From IMG/VR virus record IMGVR_UViG_3300037502_002993, positions 62,001-126,000 of that record: a DNA stretch of 64,000 nucleotides. One strand, 5' to 3'. A program made the position numbers and the translations under genes. Shown here one piece after another: positions 1 through 64,000 of the stretch; within the stretch, counting starts at the first letter, position 1, and every line of letters begins with the position of its first letter. Under the pieces are notes generated by a model that was given only the letters and a program-made list of their open reading frames with translations, was not told where the DNA came from and searched no databases.

Positions 1-967
1 AGAGTTGGGTCTCCTTCACCATCTCTTCCAGGTAACGATACTTCCCACCCCTACCGTAGTTGGCTGAGAGGACCGTAAGGGTCTCTTTTAGCAACTGCGG
101 CGGCATGGTGTGCATGGCACTGGCAATCACATCCACTAGCTCCTGCCGGATTAAGCTGCGTTCATTGCGACACACCTGATCCATGTAGCGGATATAGGAA
201 CTAAAACCCCCACGCCGATCGCGCAGGACGGTATCCCCATCCATGTTGATGGTGGTGGCACTCACGCTCTTGTGACGTGTTCCGGCTTCCTTCAGTTTGA
301 TGTACTCATCGTAAAGGGTCTTCACCAACTCACGAATACGCCCCTGGGTGTCAGTGACCGTACGAATGATCATCGGCTCGTCTTCAAATTCCTGTAAAAC
401 CCCCTGATAGATCCGGTTGACTAACAGGTCCTCGCTGCGGGCTTCTAACAGCGCCTTCCAGCTGCCGTAACGTTTCAGGTCAAAGCGTCGGTTCAGACTG
501 GCATAGAGCGCCTGGGCAATCTCTGGGTCTGCCAGATAGCGAAACCGTGGCACCAAAAGACTGGTCAGGAAACGGTAATGTAGTACCATGAAGCAGTGCT
601 TCTGTGCCTCTTTCCTCAGCTGACTGGACAGCCCCTTCTCTTGATTCAATCGATAGACCACATAGACGGGGGTATAATTGAACACATCCCCGCTGACTTT
701 AAAGTCGTGGTTGATGGCACTGGCGTTCTCAAAGTCCTTCTCAAGCAATGTCTCGTCGACATCAAGTACCATGTCGTACCAATAGTCACGATCACTGTCC
801 AGAAAACGTACTGGATGGACACCTAATAATGCCCCACCAAAGAAGGCCGCGTGGTCATCATTGCGGGTCATGAAACGATTGGAGTATTGGATGATGCGCT
901 GACACATCATTCGATCAAACTTGACTTCAGAAAACTGCCGGTCAAAGATCTCTTTTAACGTAGCCAT
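1..967 (-). CDS. Conserved jumbo-phage hypothetical protein (3' end truncated by window edge)
   Basis: Not in the ORF track because no stop lies in the window. Manual translation from ATG at 967 (MATLKEIFDRQFSEVKFDRMMCQRIIQYSNRF...FFGGALLGVHPVRF...) stays open to position 2. Confidence 0.7.
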   Translation of the reverse strand, partial: MATLKEIFDRQFSEVKFDRMMCQRIIQYSNRFMTRNDDHAAFFGGALLGVHPVRFLDSDRDYWYDMVLDVDETLLEKDFENASAINHDFKVSGDVFNYTPVYVVYRLNQEKGLSSQLRKEAQKHCFMVLHYRFLTSLLVPRFRYLADPEIAQALYASLNRRFDLKRYGSWKALLEARSEDLLVNRIYQGVLQEFEDEPMIIRTVTDTQGRIRELVKTLYDEYIKLKEAGTRHKSVSATTINMDGDTVLRDRRGGFSSYIRYMDQVCRNERSLIRQELVDVIASAMHTMPPQLLKETLTVLSANYGRGGKYRYLEEMVKETQL

Positions 968-1547
968 AAGAAGGGGGTATCCATATCACCAGGTAAGGGG
1001 GATCGTCAAACGATCAGGCATCATCGTATCTCATCTGTCTACACCACATCTTAAAATTTGACCGCGCGCCGGGCCGCGGCGTCACTCCCAGCCCTTGGCA
1101 AGGTGCGTTAGCACAATGGGTTGTTGGGGTTAGACAAATAAACCATTGGAGTCCTCTCATCGGGTTAATCCCATTTATGAGAGGACTCTATGGGAAGGAA
1201 TGAGAACAGGACGTTGACCTTATAGAAACGGATGAGCTTGTCTCATCCTTCCTTAGCTTTTATCTTTTGATGTAGAAAAATACTGAAAATATTTATAATT
1301 TGGATAAAAGCCGACTGAGCGAAAGCGAAGGAGAGCCCTGTTTCGGGGGGCCTGGAGGGCCCCCTTTTATTCTTTTATAAATAAACCCCCCTCTTATGAT
1401 GGAAACATAGCAGTATTTTACCAATGGAGAGGAAACGGTAATAGAGGCCCCCATCAAGGGGCCCATTATGCCGTATGAATCGAAGGGGGTAGCCAAAAAA
1501 AGAAAGGGTGTAAGGGGAGTCCCCACCAAAGGGACTCCAATGTGAAT

Positions 1548-2207
1548 TCAGGAAGAGCGTTTAATCTTTGCAATAACGTCAGTGATCTGGGCTACCGTAT
1601 GTTGGAACTCCAAAGGAAGATGTGAAGGCATCTGGTGATGTTGGTGGACCTCGTCCAGTGTGTGGAAGTGACCACGGTTGTCGACCCAGCGATAGGGGGT
1701 CAGGTCGCGTTGTTGTTGGTCCGTGAGTGTGGTTCCTGCCGAGGTGACCACAGGAAGGAGGTCAACTAACGCAGATGCGTCCTCAGGCCCCACCATCGTG
1801 AACTGAAATTCATCATCACTGTCGGTGTAAAACAGAGGGCCCAGCGATACGTCTTGACGATGGAAGTTGTAGAGGTGAATCAGACCAGCATCCAATGCTG
1901 ACCACTCCTCAGCTTGGAGGTGATGACGTGTGACTAGTTGTCCTTCTCCACCCAAGACCCCTACAGTGAGCCTCGGGCATTGCAACTGAAAGGAGAACTC
2001 AAGATCTAGAGTGAGGGTTCGGTCCCCGTAAGAGAGGGTTAACCCATAGGCGGATTTACCTGACGCTTTGGCCAGCAACTGATGATGAGTGTTGAGGATC
2101 TGGAAGTGGGCGGACGCTCCCGTTCTGTAGACGCGCACGGTCAGTGGCTGTTCCGACCCCTCTTGGAGCGTGAACACACCTGAAAGAAAGGTTAAGGGAG
2201 TTGGCAT
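1548..2207 (-). CDS. Hypothetical protein
   Basis: 219-aa ORF with AGGAG RBS upstream; no recognisable motif. Confidence 0.6.
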   Translation of the reverse strand: MPTPLTFLSGVFTLQEGSEQPLTVRVYRTGASAHFQILNTHHQLLAKASGKSAYGLTLSYGDRTLTLDLEFSFQLQCPRLTVGVLGGEGQLVTRHHLQAEEWSALDAGLIHLYNFHRQDVSLGPLFYTDSDDEFQFTMVGPEDASALVDLLPVVTSAGTTLTDQQQRDLTPYRWVDNRGHFHTLDEVHQHHQMPSHLPLEFQHTVAQITDVIAKIKRSS

Positions 2208-2333
2208 CGTTTTCTCCTAGTGGGCATAACGCTCTATAATGACGTCTAAGGGCTTTAATACCTCACCCGGTACCCTAGGTGGGTTATGGGGTTAAAACGT
2301 CTCAGAGCGACTTATAGAGCGATCTAGTGGGCA

Positions 2334-3047
2334 TTAAGACGTTAGGATCATATCCGGGTGATCAGAGGGATCAGAAGGACTGAAGAATTGAATAAATTCC
2401 TCGTCGGGTACGTCAGGTAGGGTGGCAAGCGAAACTACCCGCCAGGTGGGGGAGATCCAGAAGAGGCCTTGGAGTTCCTCTTCGCGAAAGACTTCGGGGT
2501 GATGAATCAATCCCTGTACTCCGCTCTGTGAGGGCGAGCCGGGTACATTCAAGGAGTAAATTTCTCTTGCCTCGGTCCTGAGATCGTTCCGTTGCTGATA
2601 GATACCTTGCCCTGCTGGGTGGGGATAAAGACGCATGCTCATGGCACAGCGTCCCCCAATGGGGATCTCCACGTCCATATGGGCCAGCCGGATGCCGGGT
2701 TCGGGACCCCCCTCTGAGTGATCGTTATGCAACGAGACTGCAGTGAGAGGAGGTAGTCTGCCGAGGTAGAGGTGAGGGAACTCCCGTTTGAGATCGAACA
2801 CCATGGGCTTTAACCAATGGCGGTGGGAGATAGCAGCGCTGCGTACCCCATTCGCCATCCCCAGCACCCACTCCCCGTGCGGGGTGGTGATCTGGGAGGA
2901 GTGGTGAACGACATCCCCCTTACGGTCTATGGAATAGTGGATGACAATCTCTTTATACGTGAATTGGGCATCACCGTCCAGCGATTCAGTGTAGACATCA
3001 AACTTCAGGTGTTTGAGAGTGACGTAGCGATTGTGCATATCTAACAT
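2334..3047 (-). CDS. Hypothetical protein
   Basis: Start moved to ATG 3047, which follows GGAGG. An early-promoter-like motif lies at 3078-3096. Confidence 0.6.
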   Translation of the reverse strand: MLDMHNRYVTLKHLKFDVYTESLDGDAQFTYKEIVIHYSIDRKGDVVHHSSQITTPHGEWVLGMANGVRSAAISHRHWLKPMVFDLKREFPHLYLGRLPPLTAVSLHNDHSEGGPEPGIRLAHMDVEIPIGGRCAMSMRLYPHPAGQGIYQQRNDLRTEAREIYSLNVPGSPSQSGVQGLIHHPEVFREEELQGLFWISPTWRVVSLATLPDVPDEEFIQFFSPSDPSDHPDMILTS

Positions 3048-3158
3048 GGCAATACCTCCAATGGGAAATGGCATAATTATAATCTAGGTGTTAATATCGG
3101 TGGACTAGACGACATATTGACCCCCGTACTGGGGGTCAGTATGTCGTAGGTAGAGTGC

Positions 3159-5351
3159 TTAGGTACCGAAGAAGCGTTGGTTCAAACGTCGCTGGAGTTG
3201 TTCGCGACCCCCTACCCCACCAAAGCGGGACAGTTTACTGCGTCGCTGCCGCTCTTCACGAGACTGTTGGACCAAAGCATCAATACCGACCCCACCCAAC
3301 TCAGAGACATCCACTTTCTGGGAGAGTTGACGAAGACGCGCCTCGTACTTGGAGATCATCATGGGGTCCTGTATGGTCTTTAAGTGATCCATGATCTCTT
3401 GGATTTCATCGTAGTACATCTTCGCACGACGCCGTTTGGCCATCTCAATCTCATCCACCCCTTCGTCTTCAGTGGCGCTCTCACTGAAGATCCGCCGTGG
3501 GTCGATCCCGTAGAAGGACAGATTGCGTCCTTTGGTCAGCAGCCAATGGGCGAGCAGTAGAGAAATCAATACATCATCATGCTTGCCGCCACTGTGATCA
3601 ATCCGTCCATTCTTGATGGTCAGCCCCAAGAGCTCCCCAATGAGGGTCTCATCATAAAGCCGCTTACTGCCGTAGCGCAGCACGGAGTTCAAGGCATCAC
3701 CGTACAGGGCATCGCGACTGTTTCGGCCAGACCCCGCGGTGACAAAGCCAAAGTGGCGTTTAAGGCGTTCATAGATGCCTGGATTGCGCTGATGGAGAGG
3801 ACGTTGGATCTCCTTGTACTCACTGGAGAAGTTTTCCGGGTCATCCACAATCCGGTTATAGATCCGACGGAAAGGATCAATGCCGCGCATGGGGAGTTTG
3901 ATAAAGAGTTTGTCCAGAATGGTAATCGCACTGGATTTCCGCTCAGGGATGTAGGTGATGGTGGGGAAGCGTTCAATGAGCTCAGCAATAAAATCACCGA
4001 ACTTATCCAGATTGGTGGCATTGAAACGACCACAACACACCACATCGTGAGAATAGGCGTCTAGGATGACCACCCCAATGGCATCATTATTTCCTCCTAA
4101 TGCTTCTGAGGTGTCATTGCCCATCACAAACCGCCCATTGCCCATGCGGTGGGTAATCTCCGACTCTGGTAGGTACCAACGCAAGATGTAGTTGTTTTCA
4201 GTGATCTCCGTATACAGCGGTTCGCTCTGAGAGGCCTTCACGGTGCGTTTTTCATCCGGTGTCAACGGAGACCCCTCAGCACCTGCTGTCCAGATGTTAA
4301 AGAAGTCACGATCAGCGACCTCACCTCTCGCGGCGTTTTCACGGATCTTACGGTAGAGCCATTCATCACTGTAACCAAGTTGGCGGTGGTTGAAGGCTCC
4401 GTAAATCATCGGCTTGTCACCGGTGCTGTTGGCCTCTACCAACGCCATCAACGCCGCATTGTCAGGACAGTCATAGAAACTATCATTCCAGACTGCTCCA
4501 CTGGTCATGAAATTGTAAGCCGCGGCGCCATCCCGATCCCCCAAGCTACCGGCGGTGGTGGTATAAACGTTCCCGTAATGAGCTCCTGCAGCGGCCGCAC
4601 TGTCACGTGCCGCGCTTCCCGAGGACAGCGCCACAGGAAGGGTCACACCAATATTGGCAATATAACCCATCTCATCGAAGTGGATGGTGGGGGAGGTCAG
4701 ACCACGACCGAGTTTATCCGCCCCCACTCGGTCAGCGCGCCCTACAGCGGTAACGTATTCATTACGCAGGAGAAGGTTGTTAACGTACTCCTTGTTATCT
4801 GCATCATCACGATTGGGGGTGTAGATATATTCAGGAAGGGTGTCACGCATCTCCTTGAGTTCACGGACGGTCTTTTGCTTTAGCGTGTTGTCTTTCGTGA
4901 CCAGGTAGAACGTTGAACGCTGGGCCCAGACATTCACCAGACCGTTCATCAACGTCGTGGTGGACACCGTCTTACCCGTCTGGCGAATTTGAACTAGGCT
5001 GTAATCAATGTGATTAAAATAACTCCAGAACAGTGAGATATTACCACGGTTCGCGCGAAGGGGGACGGGCTCCTGTCCAGAAGCGGGCACCCTAGCCACC
5101 TCCCTTAGAAAATACCAAGGGTTATATTTACATTCAATGCGGATCTTGAACATCTGGTCTTTAGTAAGATCAGGAGAATAGGGGTCCACTCCCTGAAGGT
5201 CAGGCTGGAGAAGAGTGAGGTGAAAATCGGTGTTCTTGACGCCCATCTTCCTCAAGAGAACTGAGAAACGTAACCAGCTTTTGTTTTTAGTCTGGGTGTC
5301 AGCAATGGCGGTGGGGAACTTCTCCCAATCGGAAAGAAACAATACGGGCAT
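3159..5351 (-). CDS. terL: Terminase large subunit (phiKZ gp25-like)
   Basis: N-terminal NPWYFLREVARVP, Walker A RQTGKT, Walker B IHFDE and C-terminal nuclease motifs (GNDTSE, HDD). Lies next to the gp26-28/sheath/tube block. Start moved to MPVLFLSDW. Confidence 0.9.
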   Translation of the reverse strand: MPVLFLSDWEKFPTAIADTQTKNKSWLRFSVLLRKMGVKNTDFHLTLLQPDLQGVDPYSPDLTKDQMFKIRIECKYNPWYFLREVARVPASGQEPVPLRANRGNISLFWSYFNHIDYSLVQIRQTGKTVSTTTLMNGLVNVWAQRSTFYLVTKDNTLKQKTVRELKEMRDTLPEYIYTPNRDDADNKEYVNNLLLRNEYVTAVGRADRVGADKLGRGLTSPTIHFDEMGYIANIGVTLPVALSSGSAARDSAAAAGAHYGNVYTTTAGSLGDRDGAAAYNFMTSGAVWNDSFYDCPDNAALMALVEANSTGDKPMIYGAFNHRQLGYSDEWLYRKIRENAARGEVADRDFFNIWTAGAEGSPLTPDEKRTVKASQSEPLYTEITENNYILRWYLPESEITHRMGNGRFVMGNDTSEALGGNNDAIGVVILDAYSHDVVCCGRFNATNLDKFGDFIAELIERFPTITYIPERKSSAITILDKLFIKLPMRGIDPFRRIYNRIVDDPENFSSEYKEIQRPLHQRNPGIYERLKRHFGFVTAGSGRNSRDALYGDALNSVLRYGSKRLYDETLIGELLGLTIKNGRIDHSGGKHDDVLISLLLAHWLLTKGRNLSFYGIDPRRIFSESATEDEGVDEIEMAKRRRAKMYYDEIQEIMDHLKTIQDPMMISKYEARLRQLSQKVDVSELGGVGIDALVQQSREERQRRSKLSRFGGVGGREQLQRRLNQRFFGT

Positions 5352-5619
5352 CTCACTACACTCCAACTCTGGCGTATAAGGGGACAACGCGCTCTTCTAA
5401 GCGGCGCTATGGGCTAAGAGGTATCTATATCATCTTCACTGCCAGTGTAGCTTAGACGGGCAAATAGGTTGTTTTGAAGGAGGTGGTACAGCCAACGGCA
5501 TAACACTCTCCCCGAAGGGAGAGCACTTCATGCTCAACGATGTCGTCCGAGTTGAATGATGACAATAGCAAATGACACCATCACCAACCCAAAGGAAAAC
5601 GCTACCCCACCTAAGAACG

Positions 5620-5979
5620 TCATACGACCCCCTCACTTAAGAGACACGCCTTACAGAAACACTTCCCACTGTAGAAGTCGTGACCATCCCGGTTGCTCGT
5701 TTCGAACATACACCAACAGTCCTGAGCAGGTGCACCCGCATCTATCGCACAGTAGGTCATGGTTTGACAGTTCGGGCAAGCATGGGTGACCTTAGGCCGT
5801 ACGGCACGCGACGCCAGCTGTTCAAGTACTTTCATGCGCTCTGACATACTCAACCGACTCCAAGTAGCAATTTCTTGACGGGTGCGAAGACACCCACTAC
5901 AATACTGATTGTCTACAAGATGACACTGCCGAGTACAGGGAGAGAGGGGGTCTTTCTTGGGCGGGGTTTTTCGTTTCAT
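5620..5979 (-). CDS. DUF1289-like plus Cys-rich CWC-like fusion protein
   Basis: SPCTRQC...CSGCLRTRQEIATW matches the DUF1289 pattern; it is followed by CPNC...CWC...CFCKAC. Start overlaps the upstream stop. Confidence 0.7.
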   Translation of the reverse strand: MKRKTPPKKDPLSPCTRQCHLVDNQYCSGCLRTRQEIATWSRLSMSERMKVLEQLASRAVRPKVTHACPNCQTMTYCAIDAGAPAQDCWCMFETSNRDGHDFYSGKCFCKACLLSEGVV

Positions 5980-6737
5980 TAGGTAATGAGTTCCAACACC
6001 GGACGCCAGCTGTTGTAGCTGTTAGTGGCGGTCGTGGACGCGTCATTCGCGGTGGCGGCATTAAAAGCAATCCCCGATGCACCACCATACCGAACTCGGT
6101 TAGACGTGCTGGCAGCTACTGTCTCAACTGCCCAAGGCCACCGTGGACTACTGACTGTCCCACCACCACCAATAGATTCAGCGCTATAAGAAGCTAACTC
6201 ACCATTGAGAAGTTTTACAAAGACGTTAGTTAATTCACCACCTGCCCCGCTTTCAGGGTTGGTATTTGATGCATACAGCAGGCGAGAGCTAAAAGTTGCC
6301 TCGCCAATTATTAACTGAGTGCCATGCACCGCACCGGCCACGTTAATGGAATTCCAAGAAATTCCTCCACGAATGGGTTTTTTTGCAATGTAGAGTATTT
6401 TATTATAACTAGCGACTTTAAGCCAAGCAGATTCGGCATTATTAATCAGTGTCCCAGCACTCACCCCTAGGACACTGCTTAGATCTGAATAACTGATGAA
6501 CTCCTCCGGCCCAATTTCCCCGTAAAACCCCGCCTGTTCGTCTCCCGCGATTAACTCAGTTGGCCCTGGCCCTGTGATGGGAACATACGCCCGTTCTCCT
6601 AGACACTCAAACCCACCATGAATTCCATCCAAATGAAACCGTAAGGCTTTCTTTTCTAAATCAACGGAGAGCATTCCTTCGGGGAGCGCCAAGGCGTTGT
6701 TAAAGGTCGTATCACCGTGGATTAACTTAGTCTTCAT
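5979..6737 (-). CDS. Mtd-like tail receptor-binding protein (Mtd_N-like N-terminus, CLec-like C-terminus)
   Basis: N-terminus resembles the BPP-1 Mtd N-domain (..VD..K...R....GGF). Shares GFYGE...WLK...LYIAKKP...SW and terminal WRPVLEL with ORFs 53278-54207 and 54218-55111. Confidence 0.65.
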   Translation of the reverse strand: MKTKLIHGDTTFNNALALPEGMLSVDLEKKALRFHLDGIHGGFECLGERAYVPITGPGPTELIAGDEQAGFYGEIGPEEFISYSDLSSVLGVSAGTLINNAESAWLKVASYNKILYIAKKPIRGGISWNSINVAGAVHGTQLIIGEATFSSRLLYASNTNPESGAGGELTNVFVKLLNGELASYSAESIGGGGTVSSPRWPWAVETVAASTSNRVRYGGASGIAFNAATANDASTTATNSYNSWRPVLELIT

Positions 6738-6789
6738 ACTTCCTCCGTCAGAGAGCGGTCCCCTAAAGGACCGCTCTCGGGTTTATGCC

Positions 6790-8457
6790 TTAAGTGACAA
6801 GCTGACGTACCGGCAGCGCACTCATGCCGAGTTGCAAATCAACCCCATCAGCCATCCGACGAATCCAGTGGATGTAAACCAACTGTCCATCTTGCAAGTC
6901 ATTATTCACCGTCAGGGTCTCGTTGAATTGCTCCACCTCATACTCGTAGGTGTTGTTAGCAAATGCCAAGCGGAAGTGAGTCGGAGTCGGAGCACTGCCT
7001 TCTGTATGGATGTTGATCAGTGGCTCAGTGCGCTCGTACACCACCCTCAGCCAGGTCTCCACACTCGGGTAGCTGTTATCGATGCGAAGGTTCCAATGGT
7101 TGGTGTTGACGTACTCCAGGGCCGCCACCAGTCCTCGACCATAGCCATCCACTTGATCGCTAGTGAAGTAGACAATCCAGTTATCGGCGTGGCTGTCCCC
7201 TCGCGCGAGCAGCGCAATCTGGAAGTTCTGCACATGGCGATACGGAGCAAACCGACTATCCACACGGTTGATGTCAAGTGCTACCGTCAGGGTCTGCACA
7301 CTGCCATAGTCCAGCGGACGGAACGGTGCTGAGGTGGAGCCCCACTCCACGTAAGGCGTGGCGTTGTAGTAAGTCTGTCGGTCCAGGTTGTACAGCCAGA
7401 ACTCCAACCGATACCCCACCTCCGGAGACACCCATACCGGGAAGATGAACAGCTTGACCTCATAGCTACCGTCGACAGGCGTAGTACGTGCTCGATACGG
7501 GACAACCAGTGATCGGTTAGCGCTGGGTTCGAGGTTATAGCTGACTTCATCCGCTCCCAGCTGATAGCGAAGACCCATCGGGAAGGTCTGTCCTACGTTG
7601 GTCGCTACGTAGTTACGCAGGCCCATCAGGGTAAACTTATTCCCATCGATGGGGTAGCGCTGCCGGCTACCGTCACTGTAGAAAACCACCGCGCTCATCG
7701 GCAGGGATTCCACGGTGACATTGATCGGGAACTCAATGACAAACGGATCAGCATCACTCAAGAAGGGACTCTCAATGGCAATCCCTTTCACGTAGCGTTT
7801 GCTCTGATCGGTCATGCGGATCACTTCGGTGTTGCGCACGATCAACTGCGCGATCGAGTGAGGGCCGCCATCATCCGTGTAAGCCACCACAGTGACCCGT
7901 TCCCCATCTTGAAGGGGCTCGGTGGTGTAACCCACCATGGGGACTTTGGCATTACGGATGACCTCACCGTTGGGCTGAACTACTTCAGAGGTCTCAAAGG
8001 GGATCATCGTCCCTAAGAAGTTCCCGGAGTTGTCCTGAAACGAGGAGATTACCTTCCCGTGCACTTCTGAGATATCACTGCCCAGAAATACCTTGTAGCC
8101 ATCGAGCATACTGCCACGGAAATAGATTCGTGCATCAGGGGCCATGACGTGAGGCGTGACACTGCGATCGACAAAGAGTCGCCAGCTCTCAGAGCTATAA
8201 CCGGGGCCAAGTGCAGTGAGAATATCCCCCGCATCATCCCCAGCATCCACTGGCTGTGGCATGACCCAAGGCGCTAGTACCGAAATGCCCGTGGTGTAGT
8301 CCACTTCCTGAACGATGAAAAAACCCGCGTCTTTGTCAAACACCAGGTCCCCTGGATTGGGGACCCACTGTCCATTTCCGGTGGCGGTGACAATCTCACC
8401 CCGCGCCCATGTCCGAAACCCGCGATCGGGATTTCGAAAATGTGTGGTCGTCTCCAT
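6790..8457 (-). CDS. Virion structural protein (positional equivalent of phiKZ gp26)
   Basis: 555-aa ORF in the conserved terminase-gp26-gp27-gp28-sheath-tube order. Confidence 0.7.
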   Translation of the reverse strand: METTTHFRNPDRGFRTWARGEIVTATGNGQWVPNPGDLVFDKDAGFFIVQEVDYTTGISVLAPWVMPQPVDAGDDAGDILTALGPGYSSESWRLFVDRSVTPHVMAPDARIYFRGSMLDGYKVFLGSDISEVHGKVISSFQDNSGNFLGTMIPFETSEVVQPNGEVIRNAKVPMVGYTTEPLQDGERVTVVAYTDDGGPHSIAQLIVRNTEVIRMTDQSKRYVKGIAIESPFLSDADPFVIEFPINVTVESLPMSAVVFYSDGSRQRYPIDGNKFTLMGLRNYVATNVGQTFPMGLRYQLGADEVSYNLEPSANRSLVVPYRARTTPVDGSYEVKLFIFPVWVSPEVGYRLEFWLYNLDRQTYYNATPYVEWGSTSAPFRPLDYGSVQTLTVALDINRVDSRFAPYRHVQNFQIALLARGDSHADNWIVYFTSDQVDGYGRGLVAALEYVNTNHWNLRIDNSYPSVETWLRVVYERTEPLINIHTEGSAPTPTHFRLAFANNTYEYEVEQFNETLTVNNDLQDGQLVYIHWIRRMADGVDLQLGMSALPVRQLVT

Positions 8458-8465
8458 GATCTCTC

Positions 8466-11141
8466 CTAACTGATATTAACAAACGCCGACAGGTCAGGCG
8501 GGTTATTGAGGTGAGCTTCCAGCGCGCGCACCAAGAAGCGATACTGATACAGAGTGAGTGAGATGGGTCCTGGGTGCCAGTGAGGAATGACGTTAATGTG
8601 GATCTCATCGTACTGACGGTTACACAGGTCAAAGGGCAGTAACCACCGATAGGGTTCGCACCACTCACGCACTTGATGGTGGGAATAGTCTCCCTCAATG
8701 CCCGGCGGATAGAACCACCCCTCCCTCAGGTCATGAATGAGCTTATTGGTGAAGGGTGAGATCACCCGGTAAGGACGATCAATAAAGTTGGGGTCCTCAG
8801 GCGCGGGCTGTGGGAAATACTCCGTCAGGTAGTTCGACACCTGTCGGTTGATCTCCTCATCTTTCTCACGCGCTACGTAGTCATCGGCATAGACTTCACG
8901 GAAGTTAATGAAGGGCGTCTGAATGTAATAGGGTGCCCCATTACGTACGCCTTCCATCTGAAACGTTCCATCGTCTTCATCGAAGATCACGTCATCCGGA
9001 TGGCGATAGCGCCCATCCACGATCACCCGAAGGACTCTGTTGGAGTGAATGTCATAGTGGTGGTTATGGGACAGCACACCGTAGGTGACAAACCCCACCT
9101 CAGTTTTCGGATGGCGGGTGAGGTCCGCTTGACAAAACCCATAGCCCCGCACCATCACCTGCTGTTGGTCATCTTCATTGAGGTACTCGGTATTAAAGAT
9201 GACCACCTCAGGCCAGTTGATGATGAAATCAATGTCCTCGGCAAGTGCCCGTCCATTTAGAAACAAGTCATACTGACCATGGGGAATCTCAGCAATCTGT
9301 CGTTGAAAGTCCCCACTGGTCTGATCAAACACCTTCTCCTCAATTGAGAAACGCAGGTGTCCATCCCCTTTGATCAGGTTCAGGGCGTAAAGCACAAAGG
9401 CGTTATCTTGACGCACCACGCCCTGCTGACCTGAGGGAAGGGTCCAGACCCAACGGTGCGGGACACTGACATCATCCAGCCAACCGTACTCGTGACGGTC
9501 CTCTGCAAAGGTGATGTCCTCCCAAGGTCCAGTGGCCACCCCACCGAACATCGGCCTGACATAAAGCCGAAAGTCATACCCCGTAGCTAACTCAACTGGA
9601 TCGCGTCCAATGACGGTATTACCCCCACCCCCACGACCGGCCATCCCCTCTACCAGTTGACACCCCGCAAAACGCGGCTGATGGAGCACCCCACCGGTGT
9701 GGAGATGATACCCAAGTAACTCCCCTTCAGCGTTGTACTCAAACAGGGTACTGTTGCGCTGGTGCTCCCAGGGAAGGGAGACGTAAGGCGTGGTGGTGCC
9801 TGGCAGTGGGGCTGGGCGTTTCGGGGTATCGGCCAATACCTTACCCGCGGCATAGTACCCGTAGGCCTCTCCCACCATCTCTTGAAGAAGGACTTTCTGC
9901 TCGTTATCCTCATGGGTCATATAGCCAATGGGATAGACCTCTCGGGCCGGGAGTGACATGAACTGAATATAGGCAGACCGCTCCAGATGCTTGGCGGTCC
10001 ACACCTCCACCAGGCTATCGGTTCCTCTTAGCGCCGCCACTATGCGATGCTCTGGAAGCTTATACAGCTCTTGAAGTCGGTTGGCTTCCGGCACCAACGG
10101 ACGGTGATACCCAGAGTGGCGCAGATAGAGACGTAACACCTTCCCAGACAAACTCTCCCAACGCCCTCGATCAAACCGGTTCGGATCAACCGCATGACGG
10201 TAGTCTCCAGGGAAACTGGTAACAAAGTTGGTCAGTCGGGGTACTGGAATACTGTAGTCTTTGTGAGTGACCATTCGCAGCCAGTGGTCCTGGTTACGGT
10301 GGTAGGTCAGTCCCATAAACCGGTTTTGAACCCCGGGTTGATAGACAAACAGATCACAGTCATCTCGATACTCGATGATACCGTCCCCTTCCCCTGGGTA
10401 GTGGAGAAGGTACTTGTTCATCTCGTCGAGTTCTGACTGAAAAGTGGGGAGATCCTCAATCACGAACTCGTGCATGGCCTTAATCGACCCATCCAGCACA
10501 AACTCCACCACATCTCCGTCAGTAGCGCTCACCAGTGAGATGTTATTGACAAACCGACCATTTACGAAATAGTACGGATACCCACCGTACTCATCGACAA
10601 TGTCCCTCACTTTACGCTGGAAGGCCAACAGGGCCTGATCATTAGTGACGTGCAGTCCCCGACAAAAGAGGAAACGCTCCCCATCACTGCGCTCACTGGT
10701 CCAGTAGGCGTTGTCATAGAGCCTCAGGTAGAGGGGAGAGTCCTCCAGCTCATGTACCCGCTCATTGATCGGAACGGCAAAGAGCAGGTTCCGTGATGGG
10801 GTGATCCACAGGTAGCTATTGAAACGGGGGAACTGTATGCCCGACGCCGTGTAAAGTTCCATCAGGGTTTTATGCCCCTCGACGGTACTGTCCAGACGAT
10901 GCCACTGTCGGATATCGGTAGGTAGCCCTAAGTTCAGCGGCACGACCCGTCCGGTCTGGTAGATGTGATAACGCACTCCTTCAACAGGAAGGGGAATGCG
11001 CTCGTAGATGTCGGTGTATTGACGCTGTACGCCCCGCCGTGGGGTGAGGCGTGCCAGCTTATAGACAAACTGGCGATCCATTCCAGGATTGCACCAGATG
11101 TTGTCAATGGCGTGGCGCAGCAGGGCAGTATTCATTGTCAC
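8466..11141 (-). CDS. Virion structural protein (positional equivalent of phiKZ gp27)
   Basis: 891-aa ORF beginning LLRHAIDNIWCNP; conserved synteny. Confidence 0.7.
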   Translation of the reverse strand: MTMNTALLRHAIDNIWCNPGMDRQFVYKLARLTPRRGVQRQYTDIYERIPLPVEGVRYHIYQTGRVVPLNLGLPTDIRQWHRLDSTVEGHKTLMELYTASGIQFPRFNSYLWITPSRNLLFAVPINERVHELEDSPLYLRLYDNAYWTSERSDGERFLFCRGLHVTNDQALLAFQRKVRDIVDEYGGYPYYFVNGRFVNNISLVSATDGDVVEFVLDGSIKAMHEFVIEDLPTFQSELDEMNKYLLHYPGEGDGIIEYRDDCDLFVYQPGVQNRFMGLTYHRNQDHWLRMVTHKDYSIPVPRLTNFVTSFPGDYRHAVDPNRFDRGRWESLSGKVLRLYLRHSGYHRPLVPEANRLQELYKLPEHRIVAALRGTDSLVEVWTAKHLERSAYIQFMSLPAREVYPIGYMTHEDNEQKVLLQEMVGEAYGYYAAGKVLADTPKRPAPLPGTTTPYVSLPWEHQRNSTLFEYNAEGELLGYHLHTGGVLHQPRFAGCQLVEGMAGRGGGGNTVIGRDPVELATGYDFRLYVRPMFGGVATGPWEDITFAEDRHEYGWLDDVSVPHRWVWTLPSGQQGVVRQDNAFVLYALNLIKGDGHLRFSIEEKVFDQTSGDFQRQIAEIPHGQYDLFLNGRALAEDIDFIINWPEVVIFNTEYLNEDDQQQVMVRGYGFCQADLTRHPKTEVGFVTYGVLSHNHHYDIHSNRVLRVIVDGRYRHPDDVIFDEDDGTFQMEGVRNGAPYYIQTPFINFREVYADDYVAREKDEEINRQVSNYLTEYFPQPAPEDPNFIDRPYRVISPFTNKLIHDLREGWFYPPGIEGDYSHHQVREWCEPYRWLLPFDLCNRQYDEIHINVIPHWHPGPISLTLYQYRFLVRALEAHLNNPPDLSAFVNIS

Positions 11142-12082
11142 TCCTCGACGAGTTCAGAGGCAATCATGAATTGGATACGGTCGGTAAAGGCTTTGAGTTC
11201 GGTGGTGCGCCCTGCCCCCTCAAAGACCCGAGCAATGGCACTCTTGCGGTAGGAGCGATCCGTCCCTGCTGTAAAGCACATGGCAAGGAAGGTCGGCATA
11301 CTCTCAAGAGCGACCCCTACGTTCTCCCGTGCCATGACCCCACTCCAACTGTTCATCAACAGGGCATAAACGTCAGCGTACTTCAACGACTCTAACCGTA
11401 CACTCCCTCCGAACTTGGCAATTGCTGTTACCAGGTCAGTAATGGTCAGAGGAACGTCCTTTGCCACCAGCTCCCGTGAGAGTTCCGTCACTGCTGCATG
11501 GGGAACCCCAGTTGCTGCACTCACGTACTGAGCAAGTCGATCCAGGGGAGCATCCCCATCAAAGCGCAGGTAGTAATAAAACCCCACGATTACTGACAGG
11601 CGCAGCTGCACGTCCATCGGAAGGTTCAGTCGGCCCGATAGGGTTCCCACTATCCAGCGAATAAAGGTCTTTGCGGGGAGGGTTCCCAAACGGGTAGCCA
11701 TGACGCCCCCTTGGCTCTCCCAGTCCAGGTTCATCAGGGCCACTCGAATCACCTGAAAGTAGAAATCCCGTTCAGAGGTGACACGATACCCAGTGGGTTT
11801 TTGACGGTATGATGCGTCGGACTCCTCAGGACGTGTCATCATACGTGCATCGACCACCCAAAAGCGTTCACCTTTTTCACCGATGTCAAGCGGTTGGGTA
11901 AACGCAGGAATGTCTTCATGTCCTGGTGAACTGACCACGATCCCAGCGCCCTTAACGCGAATCCCACGGGGAGTGACCATGTCCAGCAGGGGGTGCTGAA
12001 TGCGCACACGACGAACTGCTTGGATTAGTTTCGCTTCATTGTAGTGCTTACAGACGTGCGTCTGGTAAGGGGGGATAAACAT
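11138..12082 (-). CDS. Virion structural protein (positional equivalent of phiKZ gp28)
   Basis: 314-aa ORF (MFIPPYQT...) divergent from the sheath gene; overlaps the next gene by 4 bp. Confidence 0.65.
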   Translation of the reverse strand: MFIPPYQTHVCKHYNEAKLIQAVRRVRIQHPLLDMVTPRGIRVKGAGIVVSSPGHEDIPAFTQPLDIGEKGERFWVVDARMMTRPEESDASYRQKPTGYRVTSERDFYFQVIRVALMNLDWESQGGVMATRLGTLPAKTFIRWIVGTLSGRLNLPMDVQLRLSVIVGFYYYLRFDGDAPLDRLAQYVSAATGVPHAAVTELSRELVAKDVPLTITDLVTAIAKFGGSVRLESLKYADVYALLMNSWSGVMARENVGVALESMPTFLAMCFTAGTDRSYRKSAIARVFEGAGRTTELKAFTDRIQFMIASELVEE

Positions 12083-12226
12083 CGTTCACTCCTCAATGGA
12101 ACAAGCACCGTCCCCATTAGTATGGTAAGAAATGGTGACGATATGATTGACGCCGGTGTCAGTTATTTTCATAACATCCGAAGCCACTAGGTAAAGGATG
12201 AAGCTACTCTTAACAAGGAGTAAGGT

Positions 12227-14323
12227 ATGGCCAACCTGACCAACTCCCATCCGAGATTTATCTTCGGTGGGATTAATGACCAATCGCGGGGAACGATTCC
12301 CCTTGAGGCGGAGACGTTCGCCCAACACCTGCCACTGGTGAGAATCTTTGCCCAAGATGGCCCGAGTGAGACCTTCTACATTGGTCCCAACTCAGGCTCT
12401 TTTGCCGACATCTACGGTTCTGATACCCTCAACCGCCGCAGCAAGTACTTCAACACCCAGTCCCTGCTCGTGGAGCAGCTGCTGGAACAGGGCAACGGCC
12501 TGTTCGTCAAGCGCCTGATTCCTGACGACGCTGAAGCCCCTGCCCGTCTGATCCTGGCCATGGACATTGTGGAGGATGACATCCCCCGCACCATCGGGTC
12601 GCTGGACGGCTTCGATTACCCCACTGGCGAAGCGCCCAATCCCGATGGTTATGTCGTTAACGAAAATGGCGACATCGAAACCGTTCCGGGTTACCGTGCA
12701 CGCCTGGTGCTGATCGAGGACACTGAGACCGAGGTGGGTGGTCAGTCTGTGGTTGATGGTGCTTTTGTGTCTGAGCGTGATGGGACTCAATCCACCCTCT
12801 ACCCGCTCTTCGAACTCCCCACCCGCTTTGTCGGTGAGGGTGGTCAGCTCAAGGGTATCCGTCTGTGGGCCCCCACCACCAACGATGCGATCCCGTTCGA
12901 TGAGTCGGTGGCAGAGGCGTTCAAGACCCGCGTCTATCGCATTCAGATGGTGAAACGCAGCGCTGACGGTGGCTCTCCTGTGACCGTACGGACTCGCAGT
13001 GGCGAAGAGTACGTGGATGTAACCTTCACTCCCGGTGCCTACTCCCCGTCAACCGATCGGGAATACTACATCGGTGATACCCTGATCGATGCCTATGAGG
13101 ATGACGGCATTACCACCGGCACTGCGCCGCGTTTTGCCCCGTTCTCTGATATCCACGTCTATCAGGACAATATCACTGCCATCCAGGAGATGATTTACGC
13201 CCAAGAACTGCACGCGCTGGTTAACCCAGCCGCTGCAGCCTATCTGGAAGCCGCTTCCCAGATCGATATCTTTACTGGCCGTGAAGCGGATGGGGACCAG
13301 CACGTGGCCCTCCACCTGGAAGGTCCGATGTCGGGTGGTCTGCGTCTCTCCTCTGATACCGTGCTGTATGCTTCCGGTGGATCTGACGGCACCATCAGCC
13401 TGGAAGAGTACGAGCGCTTGGTCACTCGTGAGAACGTGAACTTCGGGGAACTGGACGACCAGTACGAGAACCTCGCCATGTTCCCGTTCAGTGTCATCTA
13501 CGATACGGGCCTCTCCATGGCCGGTAAGCGTAACATGATGCGAGTCCTTGGTCGCCGTCAGGACGTACGTTGCGTCTTCACCACCTACGTGGAAGCGGAT
13601 GGTCGTGCACCGACGGCCTCTGAAGAACTGTCGCGCTGTCAAGCCCTGATGGCAGACCTGCGTGCCTTCCCGGAATCCATCCTGTATGGCACTGGGGTGT
13701 GTCGGGCTGAGATCATCCTGCAAACCGGTCGCCTGGCCAATGGCAATTACCTGAAGCCCGTACCTCAGGTGATCGACTACGCCACCCGGTGGGCAGACTT
13801 TGCCGGTGCGGCTACTGGTATCATGCGTGCTGGTCGTGATATCGACAAGGCCGGCAACAAGCGCGTGACGGCTGTGCGTGACCTCAACGTCACCTTCTTC
13901 AATACCCGGATGCAGTCCGAACTGTGGAACAATGGCGGGACCTACTCCCTGACCTATGATCGCCGCAGTCAGTACTACCCGGCCATCCAGTCGGTCTACA
14001 CGGACAAGACCAGCGTACTGGTGTCTCCGATCACCGTACACATCTGCTGTGATATCATTCGCTTGATGCGTCTGGTACATGCGGAGTTTTCCGGTGACAG
14101 CACCCTGACGGCCGGTCAGCTCATCGAGCGTTGTGAAGACATGACACAAGAGTTGGTCAATGGTCGCTATAATGATCGTGTCAATATCACCCCGGAGTTC
14201 TATTACACCGAAGGGGATATCGAACGCGGCTATTCCTGGCATGGTCGGGTTCGGGTAGAGGCCAACAACGTCCGTACGGTGATGGTCTTCGACCTCGAAA
14301 CTCAGCGCATGGGAGATAACTGA
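12227..14323 (+). CDS. Tail sheath protein (phiKZ gp29-like)
   Basis: 698 aa with AGGAG RBS. Carries P....GINDQS, QHLPL, YDTG and YPAIQSVY motifs of phiKZ-type sheaths and is coupled (TGATG) to the tube gene. Confidence 0.85.
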   Translation: MANLTNSHPRFIFGGINDQSRGTIPLEAETFAQHLPLVRIFAQDGPSETFYIGPNSGSFADIYGSDTLNRRSKYFNTQSLLVEQLLEQGNGLFVKRLIPDDAEAPARLILAMDIVEDDIPRTIGSLDGFDYPTGEAPNPDGYVVNENGDIETVPGYRARLVLIEDTETEVGGQSVVDGAFVSERDGTQSTLYPLFELPTRFVGEGGQLKGIRLWAPTTNDAIPFDESVAEAFKTRVYRIQMVKRSADGGSPVTVRTRSGEEYVDVTFTPGAYSPSTDREYYIGDTLIDAYEDDGITTGTAPRFAPFSDIHVYQDNITAIQEMIYAQELHALVNPAAAAYLEAASQIDIFTGREADGDQHVALHLEGPMSGGLRLSSDTVLYASGGSDGTISLEEYERLVTRENVNFGELDDQYENLAMFPFSVIYDTGLSMAGKRNMMRVLGRRQDVRCVFTTYVEADGRAPTASEELSRCQALMADLRAFPESILYGTGVCRAEIILQTGRLANGNYLKPVPQVIDYATRWADFAGAATGIMRAGRDIDKAGNKRVTAVRDLNVTFFNTRMQSELWNNGGTYSLTYDRRSQYYPAIQSVYTDKTSVLVSPITVHICCDIIRLMRLVHAEFSGDSTLTAGQLIERCEDMTQELVNGRYNDRVNITPEFYYTEGDIERGYSWHGRVRVEANNVRTVMVFDLETQRMGDN

Positions 14324-15186
14324 TGACTCGCTACGCCAACCCCTTCCTCGGCAACCGCGCTTTCGGGCGCGGTCAGGCTGAGAACATGATCAACCCCGCC
14401 CAGGCGGGGACGCGTCAGTTTGCTCCTGACCTGGCGAACATCGCCAGTAACACCCCTTACGTTCGGCGTAATGTCATTCCCTTCCTGATCGAAGCCCCGC
14501 GCTTCTTCCAGTACATGCCGAATGCGGACGTTCTGGTGCGTTGCCTGAAGGCCATGATCGAGGTGCACACGCGCTCCATCGACGGCCTCAACAAGCAGCT
14601 CACTGTGACCAGTGCTGAATCCCCCTGGGGTGGTAGCGGTGAACGTATTCAGACGCCCACTAACGTGGAACGGGCAGTCAGCACCCCGACCCACGGCATG
14701 TGGGAACTCCAGGGTCGTGCAATCTCCAAGTTTGTGCGTTTCTGGATTCAGTTTGGTATCGGTGACGAGAACACCAAGGTCCCGCTGGTGGTGGCTAATG
14801 GCAACATTACTGCCAGTCAGTACGATCAGACGTTCTTCGGCGCTACAGTGCTGTATGTTGAGCCTGACCCCACCATGACTGATGTGGTGGACGCCTGGCT
14901 TGTCACCAACATGTATCCCACCCAGACCGCCCCCTGGGAAGGTTCCAAGGACGCCAGTCAACTCGGTCAAACCCTGGATATCTCTCAGGAGTTTACCGGT
15001 ATCGCTGACGTCTCCATGGGGACCCATCTGTTCGCCAAACAGAAGCTCCAGGAGCTCAACCTGCTGGGTCTGAATCCGAATGAGCGCCCGCTGTGGCTTG
15101 AGCGGGTCAGTGCAGATGTTCAGGCGGCAACGAATGGTATCGACCAGCAGCTCCAAGAAGGTGCCTCCAGCCGGATCTCCTTCTGA
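14323..15186 (+). CDS. Tail tube protein (phiKZ gp30-like)
   Basis: 287 aa directly after the sheath; YVRRNVIPFLIEAPRFF motif. Confidence 0.8.
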   Translation: MTRYANPFLGNRAFGRGQAENMINPAQAGTRQFAPDLANIASNTPYVRRNVIPFLIEAPRFFQYMPNADVLVRCLKAMIEVHTRSIDGLNKQLTVTSAESPWGGSGERIQTPTNVERAVSTPTHGMWELQGRAISKFVRFWIQFGIGDENTKVPLVVANGNITASQYDQTFFGATVLYVEPDPTMTDVVDAWLVTNMYPTQTAPWEGSKDASQLGQTLDISQEFTGIADVSMGTHLFAKQKLQELNLLGLNPNERPLWLERVSADVQAATNGIDQQLQEGASSRISF

Positions 15187-15213
15187 GGGTAGCTTACCAC
15201 TAGGTAACAGACG

Positions 15214-15238
15214 GACCGCCTTTAGGGGCGGTCTTTCT
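15214..15238 (+). terminator. Intrinsic terminator after sheath-tube operon
   Basis: GACCGCC-tttagg-GGCGGTC hairpin followed by TTTCT. Confidence 0.6.
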
Positions 15239-15258
15239 GCCGTTACGAGGACGTTATC

Positions 15259-15420
15259 GTGCCACAACGAAACCCCAATCCCCCTAATGACCGATTGAAC
15301 CACAATACCAATCCTAACCAACCGCACTTTCCTACCACCACCGACCCTAAGGTGGACGCCGCACAGAACGGCATCAAATGGCAACTGGAACAAGAGGCCC
15401 GTCGGCGTTTGGTGTATTGA
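15259..15420 (+). CDS. Possible small Asn/Pro-rich protein (53 aa)
   Basis: GAGGA RBS, GTG start, TGA stop just before a bidirectional terminator. Below the ORF-track length cutoff. Confidence 0.35.
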   Translation: MPQRNPNPPNDRLNHNTNPNQPHFPTTTDPKVDAAQNGIKWQLEQEARRRLVY

Positions 15421-15443
15421 AACAAAAAAGAAAGCGACATAGC

Positions 15444-15463
15444 GCCCTCCCCGTGGGGAGGGC
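15444..15463. terminator. Bidirectional terminator hairpin
   Basis: GCCCTCCCC-gt-GGGGAGGGC with ACATA/TATGCC flanks between convergent genes. Confidence 0.6.
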
Positions 15464-15477
15464 ATATGCCGTGGGTA

Positions 15478-16083
15478 TCACGACCTCTCAGGCAGGGTGG
15501 TTTCAGGAGGGAGTTCTACATGGGTAAATACCGCAGGGGTCGTTGACACGGAGTCATGGGAAATAGGGGACTCACTCGGCGCTAACATCCACCACTTCAC
15601 CAAATCACGCACCTCTCTCTTAACACCAGCTGAAAGCGGCAGGCAGATTGAGAGACATGGGTCTTCCATATAGAACCCACTATGGCTCAGTCGACGATCT
15701 CTGACCAAGCGCTTTTGGACACCGTCCCACAGAAAGTAATAAAGCCCGTCAGTCCCCTGGAAGTGATGTCCCGTGGTGTTCAGGTCGGCTTGACCTAGGT
15801 CCTTCACCAGTAGGAAGAGATTGAGACGAAGTTCTTCTTCATTGTGTCCCACCTGAAGAACAAAGCTGCGCTTCAGTCGAGAGAGTAACACTTGGAGTAC
15901 GGTGTGATACTTGAGGGTGTTAAACAGTAGATTTTCTACCCGACGGTTTTCATTGGGGATAGCGAATGCCGTACGGGAGACGAAGTTGATACGAGGATAA
16001 CGCCAACCCTTCAGAGACAGACGTGTCATGTGAAAGAGTCCCATGATATTTAACCACAGGTTGGTCAAGGCGTGACGGAACAT
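15478..16083 (-). CDS. Hypothetical protein
   Basis: 201-aa ORF in a co-directional run. Confidence 0.55.
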   Translation of the reverse strand: MFRHALTNLWLNIMGLFHMTRLSLKGWRYPRINFVSRTAFAIPNENRRVENLLFNTLKYHTVLQVLLSRLKRSFVLQVGHNEEELRLNLFLLVKDLGQADLNTTGHHFQGTDGLYYFLWDGVQKRLVRDRRLSHSGFYMEDPCLSICLPLSAGVKREVRDLVKWWMLAPSESPISHDSVSTTPAVFTHVELPPETTLPERS

Positions 16084-16098
16084 GGCAATTTCCTTTTT

Positions 16099-17016
16099 CT
16101 ATTGAGAGACAGCAGCATCAAGCGACAGTTCAGTTGGCAAGACAGGGCGCCAGTTGGGATTGGTCATCAGCCGCATGGCGGCATTCGGGGTAATAATCTC
16201 CCGGTAGGTATACCGGCCGGTTTGATCCCCCAACACCTGAAAGCTCAAGCCGGTAGTGAAGAGAAGTGGGTTGGCTTCCAGTACTACGAGTCCATCGGGG
16301 GTACGGATCATTATTCCAAGACCCGGATCGTACCCGTGACCACTCCCCGGCAGTAGGTGGATAGCGGCTATCGGGTAGAGGTTACAGCGCCAGCGTCGAA
16401 ACATCTCCTCAGGGAGGCGCTTTAATAACGCATCGGAAAAGGGTCCGTTCCGATACGCTGTGATATGATCCTTGAAATCATAATGACACCGGTGGATAAA
16501 CTGTTTCTCCTCAGCCGGGTCCCACAGTAGGGGCTCGTCCACCTGATTCCAGTGGAGTAGGTGCGTTCGTGTTTTCAACCACTGCTGTTCTCCTTGGGGG
16601 TTGAGTTCATGACAATCCCAGGATAGGGCCGGCATAAAGTCAGGACGGAAGGTCAAGTGGAGGGTAAAGAAACTGGCACAGTGCGTCACTGAGAACAGTT
16701 CTTCAAAGAACGTGAAGAGCGTCTGATGGTAATCGGTTGGCGTGGGACGAGGGATCTTCGGCAGTAGGGTATCATAGAGCCGCTCGATGTCTCGACGCCC
16801 TACCTGAATTTTCTCGGGTAGTGACGGAACATCACATTCAATGCCATTGACAGTAACAACGCTCCCTTTCCAATCAAAGGTGATACTGAGGTTGGTTTTT
16901 GGGATATGGGCTTGGGTTAAGATGACGTCACTGAGCTTACGGGTGGAGGTAGGGAGGAGGTGTTGGAAAAGCAACGGTAAGAGGGTGGTTACGATATCGC
17001 GTTTAAGGTTTGTCAC
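16099..17016 (-). CDS. Hypothetical protein
   Basis: 305-aa ORF with AAGGAG RBS. Confidence 0.6.
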   Translation of the reverse strand: MTNLKRDIVTTLLPLLFQHLLPTSTRKLSDVILTQAHIPKTNLSITFDWKGSVVTVNGIECDVPSLPEKIQVGRRDIERLYDTLLPKIPRPTPTDYHQTLFTFFEELFSVTHCASFFTLHLTFRPDFMPALSWDCHELNPQGEQQWLKTRTHLLHWNQVDEPLLWDPAEEKQFIHRCHYDFKDHITAYRNGPFSDALLKRLPEEMFRRWRCNLYPIAAIHLLPGSGHGYDPGLGIMIRTPDGLVVLEANPLLFTTGLSFQVLGDQTGRYTYREIITPNAAMRLMTNPNWRPVLPTELSLDAAVSQ

Positions 17017-17130
17017 GTTGTTATCTCCTTAGTTCAGTTCTCAGAGGGGCTAAACCCCCTCAAACAATTACCTACGTTTATTTGCTTCATTACGGCATAA
17101 TGACCGCCCCAAGGGCGGCCACGGGGAACA

Positions 17131-17586
17131 TTAAAAGCGGAGGTATTCAGAAGGAGGATCTAGGTGATAATCCCCCAACATGCACCGTTCCGAATGCCTT
17201 GCTTGCTGGATGGTGTAACGTTTCACACTACCTTCACCATTGATGATGAGTGAGCAGTTCTTTGCGACATCATGAAGGAGTTTTCCGAAGAACACCTCAG
17301 TGGCCACAGGGTAGCGTTTGAGGGTAGGGACCACCAACACGTTGAAGACAACCTCTTCAAGGGTCTGGGCACTGATCAGCTTGAGAGTGCCTAGGTTTTT
17401 CCAGTGTTGGGGGCTGTCAGGTCCATAGGGCAGGGGGGTCCAGGTAAGTGAAGAATCATCAATACCGCGGCGGCTGATGTAGCACTCAATCCCCTCCACA
17501 CCCCGATAGTGGAGAAGGCCCTCATCATGGATCACAATGAGTTGTTTCTCCTGGGTCGCATTGGAGGGCTGTAAGTGGACATTCAT
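17131..17586 (-). CDS. Hypothetical protein
   Basis: 151-aa ORF with AAGGAA RBS and a terminator-like hairpin downstream. Confidence 0.55.
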   Translation of the reverse strand: MNVHLQPSNATQEKQLIVIHDEGLLHYRGVEGIECYISRRGIDDSSLTWTPLPYGPDSPQHWKNLGTLKLISAQTLEEVVFNVLVVPTLKRYPVATEVFFGKLLHDVAKNCSLIINGEGSVKRYTIQQARHSERCMLGDYHLDPPSEYLRF

Positions 17587-17771
17587 GGTTCGATTCCTTA
17601 TCTAACTATCACAGTCGTGCAGTGGTGAGGCCGGTTTGGTTCTGGCACTTCCCGCCTCGACAGGCATAGGAGACCTCACAGGGTTTATCGCCCTTGAAGA
17701 ACAAGAACTGTGCAATCCCCATTCCGGAATAAATCTTGAGGGGGAGCTCTGCCGATTTTCTTTTCCATGTT

Positions 17772-18350
17772 TCATACCCGCGGTGTTACCGGACCTGAGG
17801 TTTGGTTTTGGTATTTCCCATTTCTACTAGCGTATGACGTCAGGCACTCCTCACCCTGGAAGAATAACACCTGACAGGCACCTTCACCTGCGAAGAGCAT
17901 CGCGGGGAGAGGGGTTGTGTTTGCAAACTCCAAAGTGACGTAGCCTTCCCAGCCCGGTTCCAACGGCGTTGCCAGACATTCTATCCCACAGCGAGCATAG
18001 GTCGATTTCCCAAGTACTACCCCAACTGTGTCGGCTGGCATGGCGATCCTCTCAGCGCTGGCGGCCAATACAAAGGAGTTAGGTGGGATGATACAAACAT
18101 CCCCTTCGTAGTCAACAAAAATACTGTCCGAGAATTCTTTGGGGTTGATGATGGAATTGTTGACGTTAGTAAAAATTTTAAACTGGTTACCCACCCGTAG
18201 GTCGTAGCCATAGCTAGACAGTCCGTAACTGATAACACGCTCCCCACTTTCTGACACACGAACCTGAGTGTCGAAAAAGGGTGTGATGAGAGATTTCTCT
18301 CTAGACTGACAGCAGAGCGCCTTGATTTGGTGGTCAGCTAAAATAGTCAC
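17772..18350 (-). CDS. dcd: dCTP deaminase
   Basis: [42 protein letters not shown] and YQNQ motifs. Confidence 0.93.
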
Positions 18351-18389
18351 AAATACCTTCCTTTGAGGTGGTGGTTACTACCGGTTTAT

Positions 18390-18740
18390 TTACTTGGTTA
18401 ACCTTAAAGTGCGGTTGCGTTTGATGTAACGCGCATTCGTTTTTATGCCATCTCCCCCATTAGCGCGACAGATGGACCCCACATCCAACTCCCCATCACT
18501 TACGAAATGGAAGAGGTGATAGTCAGCGCGCGGTACATGCAGAACCAGTGCCTTAGTACCGTGTTGTTTTCTGATCTCAGTGGCAAAGTCACTGGCGGTG
18601 GCGACATGGTAATCAGGAGGGTATATCGTTAACATAGGAAGGTCAATGTCGTTGTAGGTGAGCCCGATCATCACCTGAAACGACATGGTCCCTAAGGGTT
18701 CATGACGGTATTCTTCCAGTAATGCGTTCAGAGACGTCAC
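18390..18740 (-). CDS. Hypothetical protein
   Basis: 116-aa ORF overlapping the upstream stop. Confidence 0.55.
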   Translation of the reverse strand: MTSLNALLEEYRHEPLGTMSFQVMIGLTYNDIDLPMLTIYPPDYHVATASDFATEIRKQHGTKALVLHVPRADYHLFHFVSDGELDVGSICRANGGDGIKTNARYIKRNRTLRLTK

Positions 18741-19165
18741 GATGCGATCTCCTCAGAGTCCTGTAGCGGGACAGATTCCACGGCAGCCACAGGAAGGTTA
18801 GGGTAGTTCACCCCCTCAAGAATGATGGCCCCTTTCTCCCCATGGTAGAGTAACGCCAGGCCATTCTCATCATGTGCCCGCTGCCCCAATGTATTCAGGA
18901 TAAAGCGCCACTGAGTGTGGTGTTGACCTGTGGGGGTCTCCATTATCACACCAGCATGGTAGTCTTCCCCATCGTACGTTAAGAGACCCATGACCAGGCC
19001 GTCATCAAAAGGCGTAACCAACACCCCTTTGAAGTCACCCGGTACGGATAGAAGGGTACTCTCACGACCATTTAGTGTGGAGAGCACCGTACGTTGTTCA
19101 TCCTCCCGTACTGTCACTCGAAAGACCGCTTCCTGTAACGTGTACAGGAAAGAGCGCGTGGTCAT
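18737..19165 (-). CDS. Hypothetical protein
   Basis: Start moved to ATG 19165 (GGAG RBS). The longer track start lies inside the omegaRNA scaffold. Confidence 0.55.
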   Translation of the reverse strand: MTTRSFLYTLQEAVFRVTVREDEQRTVLSTLNGRESTLLSVPGDFKGVLVTPFDDGLVMGLLTYDGEDYHAGVIMETPTGQHHTQWRFILNTLGQRAHDENGLALLYHGEKGAIILEGVNYPNLPVAAVESVPLQDSEEIAS

Positions 19166-19214
19166 AAAGACAACTCCAGAAAAGAACCCCCCACATCGGC
19201 GGGGGGTTAGTTCA

Positions 19215-19342
19215 TTGACACTCCACTCCCTAAAGGAAGTGGATTCTTGCTTCATTGAACTGACTTACCTTCGGTAAGGAAGGCAGAGGTCCTGTTCTCC
19301 ACAAGCGTTTTACGAGTCCGTATACCCTACGGCCTCTGCTGA
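19215..19342 (-). ncRNA. Stand-alone TnpB omegaRNA scaffold copy A; guide from 19214 downward (TGAACTAACCCCCCGCCGAT)
   Basis: Near-identical to the scaffold at the tnpB 3' end (30550-30677). Ends in a hairpin plus GTGTCAA. No nuclease gene is adjacent. Confidence 0.75.
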
Positions 19343-19350
19343 CTCATAGC

Positions 19351-19578
19351 TCAAGCTACATCTAAGCGGTATAACAATTCAGTAGAGCGACGTTGCATTA
19401 CCGGAAGTGCTTTGACCTCATCAAGGTTACGTCCGGTAGAGAGGTCCAGTGCATAGGCATCGATATCAAAGTCATCTTCAGAGGGAAGTGACAACACGAT
19501 GGGGTCATCCTCGATCTCAGATGCCAGACTGCTCCAGAACCCCGTACCATTTACCTGTGTGAGTATGTTATCTACCAT
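19351..19578 (-). CDS. Small acidic hypothetical protein
   Basis: 75-aa ORF with GGAG RBS. Confidence 0.45.
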   Translation of the reverse strand: MVDNILTQVNGTGFWSSLASEIEDDPIVLSLPSEDDFDIDAYALDLSTGRNLDEVKALPVMQRRSTELLYRLDVA

Positions 19579-19823
19579 TTTTATTGGCTCCTCAGCCCTT
19601 CAGTTGTTGCGTTATTGTGGGGTTCATTCCCCATCGGATTGTGTAAGATTACGTCATGCTATGCATGGGTGGGAACATTTCCACCAATGAGGGGGTGATC
19701 CAGCTGCTAACGCTGTCCTTAAGCGTCTGCTCCTACCGTGATGGTAGTCGAGGCCTTACGTCTACCTGTGCGCCATGCATGACCCGCCCCACCTCCGGGT
19801 GGGGCGTTATGCCGTGAGTTTAT

Positions 19824-20552
19824 CTAAGTGCACTTCTTAACATGGGCACGCAGCGTCATTAAGTCGATCTGTAGTCGCAGGGTCCGTCTCGGATTGAAAC
19901 GATACAACAATAGGTAATCAGCCCGATAAGGCGTCAAGGAGAACTGCTGGAGATTCCATTCACGGGTGGCCAGCATGGCGCTTAAAGGGGACAATAATAC
20001 GTTCGTGAAGGCGTTAAGGTTCCTACGGAAGGTATCCTCCACGTCATGGGTGGCGTAAAGCAGCATGGTAAGTTGTTGAACGTCTAACACTGACTGCTTT
20101 GATAAGTACAGTTCCGAGAGTTTCGGGTAGTCGTCTCGCACGGTTGACGTGAGCACAAAGAAGGGACTGTCCCCATCGCTCAGTTCCCATGTTTGTTGAA
20201 TGGCACTTTTCTTGGGATTCGTGGACAGGGCGGAGTGGGTTTTCCCTTCACGTAACGCGGAAGGACAAAACGGGTCGATGAGAGTTTCTGCTAATTGATC
20301 CACATAGATCGGAATGTCCACTACCCCTTCGTACACCACCTTGGCGGCATTGAGCTTGCGCTCACACTCCTCAATAGTCATGGCGGGGGTGAAGGTGGTC
20401 CGTACCACTTCGAGTTTGGCCTCAACCAACAAGCGCCGTTTATGAAGGGTATCGGTCCAGAGTTCACGCTCATCCCCAAACCGCCGTCCGATGGCGACCT
20501 CGTCATCCACGACTAACCGCCGTTTGAAATCAACAAAGGACGGCTTTTTCAC
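19824..20552 (-). CDS. Hypothetical protein
   Basis: 242-aa ORF with GGAGG RBS. Confidence 0.6.
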   Translation of the reverse strand: MKKPSFVDFKRRLVVDDEVAIGRRFGDERELWTDTLHKRRLLVEAKLEVVRTTFTPAMTIEECERKLNAAKVVYEGVVDIPIYVDQLAETLIDPFCPSALREGKTHSALSTNPKKSAIQQTWELSDGDSPFFVLTSTVRDDYPKLSELYLSKQSVLDVQQLTMLLYATHDVEDTFRRNLNAFTNVLLSPLSAMLATREWNLQQFSLTPYRADYLLLYRFNPRRTLRLQIDLMTLRAHVKKCT

Positions 20553-20553
20553 A

Positions 20554-21210
20554 CTACCTCCCTGAGACTAACTCTCGGTGTTTGAGAAACCCATCCAGGT
20601 GAAATAAGAATCCCAGTTCATACGGAAGGTTGGAACACCCGAACGCCACCATGATCTTATCGCCCGTTCTGGTGAACTGCCGCACGGGAAATTGATCAAG
20701 GCAGGAGAACGGATGTTGGAGGAAGGCTTGGATTATTACGTCAAACCAACCCTCGCTAGATGGCACGGTTAGTATCCCCTCGTGTAGATATCGCACGAAG
20801 GGGAAGTGCATGTCAGGTTGTTCGCGTTCGATCTCGTAGACTTGGACTACGTTATTTTGTCGATCGGTATCGGACACCAAGCTGTACAGGGCCGCAGTCT
20901 CAAGCCCTGCCCACTTGACCTCACCGCCAATCCGAACGACTAAGTCTTTGGAGAGCGGCAATGGGATCAGCTGCTCACACGCAACCTTGGCGCTCTCGAA
21001 CCCGAAATGCAGAAGGGAGAAGAGTTCATCTAGCTCGTCGATGTGTTGTTGGATGTTAGCTTCGGGCAGTCCTGCATCTTCCATCCCCTTCCGTAAGCCT
21101 CCTTCAAAACTCTCTCGGTACTCCCCACCGAGGGATGTGGCATAGCTCTGCACGACAGGTAGTGGTATTGCTGAGATAAGTTCCGACTGATCCATTAGGA
21201 TTCTCTCCAC
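20554..21210 (-). CDS. Hypothetical protein
   Basis: 218-aa ORF downstream of the promoter-like motif at 21241-21259. Confidence 0.6.
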   Translation of the reverse strand: MERILMDQSELISAIPLPVVQSYATSLGGEYRESFEGGLRKGMEDAGLPEANIQQHIDELDELFSLLHFGFESAKVACEQLIPLPLSKDLVVRIGGEVKWAGLETAALYSLVSDTDRQNNVVQVYEIEREQPDMHFPFVRYLHEGILTVPSSEGWFDVIIQAFLQHPFSCLDQFPVRQFTRTGDKIMVAFGCSNLPYELGFLFHLDGFLKHRELVSGR

Positions 21211-21333
21211 GGGTAGGTTGATTTACCATAACAGCCTAAACATGATCTAGGTGTGAGAAATGTTCGAACCCCAAAAAAAGAACCCCCCGAAGGGGGCAGG
21301 TCCCATACCGAGACCCAAGGGGCACACAGGAGA

Positions 21334-21912
21334 CTACAACCGGCGTGAGGCTTTTAACTCTCCAGGAACATCCACCCCCCGGACCTCAAAAGGGCGTGGA
21401 GAGATATGTATGTTGCCTTGGATGTCAGAATTTACCATCAGATAGTGGTAGATGCAGTAAGCGGCGCGATGCCGACTCTCATCACTGACATTGAAGGGAG
21501 TCAACAGACGCGTCATCGTTTGCCGGGTGATGTTGCGACCATCCACTTCCCACTCTTTGAGTTCGTGGAGTAGGAAGGTGGCGAGAACAGACCCCTCCAG
21601 GTGAACGCTCCAGTCCTTCGGCTCATGGGGGCCATTGGAGTTCTTGATGATGAGATAACCCACATCGGACAGGAAGCGTTTAAACAAGTAGGTGTGGCGG
21701 CGGTAGATATGGTCAAGTCCCTCAACTCCCAGGGCATGGATGACCGCGCCCATTCCGAATCGCAGTCGCTTCACCTCCAGCAACTCCACGGACTCTTCTT
21801 CCTTACCCAGTAACACCATGATGTCCAACAGTGGTGCGGGGACGTCTTTGGTGGTCATCCGTATGACGTTGTAAAGTGAGCGTTCAATGAAGGGCATGGG
21901 ACTACTCCACAT
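21334..21912 (-). CDS. Hypothetical protein
   Basis: 192-aa ORF followed by a hairpin and U-tract terminator. Confidence 0.55.
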   Translation of the reverse strand: MWSSPMPFIERSLYNVIRMTTKDVPAPLLDIMVLLGKEEESVELLEVKRLRFGMGAVIHALGVEGLDHIYRRHTYLFKRFLSDVGYLIIKNSNGPHEPKDWSVHLEGSVLATFLLHELKEWEVDGRNITRQTMTRLLTPFNVSDESRHRAAYCIYHYLMVNSDIQGNIHISPRPFEVRGVDVPGELKASRRL

Positions 21913-22168
21913 TGGACAGGTTGGTCATCAGGGCGATGGCGTAGACACCCCCTGACATTAACAGCGCCAGTGGGGTGGCGTACCAGTCCAGTTGCTGGGA
22001 AAGCAGGGCCGCAAGGCCCCATCCCACCAGACCCGCGCCCACGGCATAAACACCGCGCGGAAGCCCGGTGGCGTGGTAGTGCTGGGCAGCCAGAGCAAGC
22101 ACTGGCCTCAGGGCAAAATGAAGGAGGACGATAACAGCGATGAAGACAGCAAGATCGATGAGAGACAT
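21902..22168 (-). CDS. Small membrane protein
   Basis: 88 aa with about 3 hydrophobic segments; RBS present. Confidence 0.55.
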   Translation of the reverse strand: MSLIDLAVFIAVIVLLHFALRPVLALAAQHYHATGLPRGVYAVGAGLVGWGLAALLSQQLDWYATPLALLMSGGVYAIALMTNLSNVE

Positions 22169-22202
22169 TAGTCTTTCCTCTTTTTGATTTTTATGAAGCG
22201 AC

Positions 22203-22415
22203 TTACACAGTGGGGTAGGGGGCAGTCCCCACCCAGATGACGATGGTCAGAGTGATCACCGCAACCGTCACGATCGGAGTAATCAGAAGGTGGTGGAACT
22301 GCAGGGGGTTCATAAGACCGATAGCGTGAGTCAGACACTCCCCGATCACCCAGCCGGTGAAGGCGGCGAGAGTCAGTATCACAGCGGTGGTTAAGAGATA
22401 AGTGGTAGTGTTCAT
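22203..22415 (-). CDS. Small membrane protein
   Basis: 70 aa with two hydrophobic segments; first gene after the promoter-like motif at 22442-22460. Confidence 0.55.
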   Translation of the reverse strand: MNTTTYLLTTAVILTLAAFTGWVIGECLTHAIGLMNPLQFHHLLITPIVTVAVITLTIVIWVGTAPYPTV

Positions 22416-22717
22416 GTCCGTATCCTCAGTGGATTCACCTCAAGGATATAGATGTCAAATTCGATAGAATCCGTAAATCAACCTATAAGGCACTCTAAGA
22501 GGCGCTAGGGGTCACCCACCCTACCCCACAGGGGCAATCGGTAAAACGCCCTACAGGGCCTTGTAAGCGCTTTTAGCGGCATAAATGCAACCACCCCCTT
22601 AAGGGTGGTCAAAGGTGCGGTTCTTAGGAGTAGACGTGAACGTGTTTAGGTTCCATCAAGTTAAAGGGCATGTGATTTTATAGTTCCTACATACCCCACC
22701 ACCCAATAGGCCCCTTC

Positions 22718-23092
22718 ATGCTTAATCAACTTACCGCTGCAATTGATCACTACACCCAGGCATTAAAAACCTACGTACAGAGCCGTACAGGTGCGGTCGC
22801 TGTGGCAGAGACCGCCGTCATTGCGGCTAACACCGCACATAGCTATAACCTCGCAACACTACTAGGAGTTAATCATGCGCAGTACGATAAGCTCTCTTCT
22901 GTCATCGTGGTCAAGGTCCTCGACACCGATGCCAACTCCCCCACCAGTGGACTTTACATCAACTCAGAAGCCGTGATCACCACCGGGGTTGATGCAGAGG
23001 GTGTTGTCGTGATCCATAACCACCACACAGCAGCCGTAACCTGTTACATCCGGATTGATGTGCCGCTGGTGGCTGCTAATCCGATCGGATAG
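22718..23092 (+). CDS. Probable virion structural protein
   Basis: 124-aa ORF heading a plus-strand three-gene unit. Confidence 0.55.
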   Translation: MLNQLTAAIDHYTQALKTYVQSRTGAVAVAETAVIAANTAHSYNLATLLGVNHAQYDKLSSVIVVKVLDTDANSPTSGLYINSEAVITTGVDAEGVVVIHNHHTAAVTCYIRIDVPLVAANPIG

Positions 23093-23101
23093 GAGTAAGT
23101 C

Positions 23102-24886
23102 ATGTCAGTCATCACTCCAGACATTCGCCCGATGCACTATGTCGGAGCCCGTACGGTGAACTGGTCGGTTGACCCGGACGCTTTCGGAGTAGCGGTTACG
23201 GTAAACGACCTGGCCCCTGCGATCTCTGAGTATATCGCCTATGACACCTTGAACCCACCTAACCCGTTCCTTGCTGTCACTCAAGACGGGAATGGTAATG
23301 TGGTCTATGATGGCGGCTTTCCTAAGTTTTACAACAGCCGAGGACCAGATGCTTTAGATACCCAGTTTTCTCAACTGAATGCCAGTTTTAAGTTTCTCTA
23401 TAATGCGATTAATTTCTGCGCTAACCCGATCAAGGTGGCGGAAGGTAACCGCAAGGTTCTCCTAGTGGGCGATCAGCTGAGTGGCAATCCCTATTCTGTC
23501 AAGGACACCGCTGCCAGTAGTTTCCGCACCAGCTTCACGCGCTTATGCAATATCGCCAACTTTGAGCTAACCATCAAAGACCGCAGTGATTGGGGCGGGG
23601 CCATTAACTTTAACTTCACTGAGTTAGATCAATACTGCTGCGTGATTGTGATGGGCAGTGACTTCACTGAAAATCCCAACCACATCACCAATCAAGCCGT
23701 ACAGGACATAGTTACGTATCGCAGTTTGGGTAACGGCATCATCTTGATTACGGATCACGGACCTAACCTTCTTAACATTACCCAGGCGCAGCAGTCACAC
23801 AGCGGCTTCTTCACCATCTGTAACCGCATTGCGGTGAACTTCGGAGCCTATTTCACTGGTGATGTCAATCGTTCCCCAGTCAATGTGGGGTTCTTGCGGT
23901 CAACCTACGGGAATCACCCGCTATATAACGGAATGGCAGATAGTGAGGATATCTTTGCTGGCGGGTCAGAAAGCATCGTCGTAGTGACCGAAACTCCGGT
24001 ATTCGCACCAGAAACCCTTCCTGCGTCCCCTATGATAGACCCAGGGCGTTACACCTTTAACTTTCTGGTGGTCTATGATGACCGGTCTCTTGCAACCGTA
24101 AGCTTTACCTACACGATCATCGAAGGCGAGTTTGTTTTCCTTAAAGACGCCAGTGGTGATGTCAGGACCAATTACCAACTCAGTACGTTTCGCGATATGG
24201 CGGACTTCACCTTAGAGAACACCGACGCCTCCATGGGCACTCTGGTGGGGGATGTACTACGCAATGACCGTAAGGTGGGGGAGTTCGTTCATAGTCAAAG
24301 CGGAACGGTGTTTCAATGGTTTTCAGGTGGTGACGCTTCTTTCCCAATGGAGGAGGGGGATCGTATCGGTTTAGAAGTTCGTCAACCCTTTGGGTACTAC
24401 GTGGAGACAACGGTGGTGAAGCAGCAAGTAATCCCTTTCCCCACCAAGAACCTCGCGGCCATGATGGCAAGCCTCAATCAGGGTGATCTCTCAGGGCTAT
24501 CTCCTGAAGCGGCGTTTGACCACCTGGCACAATACAGTCATCGGATCTATTTCCCAGACCAAACCCGTCAGGTAAGAAAGTATGCTCAGGACGCCCAACA
24601 CATCGTCCATGCATTAACCAACCCTCAGGCCCTACCGCCGGTGGAGCGCTATATCTACGCCACCACTCAAGCGTTAACGGCAGATCTCCCCACAGTCCCG
24701 AGTGGAGCGATGGTGGTGATTGATGCCCAAACAGGCAACGTGTATACCCGACAAGACAGCACTTGGGCCATTGATAACGGGCTTCAAGCACAAGACTTTC
24801 TTGGTGCTCCCCGGGTGATTATTCACCCCATCTCTAGGGTAACATTCACCCTTCACGAAAACGGCACCTTTACGCACCAGGACTGA
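23102..24886 (+). CDS. Probable virion/tail-associated protein
   Basis: 594 aa with AGGAG RBS. The VVYDGGFPKFYN motif resembles phiKZ-like virion proteins. Confidence 0.55.
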   Translation: MSVITPDIRPMHYVGARTVNWSVDPDAFGVAVTVNDLAPAISEYIAYDTLNPPNPFLAVTQDGNGNVVYDGGFPKFYNSRGPDALDTQFSQLNASFKFLYNAINFCANPIKVAEGNRKVLLVGDQLSGNPYSVKDTAASSFRTSFTRLCNIANFELTIKDRSDWGGAINFNFTELDQYCCVIVMGSDFTENPNHITNQAVQDIVTYRSLGNGIILITDHGPNLLNITQAQQSHSGFFTICNRIAVNFGAYFTGDVNRSPVNVGFLRSTYGNHPLYNGMADSEDIFAGGSESIVVVTETPVFAPETLPASPMIDPGRYTFNFLVVYDDRSLATVSFTYTIIEGEFVFLKDASGDVRTNYQLSTFRDMADFTLENTDASMGTLVGDVLRNDRKVGEFVHSQSGTVFQWFSGGDASFPMEEGDRIGLEVRQPFGYYVETTVVKQQVIPFPTKNLAAMMASLNQGDLSGLSPEAAFDHLAQYSHRIYFPDQTRQVRKYAQDAQHIVHALTNPQALPPVERYIYATTQALTADLPTVPSGAMVVIDAQTGNVYTRQDSTWAIDNGLQAQDFLGAPRVIIHPISRVTFTLHENGTFTHQD

Positions 24887-24892
24887 TACCGC

Positions 24893-26959
24893 ATGATTAG
24901 TTCATTCAGAAGTATTCTCGGGGCGATTCACATCACTCAGAAGGGTAAGGTTATTCGGATCTCGGGGCTGTCTGCCCGAGGCTTTACTCGCGGCATAGCC
25001 AGTCTTTGGAAAACCAACCGCATCGTTAAGCACATGTTTACGAGGGTGGGGGGTAGCTACGTGGAGTTTCCGCTCTTCTTTGCCCCCGATGTACTCTACA
25101 TGGTAGAGACAATGATTGACCAACGTCCTAGGGGGGTTAATGTCAGGGCACTGGCAAAGGTACGGAAGCTACTTCTTGCCGACACCTGGTTGTCCGATAC
25201 CCTCCTTGACCCCACCCCTATCCTTGATTTAAAGCAAATTGATCAACTGCACCTACGTCCTAAGGACTATCAGTTAGATTTCCTTAAGACGTACGATCAG
25301 AAAACACAACAGTATCATCTCGGTGGGTATCTTCTGGCAGGCAGTGCGGGTTCAGGTAAAACCGTCACATCCATGTGGCTGGGCGCCTATCTGAATGTCG
25401 ATACCGTACTTGTGATCTCTCCAAAAAATGCCGTGGAGCGCGTGTGGGAATCTGAGATCCTGTCAAAGCACAAGCAGAAGAAATCCTACTGGATCTATGC
25501 CCAAGGAAAGCCTTGGAACGACCCCCACTATGTGGTGCTGCATTATGAAGCCCTCACTCAAGCTGAGTGGTTATTGAGTAAGCTCAAGGACCGCAAACGG
25601 GTACTGGTGATACTCGACGAATGCCATAACCTCAATGACATCAAGTCACTGCGCACTCAACGTTACTTGGATCTCGTGACAAAGCTTCGGCAAACCACCG
25701 AACGGCTTGACGTCCTGCCAATGTCGGGAACACCGTTGAAAGCAATGGGGGCTGAACTCATTCCACTTCTAACGTCATTCGACCCCTACTTTGACCTTCA
25801 AGCCCAGGATCGTTTCAAACGCATCTACGGCAGCGATGGGAACCGAGCGTTAGACATTCTCAACCACCGCATGGGCAATGTATCTTACAAAGTGGCTAAA
25901 ACTCAACTGGGTCTGGCTGAGCCGGATTACCGTCAACTTAAGATCACCATTCCAAAAGGGGAACGGTATACCCTAAAAGCCATTGCGGAGGACATGCGGA
26001 CCTTTATTGATGAGCGGGCGGCCTACTACAAAACACGCAAGGATGACGATCACGCGTTCTACCGCCAGTGTTTAGAGTACGTAGAAGAAAGACTCACTGG
26101 ATCAAAACTCAAGGAGTTAGCCACCTATAAGCAGTACGTCAAACGGGTCATTGCTGCCCGGGGGGACTCTCGCCAGGTAGGTGATGAGGTGGTGTGGTGC
26201 AACCATTTTGAGAAGACCGTTATCATTCCTCTTCTCCCAAAAGAGTGGCAGGCCCCCTTCAGGGAGGTGAAGTCCATTGTCAAATACCTGAACTTAAAAA
26301 TTCAAGGTGAGGCATTGGGTAGAATCCTTGGGCGCAAACGTACGGAATGTCATGTGGAGATGTGTCGAGCCATTGACTACGAGGCCATTTGCAGTGAAAC
26401 AACGAAAAAGACAGTAGTGTTCACGTCGTTTGTTCCAGTCCTTGAAGAGGTAGAACAACTCCTTACAAAGTCAGAAGAGCTCAATCCCCTCAAGGTCTAC
26501 GGTAAGACCAATAATGAACTGGCCCGTATCATTCAGTCGTTTGACGACCAGGAGGACCTTAATCCCCTCATCGCCACCTATCAGTCGCTATCCACCGCGG
26601 TCCCACTGGTGATGGCGGACACCATGATCATGATCGATGCTCCTTTCCGTGCCTATATTCGTGAACAGGCCATTGCTCGTATCAACCGACTGGGGGCGGA
26701 TACCCAGGCGACCATTTGGGAATGTAGTCTAGACACGGGAGCAGAGCCTAACATCAGTACCCGTAGTGCCGATATCTTGGAATGGAGCCAGCAACAAGTT
26801 AATGCGATCATGGGGACCGATACGGAATTTAACGCCAGTATTGAAGACCATACAGCGGTGGTATCCCTGGAAAGCCATGATATTGAGGTGGTGAATGGGT
26901 CGTTTGAAACCTCCCCTTCTGTAAGGACAGACAACTTACCTAACTACGTGGTCTGGTAA
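24893..26959 (+). CDS. SF2 (DExH) helicase
   Basis: Walker A GSAGSGKT, DECH, SGT and motif VI QAIARINR. Confidence 0.85.
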   Translation: MISSFRSILGAIHITQKGKVIRISGLSARGFTRGIASLWKTNRIVKHMFTRVGGSYVEFPLFFAPDVLYMVETMIDQRPRGVNVRALAKVRKLLLADTWLSDTLLDPTPILDLKQIDQLHLRPKDYQLDFLKTYDQKTQQYHLGGYLLAGSAGSGKTVTSMWLGAYLNVDTVLVISPKNAVERVWESEILSKHKQKKSYWIYAQGKPWNDPHYVVLHYEALTQAEWLLSKLKDRKRVLVILDECHNLNDIKSLRTQRYLDLVTKLRQTTERLDVLPMSGTPLKAMGAELIPLLTSFDPYFDLQAQDRFKRIYGSDGNRALDILNHRMGNVSYKVAKTQLGLAEPDYRQLKITIPKGERYTLKAIAEDMRTFIDERAAYYKTRKDDDHAFYRQCLEYVEERLTGSKLKELATYKQYVKRVIAARGDSRQVGDEVVWCNHFEKTVIIPLLPKEWQAPFREVKSIVKYLNLKIQGEALGRILGRKRTECHVEMCRAIDYEAICSETTKKTVVFTSFVPVLEEVEQLLTKSEELNPLKVYGKTNNELARIIQSFDDQEDLNPLIATYQSLSTAVPLVMADTMIMIDAPFRAYIREQAIARINRLGADTQATIWECSLDTGAEPNISTRSADILEWSQQQVNAIMGTDTEFNASIEDHTAVVSLESHDIEVVNGSFETSPSVRTDNLPNYVVW

Positions 26960-26981
26960 ACAAAAAAGAAACGGCATAGCT

Positions 26982-27002
26982 GCCCTCCCGTAATGGGAGG
27001 GC
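26982..27002. terminator. Bidirectional terminator hairpin
   Basis: GCCCTCCC-gtaat-GGGAGGGC between convergent genes. Confidence 0.6.
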
Positions 27003-27039
27003 GTCTATGTCGCTGGTCTTACGATTAGCGAGGCCACGA

Positions 27040-27165
27040 TTAAGCGGCCTTCTTCTTCGGGATGATGTTATCCATCCACGAGGGCTTCTTGGCCTCCTCT
27101 TTGAGTACCCTGCGGGTGGACTCAGGAAGGGCTGCGAGTTGACGATCAAGCCAATCATTCTTCAT
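27040..27165 (-). CDS. Small protein (41 aa, MKNDWLDRQLAALPE...)
   Basis: AGGAG RBS and a promoter-like motif at 27205-27223. Below the ORF-track cutoff. Confidence 0.5.
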   Translation of the reverse strand: MKNDWLDRQLAALPESTRRVLKEEAKKPSWMDNIIPKKKAA

Positions 27166-27269
27166 GGTCATGCTCCTATGACATCATTGGGACTTATCAT
27201 GGGAGTCATATAGATCTTAAATCCACTGGAATGTGACTTAACTGCTGGCCACCGTATGTTTACTCCATG

Positions 27270-27731
27270 TCACGGATAGACTTGTACAAATCGATGGTTA
27301 CCGATCTGTACCATGGAGATGGGGTTGCGTCCCCAAGGCGGTGAGGACACACTCGGATTGAAAAAGTGATCGGCTCCTTCAGTGACGTCATCAATCCCTT
27401 CCTGAAAGGACCGCGCCACAAGAGCCAGGGTTTCATGGAAACTCTCAATGTCACCAGGTTCCGTTAACACGACGTCATCCAGACTTCTTCCAGCACTGAC
27501 ATGAGAAAACTGACCGGGTTGATGGAGTACCCCACAGAGATCATCGGGAAACCGGTAGAGCTCACTACGCGTGATAGCGACATTGGCCACGGCCTTTTTC
27601 CCAACCCAACGTTCCCCATTGGCTTCGAAATGGACGATCTCGGTTAAACACATGGCGTCCTTAAGATCAGCTGGCGCTACCTCACCCCCCAGGACAAAGA
27701 GGGCGAATGCGGCTGCCTTTACCACCGCCAT
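27270..27731 (-). CDS. Cell wall hydrolase, SleB/Hydrolase_2 family
   Basis: CLTEIVHFEANGE...AVANVAITR...FPDDLCGVLHQPGQFS...GNHRF, with an N-terminal signal-like segment. Confidence 0.85.
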   Translation of the reverse strand: MAVVKAAAFALFVLGGEVAPADLKDAMCLTEIVHFEANGERWVGKKAVANVAITRSELYRFPDDLCGVLHQPGQFSHVSAGRSLDDVVLTEPGDIESFHETLALVARSFQEGIDDVTEGADHFFNPSVSSPPWGRNPISMVQIGNHRFVQVYP

Positions 27732-28192
27732 GGTGCATCGTTCTCCAGTTGCAGAAAGCTATCACGGATGGCACGGGCATCTTCAAGTGCATTGTGTTTG
27801 ATCTTTGATGCCTTAGCAGAGAGGCGATCATCAATGATCAAATTTACTACGCGTCCGGTCTTCTCACCAAACCACTCACCAGGACCCGTCTCCATGACCT
27901 CAGCCAGGTATTTGTGATCAATGGGGTAGTCGGCAAACACCGAGATCCTCCCAAATTGGTCAAGAAATGCCGCCAGTTTCATTTTGAGATCATCCAGCGG
28001 AATGGCCTCTTTCCCCAAGATCGGCATGATGTTGTCTTTCACCCAAGGGTCCAGCTCGTCAGGGCACTCGGTGACCTCATAGAACTCATGTTTCCCACAA
28101 TCACTCACCAGGGCAATGGAAATCAACTTCCCCATCTGGCCGTTGAATTCAGAGTCGGTAAAGAGTACGACCGACGGTTTTTGATCAGACAT
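27719..28192 (-). CDS. DEDD-type 3'-5' exonuclease (Rv2179c-like)
   Basis: LFTDSEF, LISIALV and HNALEDA motifs. Confidence 0.75.
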   Translation of the reverse strand: MSDQKPSVVLFTDSEFNGQMGKLISIALVSDCGKHEFYEVTECPDELDPWVKDNIMPILGKEAIPLDDLKMKLAAFLDQFGRISVFADYPIDHKYLAEVMETGPGEWFGEKTGRVVNLIIDDRLSAKASKIKHNALEDARAIRDSFLQLENDAPWRW

Positions 28193-28271
28193 GGGCATTC
28201 CCTTTTGTCGAAAAAAGAAAGTCAAGCTGCTTCATCAGATAAGGGGGACGCGTGTCCCCCTGTTGACGGCG

Positions 28272-28865
28272 TTAAGGCTGGGAAGGGAGACCGCACAGGT
28301 CCGACGAGCGGTCTCGCCAGCACATGCGGTACAGCATCCCTTTGAGGCGTTCGGCTTGCCGCTTACGACTCCCCTCACTCCACCAGGCGTTATCATCATC
28401 CTCGACATAGATCGGTGGGTAGGTTTCTCCCAGTGGTCCAGTCCCCTCCTGGAAGGCCACAATGGCTTGGTCCTCCACTGTGGTGACGTAATACCCCCGA
28501 GGAAGGGAAACCACCTGCCCTTCCAGTAAGATGGTTCCCAGACCACCGTACTCCCCTCTGGGCTCGCTTGAGGCGATGTCACGACATACCCCATGCCGAC
28601 ACTCTAAGTGGGTGAATGATAACCAGTCCTGCGTGTAGACCACACCCTCCCCCTCCCGTTTTAACTGCACCTCAACGGCAAAGGGAAGGATGTGGGTTTC
28701 ACAGTCAATCATCTCTCCCACACTTTCACACAGAAGAACCTCGGGTACGTCCTCCCCGTACCAAGGAGGGGCCTTGGCAAACCACCAGTGGCTTTCTGCT
28801 GCATGAACATGCCCACTCACCCCAAGGGCAAGATAACCTACCACTATCCAGACGAAGCGGTTCAT
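28272..28865 (-). CDS. Hypothetical exported/membrane protein
   Basis: N-terminal signal peptide-like segment ending AHAA. Confidence 0.55.
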   Translation of the reverse strand: MNRFVWIVVGYLALGVSGHVHAAESHWWFAKAPPWYGEDVPEVLLCESVGEMIDCETHILPFAVEVQLKREGEGVVYTQDWLSFTHLECRHGVCRDIASSEPRGEYGGLGTILLEGQVVSLPRGYYVTTVEDQAIVAFQEGTGPLGETYPPIYVEDDDNAWWSEGSRKRQAERLKGMLYRMCWRDRSSDLCGLPSQP

Positions 28866-28890
28866 TTTTGATTTTTCTCAGTAAGTTAAG

Positions 28891-29814
28891 TTAGCAGGCC
28901 ATCATTACAACGTCGTTGGGACTATCCAGTAGGATATCCTGGGGCTGGTCCTCGTCGTACGCAAGATAGAGTTCGTCATTCCCCACCGCCTCATCATACC
29001 AATCTACGCTTCCTCGATGGACCAGAAGCTGTGTAGTATTCACGATTACCTCAAGAGGCGGGACGCCCATGGCGTAAGCCGTGAGGTGGGCAAGTAGACC
29101 CGTGTTAAACCAAACGCTTGCTAACTGTTGACCAAATGTGATCTCCGGGTAGGTAGCGTTGACTGCAAGACCCGTTCGAGGCACCCCCATGGCGTCCATC
29201 TTCTCTTCGGTCAGCATTTCGATACCTTCATCTGAATCCAGCCAGCCGTCTTTTCCATCACGTCCCGACAGGTGCTCCACAAAGCCGCAGGCAACGATAT
29301 CCCGGCGTTCCTTAAGAGTGAGCTCTCGCAGATAGAACTGCAGGTGAGGTTTCAAGTAGGGAGGCACGTCATCCCCTACAACCTCAAGGGTCATCACAGA
29401 GCGTAAGGGACGCTCCGGGAGGTATTGAATCACCTCCATCAGCGGATCAGACACGCGACTAACCAGTGATACCGCATCATCAATGGGGGTGATGGTAACT
29501 CCTAGCTCTTCACCTTCTACAAACTCCTCTTCCTCCAAGTCAATGAACTCATGCGTGACCCGGTAACGCAGTGATGCCCAGGGGGAGTCGGCATTGTTAT
29601 CACCGAGCATGTCAAAGAAGGCCAGCTTCGCTTCTTCGATATTAAATTCAGCCAGCCGAGATGAGTAGGGAATGCCATTTCCTGTTAGGAAAAAGTTCAT
29701 CGGGGGAGGGGACACGTAAGCGCTCTCCTGACTTGGGTCGGTAGCCTCAATAAACACTTCGACAACACAATCAAGAATGTCATCAAGTACATCGTGAAAG
29801 ACCGGGATGGACAT
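28891..29814 (-). CDS. Acidic hypothetical protein
   Basis: 307-aa ORF with AAGGA RBS. Confidence 0.6.
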   Translation of the reverse strand: MSIPVFHDVLDDILDCVVEVFIEATDPSQESAYVSPPPMNFFLTGNGIPYSSRLAEFNIEEAKLAFFDMLGDNNADSPWASLRYRVTHEFIDLEEEEFVEGEELGVTITPIDDAVSLVSRVSDPLMEVIQYLPERPLRSVMTLEVVGDDVPPYLKPHLQFYLRELTLKERRDIVACGFVEHLSGRDGKDGWLDSDEGIEMLTEEKMDAMGVPRTGLAVNATYPEITFGQQLASVWFNTGLLAHLTAYAMGVPPLEVIVNTTQLLVHRGSVDWYDEAVGNDELYLAYDEDQPQDILLDSPNDVVMMAC

Positions 29815-29867
29815 AAGGATTCCTTAAGGGTAGAGAGTTTCACTGAGCGGGTGTAGTGTTATAGTCC

Positions 29868-30152
29868 TCAATCATTATCTTTCCAGGAAGGGTTCCAGTG
29901 AGTGTCACCGTTGTCATCGACACTTTCATCCTCCCACCCAAGGGGGAGGCACTCATCGCCCATCATCTCAGAATCCCACTCGATCTGCAGGGGAGTGCCT
30001 TCACCGGTATCACTGGCATCACGCTCCGGCTCCTCGGGGGGGTGAGTGAAGTGACGGCTGAAGGAGGTGTCCTTATACCCCCACGGAAACGAAGCGGTGG
30101 TCGGGGTGTTCACCTCACCCAGGGTTCTGAGGTAATCCTGTTGAAAGTTCAT
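29868..30152 (-). CDS. Small acidic hypothetical protein
   Basis: 94-aa ORF with GGAGA RBS. Confidence 0.45.
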   Translation of the reverse strand: MNFQQDYLRTLGEVNTPTTASFPWGYKDTSFSRHFTHPPEEPERDASDTGEGTPLQIEWDSEMMGDECLPLGWEDESVDDNGDTHWNPSWKDND

Positions 30153-30335
30153 GGTCGTTCTCCAGTATAGCGCTATATCGCCCTAGAGGGCCTCTTAAAC
30201 GCATTTAAAGTAAAAGATGTATGTTGGTATCACCTGCGGCATAAAAACGCTCACAGCGTCTTACAGGGCGTTTTAGTGGGTATATCGAAAGGACACATAG
30301 CCAGACCCCCTTACTTGAGGTCTGGATGTGGGGTA

Positions 30336-30521
30336 TTATGCCGGAAGCGCACGCAAGGGGCGGTAGAACTTCTCAAAGCGGGCTAGAGGGACGGTCTCCC
30401 GATCTTGGCGTCCTTCTTGCTGAACCACGACCTTATCGCGGCGAACCTCTTTTACGGTCACGACCTGTACGGTGCCGTGCCGCTCGAATTTGAATTGTTG
30501 ATTGAGATACGCTTGGCTCAC
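30336..30521 (-). CDS. Small hypothetical protein
   Basis: 61 aa, AGGAG RBS and GTG start. The RBS lies within the tnpB guide region. Confidence 0.55.
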   Translation of the reverse strand: MSQAYLNQQFKFERHGTVQVVTVKEVRRDKVVVQQEGRQDRETVPLARFEKFYRPLRALPA

Positions 30522-30549
30522 TCGTACGTCTCCTTCACGGTTTCATTGC

Positions 30550-30677
30550 TTGACACTCCCCTTCTTAAAAGAAGGGGATTCTTGCTTCACAGAACTGACT
30601 TACCTTCGGTAAGGAAGGCAGAGGCCACTTTCTCCACAAGCGTTTAGTGAGTCCGTATGCCCTACGGCCTCTGCTAA
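30550..30677 (-). ncRNA. TnpB omegaRNA (cognate copy B); guide from 30549 downward (GCAATGAAACCGTGAAGGAG)
   Basis: Begins just after the tnpB stop. Nested stems, terminal 9-bp hairpin and TCAA right end as in IS200/IS605 elements. Confidence 0.85.
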
Positions 30678-30686
30678 AGCCACTGT

Positions 30687-31904
30687 TCAAGCAGTGAGGT
30701 GGTGTTCTTGGATGAACACCGCTGTGAGTGTTTGTCTTAAATGACTGGTGGGCGGTAGTTGTTCCAGAGCCATGGTCCTTAAGTTGATGGCCGCGTTGTG
30801 ATCGCGATCATGCGTGGTCTTGCAAGAAGGACAATCCCACCAGCGTTGGTGTAGCTTGAGCTTCAGTTTCCCCTCTAAACGATGGTTACACGCACTGCAG
30901 GTCTGAGTACTGGGAAAGAATCGTTCCGCAATGACGACCTTGCAGTGCTGTGACTCATCGGCCTTGTAGACCAACTGAGTCAGGAACTGCCGCCATCCAC
31001 AATCAGCAATGTGTTTAGCGAGTCTCCTGTTCCTGACCATACCCTCAATATTGAGGTCCTCAATAGCAATAGTCATGCATTGGTCTACAAGGCTTCTAGA
31101 AAGCTTGTGCTGAAAGTCCATCCGACACCGCTTGGTTTTTGCGTATATCTTGGCGACTTTCAGCCTCTGCTTTCTGTAGTTGGCACTGCCTTTGACTTTG
31201 CGTGATAGATCGCGCTGTGCCCTCGCCAGTTTCCTGGCATACTGCCCTTGGTATTTGGGTTTGGCATACTCCTTCCCTTCTGAGTCTACCGCAAAGGTCT
31301 TAATCCCTAAGTCCGATCCCAAATGAGACTCCCCATTCGTGAGTCGAGGTTCACATTCACAAATGAAACAAGCATAATACTTACCATCAGACTCACGAAT
31401 GATACTACAGGAAGAAGGTTGGGTGGGGAGTACCCCACCCCATTTCTCGTTCTTGTAACTCCATTTAGTTTTGATGGGGGACTGCATGACTTTCGCCATG
31501 CGGAAATCCCCTGTTTCTAGATTTAAAGTAAAAGCAGCCTTCGTCAGTCGGATGGACTGACGACTGACCCGCTTCTTGTACTTGGGAAATCCAATCTTCC
31601 CTTTCCCTTTGAAAAAGGATTGGAAAGCAGTCCCTAGGTCCCGTAGGGACTGCTGTAGGATGACGGATGAAACCTCATAGAGAAACCCAAACTCATCTTT
31701 TAGTTCGGGAAGACGGTAGGTGAGTGCATTTGCACTCAGTTTGGGTTTCTCTAATGTTGGGTCCGTCTGGTAGGCTTTGTATTCCTCTTGTACCCTACCC
31801 AGTACCTGATTCCAGACAAACCGTTTACAGCCAAACGACCTCACCAGGAGGTCAGTTTGCATGGCATTCGGATAGATCCGAAAACGAAATGTTTTCGTTG
31901 CCAT
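30687..31904 (-). CDS. tnpB: TnpB RNA-guided endonuclease (IS200/IS605 family)
   Basis: FRFRIYPN...FGCKRFVWN N-terminus, RuvC-I GSDLG, RuvC-II IEDL, zinc finger CSAC/CPSC and RuvC-III DRDHNAAINL. All three catalytic residues are present. Confidence 0.95.
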   Translation of the reverse strand: MATKTFRFRIYPNAMQTDLLVRSFGCKRFVWNQVLGRVQEEYKAYQTDPTLEKPKLSANALTYRLPELKDEFGFLYEVSSVILQQSLRDLGTAFQSFFKGKGKIGFPKYKKRVSRQSIRLTKAAFTLNLETGDFRMAKVMQSPIKTKWSYKNEKWGGVLPTQPSSCSIIRESDGKYYACFICECEPRLTNGESHLGSDLGIKTFAVDSEGKEYAKPKYQGQYARKLARAQRDLSRKVKGSANYRKQRLKVAKIYAKTKRCRMDFQHKLSRSLVDQCMTIAIEDLNIEGMVRNRRLAKHIADCGWRQFLTQLVYKADESQHCKVVIAERFFPSTQTCSACNHRLEGKLKLKLHQRWWDCPSCKTTHDRDHNAAINLRTMALEQLPPTSHLRQTLTAVFIQEHHLTA

Positions 31905-31984
31905 GGTTGGCCTCCTGGGGAAATGAGTTAGTGTATATGTTAGTATTTAATGGTCTCTCACCAGGCGGGGTCTGGTGATGCAAA

Positions 31985-32899
31985 TCATCCTCCACCTGAA
32001 GGAGGAGGCTTTATGACCACTGGGTAACCTGACGTTTGGTTGGGATCGGCATCACGCAGCGGGGGTTTCTTTTGTGTAATGATCTTGGGTAATGTTTTAA
32101 CTAACACCTTTTCCATTTTGGTTCTTGGTTTGCCAATGGCTTTCAGCCACTCTTCTGGCGTAAGGTTCCTTTTTATTGAATTACAGGTCTGGCAGGATAG
32201 AGTGGCGTTAACTTCTGAGTTAGATCCACCCCTAGACTTGGGGATCTTGTGCTCCCATTGGAGAATTTTATCCCCACTAACTCCAAGGCAGTATTGGCAC
32301 GTATGGTTGTACCTGTAGAGTAGATACTCACGCATCTCGGTACCGAAGAGCCTGCCCTTCTGATATTCTTTGTCTTTGATACCAGGATTCTTCAGTAAGT
32401 GGGTATCAAACTTTACCTCTTCGACCTTGGCGCTGGTGATGGGACACCAGCGCATGAAGCGATCGATCCAAGTCTGGGTAGTGAGTGCTCGATGTTGGAT
32501 GGAGGGTGGAAGCCACCCTTTAGGTCTAGCGCGGTTCAAGAACCGCGCGGGACGATACCGGGTTTTCCTAGAACGACGAGATCGGCGATACATTGCTCGG
32601 CTAGCCAAACGCTTACGGATCACCTGACCGCGATGCACTAGGTTAATTCCTAACACGCATCGGTCCCCTCGCTTATCGTGAGAGATCACGGCAATCCCGG
32701 TGGTCTTCGAACCAGGATCAATCTGAATGGAAAAGTTATTCCTGATTGGTCCTTTCGGGACATAGTTCAGAATGATAATGAATGGGTACCGTCGGAAGAC
32801 GGCGGCTTTGCCCTTGCGTAACAATTCCCGAGCACGTGCTGGATGACACGGTGCTAAAGGAATTCGATTGGCGTCTAGCACCAATACGTAATTTGACAT
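31985..32899 (-). pseudogene. iscB: IscB (RRXRR/HNH) endonuclease, C-terminally truncated
   Basis: PLAP-C motif, RuvC-I IDPGSK, RRSRRSRKTRYRPARFLNR, RuvC-II E, and HNH EHKIPKSRGGSN...CQTCN. Homology stops at PLRDA (~32048), before RuvC-III and the TAM-interacting domain. Confidence 0.85.
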
Positions 32900-33153
32900 G
32901 ATTTAGGTTTCCCTAATAGTCTACTCGGGTTCAAGACCCTTGTGTTACGTGAACCTCGACAATGTTCAAAAGGCTTGTCATGCACGCCGCACCGCCCCTA
33001 CCTCACAGGACTTTTAACGACGCACCTTAGAGCCAGGGGCTGGTTCGGCCACCCCTGGGTAAGATCACCTAATGAACGGAGTCCCTGTTAGGGGACAGAG
33101 TCTGGTCAGCATTCCCGGAAGGGGACTCCAAGTTGATGGAGGGTGTTACTGAC
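32900..33153 (-). ncRNA. IscB omegaRNA (5' guide from flank 33154-33170)
   Basis: Upstream of iscB. Contains GTCAGTAAC start, TGACCAGACT, CCAGCCCCTGGCTCT and AACATTGTCGAGG blocks typical of IscB omegaRNAs. Confidence 0.75.
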
Positions 33154-33750
33154 AATATCGCTAACCGTGCTCTTGGTGGTGTCATGACAAAGGGCCGTGT
33201 GGTTACCTGCCTTCTGCAATCGTTGCCGGGCAAACAGGTGACGCCTTTGATCGAGGGTTGTGTCATCTAAGACGTCCAACCGATTGATATCTTCCCGATC
33301 ACGAATCCGCTCACGGATGGTGGCGTTGTCCGCGTCCAGGTAGAGCGTCAGATTGGGAGGAACAATAGGTACCCACCCCAGGCCCTTTGGGGTAGTGTTA
33401 GCAATCAGGGTATCAAGTGTCGGGTTGTTGTCACCCTGATAGACATAGGTGGTATCGAGGTGACGGTCACTGATCACCCACCAGCCTTCATCCACTAGCG
33501 GTTTGATGACCTTGGTCAGGTGCTCCCACCGCTGGGCCTGCATGATAAGAATCTCCGTCTCAGGACACAGATCGGTGTAGCGAAACAGTAACGATCGGAT
33601 CTCCTCACCGAATGGGGTCCCTCCGGGTTCTTTGGTGAGGGTGGCCTTATGACCCAAGCTGTTTAGAGCATCTCTTAACGCCCTAGCAATAGTGGACTTA
33701 CCTACGCCATCCTGCCCTTCGATGATAATGAACCCACCTGATGGTGTCAT
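33106..33750 (-). CDS. tmk: Thymidylate (dTMP) kinase
   Basis: IEGQDGVGKST P-loop, TKEPGGT and SDRH..TTYVYQG. The last 15 residues come from the inserted element. Confidence 0.9.
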   Translation of the reverse strand: MTPSGGFIIIEGQDGVGKSTIARALRDALNSLGHKATLTKEPGGTPFGEEIRSLLFRYTDLCPETEILIMQAQRWEHLTKVIKPLVDEGWWVISDRHLDTTYVYQGDNNPTLDTLIANTTPKGLGWVPIVPPNLTLYLDADNATIRERIRDREDINRLDVLDDTTLDQRRHLFARQRLQKAGNHTALCHDTTKSTVSDIVSNTLHQLGVPFREC

Positions 33751-33815
33751 CCTACCTCCTTTGAATTAGCTGGACACAATTCGCAAAGAGCCTGCAAACT
33801 CGTCACCTCGGTGAT

Positions 33816-33943
33816 TTGACACTTCCCTTCTTTTAAGAAGGGAATTCTTGCTTCATTGAACTGACTTACCTTCGGTAAGGAAGGCAGAGGCCACGTTCTC
33901 CACAAGCGTTTTACGAGTCCGTATGCCCTACGGCCTCTGCTAA
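33816..33943 (-). ncRNA. Stand-alone TnpB omegaRNA scaffold copy C; guide from 33815 downward (ATCACCGAGGTGACGAGTTT)
   Basis: Near-identical to copy B with compensatory changes in the terminal hairpin; ends GTGTCAA. Confidence 0.8.
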
Positions 33944-34023
33944 AGTCACTGTATTTAGTGGCCTTATACCAGACTACGTCTGGAGATATCATTCACCCCC
34001 CTCCTTTAGGAGGGGGTTTTACG
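33816..34023 (-). mobile_element. Mini (ORF-less) IS200/IS605 derivative
   Basis: Left-end-like hairpin CGTAAAACCCCCTCCTAAAGGAGGGGGGTG (33994-34023), then the scaffold and TCAA right end. Confidence 0.55.
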
Positions 34024-34061
34024 ATCGCAATCGATAAAGATCCTGCAAGATCACCATCCTG

Positions 34062-34080
34062 GTGATATAAGTCTGAAAAT
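34062..34080 (-). promoter_or_regulatory. Putative phage early promoter upstream of omegaRNA copy C and tmk
   Basis: ATTTTCAGACTTATATCAC fits the repeated motif. Confidence 0.45.
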
Positions 34081-34095
34081 GACTTCAATCCACTG

Positions 34096-34130
34096 TTGAC
34101 ACTCCCCTTCTTAAATGACGGGGTTTTACG
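34096..34130 (-). repeat. Single-hairpin IS end remnant
   Basis: CGTAAAACCCCGTCATTTAAGAAGGGGAGTGTCAA joins the left-end prefix to the right-end suffix. Confidence 0.55.
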
Positions 34131-34206
34131 ACCACAACCGATAAAAAGAATACCACAATAGACAGCCCGCACTTAAGCGGGCTGTCGGAATGACGCTAAC
34201 GCACTA

Positions 34207-34620
34207 TCAGATCGCGTCAAACAGTTCCTGTACGGCCTTCATGGCTTTGTTGGTATCCGCCCGATTGGGCTCTTTCCAACTGGCCACAGCCCGCACGCTT
34301 TCTTCGCCCTTCTCCGGGGAGCGGTTGAAGAACAGATCCTGCTCCATGTAACCTACCTTGTAGGACAGGGAGAGTTCTTTACTCTCCCCGTTCTCACGGA
34401 AGTGATCGCGGGCCAGTTCACCGGCAGCAAGCACTGTACCGGAGAGAACCTCTTGGTTGTGCTTTTGCAGCTTCTTCACCTGCTCAAGCGTCAGACCCTC
34501 GGGCAGGGTGGCCTCATAGTAGTCATCACTGACGTCAATGGTACCGGTCTTGGCATTGACGGTCAGCTTGTCTTTGAGGCCGAACTTTTCTGCATGGGCT
34601 TGGGCTTTCAGTGTGGACAT
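34207..34620 (-). CDS. Conserved jumbo-phage early hypothetical protein
   Basis: 137 aa with its own promoter-like motif (34698-34716) and terminator. Confidence 0.65.
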   Translation of the reverse strand: MSTLKAQAHAEKFGLKDKLTVNAKTGTIDVSDDYYEATLPEGLTLEQVKKLQKHNQEVLSGTVLAAGELARDHFRENGESKELSLSYKVGYMEQDLFFNRSPEKGEESVRAVASWKEPNRADTNKAMKAVQELFDAI

Positions 34621-34768
34621 TGCGGAGTTACTCCTTACGGTTTAAGATTCCCAGTGCATGGGTTGAGGGACGTAGACCTTGTCTGCCACTCCCCAGAATG
34701 ATCTAGGTGTCAATTTTCTTGGGATAGGACAAAAAAAGAACACCCCTCATCTCGTGAGGGGTTTCGGT

Positions 34769-35260
34769 TTAAGACGCCACGACGAACTTCGGGGAGTCGT
34801 CGATCATCAACATGTCATCCTTCAACGTGATGGTGTAGCTGACCCGAGTGAAGGCAATGCGCAATGCGTCGATCGCGCGTTCTTCTGTGGTGGGGATCAT
34901 CTCGCCTTTAAAATACTTGCAGAACGTGGCGTTTTCATGTCGTCCACTGTAGAACGTCCACAGGGTTTGGGCAAGTGCCGTGGGGCTGTCCCCCACTCGC
35001 ACAGCGCGCAGGGTCTTACGCTCAACCTCACTTCCTGAGGCGTTGGTGGTCACGTAGTGAATCTCAGCACGCTCCGGGGTAACGTCAACGACCACTTCCA
35101 GAAGCTTGCGGTGGGTGTTGATGATCAGGTCCTCACACTCTACTGCGCGCTTATAACACGCAGTGGTGCCTTTCAGGTGCTTGACCAACACCGAAAGAGT
35201 GAAGCGGCAGAACGGACGACTGGCATCAAGGGTGGGTTTGGCCTTAAGGAAATTAAACAT
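34769..35260 (-). CDS. Hypothetical protein
   Basis: 163 aa; promoter-like motif at 35320-35338. Confidence 0.6.
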   Translation of the reverse strand: MFNFLKAKPTLDASRPFCRFTLSVLVKHLKGTTACYKRAVECEDLIINTHRKLLEVVVDVTPERAEIHYVTTNASGSEVERKTLRAVRVGDSPTALAQTLWTFYSGRHENATFCKYFKGEMIPTTEERAIDALRIAFTRVSYTITLKDDMLMIDDSPKFVVAS

Positions 35261-35319
35261 AATGACTCTCCAAATCGCAATAGAGGGGATGAACGATAGC
35301 GGTCGCTCTTAGTCACGAT

Positions 35320-35338
35320 CAGGATATAGGTGTGAAAA
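35320..35338 (-). promoter_or_regulatory. Putative phage early promoter (one of 8 copies)
   Basis: TTTTCACACCTATATCCTG. Related copies at 3078, 21241, 22442, 27205, 34062, 34698 and 36292, all upstream of minus-strand transcription units. Confidence 0.6.
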
Positions 35339-35406
35339 CGCGTAGAATCGCCATATTTACCATAACAGATAAAAAAGAAACCCCCGTGTGAGGGGGCTTC
35401 GATGTG

Positions 35407-35967
35407 TTATCTAGAAAGTGCCATTCCGATGGTGGCGTTGACTCGTGCCATTGCCATATGAAAACCCACTGGCATGCGAGTAGCCTTCACTTTACGCAGG
35501 AAGGCGTGTTCCTCACGATACGCTTCTTGTTCCCACTCGCTGTCCATGTAGTAATCAGCGTCCTTCTTCAGCCTTGACTTATCGATTTCCACGCCTTTCC
35601 AGTACATGTCAGAGATCTCCCCTCTGCTATCAAACGCCACAGTGAAATCCCCACGACGCCACTGGAACCAGTGAACAGTCTCGTGAAAGACACTCCCTGC
35701 ACGGAGTTTGGGATTACTGGTGTCGATGACAATAACGGGCACTTCTTTATCACCCTCCTTGATCACCGTGAACATAGCCGCCATCCCGGGTATGTCCGTG
35801 GCGTAGAGCTTCCCCCCGCAGCGCAGAAAGAGATGCAGGCGTGCGGCTTCCTCTGCATAAAGGGAAGCTAACGCACTCTCAACATTCGCCTTGTTGAAGA
35901 ACAGGCGATCAGCCACCATGACGTTAACGGTAAAACCACTAAGGGTGTAGGTGGTATCTTGAAACAT
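35407..35967 (-). CDS. Putative HExxH zinc metallopeptidase
   Basis: FHETVHWFQ plus downstream EWEQEAY. Confidence 0.6.
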   Translation of the reverse strand: MFQDTTYTLSGFTVNVMVADRLFFNKANVESALASLYAEEAARLHLFLRCGGKLYATDIPGMAAMFTVIKEGDKEVPVIVIDTSNPKLRAGSVFHETVHWFQWRRGDFTVAFDSRGEISDMYWKGVEIDKSRLKKDADYYMDSEWEQEAYREEHAFLRKVKATRMPVGFHMAMARVNATIGMALSR

Positions 35968-36026
35968 GAGGTGTACCCTTTTTGATTTTTAGAGGTTGGA
36001 TGGGACATCCCTGTCCCTGATGCAGG

Positions 36027-36239
36027 TTAGCCTTGGCGCATCTTCCAGGCCCAGGCGGCCACGGCAATGCCGCCGCCCACTGCCGTACCAAAAGCGGTAC
36101 CGGCGAGGAAGCCACGACGAGCCGACTTCTTCTTCTCTTTCGTTATGTTGACGTCATTGGCGACTTTTTCAGCAATTCCCTCGGCCAGTTTAGCAATGGT
36201 CTCATTGGACAGGGTATCGTTAGCGGTTTGTTCAGACAT
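36027..36239 (-). CDS. Small C-terminally anchored membrane protein
   Basis: 70 aa with a Gly/Ala-rich hydrophobic helix after a basic patch; promoter-like motif at 36292-36310. Confidence 0.55.
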   Translation of the reverse strand: MSEQTANDTLSNETIAKLAEGIAEKVANDVNITKEKKKSARRGFLAGTAFGTAVGGGIAVAAWAWKMRQG

Positions 36240-36291
36240 GGTAGTGCTCCTAAAGGTTTTATGAGGTCCCGGAATGGGCTGAACTCACTAA

Positions 36292-36310
36292 CAGGATATA
36301 GGTGTTAAAA
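36292..36310 (-). promoter_or_regulatory. Putative phage early promoter
   Basis: TTTTAACACCTATATCCTG, one mismatch from the 35320 copy. Confidence 0.6.
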
Positions 36311-36480
36311 TGGTTCAATTCCGTGAAACACTAGGCTCTTTGATTATGTAGGCTGCACGAGAACATTTAGCGGAAATTAGAAATGGACCGTACTCTCGTT
36401 CTGGCCCTATTTCGTCTGACGAGGAGTTTATTCTAAGTAAAACCCATCTTCACACTTTCACCCAACAGAAGGAAACTCTC

Positions 36481-36876
36481 ATGCGTGAACTTCACGGCCA
36501 CAAAGTCAATCCCGCCAACGATACCGTGACTATTAAAGTCACTGATGAGCCCGGCCAGGGTGGTGCCAACCACCGTTATGAGATCTCTGGTTTTAATACC
36601 GAGACTAATGCGTCTCGGTTGGACCATGATGGTAACCGTCAGCAAGTCAACCTCCTGTTCCAGAATGGTCCCATTCCTGAGTTCGGCGTCAACGGTATCA
36701 CTCACGAGGTACTGTTGGCCATCCTAATTGACCGTTTGCAGGGTTTCCAGAACGGCCCCTATGCCTGTCGTGAAAACGCCCTTGCGTTAACGAAACTACA
36801 AGAAGCGCAAATGTGGCTCCAGTCCCGCACTCGCGAACGAATGACCAGGGGTGTAGAGGGAACTCACGAAAAATAG
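36481..36876 (+). CDS. tad1: Tad1-like anti-Thoeris/anti-CBASS signal sponge
   Basis: GxGGAxHxY...FQxG...LL.I..DRL..FQ.GP...RENA.ALT...EA.MW...R...R..R.V.GT pattern follows Tad1 along its full length. Confidence 0.8.
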   Translation: MRELHGHKVNPANDTVTIKVTDEPGQGGANHRYEISGFNTETNASRLDHDGNRQQVNLLFQNGPIPEFGVNGITHEVLLAILIDRLQGFQNGPYACRENALALTKLQEAQMWLQSRTRERMTRGVEGTHEK

Positions 36877-37138
36877 GTCCCTTCCAACACGGGAAGGCGC
36901 GAGGTCAGCCAGGCTAGAAGCTGAGGAAAAATTTAAACGCCCTTTTCTAGAATCCTTCTAGATACTCCGACAAACAGACCATTATCATCGTCACGAAAAA
37001 CAACGAACGCCTGGATATTCGCGATACGAACGATGTGGACTTCACGTTTGGCTTCATTAATTCTGATGCGTGGGAGTTCTACGTTGGTGATGACGACCCC
37101 CGTAACAATCGCTGATGCTTACCCATGACGACATACAC

Positions 37139-37158
37139 GCCCTCCCATCCGGGAGGGC
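37139..37158. terminator. Bidirectional terminator hairpin
   Basis: GCCCTCCC-atcc-GGGAGGGC between convergent genes. Confidence 0.55.
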
Positions 37159-37170
37159 GCTATGCCGCAT

Positions 37171-37536
37171 CTAGCGAAAGTCCACAAAGAGCTCCACTTG
37201 TCCTTCAGGGAGTGAGAGGTGAGTGAATGAATCAATGCGCTTGGGTCCTGAGGTATGGAAGGTAATACCGTAATGACGGCCAAACACCTCAAACCAGTGG
37301 GCATTGGTCCATGATGACACATCCCACTGTGGGAGGTGCACACTCAGTAGCTCCCTCAGCTGATGAAGGATACGAGTAACGTCCCGTGATACTATCACCA
37401 GCACTACCCTGTGGGGTGGGTCTTCCTTTACCCGTCCAGTGATGTAGCGGTAGATATCATCCACGATCTGCGGGGTCCCGTAACGAGGACGATAACGATC
37501 AGCTTGATTCACGACGGTACTCCTTAGTACCCTCAC
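37171..37536 (-). CDS. Hypothetical protein
   Basis: 121-aa ORF downstream of portal. Confidence 0.5.
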   Translation of the reverse strand: MRVLRSTVVNQADRYRPRYGTPQIVDDIYRYITGRVKEDPPHRVVLVIVSRDVTRILHQLRELLSVHLPQWDVSSWTNAHWFEVFGRHYGITFHTSGPKRIDSFTHLSLPEGQVELFVDFR

Positions 37537-37554
37537 TTCAGTGAGGGCAATGTA

Positions 37555-40221
37555 TCAGGGTTTGGTTTCGTCATCCGTGTCGTCACCGGATTCCTCTTCA
37601 CCAGATTCCTCATCACCACTCTCTTCCTCTGGTGTTTCGTCCTCCTCTAGCTCACCGCCCTCCTCAGATTCCCCTTCCTCATCAAAAGAGACGTCGTCAT
37701 CGGCAACGTCTTCCTCCGGAGTGTCGTCATCCATACCGGCGGTATCGGAGAAGTCGTCACCACCCCCTGCGGCTTCTTCAAGCTTGGCTTTCTCCTCCTC
37801 CCATTTCTTACGCCGCTTGTCTACCGATTTCAGGTACTTCTGAATGGCCTTACCCACCGACCCCATCAGTCCATCCTGAATCTCCAACAGGTTAAAGCCC
37901 GGACGGGTAGGGCCTTCCATCTCAGTGAGCTGGGTCAGTTCAGGGAGGATGTTATTCTTCTCCATCCAGACCCGCATGTAGTAGCTACGGATTACCGCAA
38001 TGACGTTACGCACGGCGTCGGGTTCTGCGGCAAGCATCTCCGGTGTGAAAAGGTCTTCAGTGATGTGGGATTCCAACGCCCGGTCAAGCAGTTGGGCATG
38101 CTGTTCCAGTGCTACGAACTGAGCATCCTCTTTGGTGGTATCTGGAGACGGTAGAGAAAGTTCAATGGCATCAATAAATCCATCAATCAACTCTTCCCCG
38201 TCACCCTCCTGAGTAAAGACTTTACGCTGCTCTGGCGTCAGTTTGGTCTTATGCTCCTCTAAGGTCTTGGTAAGACTCTCCATGAGGATAGACGAATGCC
38301 GGATATAGAGCCGAACGAACTTTGTCAACCATTGACAGAACTGCTTCTGGCGCCGAATCACTCGACGGGCCAGCATCAGGTTATTATTGACCACTGAAGT
38401 AGCGAAGTCGGGAGACTGGGTGGGGTCTACCTGCTCAGGATTGAGCCCGTAAGATGAGATCTGCATGCGCCTTAAGCGGTCTTCAAGCTCAGGGTTTCCT
38501 GCCTGCACGTTAGTGGTGTAATCATCAAACTCCACTTTCGTGTTTGGGTAGTTATCCCCTTCTATGTTGATCTGAAAATCATACCCGGCTCGGTGCAGAT
38601 AATCCAATGTCTGACCTGGATCAGGACTTGCCAGTGGGAAGCCACGTGCAGAGGACTCAAGGATCAGGTTCTGGATGTCACTGATGTCTTTCTCAGGATC
38701 AAGCGAGTCAGCATCGGGACTAATGGAGACCCGCTTACGCCCAATGGCATTGCGCACCCCACTCATGGTGTCAGCAAACAGCAGCACACTGCGCATGGAG
38801 GCGATGATTTCCGTACGGGTCACCAGTGAGCGACCAATCCCGAACTGACTGTAGTCATACGCCATATAAACCACGAGTTCTTCCGGGATATAGATCAGTT
38901 GGGTCTGCTGTGCTTTCAATGCCCGGTAGAGCATGATCTCCTGGATCGCTTCCGTCATCCCCAGCGAGAACTCTTCCCGGTAGAGTCCGTTGCGCAGACG
39001 GTTCAGTAAGTCATTCTCCAGGATTTTAGAGTAGGCATTATTGATCTGCTCAATATCCATGTCACGGTTTCGTGTGACGCCACCAAACGCCTCTCGCGCT
39101 AGCTTAACAATATCACTGGCGTTATCGTTACCCGTCCCTTGATAGGTAGAGCGGATCTCATTGTAGTAATCCCGTGACCCATCCCGTACAACAGGGCGTG
39201 AGTTCTCATCCAGGAGAAGGAAGTACCCAACATGATCTTCCGGCTGTCCCGGAGTAAAGACCGGAATCACGGACTCTACGGGAAGCTTCATTACCAGGGG
39301 GTGCCCCACTGAGGGTCGGGACATGTACTCTTGGGGAACCACGGTGTGCGTGGGGGTGTTCGGGTGGTCCTTGTGATAGAGCTTATCGATCTCCTCAGGG
39401 GACAGACCTTTTGCCTGTGATTCTAGCCCCACAGACTGTAACTTCCGATTGTGTGCGGTAATGGTCTGAGAGATTACCTTTCCCCTCAGGCGCTTACGCA
39501 TGTTCGGGACTTTAAGGGTTTCGAAGTTATCAGAAACACGCAGGTGGGGAATGACATGGGACTTCCCCTCTCCTGAGTTCACTCTCACTCGCTCATCGTA
39601 ACGCTGGGTGTCGCTATAATGCTCCATCCCAACCCCAGGCGTTATCGAACTGCCAAGCAGCCCCAATGGCTGTCCTTTCTCAAAGCGTTGGATCACATGA
39701 CCAAATGCCTCGGTGCTCACATGTCGTGATCCAGCGTTAATGATCATATCGAGGTTGTTTTCAGGTAGGACGGCTTGAATGTAGGCCCCTTTCGTGAAAA
39801 GAATCTCGGTGAGCATGGCATCAAGTTTCTCATCAATGCGATACTCTTTCTTGAAATGGGTTTTCACCACTTCAAGAAAAGGACCGGCAATCTCTGAGTG
39901 GTACTCTCCCTCACGAATGGCAAAGCCGACATCAGCGGTGGAAAGATCCTTAGGGGAGAGGATACTTCCCACTAAGACCTGCTCTGCCAATTCAATATCA
40001 GGTAAGAGCTGATAAATGCCATCAATACTGGCCAGCTTCTGTCCCGTTTCTTTAGAGAGTCCTTCAAAAAGATCCTTACTGATATTAACCCGTCTGGCCT
40101 CAGCGGGCGCCTTGGGGTCATGGGGATCAACGGTAAGCTTTGACAGTAGGGCTTTGGTACTTTCTGGGGTTTTGCGCTCTACACTCAACCGACTGAATTG
40201 GCGCGTGGGTTTGCGGGCCAT
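37555..40221 (-). CDS. Portal protein (phiKZ gp129-like)
   Basis: 888 aa with IYQLLPDIELA..VLVGSILSPKD, PVESVIPV and an acidic C-terminal tail. Divergent from a large virion gene, as in phiKZ-like phages. Confidence 0.8.
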   Translation of the reverse strand: MARKPTRQFSRLSVERKTPESTKALLSKLTVDPHDPKAPAEARRVNISKDLFEGLSKETGQKLASIDGIYQLLPDIELAEQVLVGSILSPKDLSTADVGFAIREGEYHSEIAGPFLEVVKTHFKKEYRIDEKLDAMLTEILFTKGAYIQAVLPENNLDMIINAGSRHVSTEAFGHVIQRFEKGQPLGLLGSSITPGVGMEHYSDTQRYDERVRVNSGEGKSHVIPHLRVSDNFETLKVPNMRKRLRGKVISQTITAHNRKLQSVGLESQAKGLSPEEIDKLYHKDHPNTPTHTVVPQEYMSRPSVGHPLVMKLPVESVIPVFTPGQPEDHVGYFLLLDENSRPVVRDGSRDYYNEIRSTYQGTGNDNASDIVKLAREAFGGVTRNRDMDIEQINNAYSKILENDLLNRLRNGLYREEFSLGMTEAIQEIMLYRALKAQQTQLIYIPEELVVYMAYDYSQFGIGRSLVTRTEIIASMRSVLLFADTMSGVRNAIGRKRVSISPDADSLDPEKDISDIQNLILESSARGFPLASPDPGQTLDYLHRAGYDFQINIEGDNYPNTKVEFDDYTTNVQAGNPELEDRLRRMQISSYGLNPEQVDPTQSPDFATSVVNNNLMLARRVIRRQKQFCQWLTKFVRLYIRHSSILMESLTKTLEEHKTKLTPEQRKVFTQEGDGEELIDGFIDAIELSLPSPDTTKEDAQFVALEQHAQLLDRALESHITEDLFTPEMLAAEPDAVRNVIAVIRSYYMRVWMEKNNILPELTQLTEMEGPTRPGFNLLEIQDGLMGSVGKAIQKYLKSVDKRRKKWEEEKAKLEEAAGGGDDFSDTAGMDDDTPEEDVADDDVSFDEEGESEEGGELEEDETPEEESGDEESGEEESGDDTDDETKP

Positions 40222-40257
40222 AATCTCATCAACTCCTACAGGACTTTGGGGTGCGTC

Positions 40258-42399
40258 ATGCGCAACGTGTTTTACGAACTATATCGAGAAGAAATCCTCG
40301 CCTTGGCGAACTCCATGGTGATCAAGTGCGATGCCATCGCCCAGACGCTTAATCGAGAACTCACTCTACAGGGGCATGCCATTGAAGATGATCCCATTCA
40401 TTGGAAATACTATCTGAACCTCAGTGGTGACTACCACCCCACTGACACCAAGATGACAGTGATCAGTGTAGACACCCTAGAAGAGATCATTTTCAATAAG
40501 ACCAACCTTCAAATTCACCGAGCCACGTTTCGAGAATACCGGTTAGGTGAGCCTCTCTATGAGCAGTTAGTACGCCGCTATCCCCATCAGGTGGATTTGA
40601 TACGGGGTATCTTAAACCCGGTGGACATTCAAAAAGCCATTGCGGCTCGGGATGGGGACATTCTGACTTATGAACCCACCTTGATTGAACCCAATGAAGA
40701 ATCACTGTTAGGGTCTCTACAACGTTGGGTGAGACAGTTCTTCTTACGGTGGTATAATGTCCAATATGTCTTAACGGACGATCTTTATATTCCCGCCTTT
40801 TGGGGACTGCTCTATCTCCATCTACCCAATGCGATTCAACAAGCGCGTCTGCGCTCGACTCGCTCCGATGAAGCCCATTCATTCCATGTAAGGGAGTATC
40901 TAGCGTCTAACGGCGGCCTGGATCGTTATCTGCCTTACCTGAACACCCGCCAGCGCATGTGGCTGTATAAGAACTTACGCTACCTGCAACGTCACGTGGG
41001 ACAGCAGCGCATCTTTGACAGCGTAGTGAAGCACATTATCCTGGATCGGCGTTTTCCGCTGCAGGCCTATCGCATCGAACAGGACACGTCCCCTCAACCG
41101 GACGCGATCTACCCCGATGTCGATATGATGAAGGTGCCATTAGGCAATACCTTCATTGAACCTGACAACATGACGAGTTCCGTCTATACAATCCTTTCGC
41201 GGCAGGCAACGATTGCCCGGGATAATAGCCGAGTGATTCATGACGCGGAAGTGGAAACCACGCGACTGGCTTCTCACGGACAGTTCAGTCAGCTTCCCAC
41301 TAAGGTAGTGGAGTCAGAGGTGGTCGATCGATCTACCTCATCGGTGAGGAGTCTTGAGCACGTCAAGATCAATCACTGGCTTTATTTAGCGACCCACCAG
41401 CGCTATAACACCTTTATCTCCATTACCCACCCGGGCAGTGGCGAGATCATGAGTGTCACTGTACGCGAAGCGTTTGTGATTGCCTTGTACTGCTTCTACC
41501 GCATGCAGGACATCCCGATCATGGACTCCGTACCAAGGGTGATAGCATATGACGTATTAAGAACGCCTCTACCTACGTATCATGAGCTTTCATCGATCGT
41601 TGATGTGGATGCCCTACAGCCTGGATTGATCCAAGCGATTATGGACCGCGTAACACCCATTGGGCAATGGCAGACGGTGGACGAGTTCCATGAGGGATGC
41701 ATCCGTCTTCATCAAGAGTATTTAGCCCTGTGGGAGCTACATGCCTTCCAGACCCGTATGCTGCAGGAGGGTTACACCCAGCAATTGGTGAAACGCCACT
41801 TCATGCACATTAAGTGTTCGCTGACAGAAGAGGTAGTGAGCTTTGAGCAATGGTTCACTGAGCGTGGCTATGGGATTGAGCATCTAAGCAACATTGAACT
41901 TGAACAGCTCTTCATTGACGTCGTAGCGGCTGCCACAGGGAGTGATTTGAGCAATACCCAATCGCTGGCTGAGATTCACCGCGCCTTGATCTCACTGACC
42001 AATCAGCTCACGAGCTACACCACACAATTCATCAGTACCATCAACGACGACAGCTACTGGTATCTAGCATGGAAGCGTCCGCGTATCGGTGATATCCGTC
42101 AAAGCACCTACGGGTATTCTGAGGTGCCGATTAAGTCCCTCACTGTTTTACGGCTCAAAGGACAGAGTGCTCAGCAAATCAATATCCAGGAAAGTCATGT
42201 CAGTGACGTTCGCGTAAGTGCTCAGACCGCAGCCCGGGTATGTCTACCCACGCGGCTTCAATATCGCCTACAGCGGCAGGACTTTGGTACGGCACGCGTC
42301 AGCCTGCGTTCTGTTGGTCTGAGAGGGTTCTCATTTGAGATACTCGGAGACCCTCCCGAAAGTAACGATTTAGGATTCTATCACCCTCCTGAAGATTAA
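40258..42399 (+). CDS. Virion structural protein (phiKZ gp128-like position)
   Basis: WKYYLNLSGDYH and HSFHVREYLAS motifs. Start moved to MRNVFYELY to avoid overlapping portal. Confidence 0.7.
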   Translation: MRNVFYELYREEILALANSMVIKCDAIAQTLNRELTLQGHAIEDDPIHWKYYLNLSGDYHPTDTKMTVISVDTLEEIIFNKTNLQIHRATFREYRLGEPLYEQLVRRYPHQVDLIRGILNPVDIQKAIAARDGDILTYEPTLIEPNEESLLGSLQRWVRQFFLRWYNVQYVLTDDLYIPAFWGLLYLHLPNAIQQARLRSTRSDEAHSFHVREYLASNGGLDRYLPYLNTRQRMWLYKNLRYLQRHVGQQRIFDSVVKHIILDRRFPLQAYRIEQDTSPQPDAIYPDVDMMKVPLGNTFIEPDNMTSSVYTILSRQATIARDNSRVIHDAEVETTRLASHGQFSQLPTKVVESEVVDRSTSSVRSLEHVKINHWLYLATHQRYNTFISITHPGSGEIMSVTVREAFVIALYCFYRMQDIPIMDSVPRVIAYDVLRTPLPTYHELSSIVDVDALQPGLIQAIMDRVTPIGQWQTVDEFHEGCIRLHQEYLALWELHAFQTRMLQEGYTQQLVKRHFMHIKCSLTEEVVSFEQWFTERGYGIEHLSNIELEQLFIDVVAAATGSDLSNTQSLAEIHRALISLTNQLTSYTTQFISTINDDSYWYLAWKRPRIGDIRQSTYGYSEVPIKSLTVLRLKGQSAQQINIQESHVSDVRVSAQTAARVCLPTRLQYRLQRQDFGTARVSLRSVGLRGFSFEILGDPPESNDLGFYHPPED

Positions 42400-42417
42400 G
42401 GAGAACTGAGGTGTAAC

Positions 42418-42957
42418 ATGGATACACAGGAACTGCACCACGATCGGGAGTTGCAGTTGGGGTACTTACGTCTCTCACCGTGGGAAGCGTTTATTGCAAT
42501 GGTCAATGATCAGTACCACTACGGTCTCTTCCCCGAAACCACCACTCTGGTTGATCGCGAATCACTGGACAACGGCCGGTTAGAGATCACCATCGCTGTC
42601 CAGCGCTCAAAAAGGCTATCGAACCTCCTTCCTCCATTTGAACAAGCAACCTTTGTGTTGAACCGTTTGCATCTGGGGGAGTACTTCAACTCCCCCGTGC
42701 AGTTTTTCCGTAGTCAGTTACCAGAGGTTGGTTTTAGGCGCTCTGATCTACTAGATGTGATCTTTGCCACCGAAGGGAACTCCGTCTATCGTGACATCTC
42801 TGACATTGAAGATGAGTGGGTAATTCGTGATGAGGTCAGTGCCTTAACGCAGCACGTCATCGAGGCCCACCCACTCTCCCTTCGTTGGGTAGGTAGTGTG
42901 CGGGCAGATGTGGTGGGGTTTGGTGGTTCCCGGGTCCCCTTCACTGTAGTGATGTAA
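42418..42957 (+). CDS. Probable virion protein
   Basis: 179 aa with AGGAG RBS; co-transcribed with the preceding gene. Confidence 0.6.
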   Translation: MDTQELHHDRELQLGYLRLSPWEAFIAMVNDQYHYGLFPETTTLVDRESLDNGRLEITIAVQRSKRLSNLLPPFEQATFVLNRLHLGEYFNSPVQFFRSQLPEVGFRRSDLLDVIFATEGNSVYRDISDIEDEWVIRDEVSALTQHVIEAHPLSLRWVGSVRADVVGFGGSRVPFTVVM

Positions 42958-42971
42958 ACACTACGACATAG

Positions 42972-42991
42972 CGCCAGCCCTAAGGCTGGCG
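42972..42991. terminator. Terminator hairpin
   Basis: CGCCAGCC-ctaa-GGCTGGCG followed by TTTT. Confidence 0.6.
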
Positions 42992-43063
42992 TTTTATGTT
43001 GTCTGCTGCATTAGATACCATATACAAATAAAAAAAAGGAGCCCTAGTGGGCTCCTTTTTATG

Positions 43064-43462
43064 TTAATTGACCACAACGCCTTCATCGTTAACCCAGTCA
43101 CCCAACACCGGATCATAGGCAATGCCGAGTTGTTGTCCCAAAAAGGCTTCAAGCCCCATTGGCGTCACGGCTTTATCGTTGACCTCAGTACCAGGTACCA
43201 TGTCCTCAACGCTGGCAGCGCTAACACCACCCCCGCCTTCACCTGGCTCAAAATCCGCCAGGGCAGTTTGAATGGCTTGTTGAACAATCGCTTCAACATC
43301 GGGAAGGTTGGGAATTGAGTGACCACCTGGCTTTTCTCCGTCATGCAGACGAATGCGCCAGTTATTGGTGTCAATTGTCATCTCACCGGCCGGGCCGACG
43401 TAGATGTTGTTAGCGGCTTCCGATCCTCTCAGAAACCGTACGCGAAAACCCGCCATATCCAT
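43064..43462 (-). CDS. Small tail-fibre-associated protein with Mtd_N-like domain
   Basis: RFLRGS....YVGPAGEMTIDT...IRLHDGEKPGGH matches the Mtd N-terminal pattern. Confidence 0.65.
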   Translation of the reverse strand: MDMAGFRVRFLRGSEAANNIYVGPAGEMTIDTNNWRIRLHDGEKPGGHSIPNLPDVEAIVQQAIQTALADFEPGEGGGGVSAASVEDMVPGTEVNDKAVTPMGLEAFLGQQLGIAYDPVLGDWVNDEGVVVN

Positions 43463-43519
43463 TCACCTCTTGCTAAGGGGGCGGGAATCCCGCCCCCGGT
43501 TCATGTAGTACCGTTTGGA

Positions 43520-44521
43520 TTAGGCAGCGGCCGGCGTGTACAGATACTGGACTTGTACCTGGAAGCCATCCCACTCGTCCACTTCGTCGGTCTCGACAGT
43601 GAATTCATTGTCGTTGACAGTAGCGGCGAGGGTGGCATCGTAAGCCACGGTACCATCGGTATCGGTGAAGAAGTAACGAACAGTCGCGTGATTCATGATG
43701 CCGCCGATACCGCCCTTCGGCGGATGGGTAAGGGTGATGGTGGAACCACTCACGGTGAGAGTTTCCAACAGCGGTACGGCACCGCCATTCCGGGCGGCCT
43801 CATCGGCGTAGGCCTTCACAGCCGCGGCAGAAGGGGCGTTGTCAGTGGGGGCGGAAGCCTCCAAATCTTGTTCCAGTCCAGCCTTGAGTACCGCATCATC
43901 CAGATCGATCCCCTGGGTGACGGTAATGAAATCCACCTTGGCCTTATGGGCGTCAGTGAAGGCATTGGTGTTTTCGTTGGACTCATAGGCCTCTTTGATA
44001 GAGAGGGCGCTGATGGAGTGCTCAAGGGCGTCCTGGTCGGAGAGCTTGATCCAGTCTGTGACCACACCGTCTTCGATAGCGTAGGGCTTGTACATCGCCC
44101 ACTTACCATCACCGTCGTCCGCCACAAAGATACGGTCAGCAGGATCGAGGTTCTCCAGGGCGTCACGCTCGGTGATGTCAGCGACGTTGTAGTTGGTGCC
44201 GAGGGCCAGCCCTGCGTCCAGAATGGCCTGGTCAACCTCTTCGGTGGAGTAAACGTCGATATTGGTGCGCGCTTGCTCGACATTGTCCAGGTCTGCCAGG
44301 TTCTGGGAAATCTGGAGGGCGGCCTCAGAGCCGCTCTGTGCGCTGCCCAGGACCTCGTTAATGGCACCCACTAGGGTAGCCTTCTCCTCGGTGAGAAGTT
44401 CGCTCAGATCGCCGTCTGCGGCGGCACGCGCCTGGGATTCCGAAGAGATGTCGTTGGCGAGCTGCTGAAGGGTCAGGTTCAGACCCAGGATGGTGTTCTT
44501 ACTGCGCTTAATAATAGCCAT
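43520..44521 (-). CDS. Acidic tail-fibre/virion protein (paralogue 1)
   Basis: ISQNLADL repeat; alignable over its full length with 44582-45637. Confidence 0.65.
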   Translation of the reverse strand: MAIIKRSKNTILGLNLTLQQLANDISSESQARAAADGDLSELLTEEKATLVGAINEVLGSAQSGSEAALQISQNLADLDNVEQARTNIDVYSTEEVDQAILDAGLALGTNYNVADITERDALENLDPADRIFVADDGDGKWAMYKPYAIEDGVVTDWIKLSDQDALEHSISALSIKEAYESNENTNAFTDAHKAKVDFITVTQGIDLDDAVLKAGLEQDLEASAPTDNAPSAAAVKAYADEAARNGGAVPLLETLTVSGSTITLTHPPKGGIGGIMNHATVRYFFTDTDGTVAYDATLAATVNDNEFTVETDEVDEWDGFQVQVQYLYTPAAA

Positions 44522-44581
44522 GATATTCTCCTAACGCACGGGAAGGTGCTTGATTGAGACTGCTTAACCTACGTCTTCTAA

Positions 44582-45637
44582 TCACTCGGGCTCAGGGAGT
44601 TCGCCCTGATCGACATAGCCGTTTTCATCCAACTCCGGCAGGCTTTCCACATCACCGGTATAGAAATACTGCACCATGACTTGCTCACCATCCCACTCGT
44701 CTTCGACGGAAGTGGACACCACGAACTCATTGGGTTCAGCGGTGGCAATGACGGGAGCATCGTAGCTCACATCACTGGCGTTGGTGAAACGGACCGTGCT
44801 GAAGTTATCGATGCCGTGAACACCGTTGCGGGGGGCGTGAGTCAGTGTAATGGTAGAGCCCGCTACCGTCACTGCCTCTCGAGCCAACACCGGACCGCCC
44901 ACTCGTGTGATTTCATCAACATAGGCCACCACGGCGGAGGCGGCGGGAACAGTACCTTCACCCGCACCGATCTCCATCACGTCTTGATTGAGGTCACCCT
45001 TAAGGGCAACGTCGTCCAGGTCCACGGCTTGGGTAACCGTGATATGATCGACTTTCTCTTGATCAGCATCGGTAAAGGCGTTGGTGTCTTCGTTCTCCTC
45101 ATACCGCGCCTTGATTGCGTCAACCGTGATGACGTTTTCCAGACTGGTTTGGCTAGAGAGAAGTCGCCAATCGGTAGCCAGGCCACCTTCAAAAGCAATG
45201 GGCTTATAGGTTGCCCAAGTGCCATCACCGGTATCTTTTACGAACACCCGGTCATTGGTGTTCAGATTAGTCAGGGCATCACGTTCTGTGATATCCTCTA
45301 CTCGGTAATTGGTACCGAGATCCAACTGGGCAGTGGTAATGGCGTCCAGCACGCCTTGGGTTGAGTACACCCCCAGGTTGTTTTGGGCAGTGAGGACGTT
45401 CTCGAGATCAGCCAAGTTCTGACTGATTTGCAGTGCTGCTTCGCCTGCATTGCCGATGCCGGTGAGCGCGGCGTTAATGGCTGCCACCAGACTGGACTTG
45501 TTCTCGCTGGTGAGTTCGGACAACTCACCGTCAGCTGCCCGACGTTCAGCACTGGCCATACCGAGTGAACTGTTCAGGTCCTGCAAGTCATCCTCCAATC
45601 CGAAGATTTGGCGGATGTTACGCCGAATGATGCTCAT
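44582..45637 (-). CDS. Acidic tail-fibre/virion protein (paralogue 2)
   Basis: Tandem paralogue of 43520-44521. Confidence 0.65.
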   Translation of the reverse strand: MSIIRRNIRQIFGLEDDLQDLNSSLGMASAERRAADGELSELTSENKSSLVAAINAALTGIGNAGEAALQISQNLADLENVLTAQNNLGVYSTQGVLDAITTAQLDLGTNYRVEDITERDALTNLNTNDRVFVKDTGDGTWATYKPIAFEGGLATDWRLLSSQTSLENVITVDAIKARYEENEDTNAFTDADQEKVDHITVTQAVDLDDVALKGDLNQDVMEIGAGEGTVPAASAVVAYVDEITRVGGPVLAREAVTVAGSTITLTHAPRNGVHGIDNFSTVRFTNASDVSYDAPVIATAEPNEFVVSTSVEDEWDGEQVMVQYFYTGDVESLPELDENGYVDQGELPEPE

Positions 45638-45693
45638 GGGAAACTCCTTTTTGGGAAATCACCACAATGGAACTCACTGTGGTTCGTCTACAC

Positions 45694-46095
45694 TTATTCC
45701 AAACCCGCGATAAAGGAGACCGTGAGGGTCTCTACTTCCTCGGAGTATTCCAGGAAGTCTTCTTGTTTTAGCTGAACAAAGTGTTTACCTGACTGCTCTA
45801 AGTGGGTGAGTTCTGTCATCTCGACCACTGACCCATCGGATAGAAACACATGCGCCATGTCAAGAAGAAACCCCCCTAGCGGTTTAGAGGGTAGTTCAGC
45901 TTTCCCCTCGTGATCCACAGGGACCTGAGAAGCGGTAACAAGCCCAATGTTGGCGTCTGTGTCAGTAGGGATAAGGTCAGTGAGTTTAAAGCGTACGTTG
46001 GTCCAGAAACCTTCAGGACCTCGTTGAATTGCTTCAACCCACTCCTTTCCTGTTAAAGGACGCCCCTTGGGTAGTTGGGAGATTCTCCTTGCCAT
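45694..46095 (-). CDS. Tail-associated hypothetical protein
   Basis: N-terminal ISQLP..LTG.EW.E.IQ motif. Confidence 0.55.
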   Translation of the reverse strand: MARRISQLPKGRPLTGKEWVEAIQRGPEGFWTNVRFKLTDLIPTDTDANIGLVTASQVPVDHEGKAELPSKPLGGFLLDMAHVFLSDGSVVEMTELTHLEQSGKHFVQLKQEDFLEYSEEVETLTVSFIAGLE

Positions 46096-46219
46096 TGCGG
46101 TGTAACTCCCTATAAGTTAAAAAACAGATGAACGATTTGATGTTGTTATAATGGTGAATTAAATTACATCACTACTCACCTCTTGAAAAGTGGGGGGGTG
46201 TCACCACCCCCCAACTCAC

Positions 46220-49200
46220 TCAGTTGCCAACAGTCCCTTCGTCATTGACCCAATCCTGAAGGGTTTCGTCGTAGTAGATCCCCATCTCCGCAAAGAGATC
46301 CGCCATGGACTTCGCTGACATCAGGGCGTTGTCATCGGGTTCGACACTACGCACATCCGCAGGAGCGGCTTTGTTGACTTTCACCCACGCATTGCGCTTT
46401 CTGAGGTGGAGTTCTTCCGCGTCTGCTTCAGAGACATCCGGTACCTCAGCGACAGGCAGTGCCCAGCCACCGTCCTGACGAACGTACTGCTGGCCGTCAA
46501 TCGGAGCTTCTGGTACTTCCGCAGTTGGTCTCACCCACTCGCCATCTTTGAGCAGGTATTCCTGACCATCCATGGGTGCGCCAGCCAGGGCATCAAGCAC
46601 CTGCCACTGACCGTCCTTGTAGACGTACTGCTCACCGTCAGCGGGGGGAGCGTAGACATTACCCCCACCCAGATGACCCATTGATGCCCAGGTGGTGTTG
46701 GACGTTTTCTGGAAGTACTCATTGCTGGTGGTGTTGATGGCAAAGTCCCCTACATCCCCCACAATCTGAGTTGGGTTCTGAGGCAGGGCAATCCAGCGTG
46801 AGCCATTCAGGGAGTAAAGCCACTCTTCGACGGTGCCTTCGTAACCAGCCTCAACAGCGACCTGGTAAGCCGACAAACCTTCAGGCCCCCGCATGGATTC
46901 CATCCATTCCTCAAGGGTTCCTGAGAAACCGAGTTCATCCACAGCGATCTGGTAGGCATTCTTCCCTTTCAGGGATTCCAGCCACTCCGCTTCAGTACCA
47001 GTGAAGCCCAGATCAACCGCCTCCTCATAGGCACTTTTACCAGTGTCACCCTTCTCCCCCCGATCTCCAGTGTCACCCTTCTCCCCCTTGGGACCGCGAA
47101 TGGGACCGAGGTTAATCCACCCCCCCTGGACTTCAGACCACATCCAAACATCCTGGTTGACAACGTAGGCCTCACCCTGGAAGTTACCCGGAGTGGGAAG
47201 ATCCTCGAAAGAAGGCAACTCCCCTTGAAGGTCCACAGGCACGGCATTGTCGCCCGGTTCACCTTTTAGAGAGTCAAGCCACTCTGATGGGGAGCCGGTG
47301 AAACCTTCGTTGACGGCTACCTGGTAAGCCGAGAGGCCCTCGGGTCCCACCAGACTCTCAAGCCACTCTGTCTCCGATCCAGTGAACCCCTGAGACACGG
47401 CCAGATCGTAAGCGCTATCCCCTTGGTCGCCTTTGAGTGACGCCAACCACTCCTGTTGGGTACCGCCAAAGCCCTCACTTACGGCAACCGCGTAGGCACT
47501 TTCACCAGGTTCCCCCTTCAAGGAGTTGAGCCATTCGGTCTCGGTACCGACGAACCCATTGAGGAGCGCCACCTCATAGGCCGAGTCGCCCCGAGCCCCC
47601 TTCAAGGAGTCAAGCCACTCTTGTTCAGTCCCCACAAAGCCCAGGTCCACGGCGACCTCGTAAGCAGACTTCCCTTGGATGGACTCCAACCATTCGGCTT
47701 CAGTTCCCTGGAACCCGTTGTCAACAGCAACATCGTAAGCAGAGCGTCCATCCTCACCCCGATCGCCCTTCTCTCCTTTTTCCCCTTGGGCGCCTTTTAC
47801 CTCACCCAAGTCGATCCAGGCATTGCCATTCCATGCGTAGAGGTTTTGACCCACCAGATAACCCTGGCCCAGTTCCCCTTCAGGCGGGAGTTCAGACGGG
47901 TCATCTGCCCCCCCCATAATGGAGAGGTTAGCACCGGGAGGGCCCTCAGGGCCCACTTCGCCCTGATTGCCCTTCTCTCCTTTCTCCCCCTTCAAGGACT
48001 CCAACCATTCCCCACGGGTCCCGGTGAAGCCTTCGGCCTGAGCGACCGCAAACGCATCCTCACCTTTCAGGGACTCAAGCCATTGCCCCTCGGACCCCAC
48101 AAAACCGTTCTCTACAGCAAGCTGATAAGCGCTCTGCCCCACCAGGGAGTTGAGGTACTCCTCTTCCGTTCCTTCGAAGCCATTATCCACCGCGAGTTGA
48201 TAGAGATCTCGACCCACGATGGTACCAGCATCCTGCCACTCTCCAGCCGTCTCAGAGTAGATCCACAATACCCCATTGATAATGTAGGCTGAGAACTCAG
48301 ACACCTCAGGAAGTTCAGACGGATCGGAGAGTACTCCAGTAATAGTCAGGCCATCTCCTTTTGGACCGGGGTTACCGCGATCCCCTTGCGGACCTTTGAG
48401 AGACTCCAACCATTCGGCTTCTGTACCGACGAAACCACTCTGAAGGGCAATCTCGTAGGCACTGGCTCCGTTGAGACTGTCGAGCCAAGCGGTTTCATTT
48501 CCTACAAAACCGTGGTCCACCGCAACGTCGTAGGCGGATTTACCATTCAGGGTGGCCAGGTACTCAGACTCGGTCCCTTGGAACCCATTCTCTACGGCAA
48601 CCTCATAGACGGACTTACCGTCTGCCCCACGCAGTGAAGAGAGCCATTCGGAACGACTGCCGTTAAAGCCATCGTCCAAGGCGACCTCGTAAGCAGACTT
48701 ACCACGCTCACCCTTATCACCGGTATCGCCAGTGTCACCCTTCTCACCTTGGGGGCCCACGACCTCACCGGCATCAAACCAGTCTTCCCCAGTCCAGACC
48801 CAGAGATTACGAACGATAAAGTAAGCATCACCCGGCTCAGCCCCGCCCGGTAGATCGACCTCATCGTTAACTTCTCCCAGAACCTTAATGGCCGCACTGG
48901 GGTCGCCCTTCTCCCCTTTCTCCCCCTGAATGCCCGTATCACCCTTAGGACCCACCAGGGAGTCAAGCCATTCCCCACGGGTACCAGTGAAGCCTTCTTG
49001 GGTGGCAACGGTGTAGGCATCGTTTCCTTTGAGGGAGGTAACCCACTCACTGCGGGTGCCTTGGAAGCCTTGGTCAACGGCGATTTGGTAAGCGTCTTTC
49101 CCCACCAGTGACGCAAGCCACTGCGTTACCGTACCGGAGAAACCTTCCTGCACGGCAAGTTGATATGCAGAGCTCCCTTTCAGGGAATTGAGCCATTGGT

Positions 49201-50125
49201 TCAGTGTACCTTGGAACCCCTGCTGGACAGCAAGCTGGTAAGCGTTCTGACCTGCCGGACCCACTTGACCGACGGGCTCCCATCCTTGACCTTCCCATAC
49301 CCACATCTTGGAATTGATGATGTAGGCATCACCTGCACTGTTGCCTGTCATCGGCAGGAGGGCTTCATCCTGGAAGGACCCGAGAATACGAAGGCCATTA
49401 CCTGCTTTACCCTTCAAGGAATCAAGCCACTGCTCTTCGTTCCCTTCAAAACCATTGCGTTGTGCTACCTCAAAAGCACTTTCACCGCGCTCCCCTTTAA
49501 GGTCCTCTAGCCACTCTTCTACAGTGCCCTCGAAACCTTCCTCGACGGCAATATCGAAGGGGCTCTTGCCTTCTGGACCACGAAGAGACTCTACCCACTC
49601 CTCCTCCTCACCGTCAAAACCAAGCTCAACAGCAATCTCGAAAGCAGACTTACCTTTGAGGGAATCAAGCCAGGTAGTTTCATCTCCCTCGAAGCCGTTC
49701 TCCTGCGCGACCTCAAAGGCAGACTTTCCTTCTGGTCCAACAAGACTGTCAAGCCACTCTTGTTCATCTCCAGTAAAGCCGTTTTCTACCGCAACATCAA
49801 ACGCGGAGCTACCGACCAGGGTGGCGAGCCAGTCTACCTCTGAACCACCGAAGCCTTGTTCCACCGCCACCTGATAGGCGGATTTGCCTTCTTCACCAGG
49901 TTCCCCTTTCAGGGAGTCGAGCCATTCTTGTTTTGTACCAGTAAACCCTTCTTCTACGGCCAGCTCATACGCAGAAGCGCCATCCTGACCGATGGCGACA
50001 AGCTCATCAGGAGACAAGCGCATGTTCTGCCAGGGATCTTGAGGGGACGCGCGGTGGATGATCTCAATCCACACGTCCCCTGTGAGTTGGTTTAAAATAT
50101 CAAACGATGAAGTTCTTCCCGCCAT
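46220..50125 (-). CDS. Collagen-like repeat tail-fibre protein
   Basis: Many SAY(E/Q)xAVxxGFxGTExEWLxSLxG repeats interleaved with Gly-X-Y stretches, Trp-rich modules and C-terminal APxDGxxYxxKDGxW repeats. Confidence 0.8.
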   Translation of the reverse strand: MAGRTSSFDILNQLTGDVWIEIIHRASPQDPWQNMRLSPDELVAIGQDGASAYELAVEEGFTGTKQEWLDSLKGEPGEEGKSAYQVAVEQGFGGSEVDWLATLVGSSAFDVAVENGFTGDEQEWLDSLVGPEGKSAFEVAQENGFEGDETTWLDSLKGKSAFEIAVELGFDGEEEEWVESLRGPEGKSPFDIAVEEGFEGTVEEWLEDLKGERGESAFEVAQRNGFEGNEEQWLDSLKGKAGNGLRILGSFQDEALLPMTGNSAGDAYIINSKMWVWEGQGWEPVGQVGPAGQNAYQLAVQQGFQGTLNQWLNSLKGSSAYQLAVQEGFSGTVTQWLASLVGKDAYQIAVDQGFQGTRSEWVTSLKGNDAYTVATQEGFTGTRGEWLDSLVGPKGDTGIQGEKGEKGDPSAAIKVLGEVNDEVDLPGGAEPGDAYFIVRNLWVWTGEDWFDAGEVVGPQGEKGDTGDTGDKGERGKSAYEVALDDGFNGSRSEWLSSLRGADGKSVYEVAVENGFQGTESEYLATLNGKSAYDVAVDHGFVGNETAWLDSLNGASAYEIALQSGFVGTEAEWLESLKGPQGDRGNPGPKGDGLTITGVLSDPSELPEVSEFSAYIINGVLWIYSETAGEWQDAGTIVGRDLYQLAVDNGFEGTEEEYLNSLVGQSAYQLAVENGFVGSEGQWLESLKGEDAFAVAQAEGFTGTRGEWLESLKGEKGEKGNQGEVGPEGPPGANLSIMGGADDPSELPPEGELGQGYLVGQNLYAWNGNAWIDLGEVKGAQGEKGEKGDRGEDGRSAYDVAVDNGFQGTEAEWLESIQGKSAYEVAVDLGFVGTEQEWLDSLKGARGDSAYEVALLNGFVGTETEWLNSLKGEPGESAYAVAVSEGFGGTQQEWLASLKGDQGDSAYDLAVSQGFTGSETEWLESLVGPEGLSAYQVAVNEGFTGSPSEWLDSLKGEPGDNAVPVDLQGELPSFEDLPTPGNFQGEAYVVNQDVWMWSEVQGGWINLGPIRGPKGEKGDTGDRGEKGDTGKSAYEEAVDLGFTGTEAEWLESLKGKNAYQIAVDELGFSGTLEEWMESMRGPEGLSAYQVAVEAGYEGTVEEWLYSLNGSRWIALPQNPTQIVGDVGDFAINTTSNEYFQKTSNTTWASMGHLGGGNVYAPPADGEQYVYKDGQWQVLDALAGAPMDGQEYLLKDGEWVRPTAEVPEAPIDGQQYVRQDGGWALPVAEVPDVSEADAEELHLRKRNAWVKVNKAAPADVRSVEPDDNALMSAKSMADLFAEMGIYYDETLQDWVNDEGTVGN

Positions 50126-50154
50126 GCTGGTTTACCTCTTTTTAAAATGACTTA

Positions 50155-50376
50155 TTAAAACGTCGACACTTCTGGGGATATTCCCAAACAGCGATTGAGT
50201 TTTTGAAGATCCTCCTCAGAAAAAACTCCAGTGCATGGGAGTTTTAAATCCCGCTGAAAGGCTTTAAGGGAGCTAATGGAGCGTTGATCATGAACACCTG
50301 TCACATAACAGCTGTACCCTAATCGACGCAGTTTGAATTGCATTAGTGTAATGTCGTCGGATGTCATTAGACCCAC
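50155..50376 (-). CDS. Small peptidoglycan-binding domain protein
   Basis: QFKLRRLGY...LKAFQRDLKLPCTG matches the PG_binding_1 pattern. Confidence 0.65.
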   Translation of the reverse strand: MGLMTSDDITLMQFKLRRLGYSCYVTGVHDQRSISSLKAFQRDLKLPCTGVFSEEDLQKLNRCLGISPEVSTF

Positions 50377-50379
50377 CGC

Positions 50380-51252
50380 CTATGCTGCCAACTTCAAATC
50401 GACTACTGTTTTCGAATGTTTGGCAAAAGCCCTTTCTAAACGCACATCGTACGGCGGGTTGTGTTTATCAAAAGCCGGCCCGTTGTAAATTCTGGCATAG
50501 TCCGCCCACGCTTGTGTTCTCAGGGCATTGACCAGGCGACGATCTTTCATGTTGAAACGCACAAACGCATCGAGATGATTACGCTCACTCCGGTGCATCT
50601 CATCCATGTAGTGGACTGCACTTTGGTAATCCAGATGCTGCCAGTGGAAACCCATGATTTGGAAAAGCCCCCAGGACGCCGATTCAATCCCTGAGGGGCG
50701 ATGAATTGCCTTGGCTTGATCCAAACGATCGTATTCTCGCACCCCACCAATGTAACCACCCGTTGCCGTGTTGACGATATTGGGCAGACGCTGAATATGC
50801 GGGGCGGGGTCGATGTTGTGGTGCACCAAACGCCGACGCATGATGTGGCGCTCAAACAGAATCGCAGGTCGGTTGTTGCTGAAGAAACCACTACCGCGTG
50901 ATTCCACCTCGTTAACCGCCATGACGGCCGCCACGGGAACTTGGAGTACCCCTGCTGCCCATACCAGATCGGAGTGTTGCAGGAAACGCGTATTGGGTTT
51001 GGCATTACGCAGTGTGAGGAGAGTCTTCTCCCCCACCTGCCCATCGACCACAAGCTTGTGATCACGCTGAAACTGCATGACGACTGTTTCTGTTTGAGGA
51101 CCGAAAATGCCATCTACTCCGATGGTGTAGCCTAGGCCTCTGAGAAGCTGTTGGACCTCTCTAATGCGGTTTTCATTGGGACCATCACGATCTCCTCGTT
51201 GGAGCATCGGTAAGCGATCAACAACAAAATCCACTTCACTAAACCAGGACAT
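50380..51252 (-). CDS. Modular endolysin: PG-binding domain plus N-acetylmuramidase (DUF3380-like)
   Basis: VQQLLRGLGY..DGIFGP.TE..V..FQ, then VESRGSGF, ILFERH, SASWGLFQIMGFH and YNGP. Confidence 0.9.
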   Translation of the reverse strand: MSWFSEVDFVVDRLPMLQRGDRDGPNENRIREVQQLLRGLGYTIGVDGIFGPQTETVVMQFQRDHKLVVDGQVGEKTLLTLRNAKPNTRFLQHSDLVWAAGVLQVPVAAVMAVNEVESRGSGFFSNNRPAILFERHIMRRRLVHHNIDPAPHIQRLPNIVNTATGGYIGGVREYDRLDQAKAIHRPSGIESASWGLFQIMGFHWQHLDYQSAVHYMDEMHRSERNHLDAFVRFNMKDRRLVNALRTQAWADYARIYNGPAFDKHNPPYDVRLERAFAKHSKTVVDLKLAA

Positions 51253-51255
51253 GGA

Positions 51256-51660
51256 TCACTCCTCCGTTTTTTTGGGATAACGGGAAGGAAAAAACGCACG
51301 GATAAAACCGTAAGTCTCCACCGCCCCGATCATTAAGTAACGTCTCCAGATGGGGACGTCGCTATGCCGTAGAACTCGACGAAAATGGCGATTGGCCTTT
51401 CCCCAACCGTAGCCGTACTCAAGAAGATAGTCATGCACCAGTGTCGCTCTTAGGTAACGACACACCGGAGGAAAGATCACCCATAGCAGACGAAAGACCG
51501 TGGCCCCATCCGACACGAACCCCTTAGGTACATGAATACCATCAATGTGCATGTCGTCATGCAGCTTATACATGACAGGATTGTACCATTTCTCCGGAAT
51601 CAACAGGTCCACCGGTAGGGTATCCACATACCGGCGTCCACTCACAATAAAGGTAGTCAT
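51256..51660 (-). CDS. DUF1353-family protein
   Basis: VPKGFVSDGAT...ATLVHDYL...AN..FR motif. Confidence 0.75.
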   Translation of the reverse strand: MTTFIVSGRRYVDTLPVDLLIPEKWYNPVMYKLHDDMHIDGIHVPKGFVSDGATVFRLLWVIFPPVCRYLRATLVHDYLLEYGYGWGKANRHFRRVLRHSDVPIWRRYLMIGAVETYGFIRAFFPSRYPKKTEE

Positions 51661-51685
51661 CCTTTCCCCCGGTAGTTACCTTACG

Positions 51686-52441
51686 TTATTCGCCAGGAAG
51701 TTCAGCGGCCATGAGGTCTTGATACGCAGACATGAAGGCCTCTGCCAGATCAAGTTCCTGGAGTTCTTCTTCGGTCTCTGCTGCACTGATCAGGTTTTCA
51801 TCCACCAGACGCTCTGCGGAGAAGGAGACCTGCACGTGTGCGGAGGCGAACTGGGCGATCGGGGCGATCTCCTCAAGGGTCACCGCCACCCAACCGGACG
51901 GGGACTTCCAGTCAACGGAACTACGAAGCCCCTCCTTCAGGGTGTTATAAGCATTCCCCAGCTGGGATTGGGATTCCCGCGTGGTGATGACCTTTACCCC
52001 GGTGGGGGTTTCCACACCACCAGTCTCATGGGCAAACCGGACGGCGGCCAGGGCTTCACGCTTGGCTGTTTTAATACGCGCCATACGGGCCTCAGAGACC
52101 TCAGGAGCGTCCTTCAGGGCTTCCAGGTAGGGTACGGTAGACTCTGCCTCTACCACGCCGTACTGGACGTAATCGGAGACCTGAGAAAGATGCTCTTCGG
52201 TAAGGTCTTCCTGACCATTAACTTCATCCAGACGCGCTTGCTGTGCTTCAGTCAGCACAAGGGGTTTGAAGGACAGGCGGTCGTGGTGCCACCACTTGTT
52301 GACAAAGTCACGCCAGTACTGTTCGGTGTCATCGAACTTGACGCGCTTCTCATCACGGTCAAAGAAAGTCGCCTGAAGACGCTTGGGTTCAAACTGCTCG
52401 GTTTCAGCGTTGAACTTGAGGAAAAGGTCGTGCTGTGACAT
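51686..52441 (-). CDS. DUF4376-like tail-fibre assembly chaperone
   Basis: RFAHETGGV...TTRESQ...WK...GWV...VQVSFSAE motif. Start moved to MSQHDLF. Confidence 0.65.
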   Translation of the reverse strand: MSQHDLFLKFNAETEQFEPKRLQATFFDRDEKRVKFDDTEQYWRDFVNKWWHHDRLSFKPLVLTEAQQARLDEVNGQEDLTEEHLSQVSDYVQYGVVEAESTVPYLEALKDAPEVSEARMARIKTAKREALAAVRFAHETGGVETPTGVKVITTRESQSQLGNAYNTLKEGLRSSVDWKSPSGWVAVTLEEIAPIAQFASAHVQVSFSAERLVDENLISAAETEEELQELDLAEAFMSAYQDLMAAELPGE

Positions 52442-52581
52442 GGGCAAGCTCCTAGGGTTTGCGGGATAACACCACGTCGAGGATGCGTGGTGGGGCTTGG
52501 CCTTACAGGCCTCATACTGTAAAGTGGTTATACGGTACGGCATAGCTGCCGCCCAAAGGCGGCCATTATTAATTACCTAAT

Positions 52582-52667
52582 TTAACGTTCCAGGGCTTTA
52601 CTATCACCACAGTTACCCGACAGACCAGTATTACCACAGTTCATACGCAGGTTTCAGACACCAACGC
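52582..52667 (-). repeat. Degenerate DGR template-repeat remnant
   Basis: TGGTGTCTGAAACC..CGTATGAACTGTGGTAATACTGGTCTGTCG aligns with the 3' variable region of 53278-54207 (TGGTGTCAGGAAACC..CGCGTGTATCGTGGTAATTCTGGTGTTACG). Starts about 20 nt after the avd stop. Confidence 0.5.
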
Positions 52668-52686
52668 AAAGTGATATCTCCAATAC

Positions 52687-53034
52687 TCACCTGTCTATAA
52701 TGGCAGTAGTGCCATTGGAGATATCGCTCAATCGACGACTCAACAGGGTGTGAAACTCAATAGAGATGTATTCGTAACGCTTGGCGGTTTGAAAAAGAGC
52801 GGCTAAAAAGTAACACTTACCCCTCACTTCTTTGATGGCGCTGGTGAAATCACGAAGATTACTTTGATAGGGGGCGCTTAAGAGTTTTCCCATGATTTCC
52901 CACAGTGTCAGTTTGATCTGGTTAACAAGAGTCGCCCTCTCTGACCGAGGGAAGTTCTTAAGTGAAGGAACGACCTCGTCAAATAGCATTTCGGTCTGAC
53001 GCATCAAGGTCAGACATTTATCCTCATAATACAT
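52687..53034 (-). CDS. avd: Avd-like four-helix-bundle protein (DGR accessory)
   Basis: 115 aa, helical, with the NFPRSERATLVNQIK motif. Lies directly downstream of an Mtd/CLec-like gene. Confidence 0.65.
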   Translation of the reverse strand: MYYEDKCLTLMRQTEMLFDEVVPSLKNFPRSERATLVNQIKLTLWEIMGKLLSAPYQSNLRDFTSAIKEVRGKCYFLAALFQTAKRYEYISIEFHTLLSRRLSDISNGTTAIIDR

Positions 53035-53277
53035 TCGATATTGCCTTTTTATAGATGGACAATTACATCTTATTATTTAATTGAGTATTTTTTAACTGAG
53101 GTTGGGACCCATGTCCAGGCGTTACTGTACTAAGGGTCCCAACGTACTTACACCTGTAGCTTATTCGGCCTGAAAGGCCAAAGCGGCACGCCCCCACTGG
53201 TGGGCGGTCCGTGTGACGGTGGCGTTATACCGGCACGAGGACTGCACGCCTCCATCGGTGAGCGGTGTGAGTGCCCA

Positions 53278-54207
53278 TCAGTTGTCTAAGATGGGGACGA
53301 GTACCGCTCTCCAACCGAAAAGCGAACCCGCAGACGAAGAGGTAGCGCGAGACAAGTGCGTAACACCAGAATTACCACGATACACGCGCTGGGTGCTGGT
53401 GGCGGGGGTTTCCTGACACCAGTTGGCGCGACCATTGTCGGTACCACGCAATACCAGATCCGCGTCACTGTACTGCGCCCAGCTCCCGAAGGGGGCGGCC
53501 GTGGGGTCGGTGTGCACCGTGGGGTTACTGGTGTCGGTGTGCACACCGGAGTGGATGGGGTACAGTAACCGGTTCCACTCCGACCCATGAGTGGTGGGGA
53601 TGTCCCAGCCCCCGGCATCGGTGGTGGGGTCGGAGGCAGCACCGCGCAGCAGGCGGACTTTAAACTTGTCCAAAAAAACCGATTCTACAACCGGGGCATT
53701 TGCCCCACCATAGACCGCATTGCGGGCGTTAATCTGGTCCCATGAAATAGTGTGGCGGTGAGGCCTCTTTGGTACAAAGAGCGTCTCCCCTCCCAGGTTG
53801 AATTTCAGATACGGAGTATCTGAGTTAAATGCCACACCTGCCGTCAGTCCGATCTTTGCCGCAAGCTCTACCCCATCCATTAACTCACTAGCCAATACCT
53901 CACCGTAGAAGCCCGCGCGGTGATCCCCAGCGATCAATTCTTGAGGACCTGGTCCTGTAAGGATAGGAAGGGCCTTTACCCGTTGTATCCGACTGAAGGC
54001 GCGATCATTCCCTTTAAAACTCTCCAGCAGGTAATAATACTCTTCTCCGCGGGATACCGCCTCATCGCGAAACTGGGTGCTCTCCGCATCGATCTCCGCA
54101 TACGCCTCACTGGGCAGACTGTCGGCATCAAACGGAGTGGCGCTACGCCACACGCGAATGCCATCGTTATTCAGGTTGCGATTGGTAAACCGTAAAGTTA
54201 CAGACAT
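53278..54207 (-). CDS. Ig/FN3-like plus CLec-like receptor-binding protein (putative DGR target)
   Basis: C-terminal WCQE...RVYRG...GWRAVL variable-region architecture; paralogous to 5979-6737 and 54218-55111. Confidence 0.65.
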   Translation of the reverse strand: MSVTLRFTNRNLNNDGIRVWRSATPFDADSLPSEAYAEIDAESTQFRDEAVSRGEEYYYLLESFKGNDRAFSRIQRVKALPILTGPGPQELIAGDHRAGFYGEVLASELMDGVELAAKIGLTAGVAFNSDTPYLKFNLGGETLFVPKRPHRHTISWDQINARNAVYGGANAPVVESVFLDKFKVRLLRGAASDPTTDAGGWDIPTTHGSEWNRLLYPIHSGVHTDTSNPTVHTDPTAAPFGSWAQYSDADLVLRGTDNGRANWCQETPATSTQRVYRGNSGVTHLSRATSSSAGSLFGWRAVLVPILDN

Positions 54208-54217
54208 GTTATCATCC

Positions 54218-55111
54218 TCACGTTAAAAGGGGGGCGTCTGACCAGTTGAAATCATAAATCGTGACAGGTTTTACGTAGTCTGTGGTGTACCAGAGGTTCT
54301 CTAACGGGAACAGAAGATCCTCCAGTGAGATCAGCTCTAACACAGGACGCCAACCTAAGGCAGTTCCCGCACTACTGTTAGCGCTACTGCCGTACGTCGT
54401 GGCATTACTTCCCCCTCGGGTGACACGTGAGGCACTGGCCCCCACCACACTCTCCTGCATCCAACACTGACTGCCATTCCCCGTCAGGCCGAGGTCCGCA
54501 TTACTGAGTGAACCAAGAGATACATCTCCATCACCAGTCGCGGCTACCGCGTTAATCAAGCGGTCCCACTCTCCACCACGTCCATTGGAGGGGTCAGCAT
54601 CACCCCCCGTTAGTAGCCGTAACTTAAAGGCGTAGTTGCCTTTGATCAAGGGGATCAACTGAAGCGTCTCTTCCACCACGGGGTTAGTACCCACGCCACT
54701 TACCCCGTAAACCGCTCCAGCCTGATAAAGCGTCGCCCAACTCACCGAGTGCATGATGGGTTTCTTGGCCACGTACAGGATACGGCCCTGACTGGCAAAC
54801 TTCAACCAGTTCTCGTCACTGTTAATCCCCACCCCACTGGAAATCCCTACTTCAGCAATCAACTCACTTCCCGTAAACAGGATATTGGGTGATACCTCAC
54901 CCAGATACCCCTGTGAGCCAGTTCCTGAAAGAAACTCCTGACCACCGGGTCCTAAATCAAACGCCCGACGACTGGGGAGTTCAAAGCCTCCCTGCGTTTC
55001 TCCATCATAAAACCGTACGGTTTTCTTCTGCACATCTACCGCAATCTGTCCCTTGGGTAAGTTCAAGGCATCAAGCTGTGATGTTGTCCCTCTTAGGTGT
55101 CGTGTTCTCAC
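54218..55111 (-). CDS. Mtd-like receptor-binding protein (Mtd_N plus CLec-like)
   Basis: RHLRGTT...IAVD..KKTVRFYDGETQGGF N-terminus and WMQE...RG...GWRPVLEL motif. Confidence 0.65.
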   Translation of the reverse strand: MRTRHLRGTTSQLDALNLPKGQIAVDVQKKTVRFYDGETQGGFELPSRRAFDLGPGGQEFLSGTGSQGYLGEVSPNILFTGSELIAEVGISSGVGINSDENWLKFASQGRILYVAKKPIMHSVSWATLYQAGAVYGVSGVGTNPVVEETLQLIPLIKGNYAFKLRLLTGGDADPSNGRGGEWDRLINAVAATGDGDVSLGSLSNADLGLTGNGSQCWMQESVVGASASRVTRGGSNATTYGSSANSSAGTALGWRPVLELISLEDLLFPLENLWYTTDYVKPVTIYDFNWSDAPLLT

Positions 55112-55122
55112 GATAACCTCCG

Positions 55123-55707
55123 TTAGTTAACACTACCTTCTTCCAACAGGCGATATTCTCCATTTTCCATCAAACGTGGTTCACCGTCTTCCAAGAGGCG
55201 GGCATTAAATGGAACTACACTCCCCTCACCAAATACAATTCTTATATCAACATAGCTGTACCAGACATAAGAGCCCGGTAGGGCAGTTAAGCGGTATAGG
55301 GTTTCTGTAGCGTCTTCATCGGGACGGATTGTTTGATCACTGAACTCAACATCAGTGGGTTCCAGGTAGAGACGATAACGATCGTTCAATACCCCGATAA
55401 GTTCCGTTTTGGTGATCTCTGACACATCGCTCGGGAGCAAAAGATCAACATGGCCCGTATCGCCCACCTCCATGGCAGTTGCCAGTGATAAGCGACGATA
55501 GAAAAAGGGCTTTTTCACCCCCAGATCCCGATTGTACACCTCAATAAAAGTACGGCCTGGATTGCCCACCATGGGCACATGCATGAGTTCACGAAACTCC
55601 ACATTGCTCTCATACACCCGCCAATGGGGCTTCGAGGCCTGCACCAAAGTAATCAAAGCCTGTAGAGAAGGACGATCATACGGAAAGCGGTCTGCGGAAA
55701 GCGGCAT
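55123..55707 (-). CDS. Probable virion/baseplate protein
   Basis: Start moved to MPLSADRFPY (GAGGA RBS). FFYRRL...LN.RY.L.LEPTDV pattern. Confidence 0.55.
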   Translation of the reverse strand: MPLSADRFPYDRPSLQALITLVQASKPHWRVYESNVEFRELMHVPMVGNPGRTFIEVYNRDLGVKKPFFYRRLSLATAMEVGDTGHVDLLLPSDVSEITKTELIGVLNDRYRLYLEPTDVEFSDQTIRPDEDATETLYRLTALPGSYVWYSYVDIRIVFGEGSVVPFNARLLEDGEPRLMENGEYRLLEEGSVN

Positions 55708-55765
55708 GGGAGGTGTCCTCGTTAATGGGGAAAATCTCGCAGTCATACCATCCGAGTACGGACTC

Positions 55766-55948
55766 TTAGGTACACGGCGGTGTATACGCCAACACGAAGT
55801 AACTCCCAGTCGTACCGCAGTGAAGCATGCGGCATAAATGAAATCCCCGCCCCAGTGCTCCTCGTTGGAGTGGGGCAGGGAAACTCCCGCTAGGGAGTGA
55901 GTGGTACTTAATCGTACACTTGGGAGTGGGGGTCGGTTGTGGGTCCAT
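55766..55948 (-). CDS. Possible small Cys-containing protein
   Basis: 60 aa with a strong GGAGG RBS. Confidence 0.35.
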   Translation of the reverse strand: MDPQPTPTPKCTIKYHSLPSGSFPAPLQRGALGRGFHLCRMLHCGTTGSYFVLAYTPPCT

Positions 55949-56209
55949 ACACCTCCCTTATAAGGTGCGGTGCCCAAGGGCAACACGCATGACCACCGTG
56001 ACGTATCAATAGCACTGCTGAATAACTCCTGTGATGACCCCCCGATCGATATCCACAGCAGAACCAACAGTACCTGACATGCCATGAGCCAAAACAGTGA
56101 CTTTAGAAGAGTGCTCAGGGCTTACTCCTCTCTTTATTGAAGACTCCGGTAGCCCTCAACATCTTATTACCTGTCTCAGTAGTGTTTAGCCACCACCTGC
56201 ATGGGTGAG

Positions 56210-56620
56210 CTAACTACCCCCACTCAGGATAAAGACCACCCCACTGCCAATGGCCTGCAGGATTGAGGTGATCTGATCGAGTAGCTCAACCCCCCTTCCA
56301 GGACTCCCCCGAACACTGCCGTAAACCTCGATCACCGCGAGAGAAAACACCAACAACGTCAGTCCTACGGCCACAAGAATCAACAACAGTCGAAAACTGT
56401 CTCGATCTCGAATCACTCCCCACTCTTCTGTTAGAATGCGCTCTCGATTGGGATGACGATAGACCCGGGTCAGTGCTTCATCGCCAGGGGTATCTAACGT
56501 GATGCAGTCTTGATCGGTTGGTTCAAGGTGAGCGTTGAGGGAAGCGACAAGTGACTTAGAGATCGGGCTGTGCTTGATGGGGCGGTCGCCAAGCCTCACC
56601 AACGCCTCTCGTGTATTCAC
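56210..56620 (-). CDS. Membrane protein (candidate holin/antiholin)
   Basis: GTG start, C-terminal transmembrane helix, immediately downstream of the spanin pair. Confidence 0.5.
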   Translation of the reverse strand: MNTREALVRLGDRPIKHSPISKSLVASLNAHLEPTDQDCITLDTPGDEALTRVYRHPNRERILTEEWGVIRDRDSFRLLLILVAVGLTLLVFSLAVIEVYGSVRGSPGRGVELLDQITSILQAIGSGVVFILSGGS

Positions 56621-56640
56621 TGAAACCCCCTTTCTTCTCT

Positions 56641-56982
56641 TTACGGATCGGCTATAATGGCCTGTTGCTGTTTTACCCATTCACGCAAATAGTGCAGTTG
56701 CCGATTGCACTCGCCTACGCGCTGGGTCTGTGCCATGAATTTATCTGTCATTAGAAGGGTTCTGGCCTCCCATACCCCACCTGGGAGGTTATCATACAGA
56801 TCATTGGCACGCAACAGCATGTCTTCGGAAGGAGGGGGGATTGGACGACAGTCCCTTAAGGTAATATCAGGGGGGGCAATTAGCGTGGTCTGGGTCTGCG
56901 TGACAATACGTGTCCCACATCCCGTCAGTAAGATAACGAACACGCAAACTATCATCACGCGCAGCAGGGGGTGGTGTAACAT
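56641..56982 (-). CDS. Outer-membrane spanin (o-spanin lipoprotein)
   Basis: Hydrophobic signal with lipobox LTGC, Pro-rich linker; overlaps the 3' end of the i-spanin. Confidence 0.75.
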   Translation of the reverse strand: MLHHPLLRVMIVCVFVILLTGCGTRIVTQTQTTLIAPPDITLRDCRPIPPPSEDMLLRANDLYDNLPGGVWEARTLLMTDKFMAQTQRVGECNRQLHYLREWVKQQQAIIADP

Positions 56983-57415
56983 GGACAACTCGCTCAGTGA
57001 CAGGTGGGGGTTCTTGTACGGGAGTATCTTGGGGTGCCTCTACTGGCTCAGGGCGGAAGATCAAAGGATCAAAATCCAGATACCCCTCTATAAAGGCGGT
57101 ACGTGCTCTGGTTTGTTCCTCGCGCAAGCGGTCTCGTTCTTCAATAAATGCCGTGACGACCGACATGTCCACTTCACTGGAACGCTCTTGTTGCGCCTGG
57201 AGTTCTTCAGCCGCTACTAAGGCCTCTTGCGCCACACGGTGTTCCTCTCTTAAGGCATCAAGCTGAGCACTGCGCCAAAAAAGAAACACCAGTGAAGCAA
57301 TCGCCGCCAGTCCCAAGATAATCAGTGGGGCAGCAAGACCCTCTTTTGCGGTAAAGAAAGCCCGAACCGCCGGTACACCAAACCGCCCTCGTGTGATTAG
57401 GGTAAAGAGCGACAT
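56867..57415 (-). CDS. Inner-membrane spanin (i-spanin)
   Basis: N-terminal transmembrane helix, coiled coil, Pro-rich linker and C-terminal Cys pair; overlapped Rz/Rz1 layout. Confidence 0.7.
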   Translation of the reverse strand: MSLFTLITRGRFGVPAVRAFFTAKEGLAAPLIILGLAAIASLVFLFWRSAQLDALREEHRVAQEALVAAEELQAQQERSSEVDMSVVTAFIEERDRLREEQTRARTAFIEGYLDFDPLIFRPEPVEAPQDTPVQEPPPVTERVVHVTPPPAARDDSLRVRYLTDGMWDTYCHADPDHANCPP

Positions 57416-57993
57416 GGGGTCTCCTTATGGATGGCTAGTAGATAATGCAGTGCCACTGCAGTGGCATCCACCGAGTGTTCATCAAGATCGTTTAACGCGA
57501 CCTTCCAGGTCAGATCCTTGCGCTTCCTTAATGCCTGCGTGACATGGTCCTTATGCATCTTACGTTGTATCTTCACGCCCACGCTCTTCTTTGCTGTGGT
57601 GGGGTCAACCAACACAATCGGCAGATGAAGGTCATAGGCAACTACCGCCTGTCTTACCACCATCAGGCACTCTACCAGAGCCGCAAAGCTTTGGGCAAAC
57701 TTCCCCATAAAAGGGGACTCACACACCACAATGTGGGGGTTGATCTCCACTAGATGGGGAACGAGTTGGTCTTTGAGTTGCTGCAGGCGGGCATAAAGCT
57801 CCCCATGATGGAAAGCAAGTCCAAGGTAGTCTTTGTGTTGGTTCTTTGCCTTAAGGGTTTGAGCAGCTTGGATGGTAAACCTAGGGGTCTTCAGTGAGGT
57901 GTCCAGTGTCACATGAGAGATACCCAGGGTGGTGGTCCCTGGGTCAATCCCCATTACAGTAAGATCACGCCCACGGTGTGGTGTGAGTAACAT
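57397..57993 (-). CDS. RuvC-like Holliday junction resolvase
   Basis: VMGIDPGT, VVCESPF and DEHSVDA catalytic motifs. Start moved to MLLTPHRG. Confidence 0.8.
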   Translation of the reverse strand: MLLTPHRGRDLTVMGIDPGTTTLGISHVTLDTSLKTPRFTIQAAQTLKAKNQHKDYLGLAFHHGELYARLQQLKDQLVPHLVEINPHIVVCESPFMGKFAQSFAALVECLMVVRQAVVAYDLHLPIVLVDPTTAKKSVGVKIQRKMHKDHVTQALRKRKDLTWKVALNDLDEHSVDATAVALHYLLAIHKETPCRSLP

Positions 57994-58006
57994 GCCAATC
58001 CTTACC

Positions 58007-58900
58007 TTACGGTGTGAGGAAGGAGGCCCCTGCCAGATCATCCATCCCGAGCAGCGGTTCAACCGAACCCACGTCAAAGGAGAAGCGCGCGCCATCGGCA
58101 CTGTGACCAATGGACCGGTAGGTCGAGATAAAGACATTCACCTGACAAGCAATTACCTCAGTGTAGTTAAAGCTACCACTCCCCCCTACAGAAGAGGACA
58201 CTTCGCGGTCCACGCCGGTACACATGGCGAGTTCAGAGATAACCGGAGACCGTGTGCTACCGGTACGAATACGGTGAGCGTTCATGATCTCGATGATGTC
58301 ATCGGTATCCAGTTGTACGGTAAGAACAGCCGACGCGATCAGGGCTGACCGAGAACCCAGGATCGTGCCGGTATTGGAAATCTCAGGTCGGGTGGGGTTC
58401 AGGTTCTCGGTGGTGGGGACAAAGGGTTCCGCAGTGACCACCCCGTCCTCTTTGGTGATGCGCTGAAGACCTACGGTGACTTCATTGAGATTCAGACGAC
58501 GGGCATAGTAGGCAATATAGTTCTGCCCATCATGCGTCTCCTGACGACGCAGGGCATACCGACCACGGCGTTCAGCAGGAAGGTCGTTGCTGACCTCACG
58601 GAGCACAAACGGAATCGGACCATAAAGGCCTGCATCTGAGGCACTGTGGGGAAGGGCTTCAGTTTCATCTGACCCATCCGCCGCTTTGACGGTATAGTGA
58701 CCCAGGTTTCCCATCACCAGGTACCGCATGGTTGGCATGATGTTCGGGGCCGGAGCGACTCCCGGCTGGATGCCGAAGCGCTCGTTCAGGGTGGTGTTAT
58801 CCCTCAGCAGGAACGGCAGACCAAACTTGTTACGAACATTGAGCTCATCCCCGTAAATAGTGGGGGTGACGGCGATGATATCACGATCAATCGAAGACAT
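58007..58900 (-). CDS. Conserved virion structural protein
   Basis: 297 aa with NTTLNERFGI, PIPFVLR and YIAYYARRL motifs typical of phiKZ-like virion proteins. Confidence 0.65.
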   Translation of the reverse strand: MSSIDRDIIAVTPTIYGDELNVRNKFGLPFLLRDNTTLNERFGIQPGVAPAPNIMPTMRYLVMGNLGHYTVKAADGSDETEALPHSASDAGLYGPIPFVLREVSNDLPAERRGRYALRRQETHDGQNYIAYYARRLNLNEVTVGLQRITKEDGVVTAEPFVPTTENLNPTRPEISNTGTILGSRSALIASAVLTVQLDTDDIIEIMNAHRIRTGSTRSPVISELAMCTGVDREVSSSVGGSGSFNYTEVIACQVNVFISTYRSIGHSADGARFSFDVGSVEPLLGMDDLAGASFLTP

Positions 58901-59058
58901 TGTCGTTTTCCATGTCAGGTAATGAAAGAGCAGTGAGAACAGTACGTACTATATATGGCTGGAGTCATATCTTCGCGCTATCTAGTCCCTTTATATGGGG
59001 TGTCTCTCAAATGCTATAGTTAGATGAACCCCGCCCGTCCTTAAGGAGTACCGCACTC

Positions 59059-61020
59059 ATGAGTCGTCCAGTGACCACGGGTCTTTACCCGTTTGATCCC
59101 TATGGGAATAACCCAGATTGTTTGGTGGAAAATGAAAAGCAGGTAATCAACCCCCCTGGGCGGGACGATTTCTATTTTCTGATCCCCCAAGCGGCCCCGT
59201 TTTTTGTCAACTCCCTGAGTGTGCACAATGACCTCACAGGAGAGGAGTTAATCGAAGGCCAGCACTACGTCATCGGCCATTACTTCGTTGAAGCCATGAA
59301 CAAAACCGGACGCGCCATTGCAGGTAGTATCCGGTTTTTGGATCGCACTCTTCAAGGGATTGTTCGTCTTCGGTACCAAACCGTAGGTGGGGAATGGGGC
59401 TACAACGACCAAGCTATTCTGGAAGAGCTTTCTAATAAGAGTGTCAATCCCCTGGTACGGGCATGGGCCCAGATTGACGTTCTACCGAATAGTTTCCCGC
59501 CAATTCCCCATGATCAGCATGTCGATGACCTGATCGGGTGGGGAGAGATCACTGAGGCGATGGATCGCGTTGCCCATGCCCTCGGGGAAACAGAGGAAGG
59601 GGCGTTTAACGCTCACATGGCTGCACGTGATAACCCTCACCAGGTGACAAAGAGTCAGGTAGGCCTTGCCGCTGTGGCGAACCACCCCATGGCCTCTGAC
59701 AACGAAGCACTTGAGAACCGCAGTGATCGCTACATGTCACCGCGCACCACCCGACTACTGATTAACAACCTTGCGATCTCAGCGGTGCAGGCCCACCTAG
59801 ACGACTTGGACAACCCCCATGCAGTCACCAAGGAGCAGGTTGGCCTGGGTAATGTAGGAAACTTCCCCATTGCCAGTGATGAAGAAGCCCTGGACATTCG
59901 CGACGACCGCTACATGTCACCGCGGTCAACGCGGGTACTGGTAGAGGCCTATGCCAACCAGACGGTTGGTGGTCACGTGGATGATCGTGACAACCCCCAC
60001 CAGGTGACTGCCGCTCAGGTTAACCTCGGGGAGGTGGCTAACCACCCCATGGCGTCCCCAGCCGAAGCCCTGGAGGATCGTACTGACCGGTACATGTCAC
60101 CGCAGACCACACGACTTCTGATCAACACGATGTCGGGTGCCGCCATTAATGACCACGTTGACGATAAAGAGAATCCCCACCAGGTGACTGCTGCCCAGAT
60201 TGGGACCCTCACCACCCAAGAGATTAATGTCTTACTGGCGGACAAGCTGGTGTTTGAAGACACCATCTCTAATGCCGAGCGATTTAACGGCATGGATCTG
60301 GAAGCTTTGGCGAGTGCCATATTGGATGGTGCTACTATAGGTAATGCCGTCCGTTTCGATGGGAGAACATTTTCAGAGGCAGCTACGGAGATTCTGAACG
60401 GCACGGCCGCTAACGCTGATCGACTAGATGGGATGTCGGGAGCCGATTGGATTGAGCAAATTTCATCTCTGGTTGAAAACAGCCTGACAGAAGTTGGCGC
60501 GCCAATGATCGCCACGTTCCCTATGGCGTATGTTGATCAGGACAACTACGTAAAACTAATCACCCGAGAAGTTGTTAGAGATGAGTTTGATGTGGTTATT
60601 CCATCTGAAGGTTTTACTTGTCTTCTCACTGGCGAGTACCTCAATGGTTACGGTAGTGCATTGCAGTTGAGCCTGAGTCCGGTAGGCGGGGAAGGAGTAA
60701 AGGCTCGAGCAATCGGGGGGGTTGACTCGGAGTTAGAGCTTTTTGTCACGGCGGATACGGACCATTACAGCGTGTGGGTAAAGCGACCCACATCTGGTGG
60801 GGTATTAAACATCCTTCCGCTGTCTCAGGTAGATACTCGAGACACCCTCCTATCCTCCCTGGCGGACCCCGCTACTCTGGAACCCGGAGAAACATCAGGC
60901 CAGGTGAGTGCGGACATCACAGACCTGTCCCCTTCGACAGTGGTCGTTGAGAATAGCCACAGTGAAATAGTTGATGCCCTTACTGAGGCGTTCAACACCG
61001 CTATCGCTGAGCTTAGCTAA
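59059..61020 (+). CDS. Tail-fibre/baseplate protein with NPH repeats
   Basis: YPFDPYG N-terminus; four DNPHxVTxxQVGL repeats. Confidence 0.7.
   Translation: MSRPVTTGLYPFDPYGNNPDCLVENEKQVINPPGRDDFYFLIPQAAPFFVNSLSVHNDLTGEELIEGQHYVIGHYFVEAMNKTGRAIAGSIRFLDRTLQGIVRLRYQTVGGEWGYNDQAILEELSNKSVNPLVRAWAQIDVLPNSFPPIPHDQHVDDLIGWGEITEAMDRVAHALGETEEGAFNAHMAARDNPHQVTKSQVGLAAVANHPMASDNEALENRSDRYMSPRTTRLLINNLAISAVQAHLDDLDNPHAVTKEQVGLGNVGNFPIASDEEALDIRDDRYMSPRSTRVLVEAYANQTVGGHVDDRDNPHQVTAAQVNLGEVANHPMASPAEALEDRTDRYMSPQTTRLLINTMSGAAINDHVDDKENPHQVTAAQIGTLTTQEINVLLADKLVFEDTISNAERFNGMDLEALASAILDGATIGNAVRFDGRTFSEAATEILNGTAANADRLDGMSGADWIEQISSLVENSLTEVGAPMIATFPMAYVDQDNYVKLITREVVRDEFDVVIPSEGFTCLLTGEYLNGYGSALQLSLSPVGGEGVKARAIGGVDSELELFVTADTDHYSVWVKRPTSGGVLNILPLSQVDTRDTLLSSLADPATLEPGETSGQVSADITDLSPSTVVVENSHSEIVDALTEAFNTAIAELS
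59632..60200 (+). repeat. 180-bp coding tandem repeat (NPH units at 59632, 59812, 59992, 60172)
   Basis: Exact 180-bp spacing of the AAC/AAT-CCC-CAY motif. Confidence 0.8.
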
Positions 61021-61054
61021 AGCTGGTCAATTCAGTTAAGATAGGAATCTATCA

Positions 61055-61780
61055 ATGGCCAACGTTCACGGACAAGTAGCACGACACGGCATCACCATTC
61101 AGACTGAATCTCGCTTCAGTCCCGCTGTAGGGTGGTTAAGCGATTTCACAAGACAAAGTGGGGGTACGGTTCCGTCCTGGGTCGGTACCACCCTGACTAA
61201 CGGTGGAATATCTATCCCACGGTGGATGAGTGATGTGCCAGAAAGAAGACGGGTTCTAAGTTACGAGAAACACCGGGGATATTCTCGATATCCCGGTAGG
61301 CGTAACATCACTATTAACGAGTCGCTAGACGTTAACCTACAAGGAATGAGCACACGCTTTAGTGTTGACGCTTCCATTGGCGGTGTTAGAAGAGCATCAC
61401 ACAAAGGGTTAGACCAGGGAGCGCGTCGAGGTAACATGACCATCCGTATTAGAGCTTGGAACACGAATGGCCAACTGGTAGTGGACGACAATAGATTGTC
61501 GAGTGGTCAATTTCCACATCCACACATCAGCGGATGGAGTCCTCGTAATCTGTATAGATGGGAGCAAGAATACACATCTACATCTCCAATAGGACGTGTC
61601 CTAGTTGAACAAAACATCACCACAGGATCCGAAAATTTTCATGACGTGGGGGATCGCTCTCCCGGCGGTTCATGGAACCCCACAGAAAATATTGGGAGAT
61701 ATTACCCGTTTAATTATTACTCCATTCTAGGAGCAAACGAACAGGGTAGCGTCAACAGGGTCCGTGAGTTCATTTTGTAA
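61055..61780 (+). CDS. Hypothetical tail-associated protein
   Basis: 241-aa ORF between two fibre genes. Confidence 0.55.
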   Translation: MANVHGQVARHGITIQTESRFSPAVGWLSDFTRQSGGTVPSWVGTTLTNGGISIPRWMSDVPERRRVLSYEKHRGYSRYPGRRNITINESLDVNLQGMSTRFSVDASIGGVRRASHKGLDQGARRGNMTIRIRAWNTNGQLVVDDNRLSSGQFPHPHISGWSPRNLYRWEQEYTSTSPIGRVLVEQNITTGSENFHDVGDRSPGGSWNPTENIGRYYPFNYYSILGANEQGSVNRVREFIL

Positions 61781-61830
61781 TAAAGTTCTCGCCTGACTTC
61801 TTACATAGTTTGTTTTTTTGAGGTTTAACC

Positions 61831-63573
61831 ATGACACCATTGATTCGTAAGTTTCCCTTAGACCGGACTGGTGAGAATCCCAACAACTTGGTGTTGGGGG
61901 AGCCGCACGAACTGGCAGACAATGGTCGTGACGGCATGCGGGTGTTCGTACCTCAGTACGGTGCCTTTTACACTCAGAGCCTGGTGATTCGGGATGCCAA
62001 CGGCATCACCCTTGCCCCTCACTCCGACTACATCGCCACCTACTACTACGAAGACGCGTCGACGATGAGCGGCCTTGAGGTATGTGCGGCGATTGTCGTC
62101 CTCAATCCGAACATCCCCTCCCCCGTCTCCATTGACTATCAAGTGGTGGGGGGTGACCATGCGTTCTCCACTACCGCACTTGCAGAAGTCCTGGAAACGC
62201 TCCGTGACAACGAACAGCCCGTCCAGTGGGCCAGCATTGTCGGTAAGCCCACCATGTTCCCTCCTGGTGGTCACCTACACGCCCTGTGGGAGCTGTATGG
62301 CTTTGAATACGTCACTATCCAGCTGGAGCGGATGGTCCGTGCCATTCTGGTGGGTGATCAAGCGACGATGGATGAGATCCGCGCCTACGCCCTACGTCTC
62401 CATGAAGACGGCATTGACTACACCGACGCGCTTGATTCGCGTTTCCAGGATCACTTAGCTGATAGTAGCAATCCCCACAGTGTTACCAAAGCACAAGTGG
62501 GTCTTGGGAGCGTACCGAACTGGCCTGGTGCTAACCAAACCGAGGCACAGCAAGGAGACCGCAATGACCGCATTATGACACCCCTGCGGACCGCTCAGGC
62601 GATTACCACGCAAGCCCTGACGCCTCTTAATGCCCACGTTAATAACACCAACAATCCCCACAGTGTTACCAAAGCACAAGTGGGTCTTGGTAGTGTTCCC
62701 GACTGGCCAGGGGCCACTCAAGCTGAGGCCGAGTCCGGCACACGCAATGACCGCATCATGACCCCACTGCGGACTGCCCAAGCGATCTCCACCCAGGCAC
62801 TGGCTCCTTTGAACTCGCATGTTCAGAACACCAACAATCCCCACAGTGTTACCAAAGTCCAAGTCGGGTTAGGGAGTGTTCCCGACTGGCCAGGGGCCAC
62901 TCAAGCTGAGGCCGAGTCCGGCACACGCAATGACCGCATTATGACTCCCCTACGTAATGCCCAAGCCTTCCCGAGGCGATTTAATGAGCAGGTGCAGAAT
63001 GGCTTTTCCATGCCCAGAAACCAAGACAACTCCACCTTGTCTTTTGGGTCGTGGAATAATGACGGTGCGTTTATACGTCACCGGTCCCCAGATAACAATA
63101 GTGCGTTTTTAGACCTTTCCTGTGGTAATACTACAACGGGCACAAGTCGTAAACTTCAGTTTGGTGGCGGTACCACCAATAATTTTTCCTCCTGGTTAAC
63201 CCTTGATCACGACCTCGCATATTTCACCGGACGTATTAACGCCGTTGATTATTATGTCCGTTCTGATGAACGTTATAAAACTAACCTACGGCCCATTGAC
63301 GATCCACTTGGACGACTTGCTGGGATTGAGGGACTGTTTTATGAGTTCATTGACGACGAAAGTCACGCGGCGGGGTTGAGTGCACAACAACTACAGAAGG
63401 TTCTTCCACAGGCAGTTCGATCGGTTATCGACGATGATGGAAAAGATCGATTACATATCAACCATGGCGGACCTATTGCCCTTTTGGTTAGTTCAGTTAA
63501 CGCACTTCGTGAGATAGTAGATAAACAGAGTGCAGAAATAGACCGTTTGAAAGAGTCAGTGGGGGAACGGTAG
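61831..63573 (+). CDS. Tail-fibre protein with C-terminal intramolecular chaperone (Peptidase S74-like)
   Basis: NPHSVTKAQVGLG repeats and SDERYKTNL...GLSAQQLQKVLPQAV followed by a coiled coil. Confidence 0.8.
   Translation: MTPLIRKFPLDRTGENPNNLVLGEPHELADNGRDGMRVFVPQYGAFYTQSLVIRDANGITLAPHSDYIATYYYEDASTMSGLEVCAAIVVLNPNIPSPVSIDYQVVGGDHAFSTTALAEVLETLRDNEQPVQWASIVGKPTMFPPGGHLHALWELYGFEYVTIQLERMVRAILVGDQATMDEIRAYALRLHEDGIDYTDALDSRFQDHLADSSNPHSVTKAQVGLGSVPNWPGANQTEAQQGDRNDRIMTPLRTAQAITTQALTPLNAHVNNTNNPHSVTKAQVGLGSVPDWPGATQAEAESGTRNDRIMTPLRTAQAISTQALAPLNSHVQNTNNPHSVTKVQVGLGSVPDWPGATQAEAESGTRNDRIMTPLRNAQAFPRRFNEQVQNGFSMPRNQDNSTLSFGSWNNDGAFIRHRSPDNNSAFLDLSCGNTTTGTSRKLQFGGGTTNNFSSWLTLDHDLAYFTGRINAVDYYVRSDERYKTNLRPIDDPLGRLAGIEGLFYEFIDDESHAAGLSAQQLQKVLPQAVRSVIDDDGKDRLHINHGGPIALLVSSVNALREIVDKQSAEIDRLKESVGER
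62470..62960 (+). repeat. 183-bp coding tandem repeat (units at 62470, 62653, 62836)
   Basis: Near-identical DNA units at exact 183-bp spacing. Confidence 0.85.
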
Positions 63574-63590
63574 TCATTTGAGGGTTTGTC

Positions 63591-64000
63591 ATGTATCAAA
63601 TCACACGAACTTTTCGACGTACTAATCGACAACAGGGAAGGTGGGAAGAGTATCCGCTCGCTGATGAACCAGTTCTCACCTTAACAGAAACACATGGCGA
63701 CGTTTGGATTTTCCTCACCTACCCGATGCTCCAGGGTGAGGAGCGCGCACTGCGCTTTGACAAGGTAAGGAATCTACTGGTAAACACCGCCCCCACCACC
63801 ACCGTCCAGGAGTGGCTTACGTCACTGGGAAACCAAACCCTGCCCGTTGAAGCCAGCCTACCGGAATTCAAAGAGCGGTTTGTGACCTACGCGTCTGCCT
63901 GGCATGCGGGTTATGAGGTTATCGCCATCGGCCGCGGAGCGAGTGCGGATCAGAATGCGTCTAAGTTCAATAAGGAGGACTTAAGGCTCACTAAGGACGA
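63591..64000 (+). CDS. Probable virion protein (truncated by window edge)
   Basis: Manual translation MYQITRTFRRTNRQQGRWEEY... stays open to the end of the window; GAGG RBS. Confidence 0.6.
   Translation, partial: MYQITRTFRRTNRQQGRWEEYPLADEPVLTLTETHGDVWIFLTYPMLQGEERALRFDKVRNLLVNTAPTTTVQEWLTSLGNQTLPVEASLPEFKERFVTYASAWHAGYEVIAIGRGASADQNASKFNKEDLRLTKD

What the first reader, a model, noticed from the sequence alone, without database searches (positions are those of the whole stretch)
19215..33943. One intact TnpB with three omegaRNA scaffolds carrying three different guides in a jumbo phage
Seen: the ~128-nt scaffold after tnpB (30550-30677) recurs at 19215-19342 and 33816-33943 without any nuclease gene. 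Each copy ends in GTGTCAA and is followed by an unrelated guide: TGAACTAACCCCCCG, GCAATGAAACCGTGA and ATCACCGAGGTGACG. The terminal 9-bp stem differs among copies only by pair-preserving changes (TCCACTTCC/GGGAGTGGA, TCCCCTTCT/AGAAGGGGA, TTCCCTTCT/AGAAGGGAA). The GCAGAGGCC/GGCCTCTGC (one mismatch in copy A), CCGTA/TACGG and CTTACC/GGTAAG stems are kept. TnpB retains all three RuvC catalytic residues, and no tnpA is in the window. Known: TnpB loads omegaRNAs in trans, and nucleus-forming phages can use their own imported homing nucleases against co-infecting relatives. Inference: this may be a dispersed multi-guide RNA-guided system that protects several loci or attacks competitor phages lacking the inserts.
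Basis: partly seen in the sequence, partly recalled or inferred. Interest (0 to 1): 0.85.

Follow-up and report, generated by a model that had tools for sequence, protein, structure and literature searches.

The report
TnpB transposon family in jumbo phage
A nucleus-forming jumbo phage carries a family of small TnpB guide-RNA transposons, so the three "scaffolds with different guides" are an intact copy and two decayed copies of an ordinary kind of element living in an unusual host.

Summary
Three ~137-nt copies of one structured element lie at 19215-19351, 30550-30686 and 33816-33952, all on the minus strand. Each ends in GTGTCAA, and each is followed by unrelated DNA. The middle copy follows an intact tnpB.

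The window is part of a 220.6-kb chimallin-encoding, phiKZ-like contig. That contig holds eight such scaffolds plus one 45-nt relic, with three intact tnpB genes and one truncated one.

The ends are IS608-like: the left end starts after TTAT or TTAC, the right end stops at TCAA, and both carry subterminal hairpins. Copy C is a gene-less mini-element with both ends. Copy A is a right-end remnant that keeps the last seven tnpB codons. Another sample still has tnpB at the site of a second mini-element, and a related phage has a full element where copy A lies.

The "different guides" are therefore simply the flanks of separate insertions of an IS200/IS605-type, TnpA-less family. Standalone omegaRNAs that work in trans are already described.

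Three things are new. The host is a nucleus-forming phage. Related TnpBs recur in other phiKZ-like phage contigs and are under purifying selection. A truncated IscB with its HEARO RNA sits next to tnpB. Trans use of the solo guides, or use against rival phages, is possible but not shown.

The parts
19215..19353 (-). Copy A: solo omegaRNA scaffold / right end (RE) with no left end, ending in GTGTCAA at 19215
   Evidence: Covariance model R1 scores 152 bits.
19351..19372 (-). Relic of the last seven tnpB codons plus stop. It is of the c34020 type (...RLDVA*) and is fused in frame to the 75-aa ORF 19351-19578.
   Evidence: Read from the sequence and the alignment with the tnpB-linked copies.
19199..19214 (-). 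Guide position of copy A (flank TGAACTAACCCCCCGC). It runs into an intrinsic-terminator-like hairpin plus T-run at about 19178-19206.
   Evidence: The 16-nt length is assumed by analogy with ISDra2 (own knowledge).
30550..30686 (-). Copy B: omegaRNA scaffold / RE of the intact element
   Evidence: R1 scores 168 bits. The 125-nt core is identical to that of the element at contig 50072.
30534..30549 (-). Guide position of copy B (flank GCAATGAAACCGTGAA)
30687..31904 (-). tnpB, 405 aa, with the RuvC D-E-D triad and zinc-finger cysteines intact
31905..32023 (-). Left end (LE) of element B with a subterminal hairpin (CCTCCTCC..GGTGGAGG). It starts right after TTAC (32024-32027).
   Evidence: and the LE alignment of six copies.
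31985..32899 (-). iscB truncated at about residue 284-292 of about 440-497. The RRXRR and HNH domains are kept; RuvC-III and the C-terminal domain are missing. The reading frame runs into the LE of element B.
32944..33153 (-). HEARO RNA (the IscB omegaRNA), full length. Its 5' 48 nt overlap the 3' end of the tmk ORF.
   Evidence: Rfam RF02033, 120 bits against a gathering score of 83.
33816..34033 (-). Copy C: a 218-nt gene-less mini-element (PATE/MITE-like). It has an LE (33953-34033, after TTTAT) joined to the scaffold/RE (33816-33952).
   Evidence: R1 scores 168 bits.
33800..33815 (-). Guide position of copy C (flank ATCACCGAGGTGACGA), 65 nt upstream of the tmk start
34096..34140 (-). 45-nt micro-relic: the 5' arm of the LE hairpin joined to the 3' arm of the RE hairpin, ending in GTGTCAA and preceded by TTTAT
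   Evidence: (family D9)

Best explanation
The three scaffolds are right ends of one family of IS200/IS605-type insertion sequences. These elements carry tnpB but no tnpA (IS1341-like). They have spread and decayed inside a chimallin-encoding, phiKZ-like jumbo phage.

The whole contig holds nine insertions, all in one orientation:
- three intact elements (LE, tnpB, RE);
- one 5'-truncated tnpB;
- two internally deleted mini-elements with both ends;
- two RE-only remnants;
- one 45-nt relic.

In the window, B is intact and nested in an older IscB/HEARO element. C is a mini-element. A is an RE-only remnant.

The RE encodes the omegaRNA scaffold. The "guide" is whatever DNA abuts the RE, so every insertion automatically has its own guide.

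Shown here: the anatomy, the ends (TTAY | LE ... RE-TCAA), the intact catalytic residues, purifying selection on tnpB, and a covarying RNA fold.

Inferred from published work on IS605-family TnpB: TnpB loaded with each omegaRNA cuts TTAY-flanked copies of its own flank. That target is the uninterrupted allele in a sister or co-infecting genome. Recombinational repair then copies the element in, which is homing or retention. Solo scaffolds may be loaded in trans and so drive or retain their own loci, but they arise as by-products of deletion.
For: Anatomy of the copies:
- Repeats and their ends.
- Four LE-bearing copies start after TTAT and B starts after TTAC. All REs end in TCAA. Both ends carry subterminal hairpins.
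- Internal-deletion junctions: C joins the LE to the scaffold. The copy at contig 44652 joins the LE plus 27 tnpB codons to the scaffold.
- An independent sample (L092) has the tnpB 3' end and scaffold on the same flank as contig 44652.
- A related phage contig (L093), syntenic with window 8.8-26.4 kb, has a full element at the gene-order position of copy A.

Protein and RNA:
- TnpB domains and catalytic residues.
- The paralogues have dS 0.6-0.9 and dN/dS 0.11-0.17.
- A covariance model finds a scaffold right after every related tnpB.
- 24 of 35 pairs show compensatory changes across 12 distinct scaffolds.

Guides:
- All guides are different, and none has a second match with 2 or fewer mismatches in the 110 kb then held.

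Literature:
- Standalone omegaRNAs and their action in trans are already described (PMC10691335).
Against: - No Y1 TnpA was found in 119 kb of the 220.6-kb contig, beside any tnpB, or in the related phage loci. How nine loci were colonised is therefore not explained.
- The right flank of B is not the rest of iscB, so B is not a simple insertion.
- C is flanked by an imperfect 33-nt direct repeat (23 of 33 bases), read. IS200/IS605 elements do not make such repeats.
- The 125-nt scaffold cores of B and contig 50072 are identical although their tnpB genes have dS 0.9. This needs gene conversion or an exchange of REs.
- No expression or cleavage data exist.
Confidence: 0.8

Rival explanations
1. 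One reading: the solo scaffolds are kept by selection as a dispersed set of trans-acting guides. They would protect their loci or destroy co-infecting relatives that lack the inserts, with TnpB imported into the phage nucleus.
For: - Solo and mini-element scaffolds have no more broken pairs than tnpB-linked ones, and A carries two compensatory changes in its terminal stem.
- All four deletion derivatives keep the whole 125-nt core.
- All nine copies lie in the sense orientation of the neighbouring genes.
- A sits between a stop codon and a terminator-like hairpin.
- tnpB is under purifying selection.
- Related TnpBs recur in phiKZ-like phage contigs.
Against: - The copies were found with probes inside the scaffold, so retention of the core is partly an effect of how they were found. 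The 45-nt relic shows that scaffolds can be lost.
- The compensatory changes may predate loss of tnpB.
- No guide has another target.
- The same pattern of standalone omegaRNAs and PATEs occurs in bacteria without such a role.
Confidence: 0.2
2. The elements are inert fossils. The solo copies do nothing, and the tnpB elements merely hitch-hike in the phage.
For: - A and the copy at contig 14269 lack an LE.
- One tnpB is truncated, and iscB is truncated.
- No tnpA was found.
Against: - dN/dS of 0.11-0.17 at dS 0.6-0.9 shows long-term selection on TnpB while in this lineage. The three paralogues plus the L093 TnpB form one clade.
- The scaffold fold is conserved by covariation across phage lineages.
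Confidence: 0.25
3. Conservation of the repeat reflects DNA hairpins recognised by a TnpA transposase, not an RNA.
For: The best-covarying helix is the subterminal RE hairpin. The LE carries a similar hairpin.
Against: - Covariation also covers the internal hairpins and a long-range helix, about 125 nt in all. TnpA needs only the subterminal hairpin (established IS608 biology, own knowledge).
- No tnpA was found.
Confidence: 0.08

Closest known systems
IS200/IS605-family TnpB elements (ISDra2, IS608; the tnpB-only IS1341 group)
   Same: - TnpB has the same domains and catalytic triad, at E 1e-60 to ISDra2 TnpB.
- The omegaRNA scaffold lies at the RE with the guide outside the element.
- LE and RE carry subterminal hairpins.
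- The LE follows TTAC/TTAT and the RE ends in TCAA, as in IS608 (own knowledge for IS608).
   Different: - No TnpA was found.
- The elements reside in a lytic-type, nucleus-forming jumbo phage, not a cell.
- Protein identity to cellular relatives is at most 43-45%.
Standalone omegaRNAs and palindrome-associated transposable elements (PATEs)
   Same: They are gene-less derivatives that carry IS ends and an omegaRNA with their own guides, in genomes that also encode the effector. They are reported to work in trans (PMC10691335). A PATE is described in bioRxiv 10.1101/2023.11.20.567912.
   Different: - Here they lie in a phage genome.
- A lacks the LE, so it is a remnant and not a mobilisable PATE.
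IscB with HEARO RNA (OMEGA)
   Same: A HEARO RNA at 120 bits lies directly upstream of an RRXRR+HNH ORF.
   Different: The ORF stops at about residue 290 of about 440-497, where the TnpB element begins. The nuclease is therefore probably dead.
Homing endonucleases and introns of phiKZ-like phages (for example the PhiPA3 intron endonuclease that cuts phiKZ; own knowledge, not checked here)
   Same: These are selfish nucleases in nucleus-forming phages that can bias inheritance in co-infection. A group I intron is present in this contig.
   Different: Those recognise DNA through protein. Here recognition would be RNA-guided, and no activity has been shown.

Membership tests
IS200/IS605-type TnpB (OMEGA) element | TnpB with a RuvC D-E-D triad and a zinc-finger/TNB domain | tested here: met
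   Pfam hits. Alignment to ISDra2 TnpB with D191 and the E and D motifs conserved. The residues are conserved in all paralogues.
IS200/IS605-type TnpB (OMEGA) element | A structured omegaRNA scaffold at the 3' end of tnpB reaching the RE boundary, with the guide lying outside the element | tested here: met
   A scaffold follows every tnpB of the related group. 24 of 35 pairs are compensatory. The flanks are unrelated. Transcription was not tested.
IS200/IS605-type TnpB (OMEGA) element | Subterminal imperfect palindromes at the LE and RE | tested here: met
IS200/IS605-type TnpB (OMEGA) element | Insertion 3' of a short conserved motif (TAM) without target duplication | tested here: inconclusive
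   TTAT occurs before four LEs and TTAC before B and the L102 element. The motif is unclear for the copy at contig 190200. C has a 33-nt imperfect flanking repeat. No empty site was available.
IS200/IS605-type TnpB (OMEGA) element | RNA-guided, TAM-dependent DNA cleavage | not testable with these tools
   Needs a biochemical or plasmid-interference assay.
Autonomous IS605/IS608 (with Y1 TnpA) | A Y1 (HUH) transposase gene in the element or the genome | tested here: not met
   An HMM built from 13 TnpAs gave no hit in 119 kb of the contig or in L093-L104. The control gave 23 hits in 22 of 80 bacterial loci. 101 kb of the contig was not read.
PATE / MITE derivative | Both IS ends and no ORF | tested here: met
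   Met for C (33816-34033) and for the copy at contig 44652. Not met for A, which has the RE only.
IscB / HEARO OMEGA system | A HEARO RNA upstream of a full-length IscB (RuvC I-III, HNH, C-terminal domain) | tested here: not met
   The RNA is present. The protein is truncated after HNH, and no C-terminal part lies elsewhere in the window.
CRISPR-like multi-guide array | Repeat-spacer array with regular spacing | tested here: not met
   The copies are 3.3-11.3 kb apart in the window and up to about 94 kb apart in the contig. Each lies in its own IS remnant.
Chimalliviridae (nucleus-forming phages) | A chimallin gene together with phiKZ-like structural genes | tested here: met
   Chimallin_Phikzvirus at E 3e-129 in L008:9353-11422. 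The tail sheath is 52% identical to Pseudomonas phage Noxifer and 50% to PhiPA3. A homologue of PHIKZ128 is present.

The most novel reading that the evidence does not exclude
A group of related TnpB/omegaRNA elements lives in nucleus-forming jumbo phages and persists there without TnpA. It would act as an RNA-guided homing nuclease inside the phage nucleus. Solo omegaRNAs would be kept as trans-acting guides, so that each inserted locus is driven into, or excludes, co-infecting relatives that lack it.
Probability: 0.22. Interest if true: 0.8.

Novelty: new member of a known kind. Interest (0 to 1): 0.5.

Why it matters
Nucleus-forming phages shield their DNA from DNA-targeting nucleases, so a nuclease that acts on phage DNA must get into that compartment. 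Here tnpB has stayed under purifying selection in such a phage. It has multiplied to nine loci, and related TnpBs recur in other phiKZ-like contigs. Together this suggests that RNA-guided homing works inside the phage nucleus. If so, these phages would offer a natural test bed for TnpB function without TnpA and for RNA-guided competition between phages. They would also be a source of compact nucleases that function in a protein-bounded compartment. As it stands, the finding is a well-documented case of an ordinary transposon family in an unusual genome.

Tried and rejected
- Megablast of 8 kb against cultured phages found no match.
- Close relatives of tmk in IMG/VR, and exact-protein look-ups of flanking genes, returned only the source contig. 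No empty-site allele could be examined.
- Species-representative genomes hold only relatives at 43% identity or less (Rhodococcus, cyanobacteria, clostridia). This gives no host clue.
It found 373 relatives, and the source contig is not among the best 80, so the result is inconclusive.
- Walking along the contig by gene look-ups gains only about 10 kb per look-up. I stopped after one step, and 101 kb stays unread.
- I did not search the guides against phage databases. A 16-mer is expected about once by chance in 2.3 Gb, so hits would not be informative.
- A weak bAvd hint of a diversity-generating retroelement near window 52.7 kb was not borne out.
- An assembly artefact was rejected. The copies differ from each other, sit in unique flanks, and one site recurs in an independent sample.
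- A nuclease-dead regulator (TldR-like) was rejected because the catalytic triad is intact.
Full report
**Observation**

The three copies are real. MAFFT and the repeat finder align 19215-19351, 30550-30686 and 33816-33952 over about 137 nt, at 83% and 92% identity to the middle copy. All three are read on the minus strand.

The ORF 30687-31904 (minus strand, 405 aa) is a TnpB:
- It matches OrfB_IS605, the Cas12f1-like TNB domain and HTH_OrfB_IS605.
- It matches ISDra2 TnpB (8bf8) at E 1e-60.
- D198 aligns with ISDra2 D191, and the IAIEDL and HDRDHNAA motifs are kept.

**Source of the window**

The window is positions 62001-126000 of IMGVR_UViG_3300037502_002993, which is JGI Ga0310151_0000032 (220,598 bp). 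Its tail sheath is 52% identical to that of Pseudomonas phage Noxifer and 50% to PhiPA3. Another virion protein matches PHIKZ128. Outside the window the contig encodes a chimallin (PF25677, E 3e-129). "Nucleus-forming jumbo phage" is therefore supported. No cultured phage matches at the DNA level.

**Inventory over the whole contig**

Exact-pattern scans of IMG/VR, and BLAST over the parts I hold, give eight full scaffolds and one relic. All are on the minus strand. The RE ends lie at these contig positions:
- 14269
- 34020
- 44652
- 50072
- 81215 (A)
- 92550 (B)
- 95816 (C)
- 96096 (the relic)
- 190200

Three copies follow intact tnpB genes: B (405 aa), L004:3144-4370 (408 aa) and L007:6001-7218 (405 aa). 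One follows a tnpB that lacks its first 66-80 or so codons. "One intact TnpB" therefore holds for the window only.

**Ends of the elements**

I aligned the regions upstream of the intact genes with those of the gene-less copies. Four copies have a left end that begins immediately after TTAT: contig 50072, contig 44652, C and the relic. B begins after TTAC. Upstream of that point there is no similarity between copies. The LE carries an imperfect palindrome, and the RE carries a similar one and ends in TCAA. These are the end features of IS608-type IS200/IS605 elements (own knowledge).

**What the gene-less copies are**

- Copy C (33816-34033) is the LE joined directly to the scaffold. It is a 218-nt mini-element.
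- The copy at contig 44652 is the LE plus the first 27 tnpB codons, joined to the scaffold.
- Copy A has no LE. It keeps the last seven tnpB codons, fused in frame to a 75-aa phage ORF, followed by the scaffold.
- The copy at contig 14269 has no LE either. Similarity to the other copies starts about 10 nt before the 125-nt scaffold core, and none of the tnpB reading frame is left.
- The 45-nt relic at 34096-34140 is the 5' arm of the LE hairpin joined to the 3' arm of the RE hairpin.

**Evidence that the gene-less copies arose where they now lie**

The single metagenome scan found a 1.3-kb contig from another sample (L092). It holds the 3' end of a tnpB and a scaffold on the same flank as contig 44652, with 2 differences in 60 nt of flank. 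That mini-element is therefore a recent internal deletion.

A 50-kb Logan contig (L093) is syntenic with window 8.8-26.4 kb, and its sheath is 70% identical at the protein level. It carries a full element whose TnpB is 77% identical. The element sits between the homologue of the 75-aa ORF and the downstream genes, which is the gene-order position of copy A.

Another contig (L102) has a full element 24 nt upstream of a tmk gene, much as C lies 65 nt upstream of the window's tmk. However, the two tmk proteins are only 36% identical, and I could not show that L102 is a related phage.

**The guides**

All nine flanks differ. None has a second match with 2 or fewer mismatches in the 110 kb then held, and the 3-mismatch matches lack TTAY. 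In this family the guide is simply the DNA next to the RE, so different guides are expected of any multi-copy element.

**The RNA**

RNAalifold on the eight copies gives 35 pairs, 7 of them with compensatory changes. A covariance model built from them finds a scaffold directly after every related phage tnpB: L102 at 101 bits, L093 at 73, L095-L100 at 43, L104 at 39, L103 at 28 and L094 at 16.

On 12 distinct scaffolds, 24 of 35 pairs show compensatory changes and 96% of cells pair. That alignment is fitted to the model, so it leans towards the structure.

Its 3' arm is absent in four related lineages.

Solo copies have no more broken pairs than gene-linked ones.

**Selection and history**

The tnpB paralogues differ by dS 0.6-0.9 with dN/dS 0.11-0.17. 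In a maximum-likelihood tree the three paralogues and the L093 TnpB form one clade (100/100). All nine TnpBs known to lie in phage contexts are separated from the named gammaproteobacterial TnpBs by a 100/100 branch. The phage side as a whole is only weakly supported and includes sequences of unknown context.

Contexts of the related TnpBs:
- L094: chimallin, a PhuZ-like tubulin and the divergent PolB.
- L095-L100: the divergent PolB, in 18 contigs from several samples.
- L103: an RNA polymerase beta-like gene.

TnpBs related to this one are thus long-term residents of phiKZ-like phages. I found no paper that mentions TnpB together with Chimalliviridae. TnpB in phages in general is known: 419 cultured-phage records match (see also PMC12607003).

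**Unexplained points**

1. No Y1 transposase is present in 119 kb of the contig or in the related loci. The control gave 23 hits in 22 of 80 bacterial loci. The means of reaching nine loci is therefore unknown. A host TnpA acting in trans is the usual assumption.
2. The 125-nt scaffold cores of B and contig 50072 are identical, as are those of contigs 14269 and 44652. Yet the adjacent genes are near saturation at silent sites. This points to gene conversion or an exchange of REs.
3. B begins at a TTAC where similarity to full-length IscB proteins stops, but the DNA after its RE is not the rest of iscB.
4. C is flanked by a 33-nt imperfect direct repeat.

The ORF 31985-32899 is an IscB cut off after its HNH domain. 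It aligns to residues 1-284 of 73%-identical proteins of about 495 aa. It is preceded by a full-length HEARO RNA at 32944-33153 (120 bits). The stretch 30.5-34.2 kb is thus a nest of OMEGA-type elements.

**Verdict**

This is an IS200/IS605-type, TnpA-less TnpB/omegaRNA family with its usual decay products, in an unusual genome. Standalone omegaRNAs that act in trans are already described (PMC10691335). It is plausible and untested.

Noticed in passing
window 31985-33153 (-): A second OMEGA system lies next to tnpB. A full-length HEARO RNA (32944-33153) precedes an IscB ORF that is truncated at about residue 290, where the TnpB element starts. The HEARO 5' end overlaps the last 16 codons of tmk.
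   Followed up: yes
window 33783-33815 and 34034-34066 (-): An imperfect 33-nt direct repeat (23 of 33 bases identical) flanks mini-element C. IS200/IS605 elements are not known to duplicate their target.
   Followed up: partly
window 30550-30674 versus L004:3007-3131; L001:5997-6121 versus L003:12506-12630: Pairs of 125-nt scaffold cores are 100% identical, although the adjacent tnpB genes differ by dS of about 0.9. This suggests gene conversion or an exchange of right ends between copies.
   Followed up: partly
L001:5302-5676 (-) (contig 13574-13948): A group I intron (Rfam, 74 bits) lies about 320 nt downstream of the solo right end at contig 14269. It is also about 500 nt upstream of a segment similar to an RNA polymerase beta-like gene.
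   Followed up: no
window 36481-36876 (+): A 131-aa protein carries an Acb2/Tad1 hairpin domain (E 5e-7). It is a candidate sponge for immune signalling nucleotides.
   Followed up: partly
contig positions 14269 to 190200 (window copies at 19215, 30550, 33816, 34096): All nine insertions have the same orientation and are co-directional with the neighbouring genes. This could reflect strand-specific single-strand transposition or a need for read-through transcription.
   Followed up: partly
window 46220-50125 (-) and 59059-63573 (+): Two kinds of repetitive tail-fibre-like genes are present. One is a 1301-aa protein built of 75-90-nt repeat units. The others are two genes with 180-183-nt tandem repeats that carry an NPH motif, one of them ending in a Peptidase_S74 domain.
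   Followed up: no
L093:11916-13763 (+): The related phage contig carries a dCTP-deaminase-like gene interrupted by an intein with a LAGLIDADG domain. This is one more selfish element in this phage group.
   Followed up: no

What the first reader, a model, noticed from the sequence alone, without database searches (positions are those of the whole stretch)
30550..33170. Chimeric IscB-TnpB element with a guide on each flank of one insertion site
Seen: an IscB omegaRNA and iscB (PLAP, RuvC-I/II, bridge helix and HNH intact) are cut at PLRDA. A left-end-like hairpin, tnpB and its omegaRNA follow on the same strand. The missing IscB C-terminus does not appear after the TnpB right end. Known: IscB takes its guide from the 5' flank and TnpB from the 3' flank. 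Inference: the two guides (..GGTTAGCGATATT and GCAATGAAACC..) would address the two halves of the same reconstructed empty site. The truncated IscB is either dead or an HNH-only variant that still binds its RNA.
Basis: partly seen in the sequence, partly recalled or inferred. Interest (0 to 1): 0.65.

Follow-up and report, generated by a model that had tools for sequence, protein, structure and literature searches.

The report
Broken IscB beside intact TnpB element
Downstream of the thymidylate kinase gene of a 220-kb jumbo phage, a truncated IscB element lies next to a complete TnpB insertion sequence; they are two separate selfish elements, not one chimeric two-guide device, so the locus is fairly ordinary.

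Summary
All features are on the minus strand.

- **IscB side:** tmk reads 15 codons into a full-length HEARO/IscB omegaRNA (33153..32944). iscB (32899..31985) loses homology to 485-497-aa relatives right after PLRDA (residue 284). It therefore lacks RuvC-III and the TAM-interacting domain.
- **TnpB side:** a complete TnpB element follows (32023..30550), with catalytic residues intact and a sharp right end.
- **Missing part:** the IscB C-terminus is nowhere in the 64-kb window.

The interpretation of one chimeric unit, whose two guides address the halves of one empty site, is not supported.

- 24 nt that match neither the paralogous iscB nor the TnpB element separate the iscB break from the TnpB left end. 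They end in TTAC.
- Left ends of six copies in this phage, plus one in another jumbo phage, point to a TTAC/TTAT motif that covaries with the AAAG/AAAA bases before the hairpin, as in IS608. GATATT does not fit this motif.
- The HEARO end of an IscB element is a transposon right end, so the "chimera" would have two right ends.

The phage carries at least 2 IscB elements and 7 copies of the TnpB right-end core. No relatives with an empty site exist in the collections, so the order of events stays inferred. This is a new member of a known kind.

The parts
33106..33750 (-). Thymidylate kinase gene (tmk). Residues 1-199 are native. The last 15 codons and the stop (33153..33106) are read from the 5' end of the IscB omegaRNA.
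   Evidence: Pfam Thymidylate_kin 7e-32. The HEARO match starts at 33153. Alignment with homologues.
33154..33170 (-). Guide portion of the IscB omegaRNA. It is the flank 5' of the scaffold and equals tmk codons about 194-199.
   Evidence: The boundary is fixed by the Rfam model start and by the second IscB copy, whose flank differs. It is unique in the window.
32944..33153 (-). IscB omegaRNA scaffold (HEARO), full length. In TnpA terms it is the right end of the IscB element, on the opposite strand.
   Evidence: RF02033, 120 bits, E 2.6e-25, model 1-211. [quoted passage not shown]
31985..32899 (-). Truncated iscB, 304 codons. Codons 1-284 (32899..32048) are IscB: PLMP, RuvC-I, bridge helix, RuvC-II, HNH. 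Codons 285-304 read through the spacer and the TnpB left end to a stop inside the left-end hairpin.
   Evidence: Pfam. Relatives of 485-497 aa at 57-73% identity. DNA break against the paralogue L010. No extra decay compared with the full-length paralogue.
32024..32047 (-). 24-nt spacer of unknown origin between the iscB break and the TnpB left end. Its last four bases, TTAC (32027..32024), are the predicted TnpB/TnpA target motif (TAM).
   Evidence: No similarity to L010 iscB or its downstream region. No other copy in the window. TTAC position relative to the hairpin.
31905..32023 (-). TnpB element left end: AAAG guide tetranucleotide 32012..32009, imperfect palindrome 32008..31989, a second small hairpin, and the ribosome-binding site of tnpB.
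   Evidence: Alignment with L004, L015, the L014 mini copy and the window mini element. The same architecture occurs in L025.
30687..31904 (-). tnpB, 405 aa, intact, with the RuvC D-E-D positions conserved.
   Evidence: Pfam. 209 bits to ISDra2 TnpB structures 8bf8/8exa/8h1j over residues 3-380; in the alignment printed for the top hit, a designed nuclease (9yyg), DLGI, IAIEDLN and HDRDHNAA are conserved. dN/dS is 0.13-0.17 against the paralogues.
30550..30686 (-). TnpB right end and omegaRNA scaffold: GAAT 30581..30578, imperfect palindrome 30577..30558, terminal AGTGTCAA 30557..30550.
   Evidence: Seven copies on the contig end at the same base and then diverge. Conserved fold with six compensated pairs. 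No Rfam family matched.
30530..30549 (-). Guide portion of the TnpB omegaRNA (GCAATGAAACCGTGAAGGAG). It overlaps the ribosome-binding site of the next phage gene, which starts with GTG at 30521.
   Evidence: It is the flank directly after the right-end boundary. It is unique in the window.
33816..34037 (-). Mini TnpB element (left end joined to right end, 218 nt, no ORF), preceded by TTAT (34037..34034). It lies directly upstream of tmk. Its guide would be 33815..33796.
   Evidence: The right end is 92% identical to copy 1. The left end aligns with L015 and the L014 mini copy.
34096..34144 (-). 45-nt stub in which the 5' arm of a left-end hairpin is joined to the 3' arm and tail of a right end. 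It is preceded by TTAT (34144..34141).

Best explanation
Two separate IS200/IS605-superfamily (OMEGA) elements sit side by side in the stretch between the end of tmk and the next gene of a circular 220.6-kb jumbo phage.

**1. The IscB element.** Its omegaRNA (right-end) side is precisely joined to tmk codon 199. It has since lost its last roughly 200 codons and its far end through a deletion. The left deletion endpoint is at 32048/32047.

**2. The TnpB element.** It is a complete 1474-nt IS608-like non-autonomous element (32023..30550). It lies 3' of a TTAC and keeps an intact left end, tnpB, right end and omegaRNA.

**How it most likely works (inferred from the known family mechanism).**
- Transcription coming from tmk reads through both elements. 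No minus-strand terminator-like site was found between tmk and tnpB.
- TnpB binds the RNA made from its right end. The flank GCAATGAAACC... serves as guide.
- The complex cuts element-free alleles carrying TTAC plus that sequence, for example in co-infecting relatives or after excision. Recombination then copies the element back (homing and retention).

**Status of the IscB part.** The IscB remnant still makes an omegaRNA whose guide matches the tmk end. The protein lacks RuvC-III and the TAM-interacting domain, so it is most likely a recent pseudogene.

**What remains open.** Whether the 24-nt spacer is phage DNA (for example the old tmk tail, with which it is in frame) or the far tip of the IscB element is unresolved.
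For: - Element boundaries come from paralogous copies.
- iscB homology ends at residue 284, at both protein and DNA level.
- The 24-nt spacer matches neither the paralogous iscB nor the TnpB element.
- The TTAC/TTAT motif 15-17 nt before the left-end hairpin covaries with the AAAG/AAAA tetranucleotide in 5 of 6 copies on this contig and in L025 from another phage. This matches the IS608 rule in PMC3201880.
- The right end is GAAT, hairpin, AGTG, TCAA.
- TnpB is intact and under purifying selection.
- The same genome holds 7 copies of the TnpB right-end core and 2 IscB elements, so independent insertions are expected.
- The HEARO side of an IscB element is its right end.
- The junction is present in two assemblies.
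- No minus-strand terminator-like site lies between tmk and tnpB.
Against: - No relative with an empty or intermediate site was found, so the order of events and the deletion are inferred, not observed.
- One paralogue (L004) has TTCA where TTAC is expected.
- The remaining 284 iscB codons and the omegaRNA show no decay relative to the full-length copy. This is also what a still-useful truncated protein would show.
- TAM preference and RNA expression were not measured.
Confidence: 0.72

Rival explanations
1. A single chimeric IscB-TnpB element occupies one insertion site. The IscB guide (left flank) and the TnpB guide (right flank) address the two halves of the same empty site...GATATT|GCAATGAAACC....
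For: - Both flanks are correctly identified.
- Joining them closes the tmk reading frame after four codons (AMKP, stop), immediately before the AAGGAG of the next gene (read directly from the sequence).
- Both RNAs look intact.
Against: - There are 24 nt of non-element DNA ending in TTAC between the iscB break and the TnpB left end.
- The deduced TAM, TTAC/TTAT, does not fit GATATT.
- Both outer ends would be right ends, so TnpA could not move the unit.
- The truncated IscB has no TAM-interacting domain.
- The tmk tail would be shorter than in all ten homologues aligned.
Confidence: 0.08
2. Nested insertion. The TnpB element landed inside the IscB element itself, at a TTAC in its far tip. A later internal deletion removed iscB codons 285 to the end. 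The 24-nt spacer is then the last piece of the IscB element, and the phage sequence resumes at, or a few bases before, GCAATGAAACC.
For: - In related jumbo-phage IscB elements the next gene starts only 22-27 nt after the iscB stop, and these far ends are too diverse to align. A 24-nt IscB tip would therefore not be recognisable.
- The paralogous iscB has a TTAC 34 nt after the break position.
Against: - The spacer has no similarity to the paralogue's 3' region.
- It requires the TnpB insertion to coincide with the very end of another element.
- The spacer has no stop codon in any frame (read from the sequence), so it cannot include the end of the iscB ORF.
Confidence: 0.14
3. The truncated IscB is retained for a function. 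It would be an RNA-binding or HNH-only protein that still uses its omegaRNA.
For: - The ORF is open for 284 codons. It is as close to the outgroups as the full-length paralogue is, with only 2 unique conservative changes at otherwise invariant sites against 3 in the paralogue.
- The omegaRNA scores 120 bits over its full length.
- The HNH domain is intact.
Against: - The RuvC fold cannot be completed without RuvC-III.
- TAM recognition, which known IscB needs before DNA unwinding, resides in the missing C-terminal domain (established from OgeuIscB structures, recalled from memory).
- Lack of decay is equally explained by a recent deletion.
- No other truncated copy of this kind stood out among the listed relatives; the few shorter ones (323-369 aa) were not examined, and one is labelled partial.
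Confidence: 0.05
4. Assembly artefact. The iscB-TnpB junction is a mis-join at repeated sequence.
For: The TnpB ends are repeated seven times on the contig, and the Logan contigs break at them.
Against: A Logan contig matches 32976..31869 exactly, spanning the break, the spacer, the left end and the start of tnpB. The JGI contig agrees.
Confidence: 0.01

Closest known systems
IS608 of Helicobacter pylori (IS200/IS605 family), and tnpA-less IS1341-type derivatives carrying tnpB only
   Same: - Insertion 3' of a TTAC-type tetranucleotide.
- A 4-nt guide (AAAG) just 5' of the left-end imperfect palindrome.
- A right end finishing in TCAA a few bases after its palindrome.
- No terminal inverted repeats and no target duplication at copy 1.
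   Different: - Spacing is 15-17 nt rather than 19 at the left end, and 8 rather than 10 at the right end.
- No tnpA lies next to it.
- It resides in a jumbo phage.
- A second left-end subtype uses TTAT with AAAA.
ISDra2 TnpB with its omegaRNA (structures 8exa, 8h1j)
   Same: - About 209 bits over nearly the full length; the D-E-D motifs are conserved in the printed alignment to the top hit.
- The RNA scaffold is encoded at the right end, with the guide taken from the 3' flank.
   Different: - A different TAM is predicted (TTAC/TTAT against TTGAT).
- The omegaRNA scaffold lies almost wholly downstream of the stop codon.
- No Rfam family matches it.
IscB with HEARO omegaRNA (for example OgeuIscB, 7xht)
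   Same: - HEARO RNA upstream with a 5' guide.
- PLMP, RuvC-I, bridge helix, RuvC-II and HNH are present.
- It is inserted in the same orientation as the upstream gene, as noted for IscB elements by Meers et al.
   Different: RuvC-III and the TAM-interacting domain are deleted (304 aa against 485-497 aa).
ISGst families and their PATEs in Geobacillus stearothermophilus (Meers et al. 2023)
   Same: - One genome carries several IscB and TnpB elements.
- It also carries protein-less mini elements made of the two ends.
   Different: - The host here is a phage genome.
- No tnpA has been identified so far (not tested over the whole contig).
- The IscB and TnpB ends here are not obviously alike.

Membership tests
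IS200/IS605-family TnpB element (IS608-like) | TnpB protein with HTH, OrfB_IS605 (RuvC) and zinc-ribbon domains and catalytic D-E-D | tested here: met
   Pfam, three domains. 209 bits to ISDra2 TnpB; the catalytic motifs are conserved in the printed alignment to the top hit, 9yyg.
IS200/IS605-family TnpB element (IS608-like) | Subterminal imperfect palindromes at both ends, and sharp boundaries shared by copies with unrelated flanks | tested here: met
   Left-end hairpin 32008..31989 and right-end hairpin 30577..30558. Seven right ends stop at the same base. Left ends align from just after the TTAC/TTAT motif (subtype 2; copy 1 and L004 align from a few bases inside).
IS200/IS605-family TnpB element (IS608-like) | Insertion 3' of a short target motif that pairs with the 4 nt before the left-end hairpin | tested here: met
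   TTAT goes with AAAA in 4 copies. TTAC goes with AAAG in copy 1 and in L025. L004 is the exception, with TTCA. The rule is taken from PMC3201880.
IS200/IS605-family TnpB element (IS608-like) | omegaRNA from the right end with a conserved fold and a 3' guide | tested here: inconclusive
   The consensus fold has 39 pairs, 6 of them with compensatory changes, among 7 near-identical copies. No Rfam family matched. There are no RNA data.
IS200/IS605-family TnpB element (IS608-like) | Y1 (HUH) TnpA transposase available in cis or in trans | not tested
   None lies adjacent to any copy examined. The whole contig and the host could not be scanned.
IscB / HEARO OMEGA element | HEARO omegaRNA directly upstream of iscB | tested here: met
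   RF02033, 120 bits, full length.
IscB / HEARO OMEGA element | Complete split RuvC (I, II, III), HNH and a C-terminal TAM-interacting domain | tested here: not met
   Homology ends at residue 284. The KDHWIDA motif and about 200 further residues present in all seven full-length relatives aligned are absent, and they are absent from the whole window.
   A 24-nt spacer lies between them. The HEARO side is a right end according to Meers et al., so both outer ends are right ends.
   The deduced TAM is TTAC/TTAT. This is an inference from element boundaries, not an assay.
   No relatives were found: megablast against phages gave nothing, IMG/VR returned only the source contig, two metagenome scans were empty, and the best tmk homologue is 44% identical.
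PATE-like mini element (window 34033..33816) | Both transposon ends present, with no protein-coding gene | tested here: met
   A left end of about 81 nt is joined to a 137-nt right end.

The most novel reading that the evidence does not exclude
The truncated IscB (PLMP, RuvC-I/II, bridge helix, HNH) and its intact omegaRNA are kept under selection. Together with the neighbouring TnpB they would form a two-guide cassette that polices the same tmk-downstream locus from both sides. That would be a natural pairing of a Cas9-ancestor remnant and a Cas12 ancestor in one phage operon.
Probability: 0.05. Interest if true: 0.7.

Novelty: new member of a known kind. Interest (0 to 1): 0.3.

Why it matters
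The locus itself is an ordinary pile-up of insertion sequences.

The context has some value. A circular 220-kb jumbo phage carries two IscB elements and seven copies of the core of one TnpB right end. The tnpB genes are under purifying selection (dN/dS about 0.15). The omegaRNA ends are almost identical even though synonymous divergence between the genes is 0.6-0.9. The left ends give a clean natural example of the IS608 rule, with target motif and guide tetranucleotide covarying (TTAC with AAAG, TTAT with AAAA).

This makes the phage a convenient natural system for asking two questions:
- how RNA-guided homing elements persist in virulent phage genomes where no transposase has been identified next to any copy;
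- what TAM this TnpB clade uses.

It does not reveal a new kind of system.

Tried and rejected
**Search for an empty or intermediate site in relatives.** None of these gave an empty site.
- Megablast of 12 kb against 50,697 phage records: no match.
- tmk against IMG/VR: only the source contig.
- tmk protein patterns and a 23-nt right-flank pattern against metagenome contigs: nothing.
- tmk against 5.8 billion proteins: next best hit 44% identical.
- Exact look-ups of the two neighbouring proteins: only the same phage, in JGI and Logan assemblies that break at the repeats.

**Search for the missing IscB part or its far end.**
- tblastn and blastn of the paralogue's 3' part against the window: nothing.
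- Alignment of the regions after iscB in three related jumbo-phage contigs and the paralogue: not alignable. The IscB far end and its TAM could not be defined.

**Idea that TnpB inserted into the iscB ORF proper.** Rejected, because the 19-24 nt before TTAC are not iscB.

**Idea that the spacer is copied from elsewhere in the window.** Rejected.

**Other targets for either guide in the window.** None.

**Rfam family for the TnpB RNA.** None.

**Bacterial genomes.** They hold only relatives at 40% identity or less by the pattern scan.

**TnpA.** Not looked for systematically.

**Structure and complex prediction.** Not run, because neither would separate the models.
Full report
**Source.** The window is part of IMGVR_UViG_3300037502_002993, a 220,598-bp contig. 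Its two ends overlap by 120 nt, so the assembly is circular or terminally redundant. PHROG matches identify a large tailed phage: terminase, phiKZ-type virion proteins and tail fibre proteins. The tmk gene is most similar to those of jumbo phages such as Goslar and Erwinia and Vibrio jumbo phages, at about 30-34% identity. No near relative exists in the phage record collection.

**Observation.** All features are on the minus strand.
- tmk (33750..33106) is a thymidylate kinase.
- Rfam finds a full-length HEARO RNA, the IscB omegaRNA, at 33153..32944 with 120 bits against a gathering score of 83.
- The tmk frame continues 15 codons into this RNA. The guide portion (33170..33154) is therefore the last native tmk codons.
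- A second IscB element spans the contig ends. It starts with the same GTCAGTAAC after an unrelated flank, which fixes the boundary at 33153/33154.
- iscB (32899..31985, 304 aa) has the RRXRR and HNH domains.
- Its closest relatives are 485-497 aa long and 57-84% identical. The alignment stops after PLRDA, residue 284.
- At the DNA level, similarity to the paralogue stops at 32048/32047.
- The lost part includes the RuvC-III motif KDHWIDA and the whole C-terminal domain.
- A tblastn of the paralogue's residues 285-485 finds nothing in the 64-kb window.

**TnpB element.**
- tnpB (31904..30687, 405 aa) has all three Pfam domains.
- It matches ISDra2 TnpB structures over residues 3-380, and the catalytic motifs are conserved in the printed alignment to the top PDB hit.
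- The core of its right end occurs seven times in IMG/VR, all on this one contig and all on the same strand.
- The seven comprise three full tnpB genes (this one, L004, L015), one 5'-truncated gene (L005), two mini elements and one solo right end.
- All copies end at ...AGTGTCAA and then diverge. The element therefore ends at 30550, and the guide begins GCAATGAAACC.
- The right end has a conserved fold with a few compensated pairs. Rfam has no family for it.
- The left ends fall into two subtypes.
- In four copies, TTAT is followed 17 nt later by AAAA and a CCCC-type hairpin.
- In copy 1, TTAC (32027..32024) is followed 15 nt later by AAAG (32012..32009) and the hairpin 32008..31989.
- An unrelated jumbo-phage copy (L025, TnpB 53% identical) has TTAC, 17 nt, AAAG and a hairpin.
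- This is the IS608 arrangement, in which the cleavage and target tetranucleotide TTAC is read by the AAAG just 5' of the left palindrome, and the right end finishes in TCAA (PMC3201880).
- L004 is an exception, with TTCA.

**Why this is not one chimeric element.**
1. Between the iscB break (32048) and the first base of the TnpB left end (32023) lie 24 nt. They match neither the paralogous iscB nor the TnpB element, and they end in the TTAC motif. The TnpB element is thus a complete unit with its own target motif. Its empty site is ...GGTTAC followed by GCAATGAAACC.
2. This does not fit TTAC/TTAT.
3. [quoted passage not shown] The outer ends of the proposed chimera would both be right ends, on opposite strands. 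The IscB TAM side is exactly what has been deleted.
4. With a direct junction, tmk would end seven residues after the conserved V196. The ten homologues aligned carry 10-22 residues there. With the 24 nt included, the frame also stays open and gives 15 residues, but this is weak evidence.

**Most likely history and mechanism.** In a genome that is heavily colonised by both element types, an IscB element and a TnpB element came to lie next to each other downstream of tmk. A deletion then removed the 3' third of iscB and its far end. The order of events cannot be shown, because no relative with an empty or intermediate site exists in any collection searched. The junction itself is real: an independent Logan contig reproduces 32976..31869 exactly. 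By the established model for these elements, TnpB with its right-end RNA would cut TTAC-flanked, element-free alleles and be copied back by recombination. In a phage this amounts to homing during co-infection. This step is inferred. The tnpB paralogues show dN/dS of 0.13-0.17 at dS 0.6-0.9, while their right ends are nearly identical. This argues that both protein and RNA are functional. No minus-strand terminator-like site lies between tmk and tnpB, so read-through from tmk is plausible.

**The truncated IscB.** It cannot complete a RuvC fold and has no TAM-interacting domain, so it is most likely inactive. However, its 284 codons are as close to outgroup IscBs as the full-length paralogue is. 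It has two unique conservative changes at otherwise invariant sites, against three in the paralogue, and the omegaRNA is intact. The deletion is therefore recent, or, less likely, the remnant is still useful.

**Comparison and novelty.** The TnpB element is a member of the IS200/IS605 family with IS608-like ends. The IscB part is a member of the IscB/HEARO family that fails the completeness test. The mini elements correspond to PATEs. TnpB and IscB genes in large phages have been reported before; papers mentioning both turned up but were not read in detail. I rate this a new member of a known kind, of modest interest.

Noticed in passing
window 33816..34037 (-): A 218-nt mini TnpB element (left end joined to right end, no ORF) sits directly upstream of tmk and is preceded by TTAT. 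tmk is therefore flanked on both sides by ends of the same element family. The JGI annotation calls an 81-aa gene across it.
   Followed up: partly
window 34096..34144 (-): A 45-nt stub in which the first half of a left-end hairpin is fused to the second half and tail of a right end. It is preceded by TTAT. It looks like the product of recombination between the two similar hairpins.
   Followed up: partly
window 33785..33815 and 34036..34066 (-): The 31 nt after the mini element's right end resemble 31 nt lying just 5' of its TTAT. The local score is 25 against 12.3 +/- 2.2 in shuffles, reached by 2 of 2000. The upstream copy is itself preceded by TTAT. IS200/IS605 elements make no target duplications, so this is unexplained.
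   Followed up: partly
L004, L005, L011, L014, L015 (same contig, at about 190, 34, 14, 45 and 50 kb): All seven copies of the TnpB right-end core lie on one strand of the contig. Right ends are near-identical (copy 1 and L015 are identical) while the tnpB ORFs differ by dS 0.6-0.9. This suggests strong constraint on the RNA or gene conversion of it.
   Followed up: partly
L020 9390..9591 plus L010 1..1633: A full-length IscB element (485 aa, 84% identical over the shared 284 residues) spans the contig ends. It is inserted 43 nt after an ORF of the same orientation.
   Followed up: partly
L004 about 2900..2925: This tnpB copy has TTCA where the left-end rule predicts TTAC, and it has an internal 24-nt gap in its left end. 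It may no longer be mobilisable.
   Followed up: no
L025 2850..4360: In another jumbo-phage contig, a TnpB element (53% identical protein, with TTAC, 17 nt, AAAG and a hairpin at its left end) ends 30 nt upstream of a thymidylate kinase gene. This echoes the mini element upstream of tmk here. The two tmk proteins are only 36% identical.
   Followed up: no
window 36481..36876 (+): A 131-aa protein with an Acb2/Tad1 hairpin domain (Pfam PF24729, E 4.6e-07). It is a candidate sponge for cyclic-nucleotide defence signals.
   Followed up: no
L021, L022, L023: The closest IscB relatives (63-70% identical) lie in phage-like contigs, one of them next to a TubZ-like gene. In each, the next gene starts only 22-27 nt after the iscB stop. 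This IscB clade seems to be phage-borne, with very short far ends.
   Followed up: no

What the first reader, a model, noticed from the sequence alone, without database searches (positions are those of the whole stretch)
52540..55111. Decayed diversity-generating retroelement: Mtd-like targets, avd and a template-repeat ghost, no RT
Seen: two CLec-like receptor-binding genes (one with an Mtd_N-like start) are followed by an Avd-like ORF. Next is an ~85-bp non-coding stretch that aligns to the 3' variable region of 53278-54207. In the best 37-nt block there are 10 mismatches, 3 of them at template adenines, and a further TGGTGTC..AAACC match lies upstream. A terminator and a chaperone gene sit where the RT would be. 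Known: target-avd-TR-RT is the BPP-1 DGR order. Inference: the phage once hypermutated its host-range proteins. The RT was lost or acts in trans, while avd stayed open and may have been repurposed.
Basis: partly seen in the sequence, partly recalled or inferred. Interest (0 to 1): 0.65.

Follow-up and report, generated by a model that had tools for sequence, protein, structure and literature searches.

The report
Broken hypermutation cassette in jumbo phage
A nucleus-forming jumbo phage carries the remains of a diversity-generating retroelement: its reverse transcriptase and most of its template are deleted, but it had already rewritten the tips of five scattered virion proteins, and these now look frozen as five different variants.

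Summary

- **Avd:** the 115-aa ORF at 52687-53034 (-) is an Avd by weak HMM hits, a four-helix fold like bAvd, and its context.
- **Template stump:** window 52624-52686 is the 5' stump of a template repeat (TR). A 95%-identical avd on a 601-nt ENA contig is followed by an intact TR, and contigs from two other runs also run from 52624 into that TR. In this phage homology stops at 52624. A 180-nt unique filler and a DUF4376 gene follow.
- **No RT:** no reverse transcriptase was found anywhere in the 220.6-kb genome.
- **Five targets:** the 3' end of gene 53278-54207 has four more copies in the genome, all outside the window. The five variable regions differ almost only where the relative's TR has adenine: 18 of 19 A columns vary against 5 of 60 non-A columns (p = 2e-12).
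- **What the targets are:** FGE-type C-lectin-fold proteins of the phiKZ gp083 family. The genome encodes a homolog of the nuclear shell protein chimallin.
- **Gene 54218-55111** is a paralog without a TR-matched variable region.

Verdict: a real, recently disabled, five-target DGR in a chimallivirus. It is a new member of a known kind.

The parts
54218..55111 (-). Paralog of the target family (297 aa). It has a 'RGTTSQL...DGETQGGFE' N-terminus and a C-lectin-like C-terminal motif plus a ~30-aa extension. It has no TR-matched variable region and is not a current DGR target.
   Evidence: ORF. PHROG 1062 E 4.7e-42. 42-43% aa identity to copy B. 40-44% nt identity to the five copies in the VR segment. 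No blastn copy of its 3' end elsewhere in the genome.
53278..54207 (-). DGR target gene 'copy A' (309 aa), a virion structural protein of the phiKZ gp083 / PhiPA3 gp080-082 family with an FGE-type C-lectin C-terminal domain.
   Evidence: PHROG 1062 E 3.6e-50. (homology to PhiPA3 gp080/081). (fold of paralog B, which is 87% nt-identical to A over the 270 nt before the VR).
53311..53389 (-). Variable region (VR) core of copy A, 79 nt, running from GCGCGTG... to ...GGTTGG. It is one of five VRs in the genome.
   Evidence: Differences among the five copies sit at codon positions 1-2 of NNT/NNC codons. 18 of 19 adenine columns of the relative's TR vary, against 5 of 60 non-A columns (Fisher p = 2.1e-12).
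53260..53311 (-). [quoted passage not shown] It may be the IMH-adjacent hairpin or cruciform. It belongs to a ~100-nt 3' flank that is identical in copies A, B and C.
   Evidence: The function is inferred only.
52687..53034 (-). avd (accessory variability determinant), 115 aa, open reading frame.
   Evidence: the only bAvd match in the genome. (fold). (a 95%-identical homolog directly followed by an intact TR). (29 synonymous / 5 non-synonymous codon differences).
52624..52686 (-). 5' stump of the template repeat and its leader. It is 55/63 identical to the relative's avd-TR spacer and TR start. Only 52624-52649 lies within the repeat shared with the VR. The deletion breakpoint is at 52624/52623.
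   Evidence: Contigs of X3 and X9 match down to 52624 and then continue into the intact TR.
52444..52623 (-). 180-nt filler unique to this lineage, sitting where the rest of the TR, the spacer and the RT should be. It contains a GC hairpin at 52545-52563.
   Evidence: no other copy in the genome. (relatives diverge at 52624 and again at 52443)..
51686..52441 (-). DUF4376 / 'tail fiber' PHROG gene immediately downstream. Its true start is probably the ATG at 52441 (preceded by TAGGAG), not the one at 52543.
   Evidence: Homology to the X9 relative starts exactly at 52443.

Best explanation
This locus is the control cassette of a diversity-generating retroelement (DGR) that has been disabled by a deletion.

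**What the ancestor did.** The order was target - avd - TR - (spacer - RT). An error-prone RT copied the TR transcript, misincorporating opposite template adenines. The cDNA replaced the ~80-nt variable region at the 3' end of five paralogous virion-protein genes, one next to the cassette and four others 22-71 kb away. This rewrote about 9-10 AAY-type codons on the ligand-binding face of an FGE-type C-lectin domain.

**What happened in this phage.** A deletion or replacement removed everything from 26 nt into the TR up to the start of the next gene. What remains is avd, a 63-nt stump and 180 nt of unrelated filler. With neither RT nor usable template, the five variable regions can no longer be rewritten by this phage. 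They persist as five fixed, different binding-site variants.

**Shown:** the Avd identity, the breakpoint, the intact TR in relatives, the adenine-specific variation pattern, the absence of an RT, and the fold.

**Inferred:** that the relatives' TR is followed by an RT, that the proteins bind host receptors, and that the deletion is recent.
For: - **Five near-identical 3' modules.** blastn finds them at 85-91% identity. Differences are confined to codon positions 1-2 of specific NNT/NNC codons, with the intervening codons identical.
- **The inferred template was later found.** A template inferred from these copies, with A at every hypervariable column, turned up almost letter for letter downstream of a 95%-identical avd on ENA contig L028. 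18 of 19 TR-A columns vary against 5 of 60 non-A columns, p = 2e-12.
- **Breakpoint.** The window is colinear with L028 through avd and 63 nt beyond, then diverges. Logan contigs of X3 and X9 have loose ends at 52624 that read straight into the intact TR. A 2248-nt contig of the source run X1 bridges the deleted form with 0 differences at depth 86.
- **No RT.**. Only one avd in the genome.
- **The family is a real DGR target elsewhere.** A 26-kb phage contig (L009) has a 40%-identical C-terminal domain followed by avd, TR and an RVT_1 RT. Its TR-VR pair has 15 A and 5 non-A mismatches, and its TR shares a 23-mer with this TR.
- **Folds.**
Against: - No RT was actually seen next to the intact TR in the close relatives. 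L028 ends 122 nt after the TR repeat and the Logan contigs are short.
- The Avd HMM scores are below Pfam's curated cut-off.
- A few non-A differences exist among the VRs (5 of 60 columns), and three are shared by all VRs against the relative's TR.
- Copy E's 3' flank resembles the TR's flank rather than that of copies A-D, which the simple IMH/IMH* model does not predict.
- CheckV rates the record 74% complete, and its 120-nt terminal repeat lies in a repeated IscB-associated RNA. A missing genome segment therefore cannot be strictly excluded, although the cassette itself is contiguous and truncated.
- Contigs cannot show whether rare variants still arise in the VRs.
Confidence: 0.85

Rival explanations
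1. The DGR is still active in trans. The five variable regions keep their acceptor signals and are rewritten during co-infection by a related phage (or another element) that supplies RT, Avd and TR RNA. The deleted genotype would then be a 'free-rider'.
For: Relatives with an intact TR of matching sequence exist in at least three other datasets. avd is intact with mostly synonymous differences. The VR 3' flanks with their inverted repeats are conserved. DGR homing to non-adjacent targets is known (PMC5758913).
Against: No intact-TR allele appears among contigs of the source run X1 or of X2, with no loose end at 52624. Co-infection inside one phage nucleus would be needed. There is no evidence of current variation.
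Confidence: 0.08
2. There was no retroelement history. The five C-terminal modules are ordinary paralogs under diversifying selection at binding-site codons, and the short match after avd is chance.
For: Related chimalliviruses carry 3-11 paralogs of this family with no RT and no Avd. The paralogs of the nearest one (G001) show no homogenised VR.
Against: The variable columns coincide with adenines of an independently found TR (p = 2e-12). Third codon positions and intervening codons are invariant. The stump is 55/63 identical to the relative's TR leader and outscores 99.8-100% of genome windows.
Confidence: 0.02
3. The missing RT/TR is an assembly artefact. The repeats (five VRs plus the TR) collapsed, and the cassette is intact in the real genome.
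For: Repeats do break assemblies here, as shown by the many short contigs over 53100-53700. The record's 'terminal repeat' lies in a repeated element.
Against: An independent Logan contig of 2248 nt bridges 51700-53129 with no differences at the same depth as its neighbours. X2 carries the filler (52336-52610) as well. The 180-nt filler is unique sequence, not a repeat junction. No RT-like reading frame exists anywhere in the 220 kb.
Confidence: 0.05

Closest known systems
Bordetella phage BPP-1 DGR (mtd - avd - TR - brt)
   Same: The gene order is target-avd-TR. The VR sits at the 3' end of a C-lectin-fold tail or virion protein. Variation is adenine-specific at AAY codons. Avd is a four-helix bundle (TM 0.80 to 4dwl). 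Mtd variants are the top Foldseek hits for the target model.
   Different: There is no RT and the TR is truncated. There are five targets rather than one, up to 71 kb from the cassette. The targets are 273-309 aa proteins of a chimallivirus paralog family with no sequence-level match to Mtd. The host virus is a ~220-kb phage that encodes chimallin.
Treponema denticola DGR (TvpA and up to seven non-adjacent targets)
   Same: One TR serves several dispersed targets. The VR domain is an FGE-type C-lectin fold (TvpA 2y3c, Z 7.9).
   Different: The Treponema element is cellular and complete. According to PMC5758913, phage-associated DGRs mostly have a single target, and non-adjacent targets are nearly always within 50 kb.
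Intact DGR on IMG/VR contig 3300007790_000293 (L009; low-GC phage, target 538 aa - avd - TR - RT)
   Same: The target's C-terminal domain is homologous (40% aa). Its TR shares the 23-mer AATACCTC(G/T)TCGAATACGAATTC with this system's TR. It has an Avd of the bAvd family.
   Different: It is complete and has a single target, in a small unrelated phage. Its RT has no counterpart in the window's genome.
phiKZ gp083 / PhiPA3 gp080-082 / 201phi2-1 gp452, gp456 'virion structural protein' paralog family of Chimalliviridae
   Same: The five targets and gene 54218-55111 belong to this family: 26-41% aa identity to PhiPA3 gp080/081 and multiple copies per genome.
   Different: None of the seven large relatives searched (G001-G007) has an RT, and none of the five searched for Avd (G001-G005) has one. 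The nearest one searched (G001) lacks homogenised VRs. No paper in the library links DGRs with Chimalliviridae. A survey of 224 jumbo phages reported no FGS/C-lectin DGR-type domains (PMC7824862).

Membership tests
Diversity-generating retroelement (complete, autonomous) | A DGR-clade reverse transcriptase encoded in the element | tested here: not met
   RVT_1 gives no match at E <= 10 in the 220,598-bp genome, while the control genomes do give matches. phmmer --max and tblastn with the L009 DGR RT give a best E of 7.
Diversity-generating retroelement (complete, autonomous) | A template repeat matching the VR with mismatches at TR adenines | tested here: inconclusive
   In this genome only a 63-nt stump remains (26 nt inside the repeat), so the feature is not met as a functional TR. 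Using the intact TR of the 95%-Avd relative, 18 of 19 A columns vary among the five VRs against 5 of 60 non-A columns, p = 2e-12. Past membership is therefore shown, but not present membership.
Diversity-generating retroelement (complete, autonomous) | An accessory protein Avd (four-helix bundle, bAvd / 23S_rRNA_IVP family) next to the TR | tested here: met
   Pfam bAvd E 1.5e-5 (below the cut-off) and PHROG Avd E 5.6e-8. AF2 pLDDT 91 with four helices. TM 0.80-0.87 to 2gsc, 4dwl and 8ub7_E. The homolog is followed directly by a TR.
Diversity-generating retroelement (complete, autonomous) | A VR at the 3' end of a target gene encoding a C-lectin (or Ig) fold binding surface | tested here: met
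   The VR core lies 31-109 nt upstream of the stop codon. The paralog B model has pLDDT 86. The top Foldseek hits are Mtd and TvpA. VIA gives Z 6.5-8.1 to PvdO, TvpA, Mtd and the FGEs, all from one superfamily. These Z values are middling.
Diversity-generating retroelement (complete, autonomous) | IMH at the VR end, IMH* at the TR end, and a GC-rich inverted repeat downstream | tested here: inconclusive
   TR and VR homology ends at GGTTGG for copies A-D. Copy E shares 17 more nt with the TR flank. Inverted repeats follow each VR, but their role is untested.
Diversity-generating retroelement (complete, autonomous) | Ongoing adenine-specific variation within a population | not testable with these tools
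   All runs are held as contigs, which drop rare variants.
Chimalliviridae (nucleus-forming phiKZ-like jumbo phages) | Chimallin (nuclear shell protein) and the syntenic core genes | tested here: met
   tblastn with PhiPA3 proteins: nuclear shell protein 35% identity over residues 21-602, E 2.5e-99. DNA polymerase 52%. The split RNAP beta subunits, the helicase and gp062-064 are all found in conserved order. A neighbouring gene carries DUF7941, reported as chimallivirus-specific (preprint 10.64898/2026.04.21.720040).
Mtd_N-type N-terminal domain | A match to the Pfam Mtd_N model or a sequence-level match to Mtd | tested here: not met
   No Pfam family at E <= 1 for either gene. The A3 profile finds no PDB sequence at E <= 1. 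VIA aligns model residues 3-276 to Mtd, but at rmsd 9.3.

The most novel reading that the evidence does not exclude
Chimalliviruses can host a working multi-target DGR, one that rewrites five dispersed virion-protein genes inside the phage nucleus. This lineage is a natural RT/TR knock-out. Either it has locked in a five-member panel of binding specificities, or it still has its intact acceptor sites rewritten in trans by co-infecting RT-bearing relatives (a DGR 'free-rider').
Probability: 0.12. Interest if true: 0.8.

Novelty: new member of a known kind. Interest (0 to 1): 0.58.

Why it matters
- **First DGR link to this phage family in the searched literature.** DGRs are the only known natural system of targeted protein hypermutation in prokaryotes and their viruses. 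I found no report of one in nucleus-forming jumbo phages. A survey of 224 jumbo phages reported no DGR-type C-lectin domains (PMC7824862).
- **What this locus shows.** The multi-copy phiKZ gp083-type virion proteins have that fold. In at least one chimallivirus lineage, five of them were DGR targets served by one template. That is more targets, and more widely spread, than is usual for phage DGRs (PMC5758913).
- **A natural experiment.** Intact-TR alleles (three datasets) and the deleted allele (this phage) allow a comparison of host-range plasticity with and without hypermutation.
- **A pointer to host recognition.** The result marks these small proteins, encoded beside a DUF7941 fibre gene, as likely host-recognition parts of chimallivirus virions.

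Tried and rejected
- blastn of the locus against GenBank phages found no match.
- Searches for Avd relatives with more flanking DNA came back empty: the search for related loci in viral contigs and in metagenome contigs. The word-index protein search found only one relative, on a 601-nt contig, and its cluster has no further members.
- An exact 27-mer of the TR found nothing in viral, metagenome or genome contigs. A degenerate 23-mer found only the L009 contig. I therefore could not obtain a close relative's contig that reaches the RT.
- I checked whether the 505-aa ORF beside copy B could be a hidden RT. It is an RNase H protein.
- I checked whether the filler at 52444-52623 was copied from elsewhere in the genome. 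It was not.
- I checked whether the paralogs of the nearest large relative (G001) share homogenised VRs. They share only ~75-85 nt around their stop codons.
- A profile search of the target family against PDB sequences found no match.
- One call was wasted on an alignment with a single sequence, one on a frame-shifted reference and one on an over-long fold input.
Full report
**Anatomy of the locus**

All genes here run on the minus strand:
- 55123-56085: a DUF7941 protein.
- 54218-55111: 297 aa.
- 53278-54207: 309 aa, called 'copy A' below.
- 52687-53034: 115 aa.
- 52544-52686: a stretch with no long ORF.
- 51686-52543: a DUF4376 protein that hits a PHROG 'tail fiber' family.
- Further downstream: a DUF1353 protein (PHROG 'tail assembly chaperone'), an N-acetylmuramidase endolysin, and a 1301-aa collagen-like fibre protein.

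The window is bases 62001-126000 of a 220,598-bp IMG/VR virus record.

**Avd**

The 115-aa ORF hits Pfam bAvd (E 1.5e-5, 25.9 bits against a 40-bit cut-off), 23S_rRNA_IVP (E 2.2e-4) and PHROG 3206 'Avd protein of DGR' (E 5.6e-8). It is the only bAvd-like frame in the genome.

Its AF2 model has pLDDT 91 and four helices. It superposes on the Avd-family structures 2gsc and 2rld (TM 0.74-0.87), on BPP-1 bAvd 4dwl (TM 0.80, rmsd 1.8) and on the Avd chain of the DGR ribonucleoprotein 8ub7 (TM 0.80).

**The decisive observation lies outside the window**

A blastn of the last 223 nt of copy A against the whole genome found four further copies at 85-91% identity. They lie at genome 137054-137276 (+), 151452-151673 (-), 172349-172554 (+) and 43874-44074 (+). 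Each forms the 3' end of a 273-278-aa paralog, called B, C, D and E.

In a codon alignment, the ~30 codons before GGTTGG show a striking pattern. About ten codons differ among the copies at positions 1 and 2 only (NNT/NNC), often with three or four different bases. The codons in between are identical, third positions included. This is the footprint of adenine mutagenesis at AAY codons.

From these copies I inferred a template with A at every hypervariable column. No sixth, template-like copy exists in the genome.

**The template exists in close relatives, at exactly this position**

The only close Avd homolog in the 5.8-billion-protein index is 95% identical and sits on a 601-nt ENA contig (ERZ27247961, k141_435736; locus L028). 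Aligned to the window, L028 is about 90% identical through avd and for 63 nt past its stop codon. It then continues into a sequence that matches my inferred template almost letter for letter, with AAT/AAC at every hypervariable codon. The window diverges completely at that point.

Using L028's TR, 18 of 19 adenine columns vary among the five VRs, against 5 of 60 non-adenine columns (Fisher p = 2.1e-12). Three further non-A differences are shared by all five VRs, so they separate the two lineages' templates rather than the VRs.

**Independent support from public runs**

- Contigs of X3 (freshwater, 2018) and X9 (2025) match the window from avd down to position 52624. They then run on for 193 and at least 255 nt. 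The adjoining 30 letters are the reverse complement of the intact TR.
- A 2248-nt contig of X1, which may be the source sample, bridges 51700-53129 with no differences at depth 86. The deleted form is therefore real.
- X2 (same study as X1) carries the filler as well, in a contig over 52336-52610.
- X9 diverges again at 52443, two bases upstream of an internal ATG at 52441 that has a good ribosome-binding site. The real start of the DUF4376 gene is therefore probably 52441.
- It follows that 52444-52623 is a 180-nt filler private to this lineage. It has no other copy in the genome.

The ghost is genuine, but only 52624-52686 is template-derived. That stretch is 55/63 identical to L028, and only 52624-52649 lies inside the TR/VR repeat.

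Scored against the inferred TR, the 143-nt intergenic stretch beats 99.8-100% of 6102 genome windows and at least 99.85% of shuffles. It scores higher against the inferred TR than against VR A itself.

The hairpin at 52545-52563 has its T-run on the plus strand, so it is a doubtful terminator for avd.

**No reverse transcriptase**

RVT_1 finds nothing in the genome, even at E <= 10, while the control genomes do give matches. phmmer --max and tblastn with the RT of a related DGR give nothing better than E 7. A 505-aa ORF beside copy B is an RNase H protein, not an RT.

**How complete is the genome?**

CheckV estimates 74%. The record's 120-nt 'direct terminal repeat' recurs, inverted, at genome 94954. 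It lies inside a HEARO RNA upstream of an IscB-like RRXRR-HNH gene. Joining the contig ends rebuilds a second intact copy of that element, so a closed or circularly permuted genome is plausible but not proven.

Whatever the answer, the cassette itself is contiguous and truncated.

**What the targets are**

An AF2 model of paralog B (21-sequence alignment, pLDDT 86) finds the five Mtd variants first in Foldseek (E 8.5e-5 to 1e-3), then TvpA, PvdO and formylglycine-generating enzymes. VIA-align gives Z 8.1 (PvdO), 7.9 (TvpA), 7.0 (Mtd) and about 6.5 (FGEs) over residues ~55-275. Each Z value is middling on its own, but every hit belongs to the FGE / C-type-lectin superfamily, which is the canonical DGR scaffold. 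Residues 1-55 resemble collagen XV/XVIII trimerisation domains (Z 5.7-5.9). There is no sequence-level match to Pfam or to PDB sequences.

By tblastn the family is the multi-copy 'virion structural protein' family of phiKZ-like phages: PhiPA3 gp080-082, phiKZ gp083 and 201phi2-1 gp452/456, plus Erwinia and Salmonella jumbo phages.

The genome encodes a chimallin homolog (35% identity to PhiPA3 gp053, E 2.5e-99) and syntenic phiKZ-type polymerase, helicase and split RNAP genes. It is therefore a chimallivirus.

The paralogs are mosaics. Copy A is only 46-49% nt-identical to B-E in its N-terminal part, but 87-91% identical over the 270 nt before the VR. The VR-bearing module therefore seems to have spread among paralogs by recombination, which would explain how one template came to serve five genes.

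Gene 54218-55111 is a more distant paralog (40-44% nt identity to the five copies in the VR segment) and is not a TR-matched target.

**Relatives**

- Seven large related phage records (164-287 kb) were searched for an RT and none has one.
- Five of them (G001-G005, 231-267 kb) were also searched for Avd and for the target family. They carry 3-11 paralogs and no Avd.
- The paralogs of the nearest one share only short 3'-terminal similarity, not homogenised VRs. The DGR is thus a lineage-specific acquisition.
- A 26-kb low-GC phage contig (L009) has a complete cassette: a 538-aa target with a 40%-identical C-terminal domain, a bAvd (E 2e-16), a 108-nt TR/VR pair with 15 A and 5 non-A mismatches, and an RVT_1 RT. 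Its TR shares a 23-mer with this system's TR. That points to common ancestry of the cassettes across very different phages.

**Mechanism and state**

- **Shown:** the adenine-specific footprint in five VRs, the intact template in relatives, the breakpoint at 52624, and the absence of an RT.
- **Inferred from established DGR biology** (PMC5758913): the TR RNA was reverse-transcribed with misincorporation opposite A, and the cDNA replaced each VR up to the GGTTGG boundary. Inverted repeats follow each VR and may be the cruciform that aids homing.
- **Current state:** without RT and template the system is dead in cis. The five VRs differ at 18 of 19 template-adenine positions and all the reading frames are open. 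The phage therefore retains five distinct binding variants.
- **avd:** it remains open, with 29 synonymous and 5 non-synonymous codon differences from the relative. That interval includes time before the deletion, so it does not prove a new role.
- **Dating:** the small number of non-A changes in the VRs is compatible with a recent loss, but I cannot date it.

**Unexplained**

Copy E shares 17 nt of 3' flank with the TR rather than with copies A-D, yet its VR is as diversified as the others.

**Comparison and novelty**

This is a DGR of the BPP-1 type by order, Avd, scaffold and mutational signature. It fails present-day membership on the RT and the full TR.

In the searched library I found no paper linking DGRs with Chimalliviridae. 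A comparative study of 224 jumbo phages states that no FGS (C-lectin, DGR-type) domains were found in jumbo phages (PMC7824862). A survey of DGRs reports that phage-associated DGRs mostly have one target and that non-adjacent ones are nearly always within 50 kb (PMC5758913). Here there are five targets, up to 71 kb from the cassette.

A 2026 preprint on phage Goslar proposes that DUF7941 proteins form host-recognition filaments at the peripheral baseplate (10.64898/2026.04.21.720040). The DUF7941 gene directly upstream of this locus fits a host-recognition module, but the role of the five proteins is untested.

I rate this a new member of a known kind, of moderate to good interest.

Noticed in passing
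window 30687-33153 (-); genome 1-120 = 220479-220598, inverted copy at genome 94954-95073: An IscB-like gene (RRXRR + HNH, 304 aa, 31985-32899) is preceded by a HEARO / omega-type RNA (32944-33153, 120 bits against a gathering score of 83) and followed by a TnpB (OrfB_IS605 + Cas12f1-like TNB, 30687-31904). A second IscB-like copy spans the record's ends. The 120-nt 'direct terminal repeat' that IMG/VR used to call the ends lies inside this RNA.
   Followed up: partly
window 53181-53277 and L002:4277-4374, L003:3354-3451 (3' flanks of copies A, B, C): About 100 nt downstream of the stop codon is identical in three of the five target genes. Part of it recurs, inverted, after copy D. It folds into paired hairpins (z -3.0 for copy A). 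It could be a homing signal, a terminator or a regulatory element.
   Followed up: partly
L005:4045-4090 (copy E, genome ~44060-44090) against L028: Copy E's sequence after GGTTGG (CGTGCCGCTCT...) matches the 3' flank of the relative's TR rather than the flank shared by copies A-D. E also has an in-frame 3-nt deletion in its VR. It might be the original cognate VR or the result of a longer conversion tract.
   Followed up: no
L009:9105-9212 against L028 TR: The TR of an intact DGR in a small low-GC phage shares a 23-mer, and the overall codon layout, with the TR of this high-GC jumbo-phage lineage. This suggests horizontal spread of the VR/TR module.
   Followed up: partly
window 46220-50125 (-): A 1301-aa protein is built of ~25-aa 'SAYEVAVENGFxGTExEWLxSLKG' repeats interspersed with collagen-like GxY runs. 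It has weak Fibritin_C similarity near its C-terminus and is probably a long fibre.
   Followed up: partly
L002:4972-6489 (-) = genome 137972-139489: A 505-aa protein with an N-terminal RNase H domain (E 1.6e-25) lies beside target copy B. It may correspond to the RNase H-clamp protein described for Chimalliviridae in PMC13648698, which I did not read.
   Followed up: no
window 55123-56085 (-): The gene directly upstream of the two paralogs carries DUF7941 (E 6.7e-9). A 2026 Goslar preprint assigns this domain to filament-forming, baseplate-associated host-recognition proteins.
   Followed up: partly
window 5985-6569; genome 4028-4588 and 4797-5225: There are three further, more distant paralogs of the target family (26-32% aa identity to PhiPA3 gp080/081), bringing the family to at least nine genes in this genome.
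   Followed up: no
window 52441-52543: The longest ORF of the DUF4376 gene starts at 52543. Relatives' homology and a TAGGAG ribosome-binding site point to the ATG at 52441 instead. The upper 34 codons lie in the lineage-specific filler.
   Followed up: partly
run X9: One run holding an intact-TR relative is filed under a named organism rather than a metagenome.
   Followed up: no
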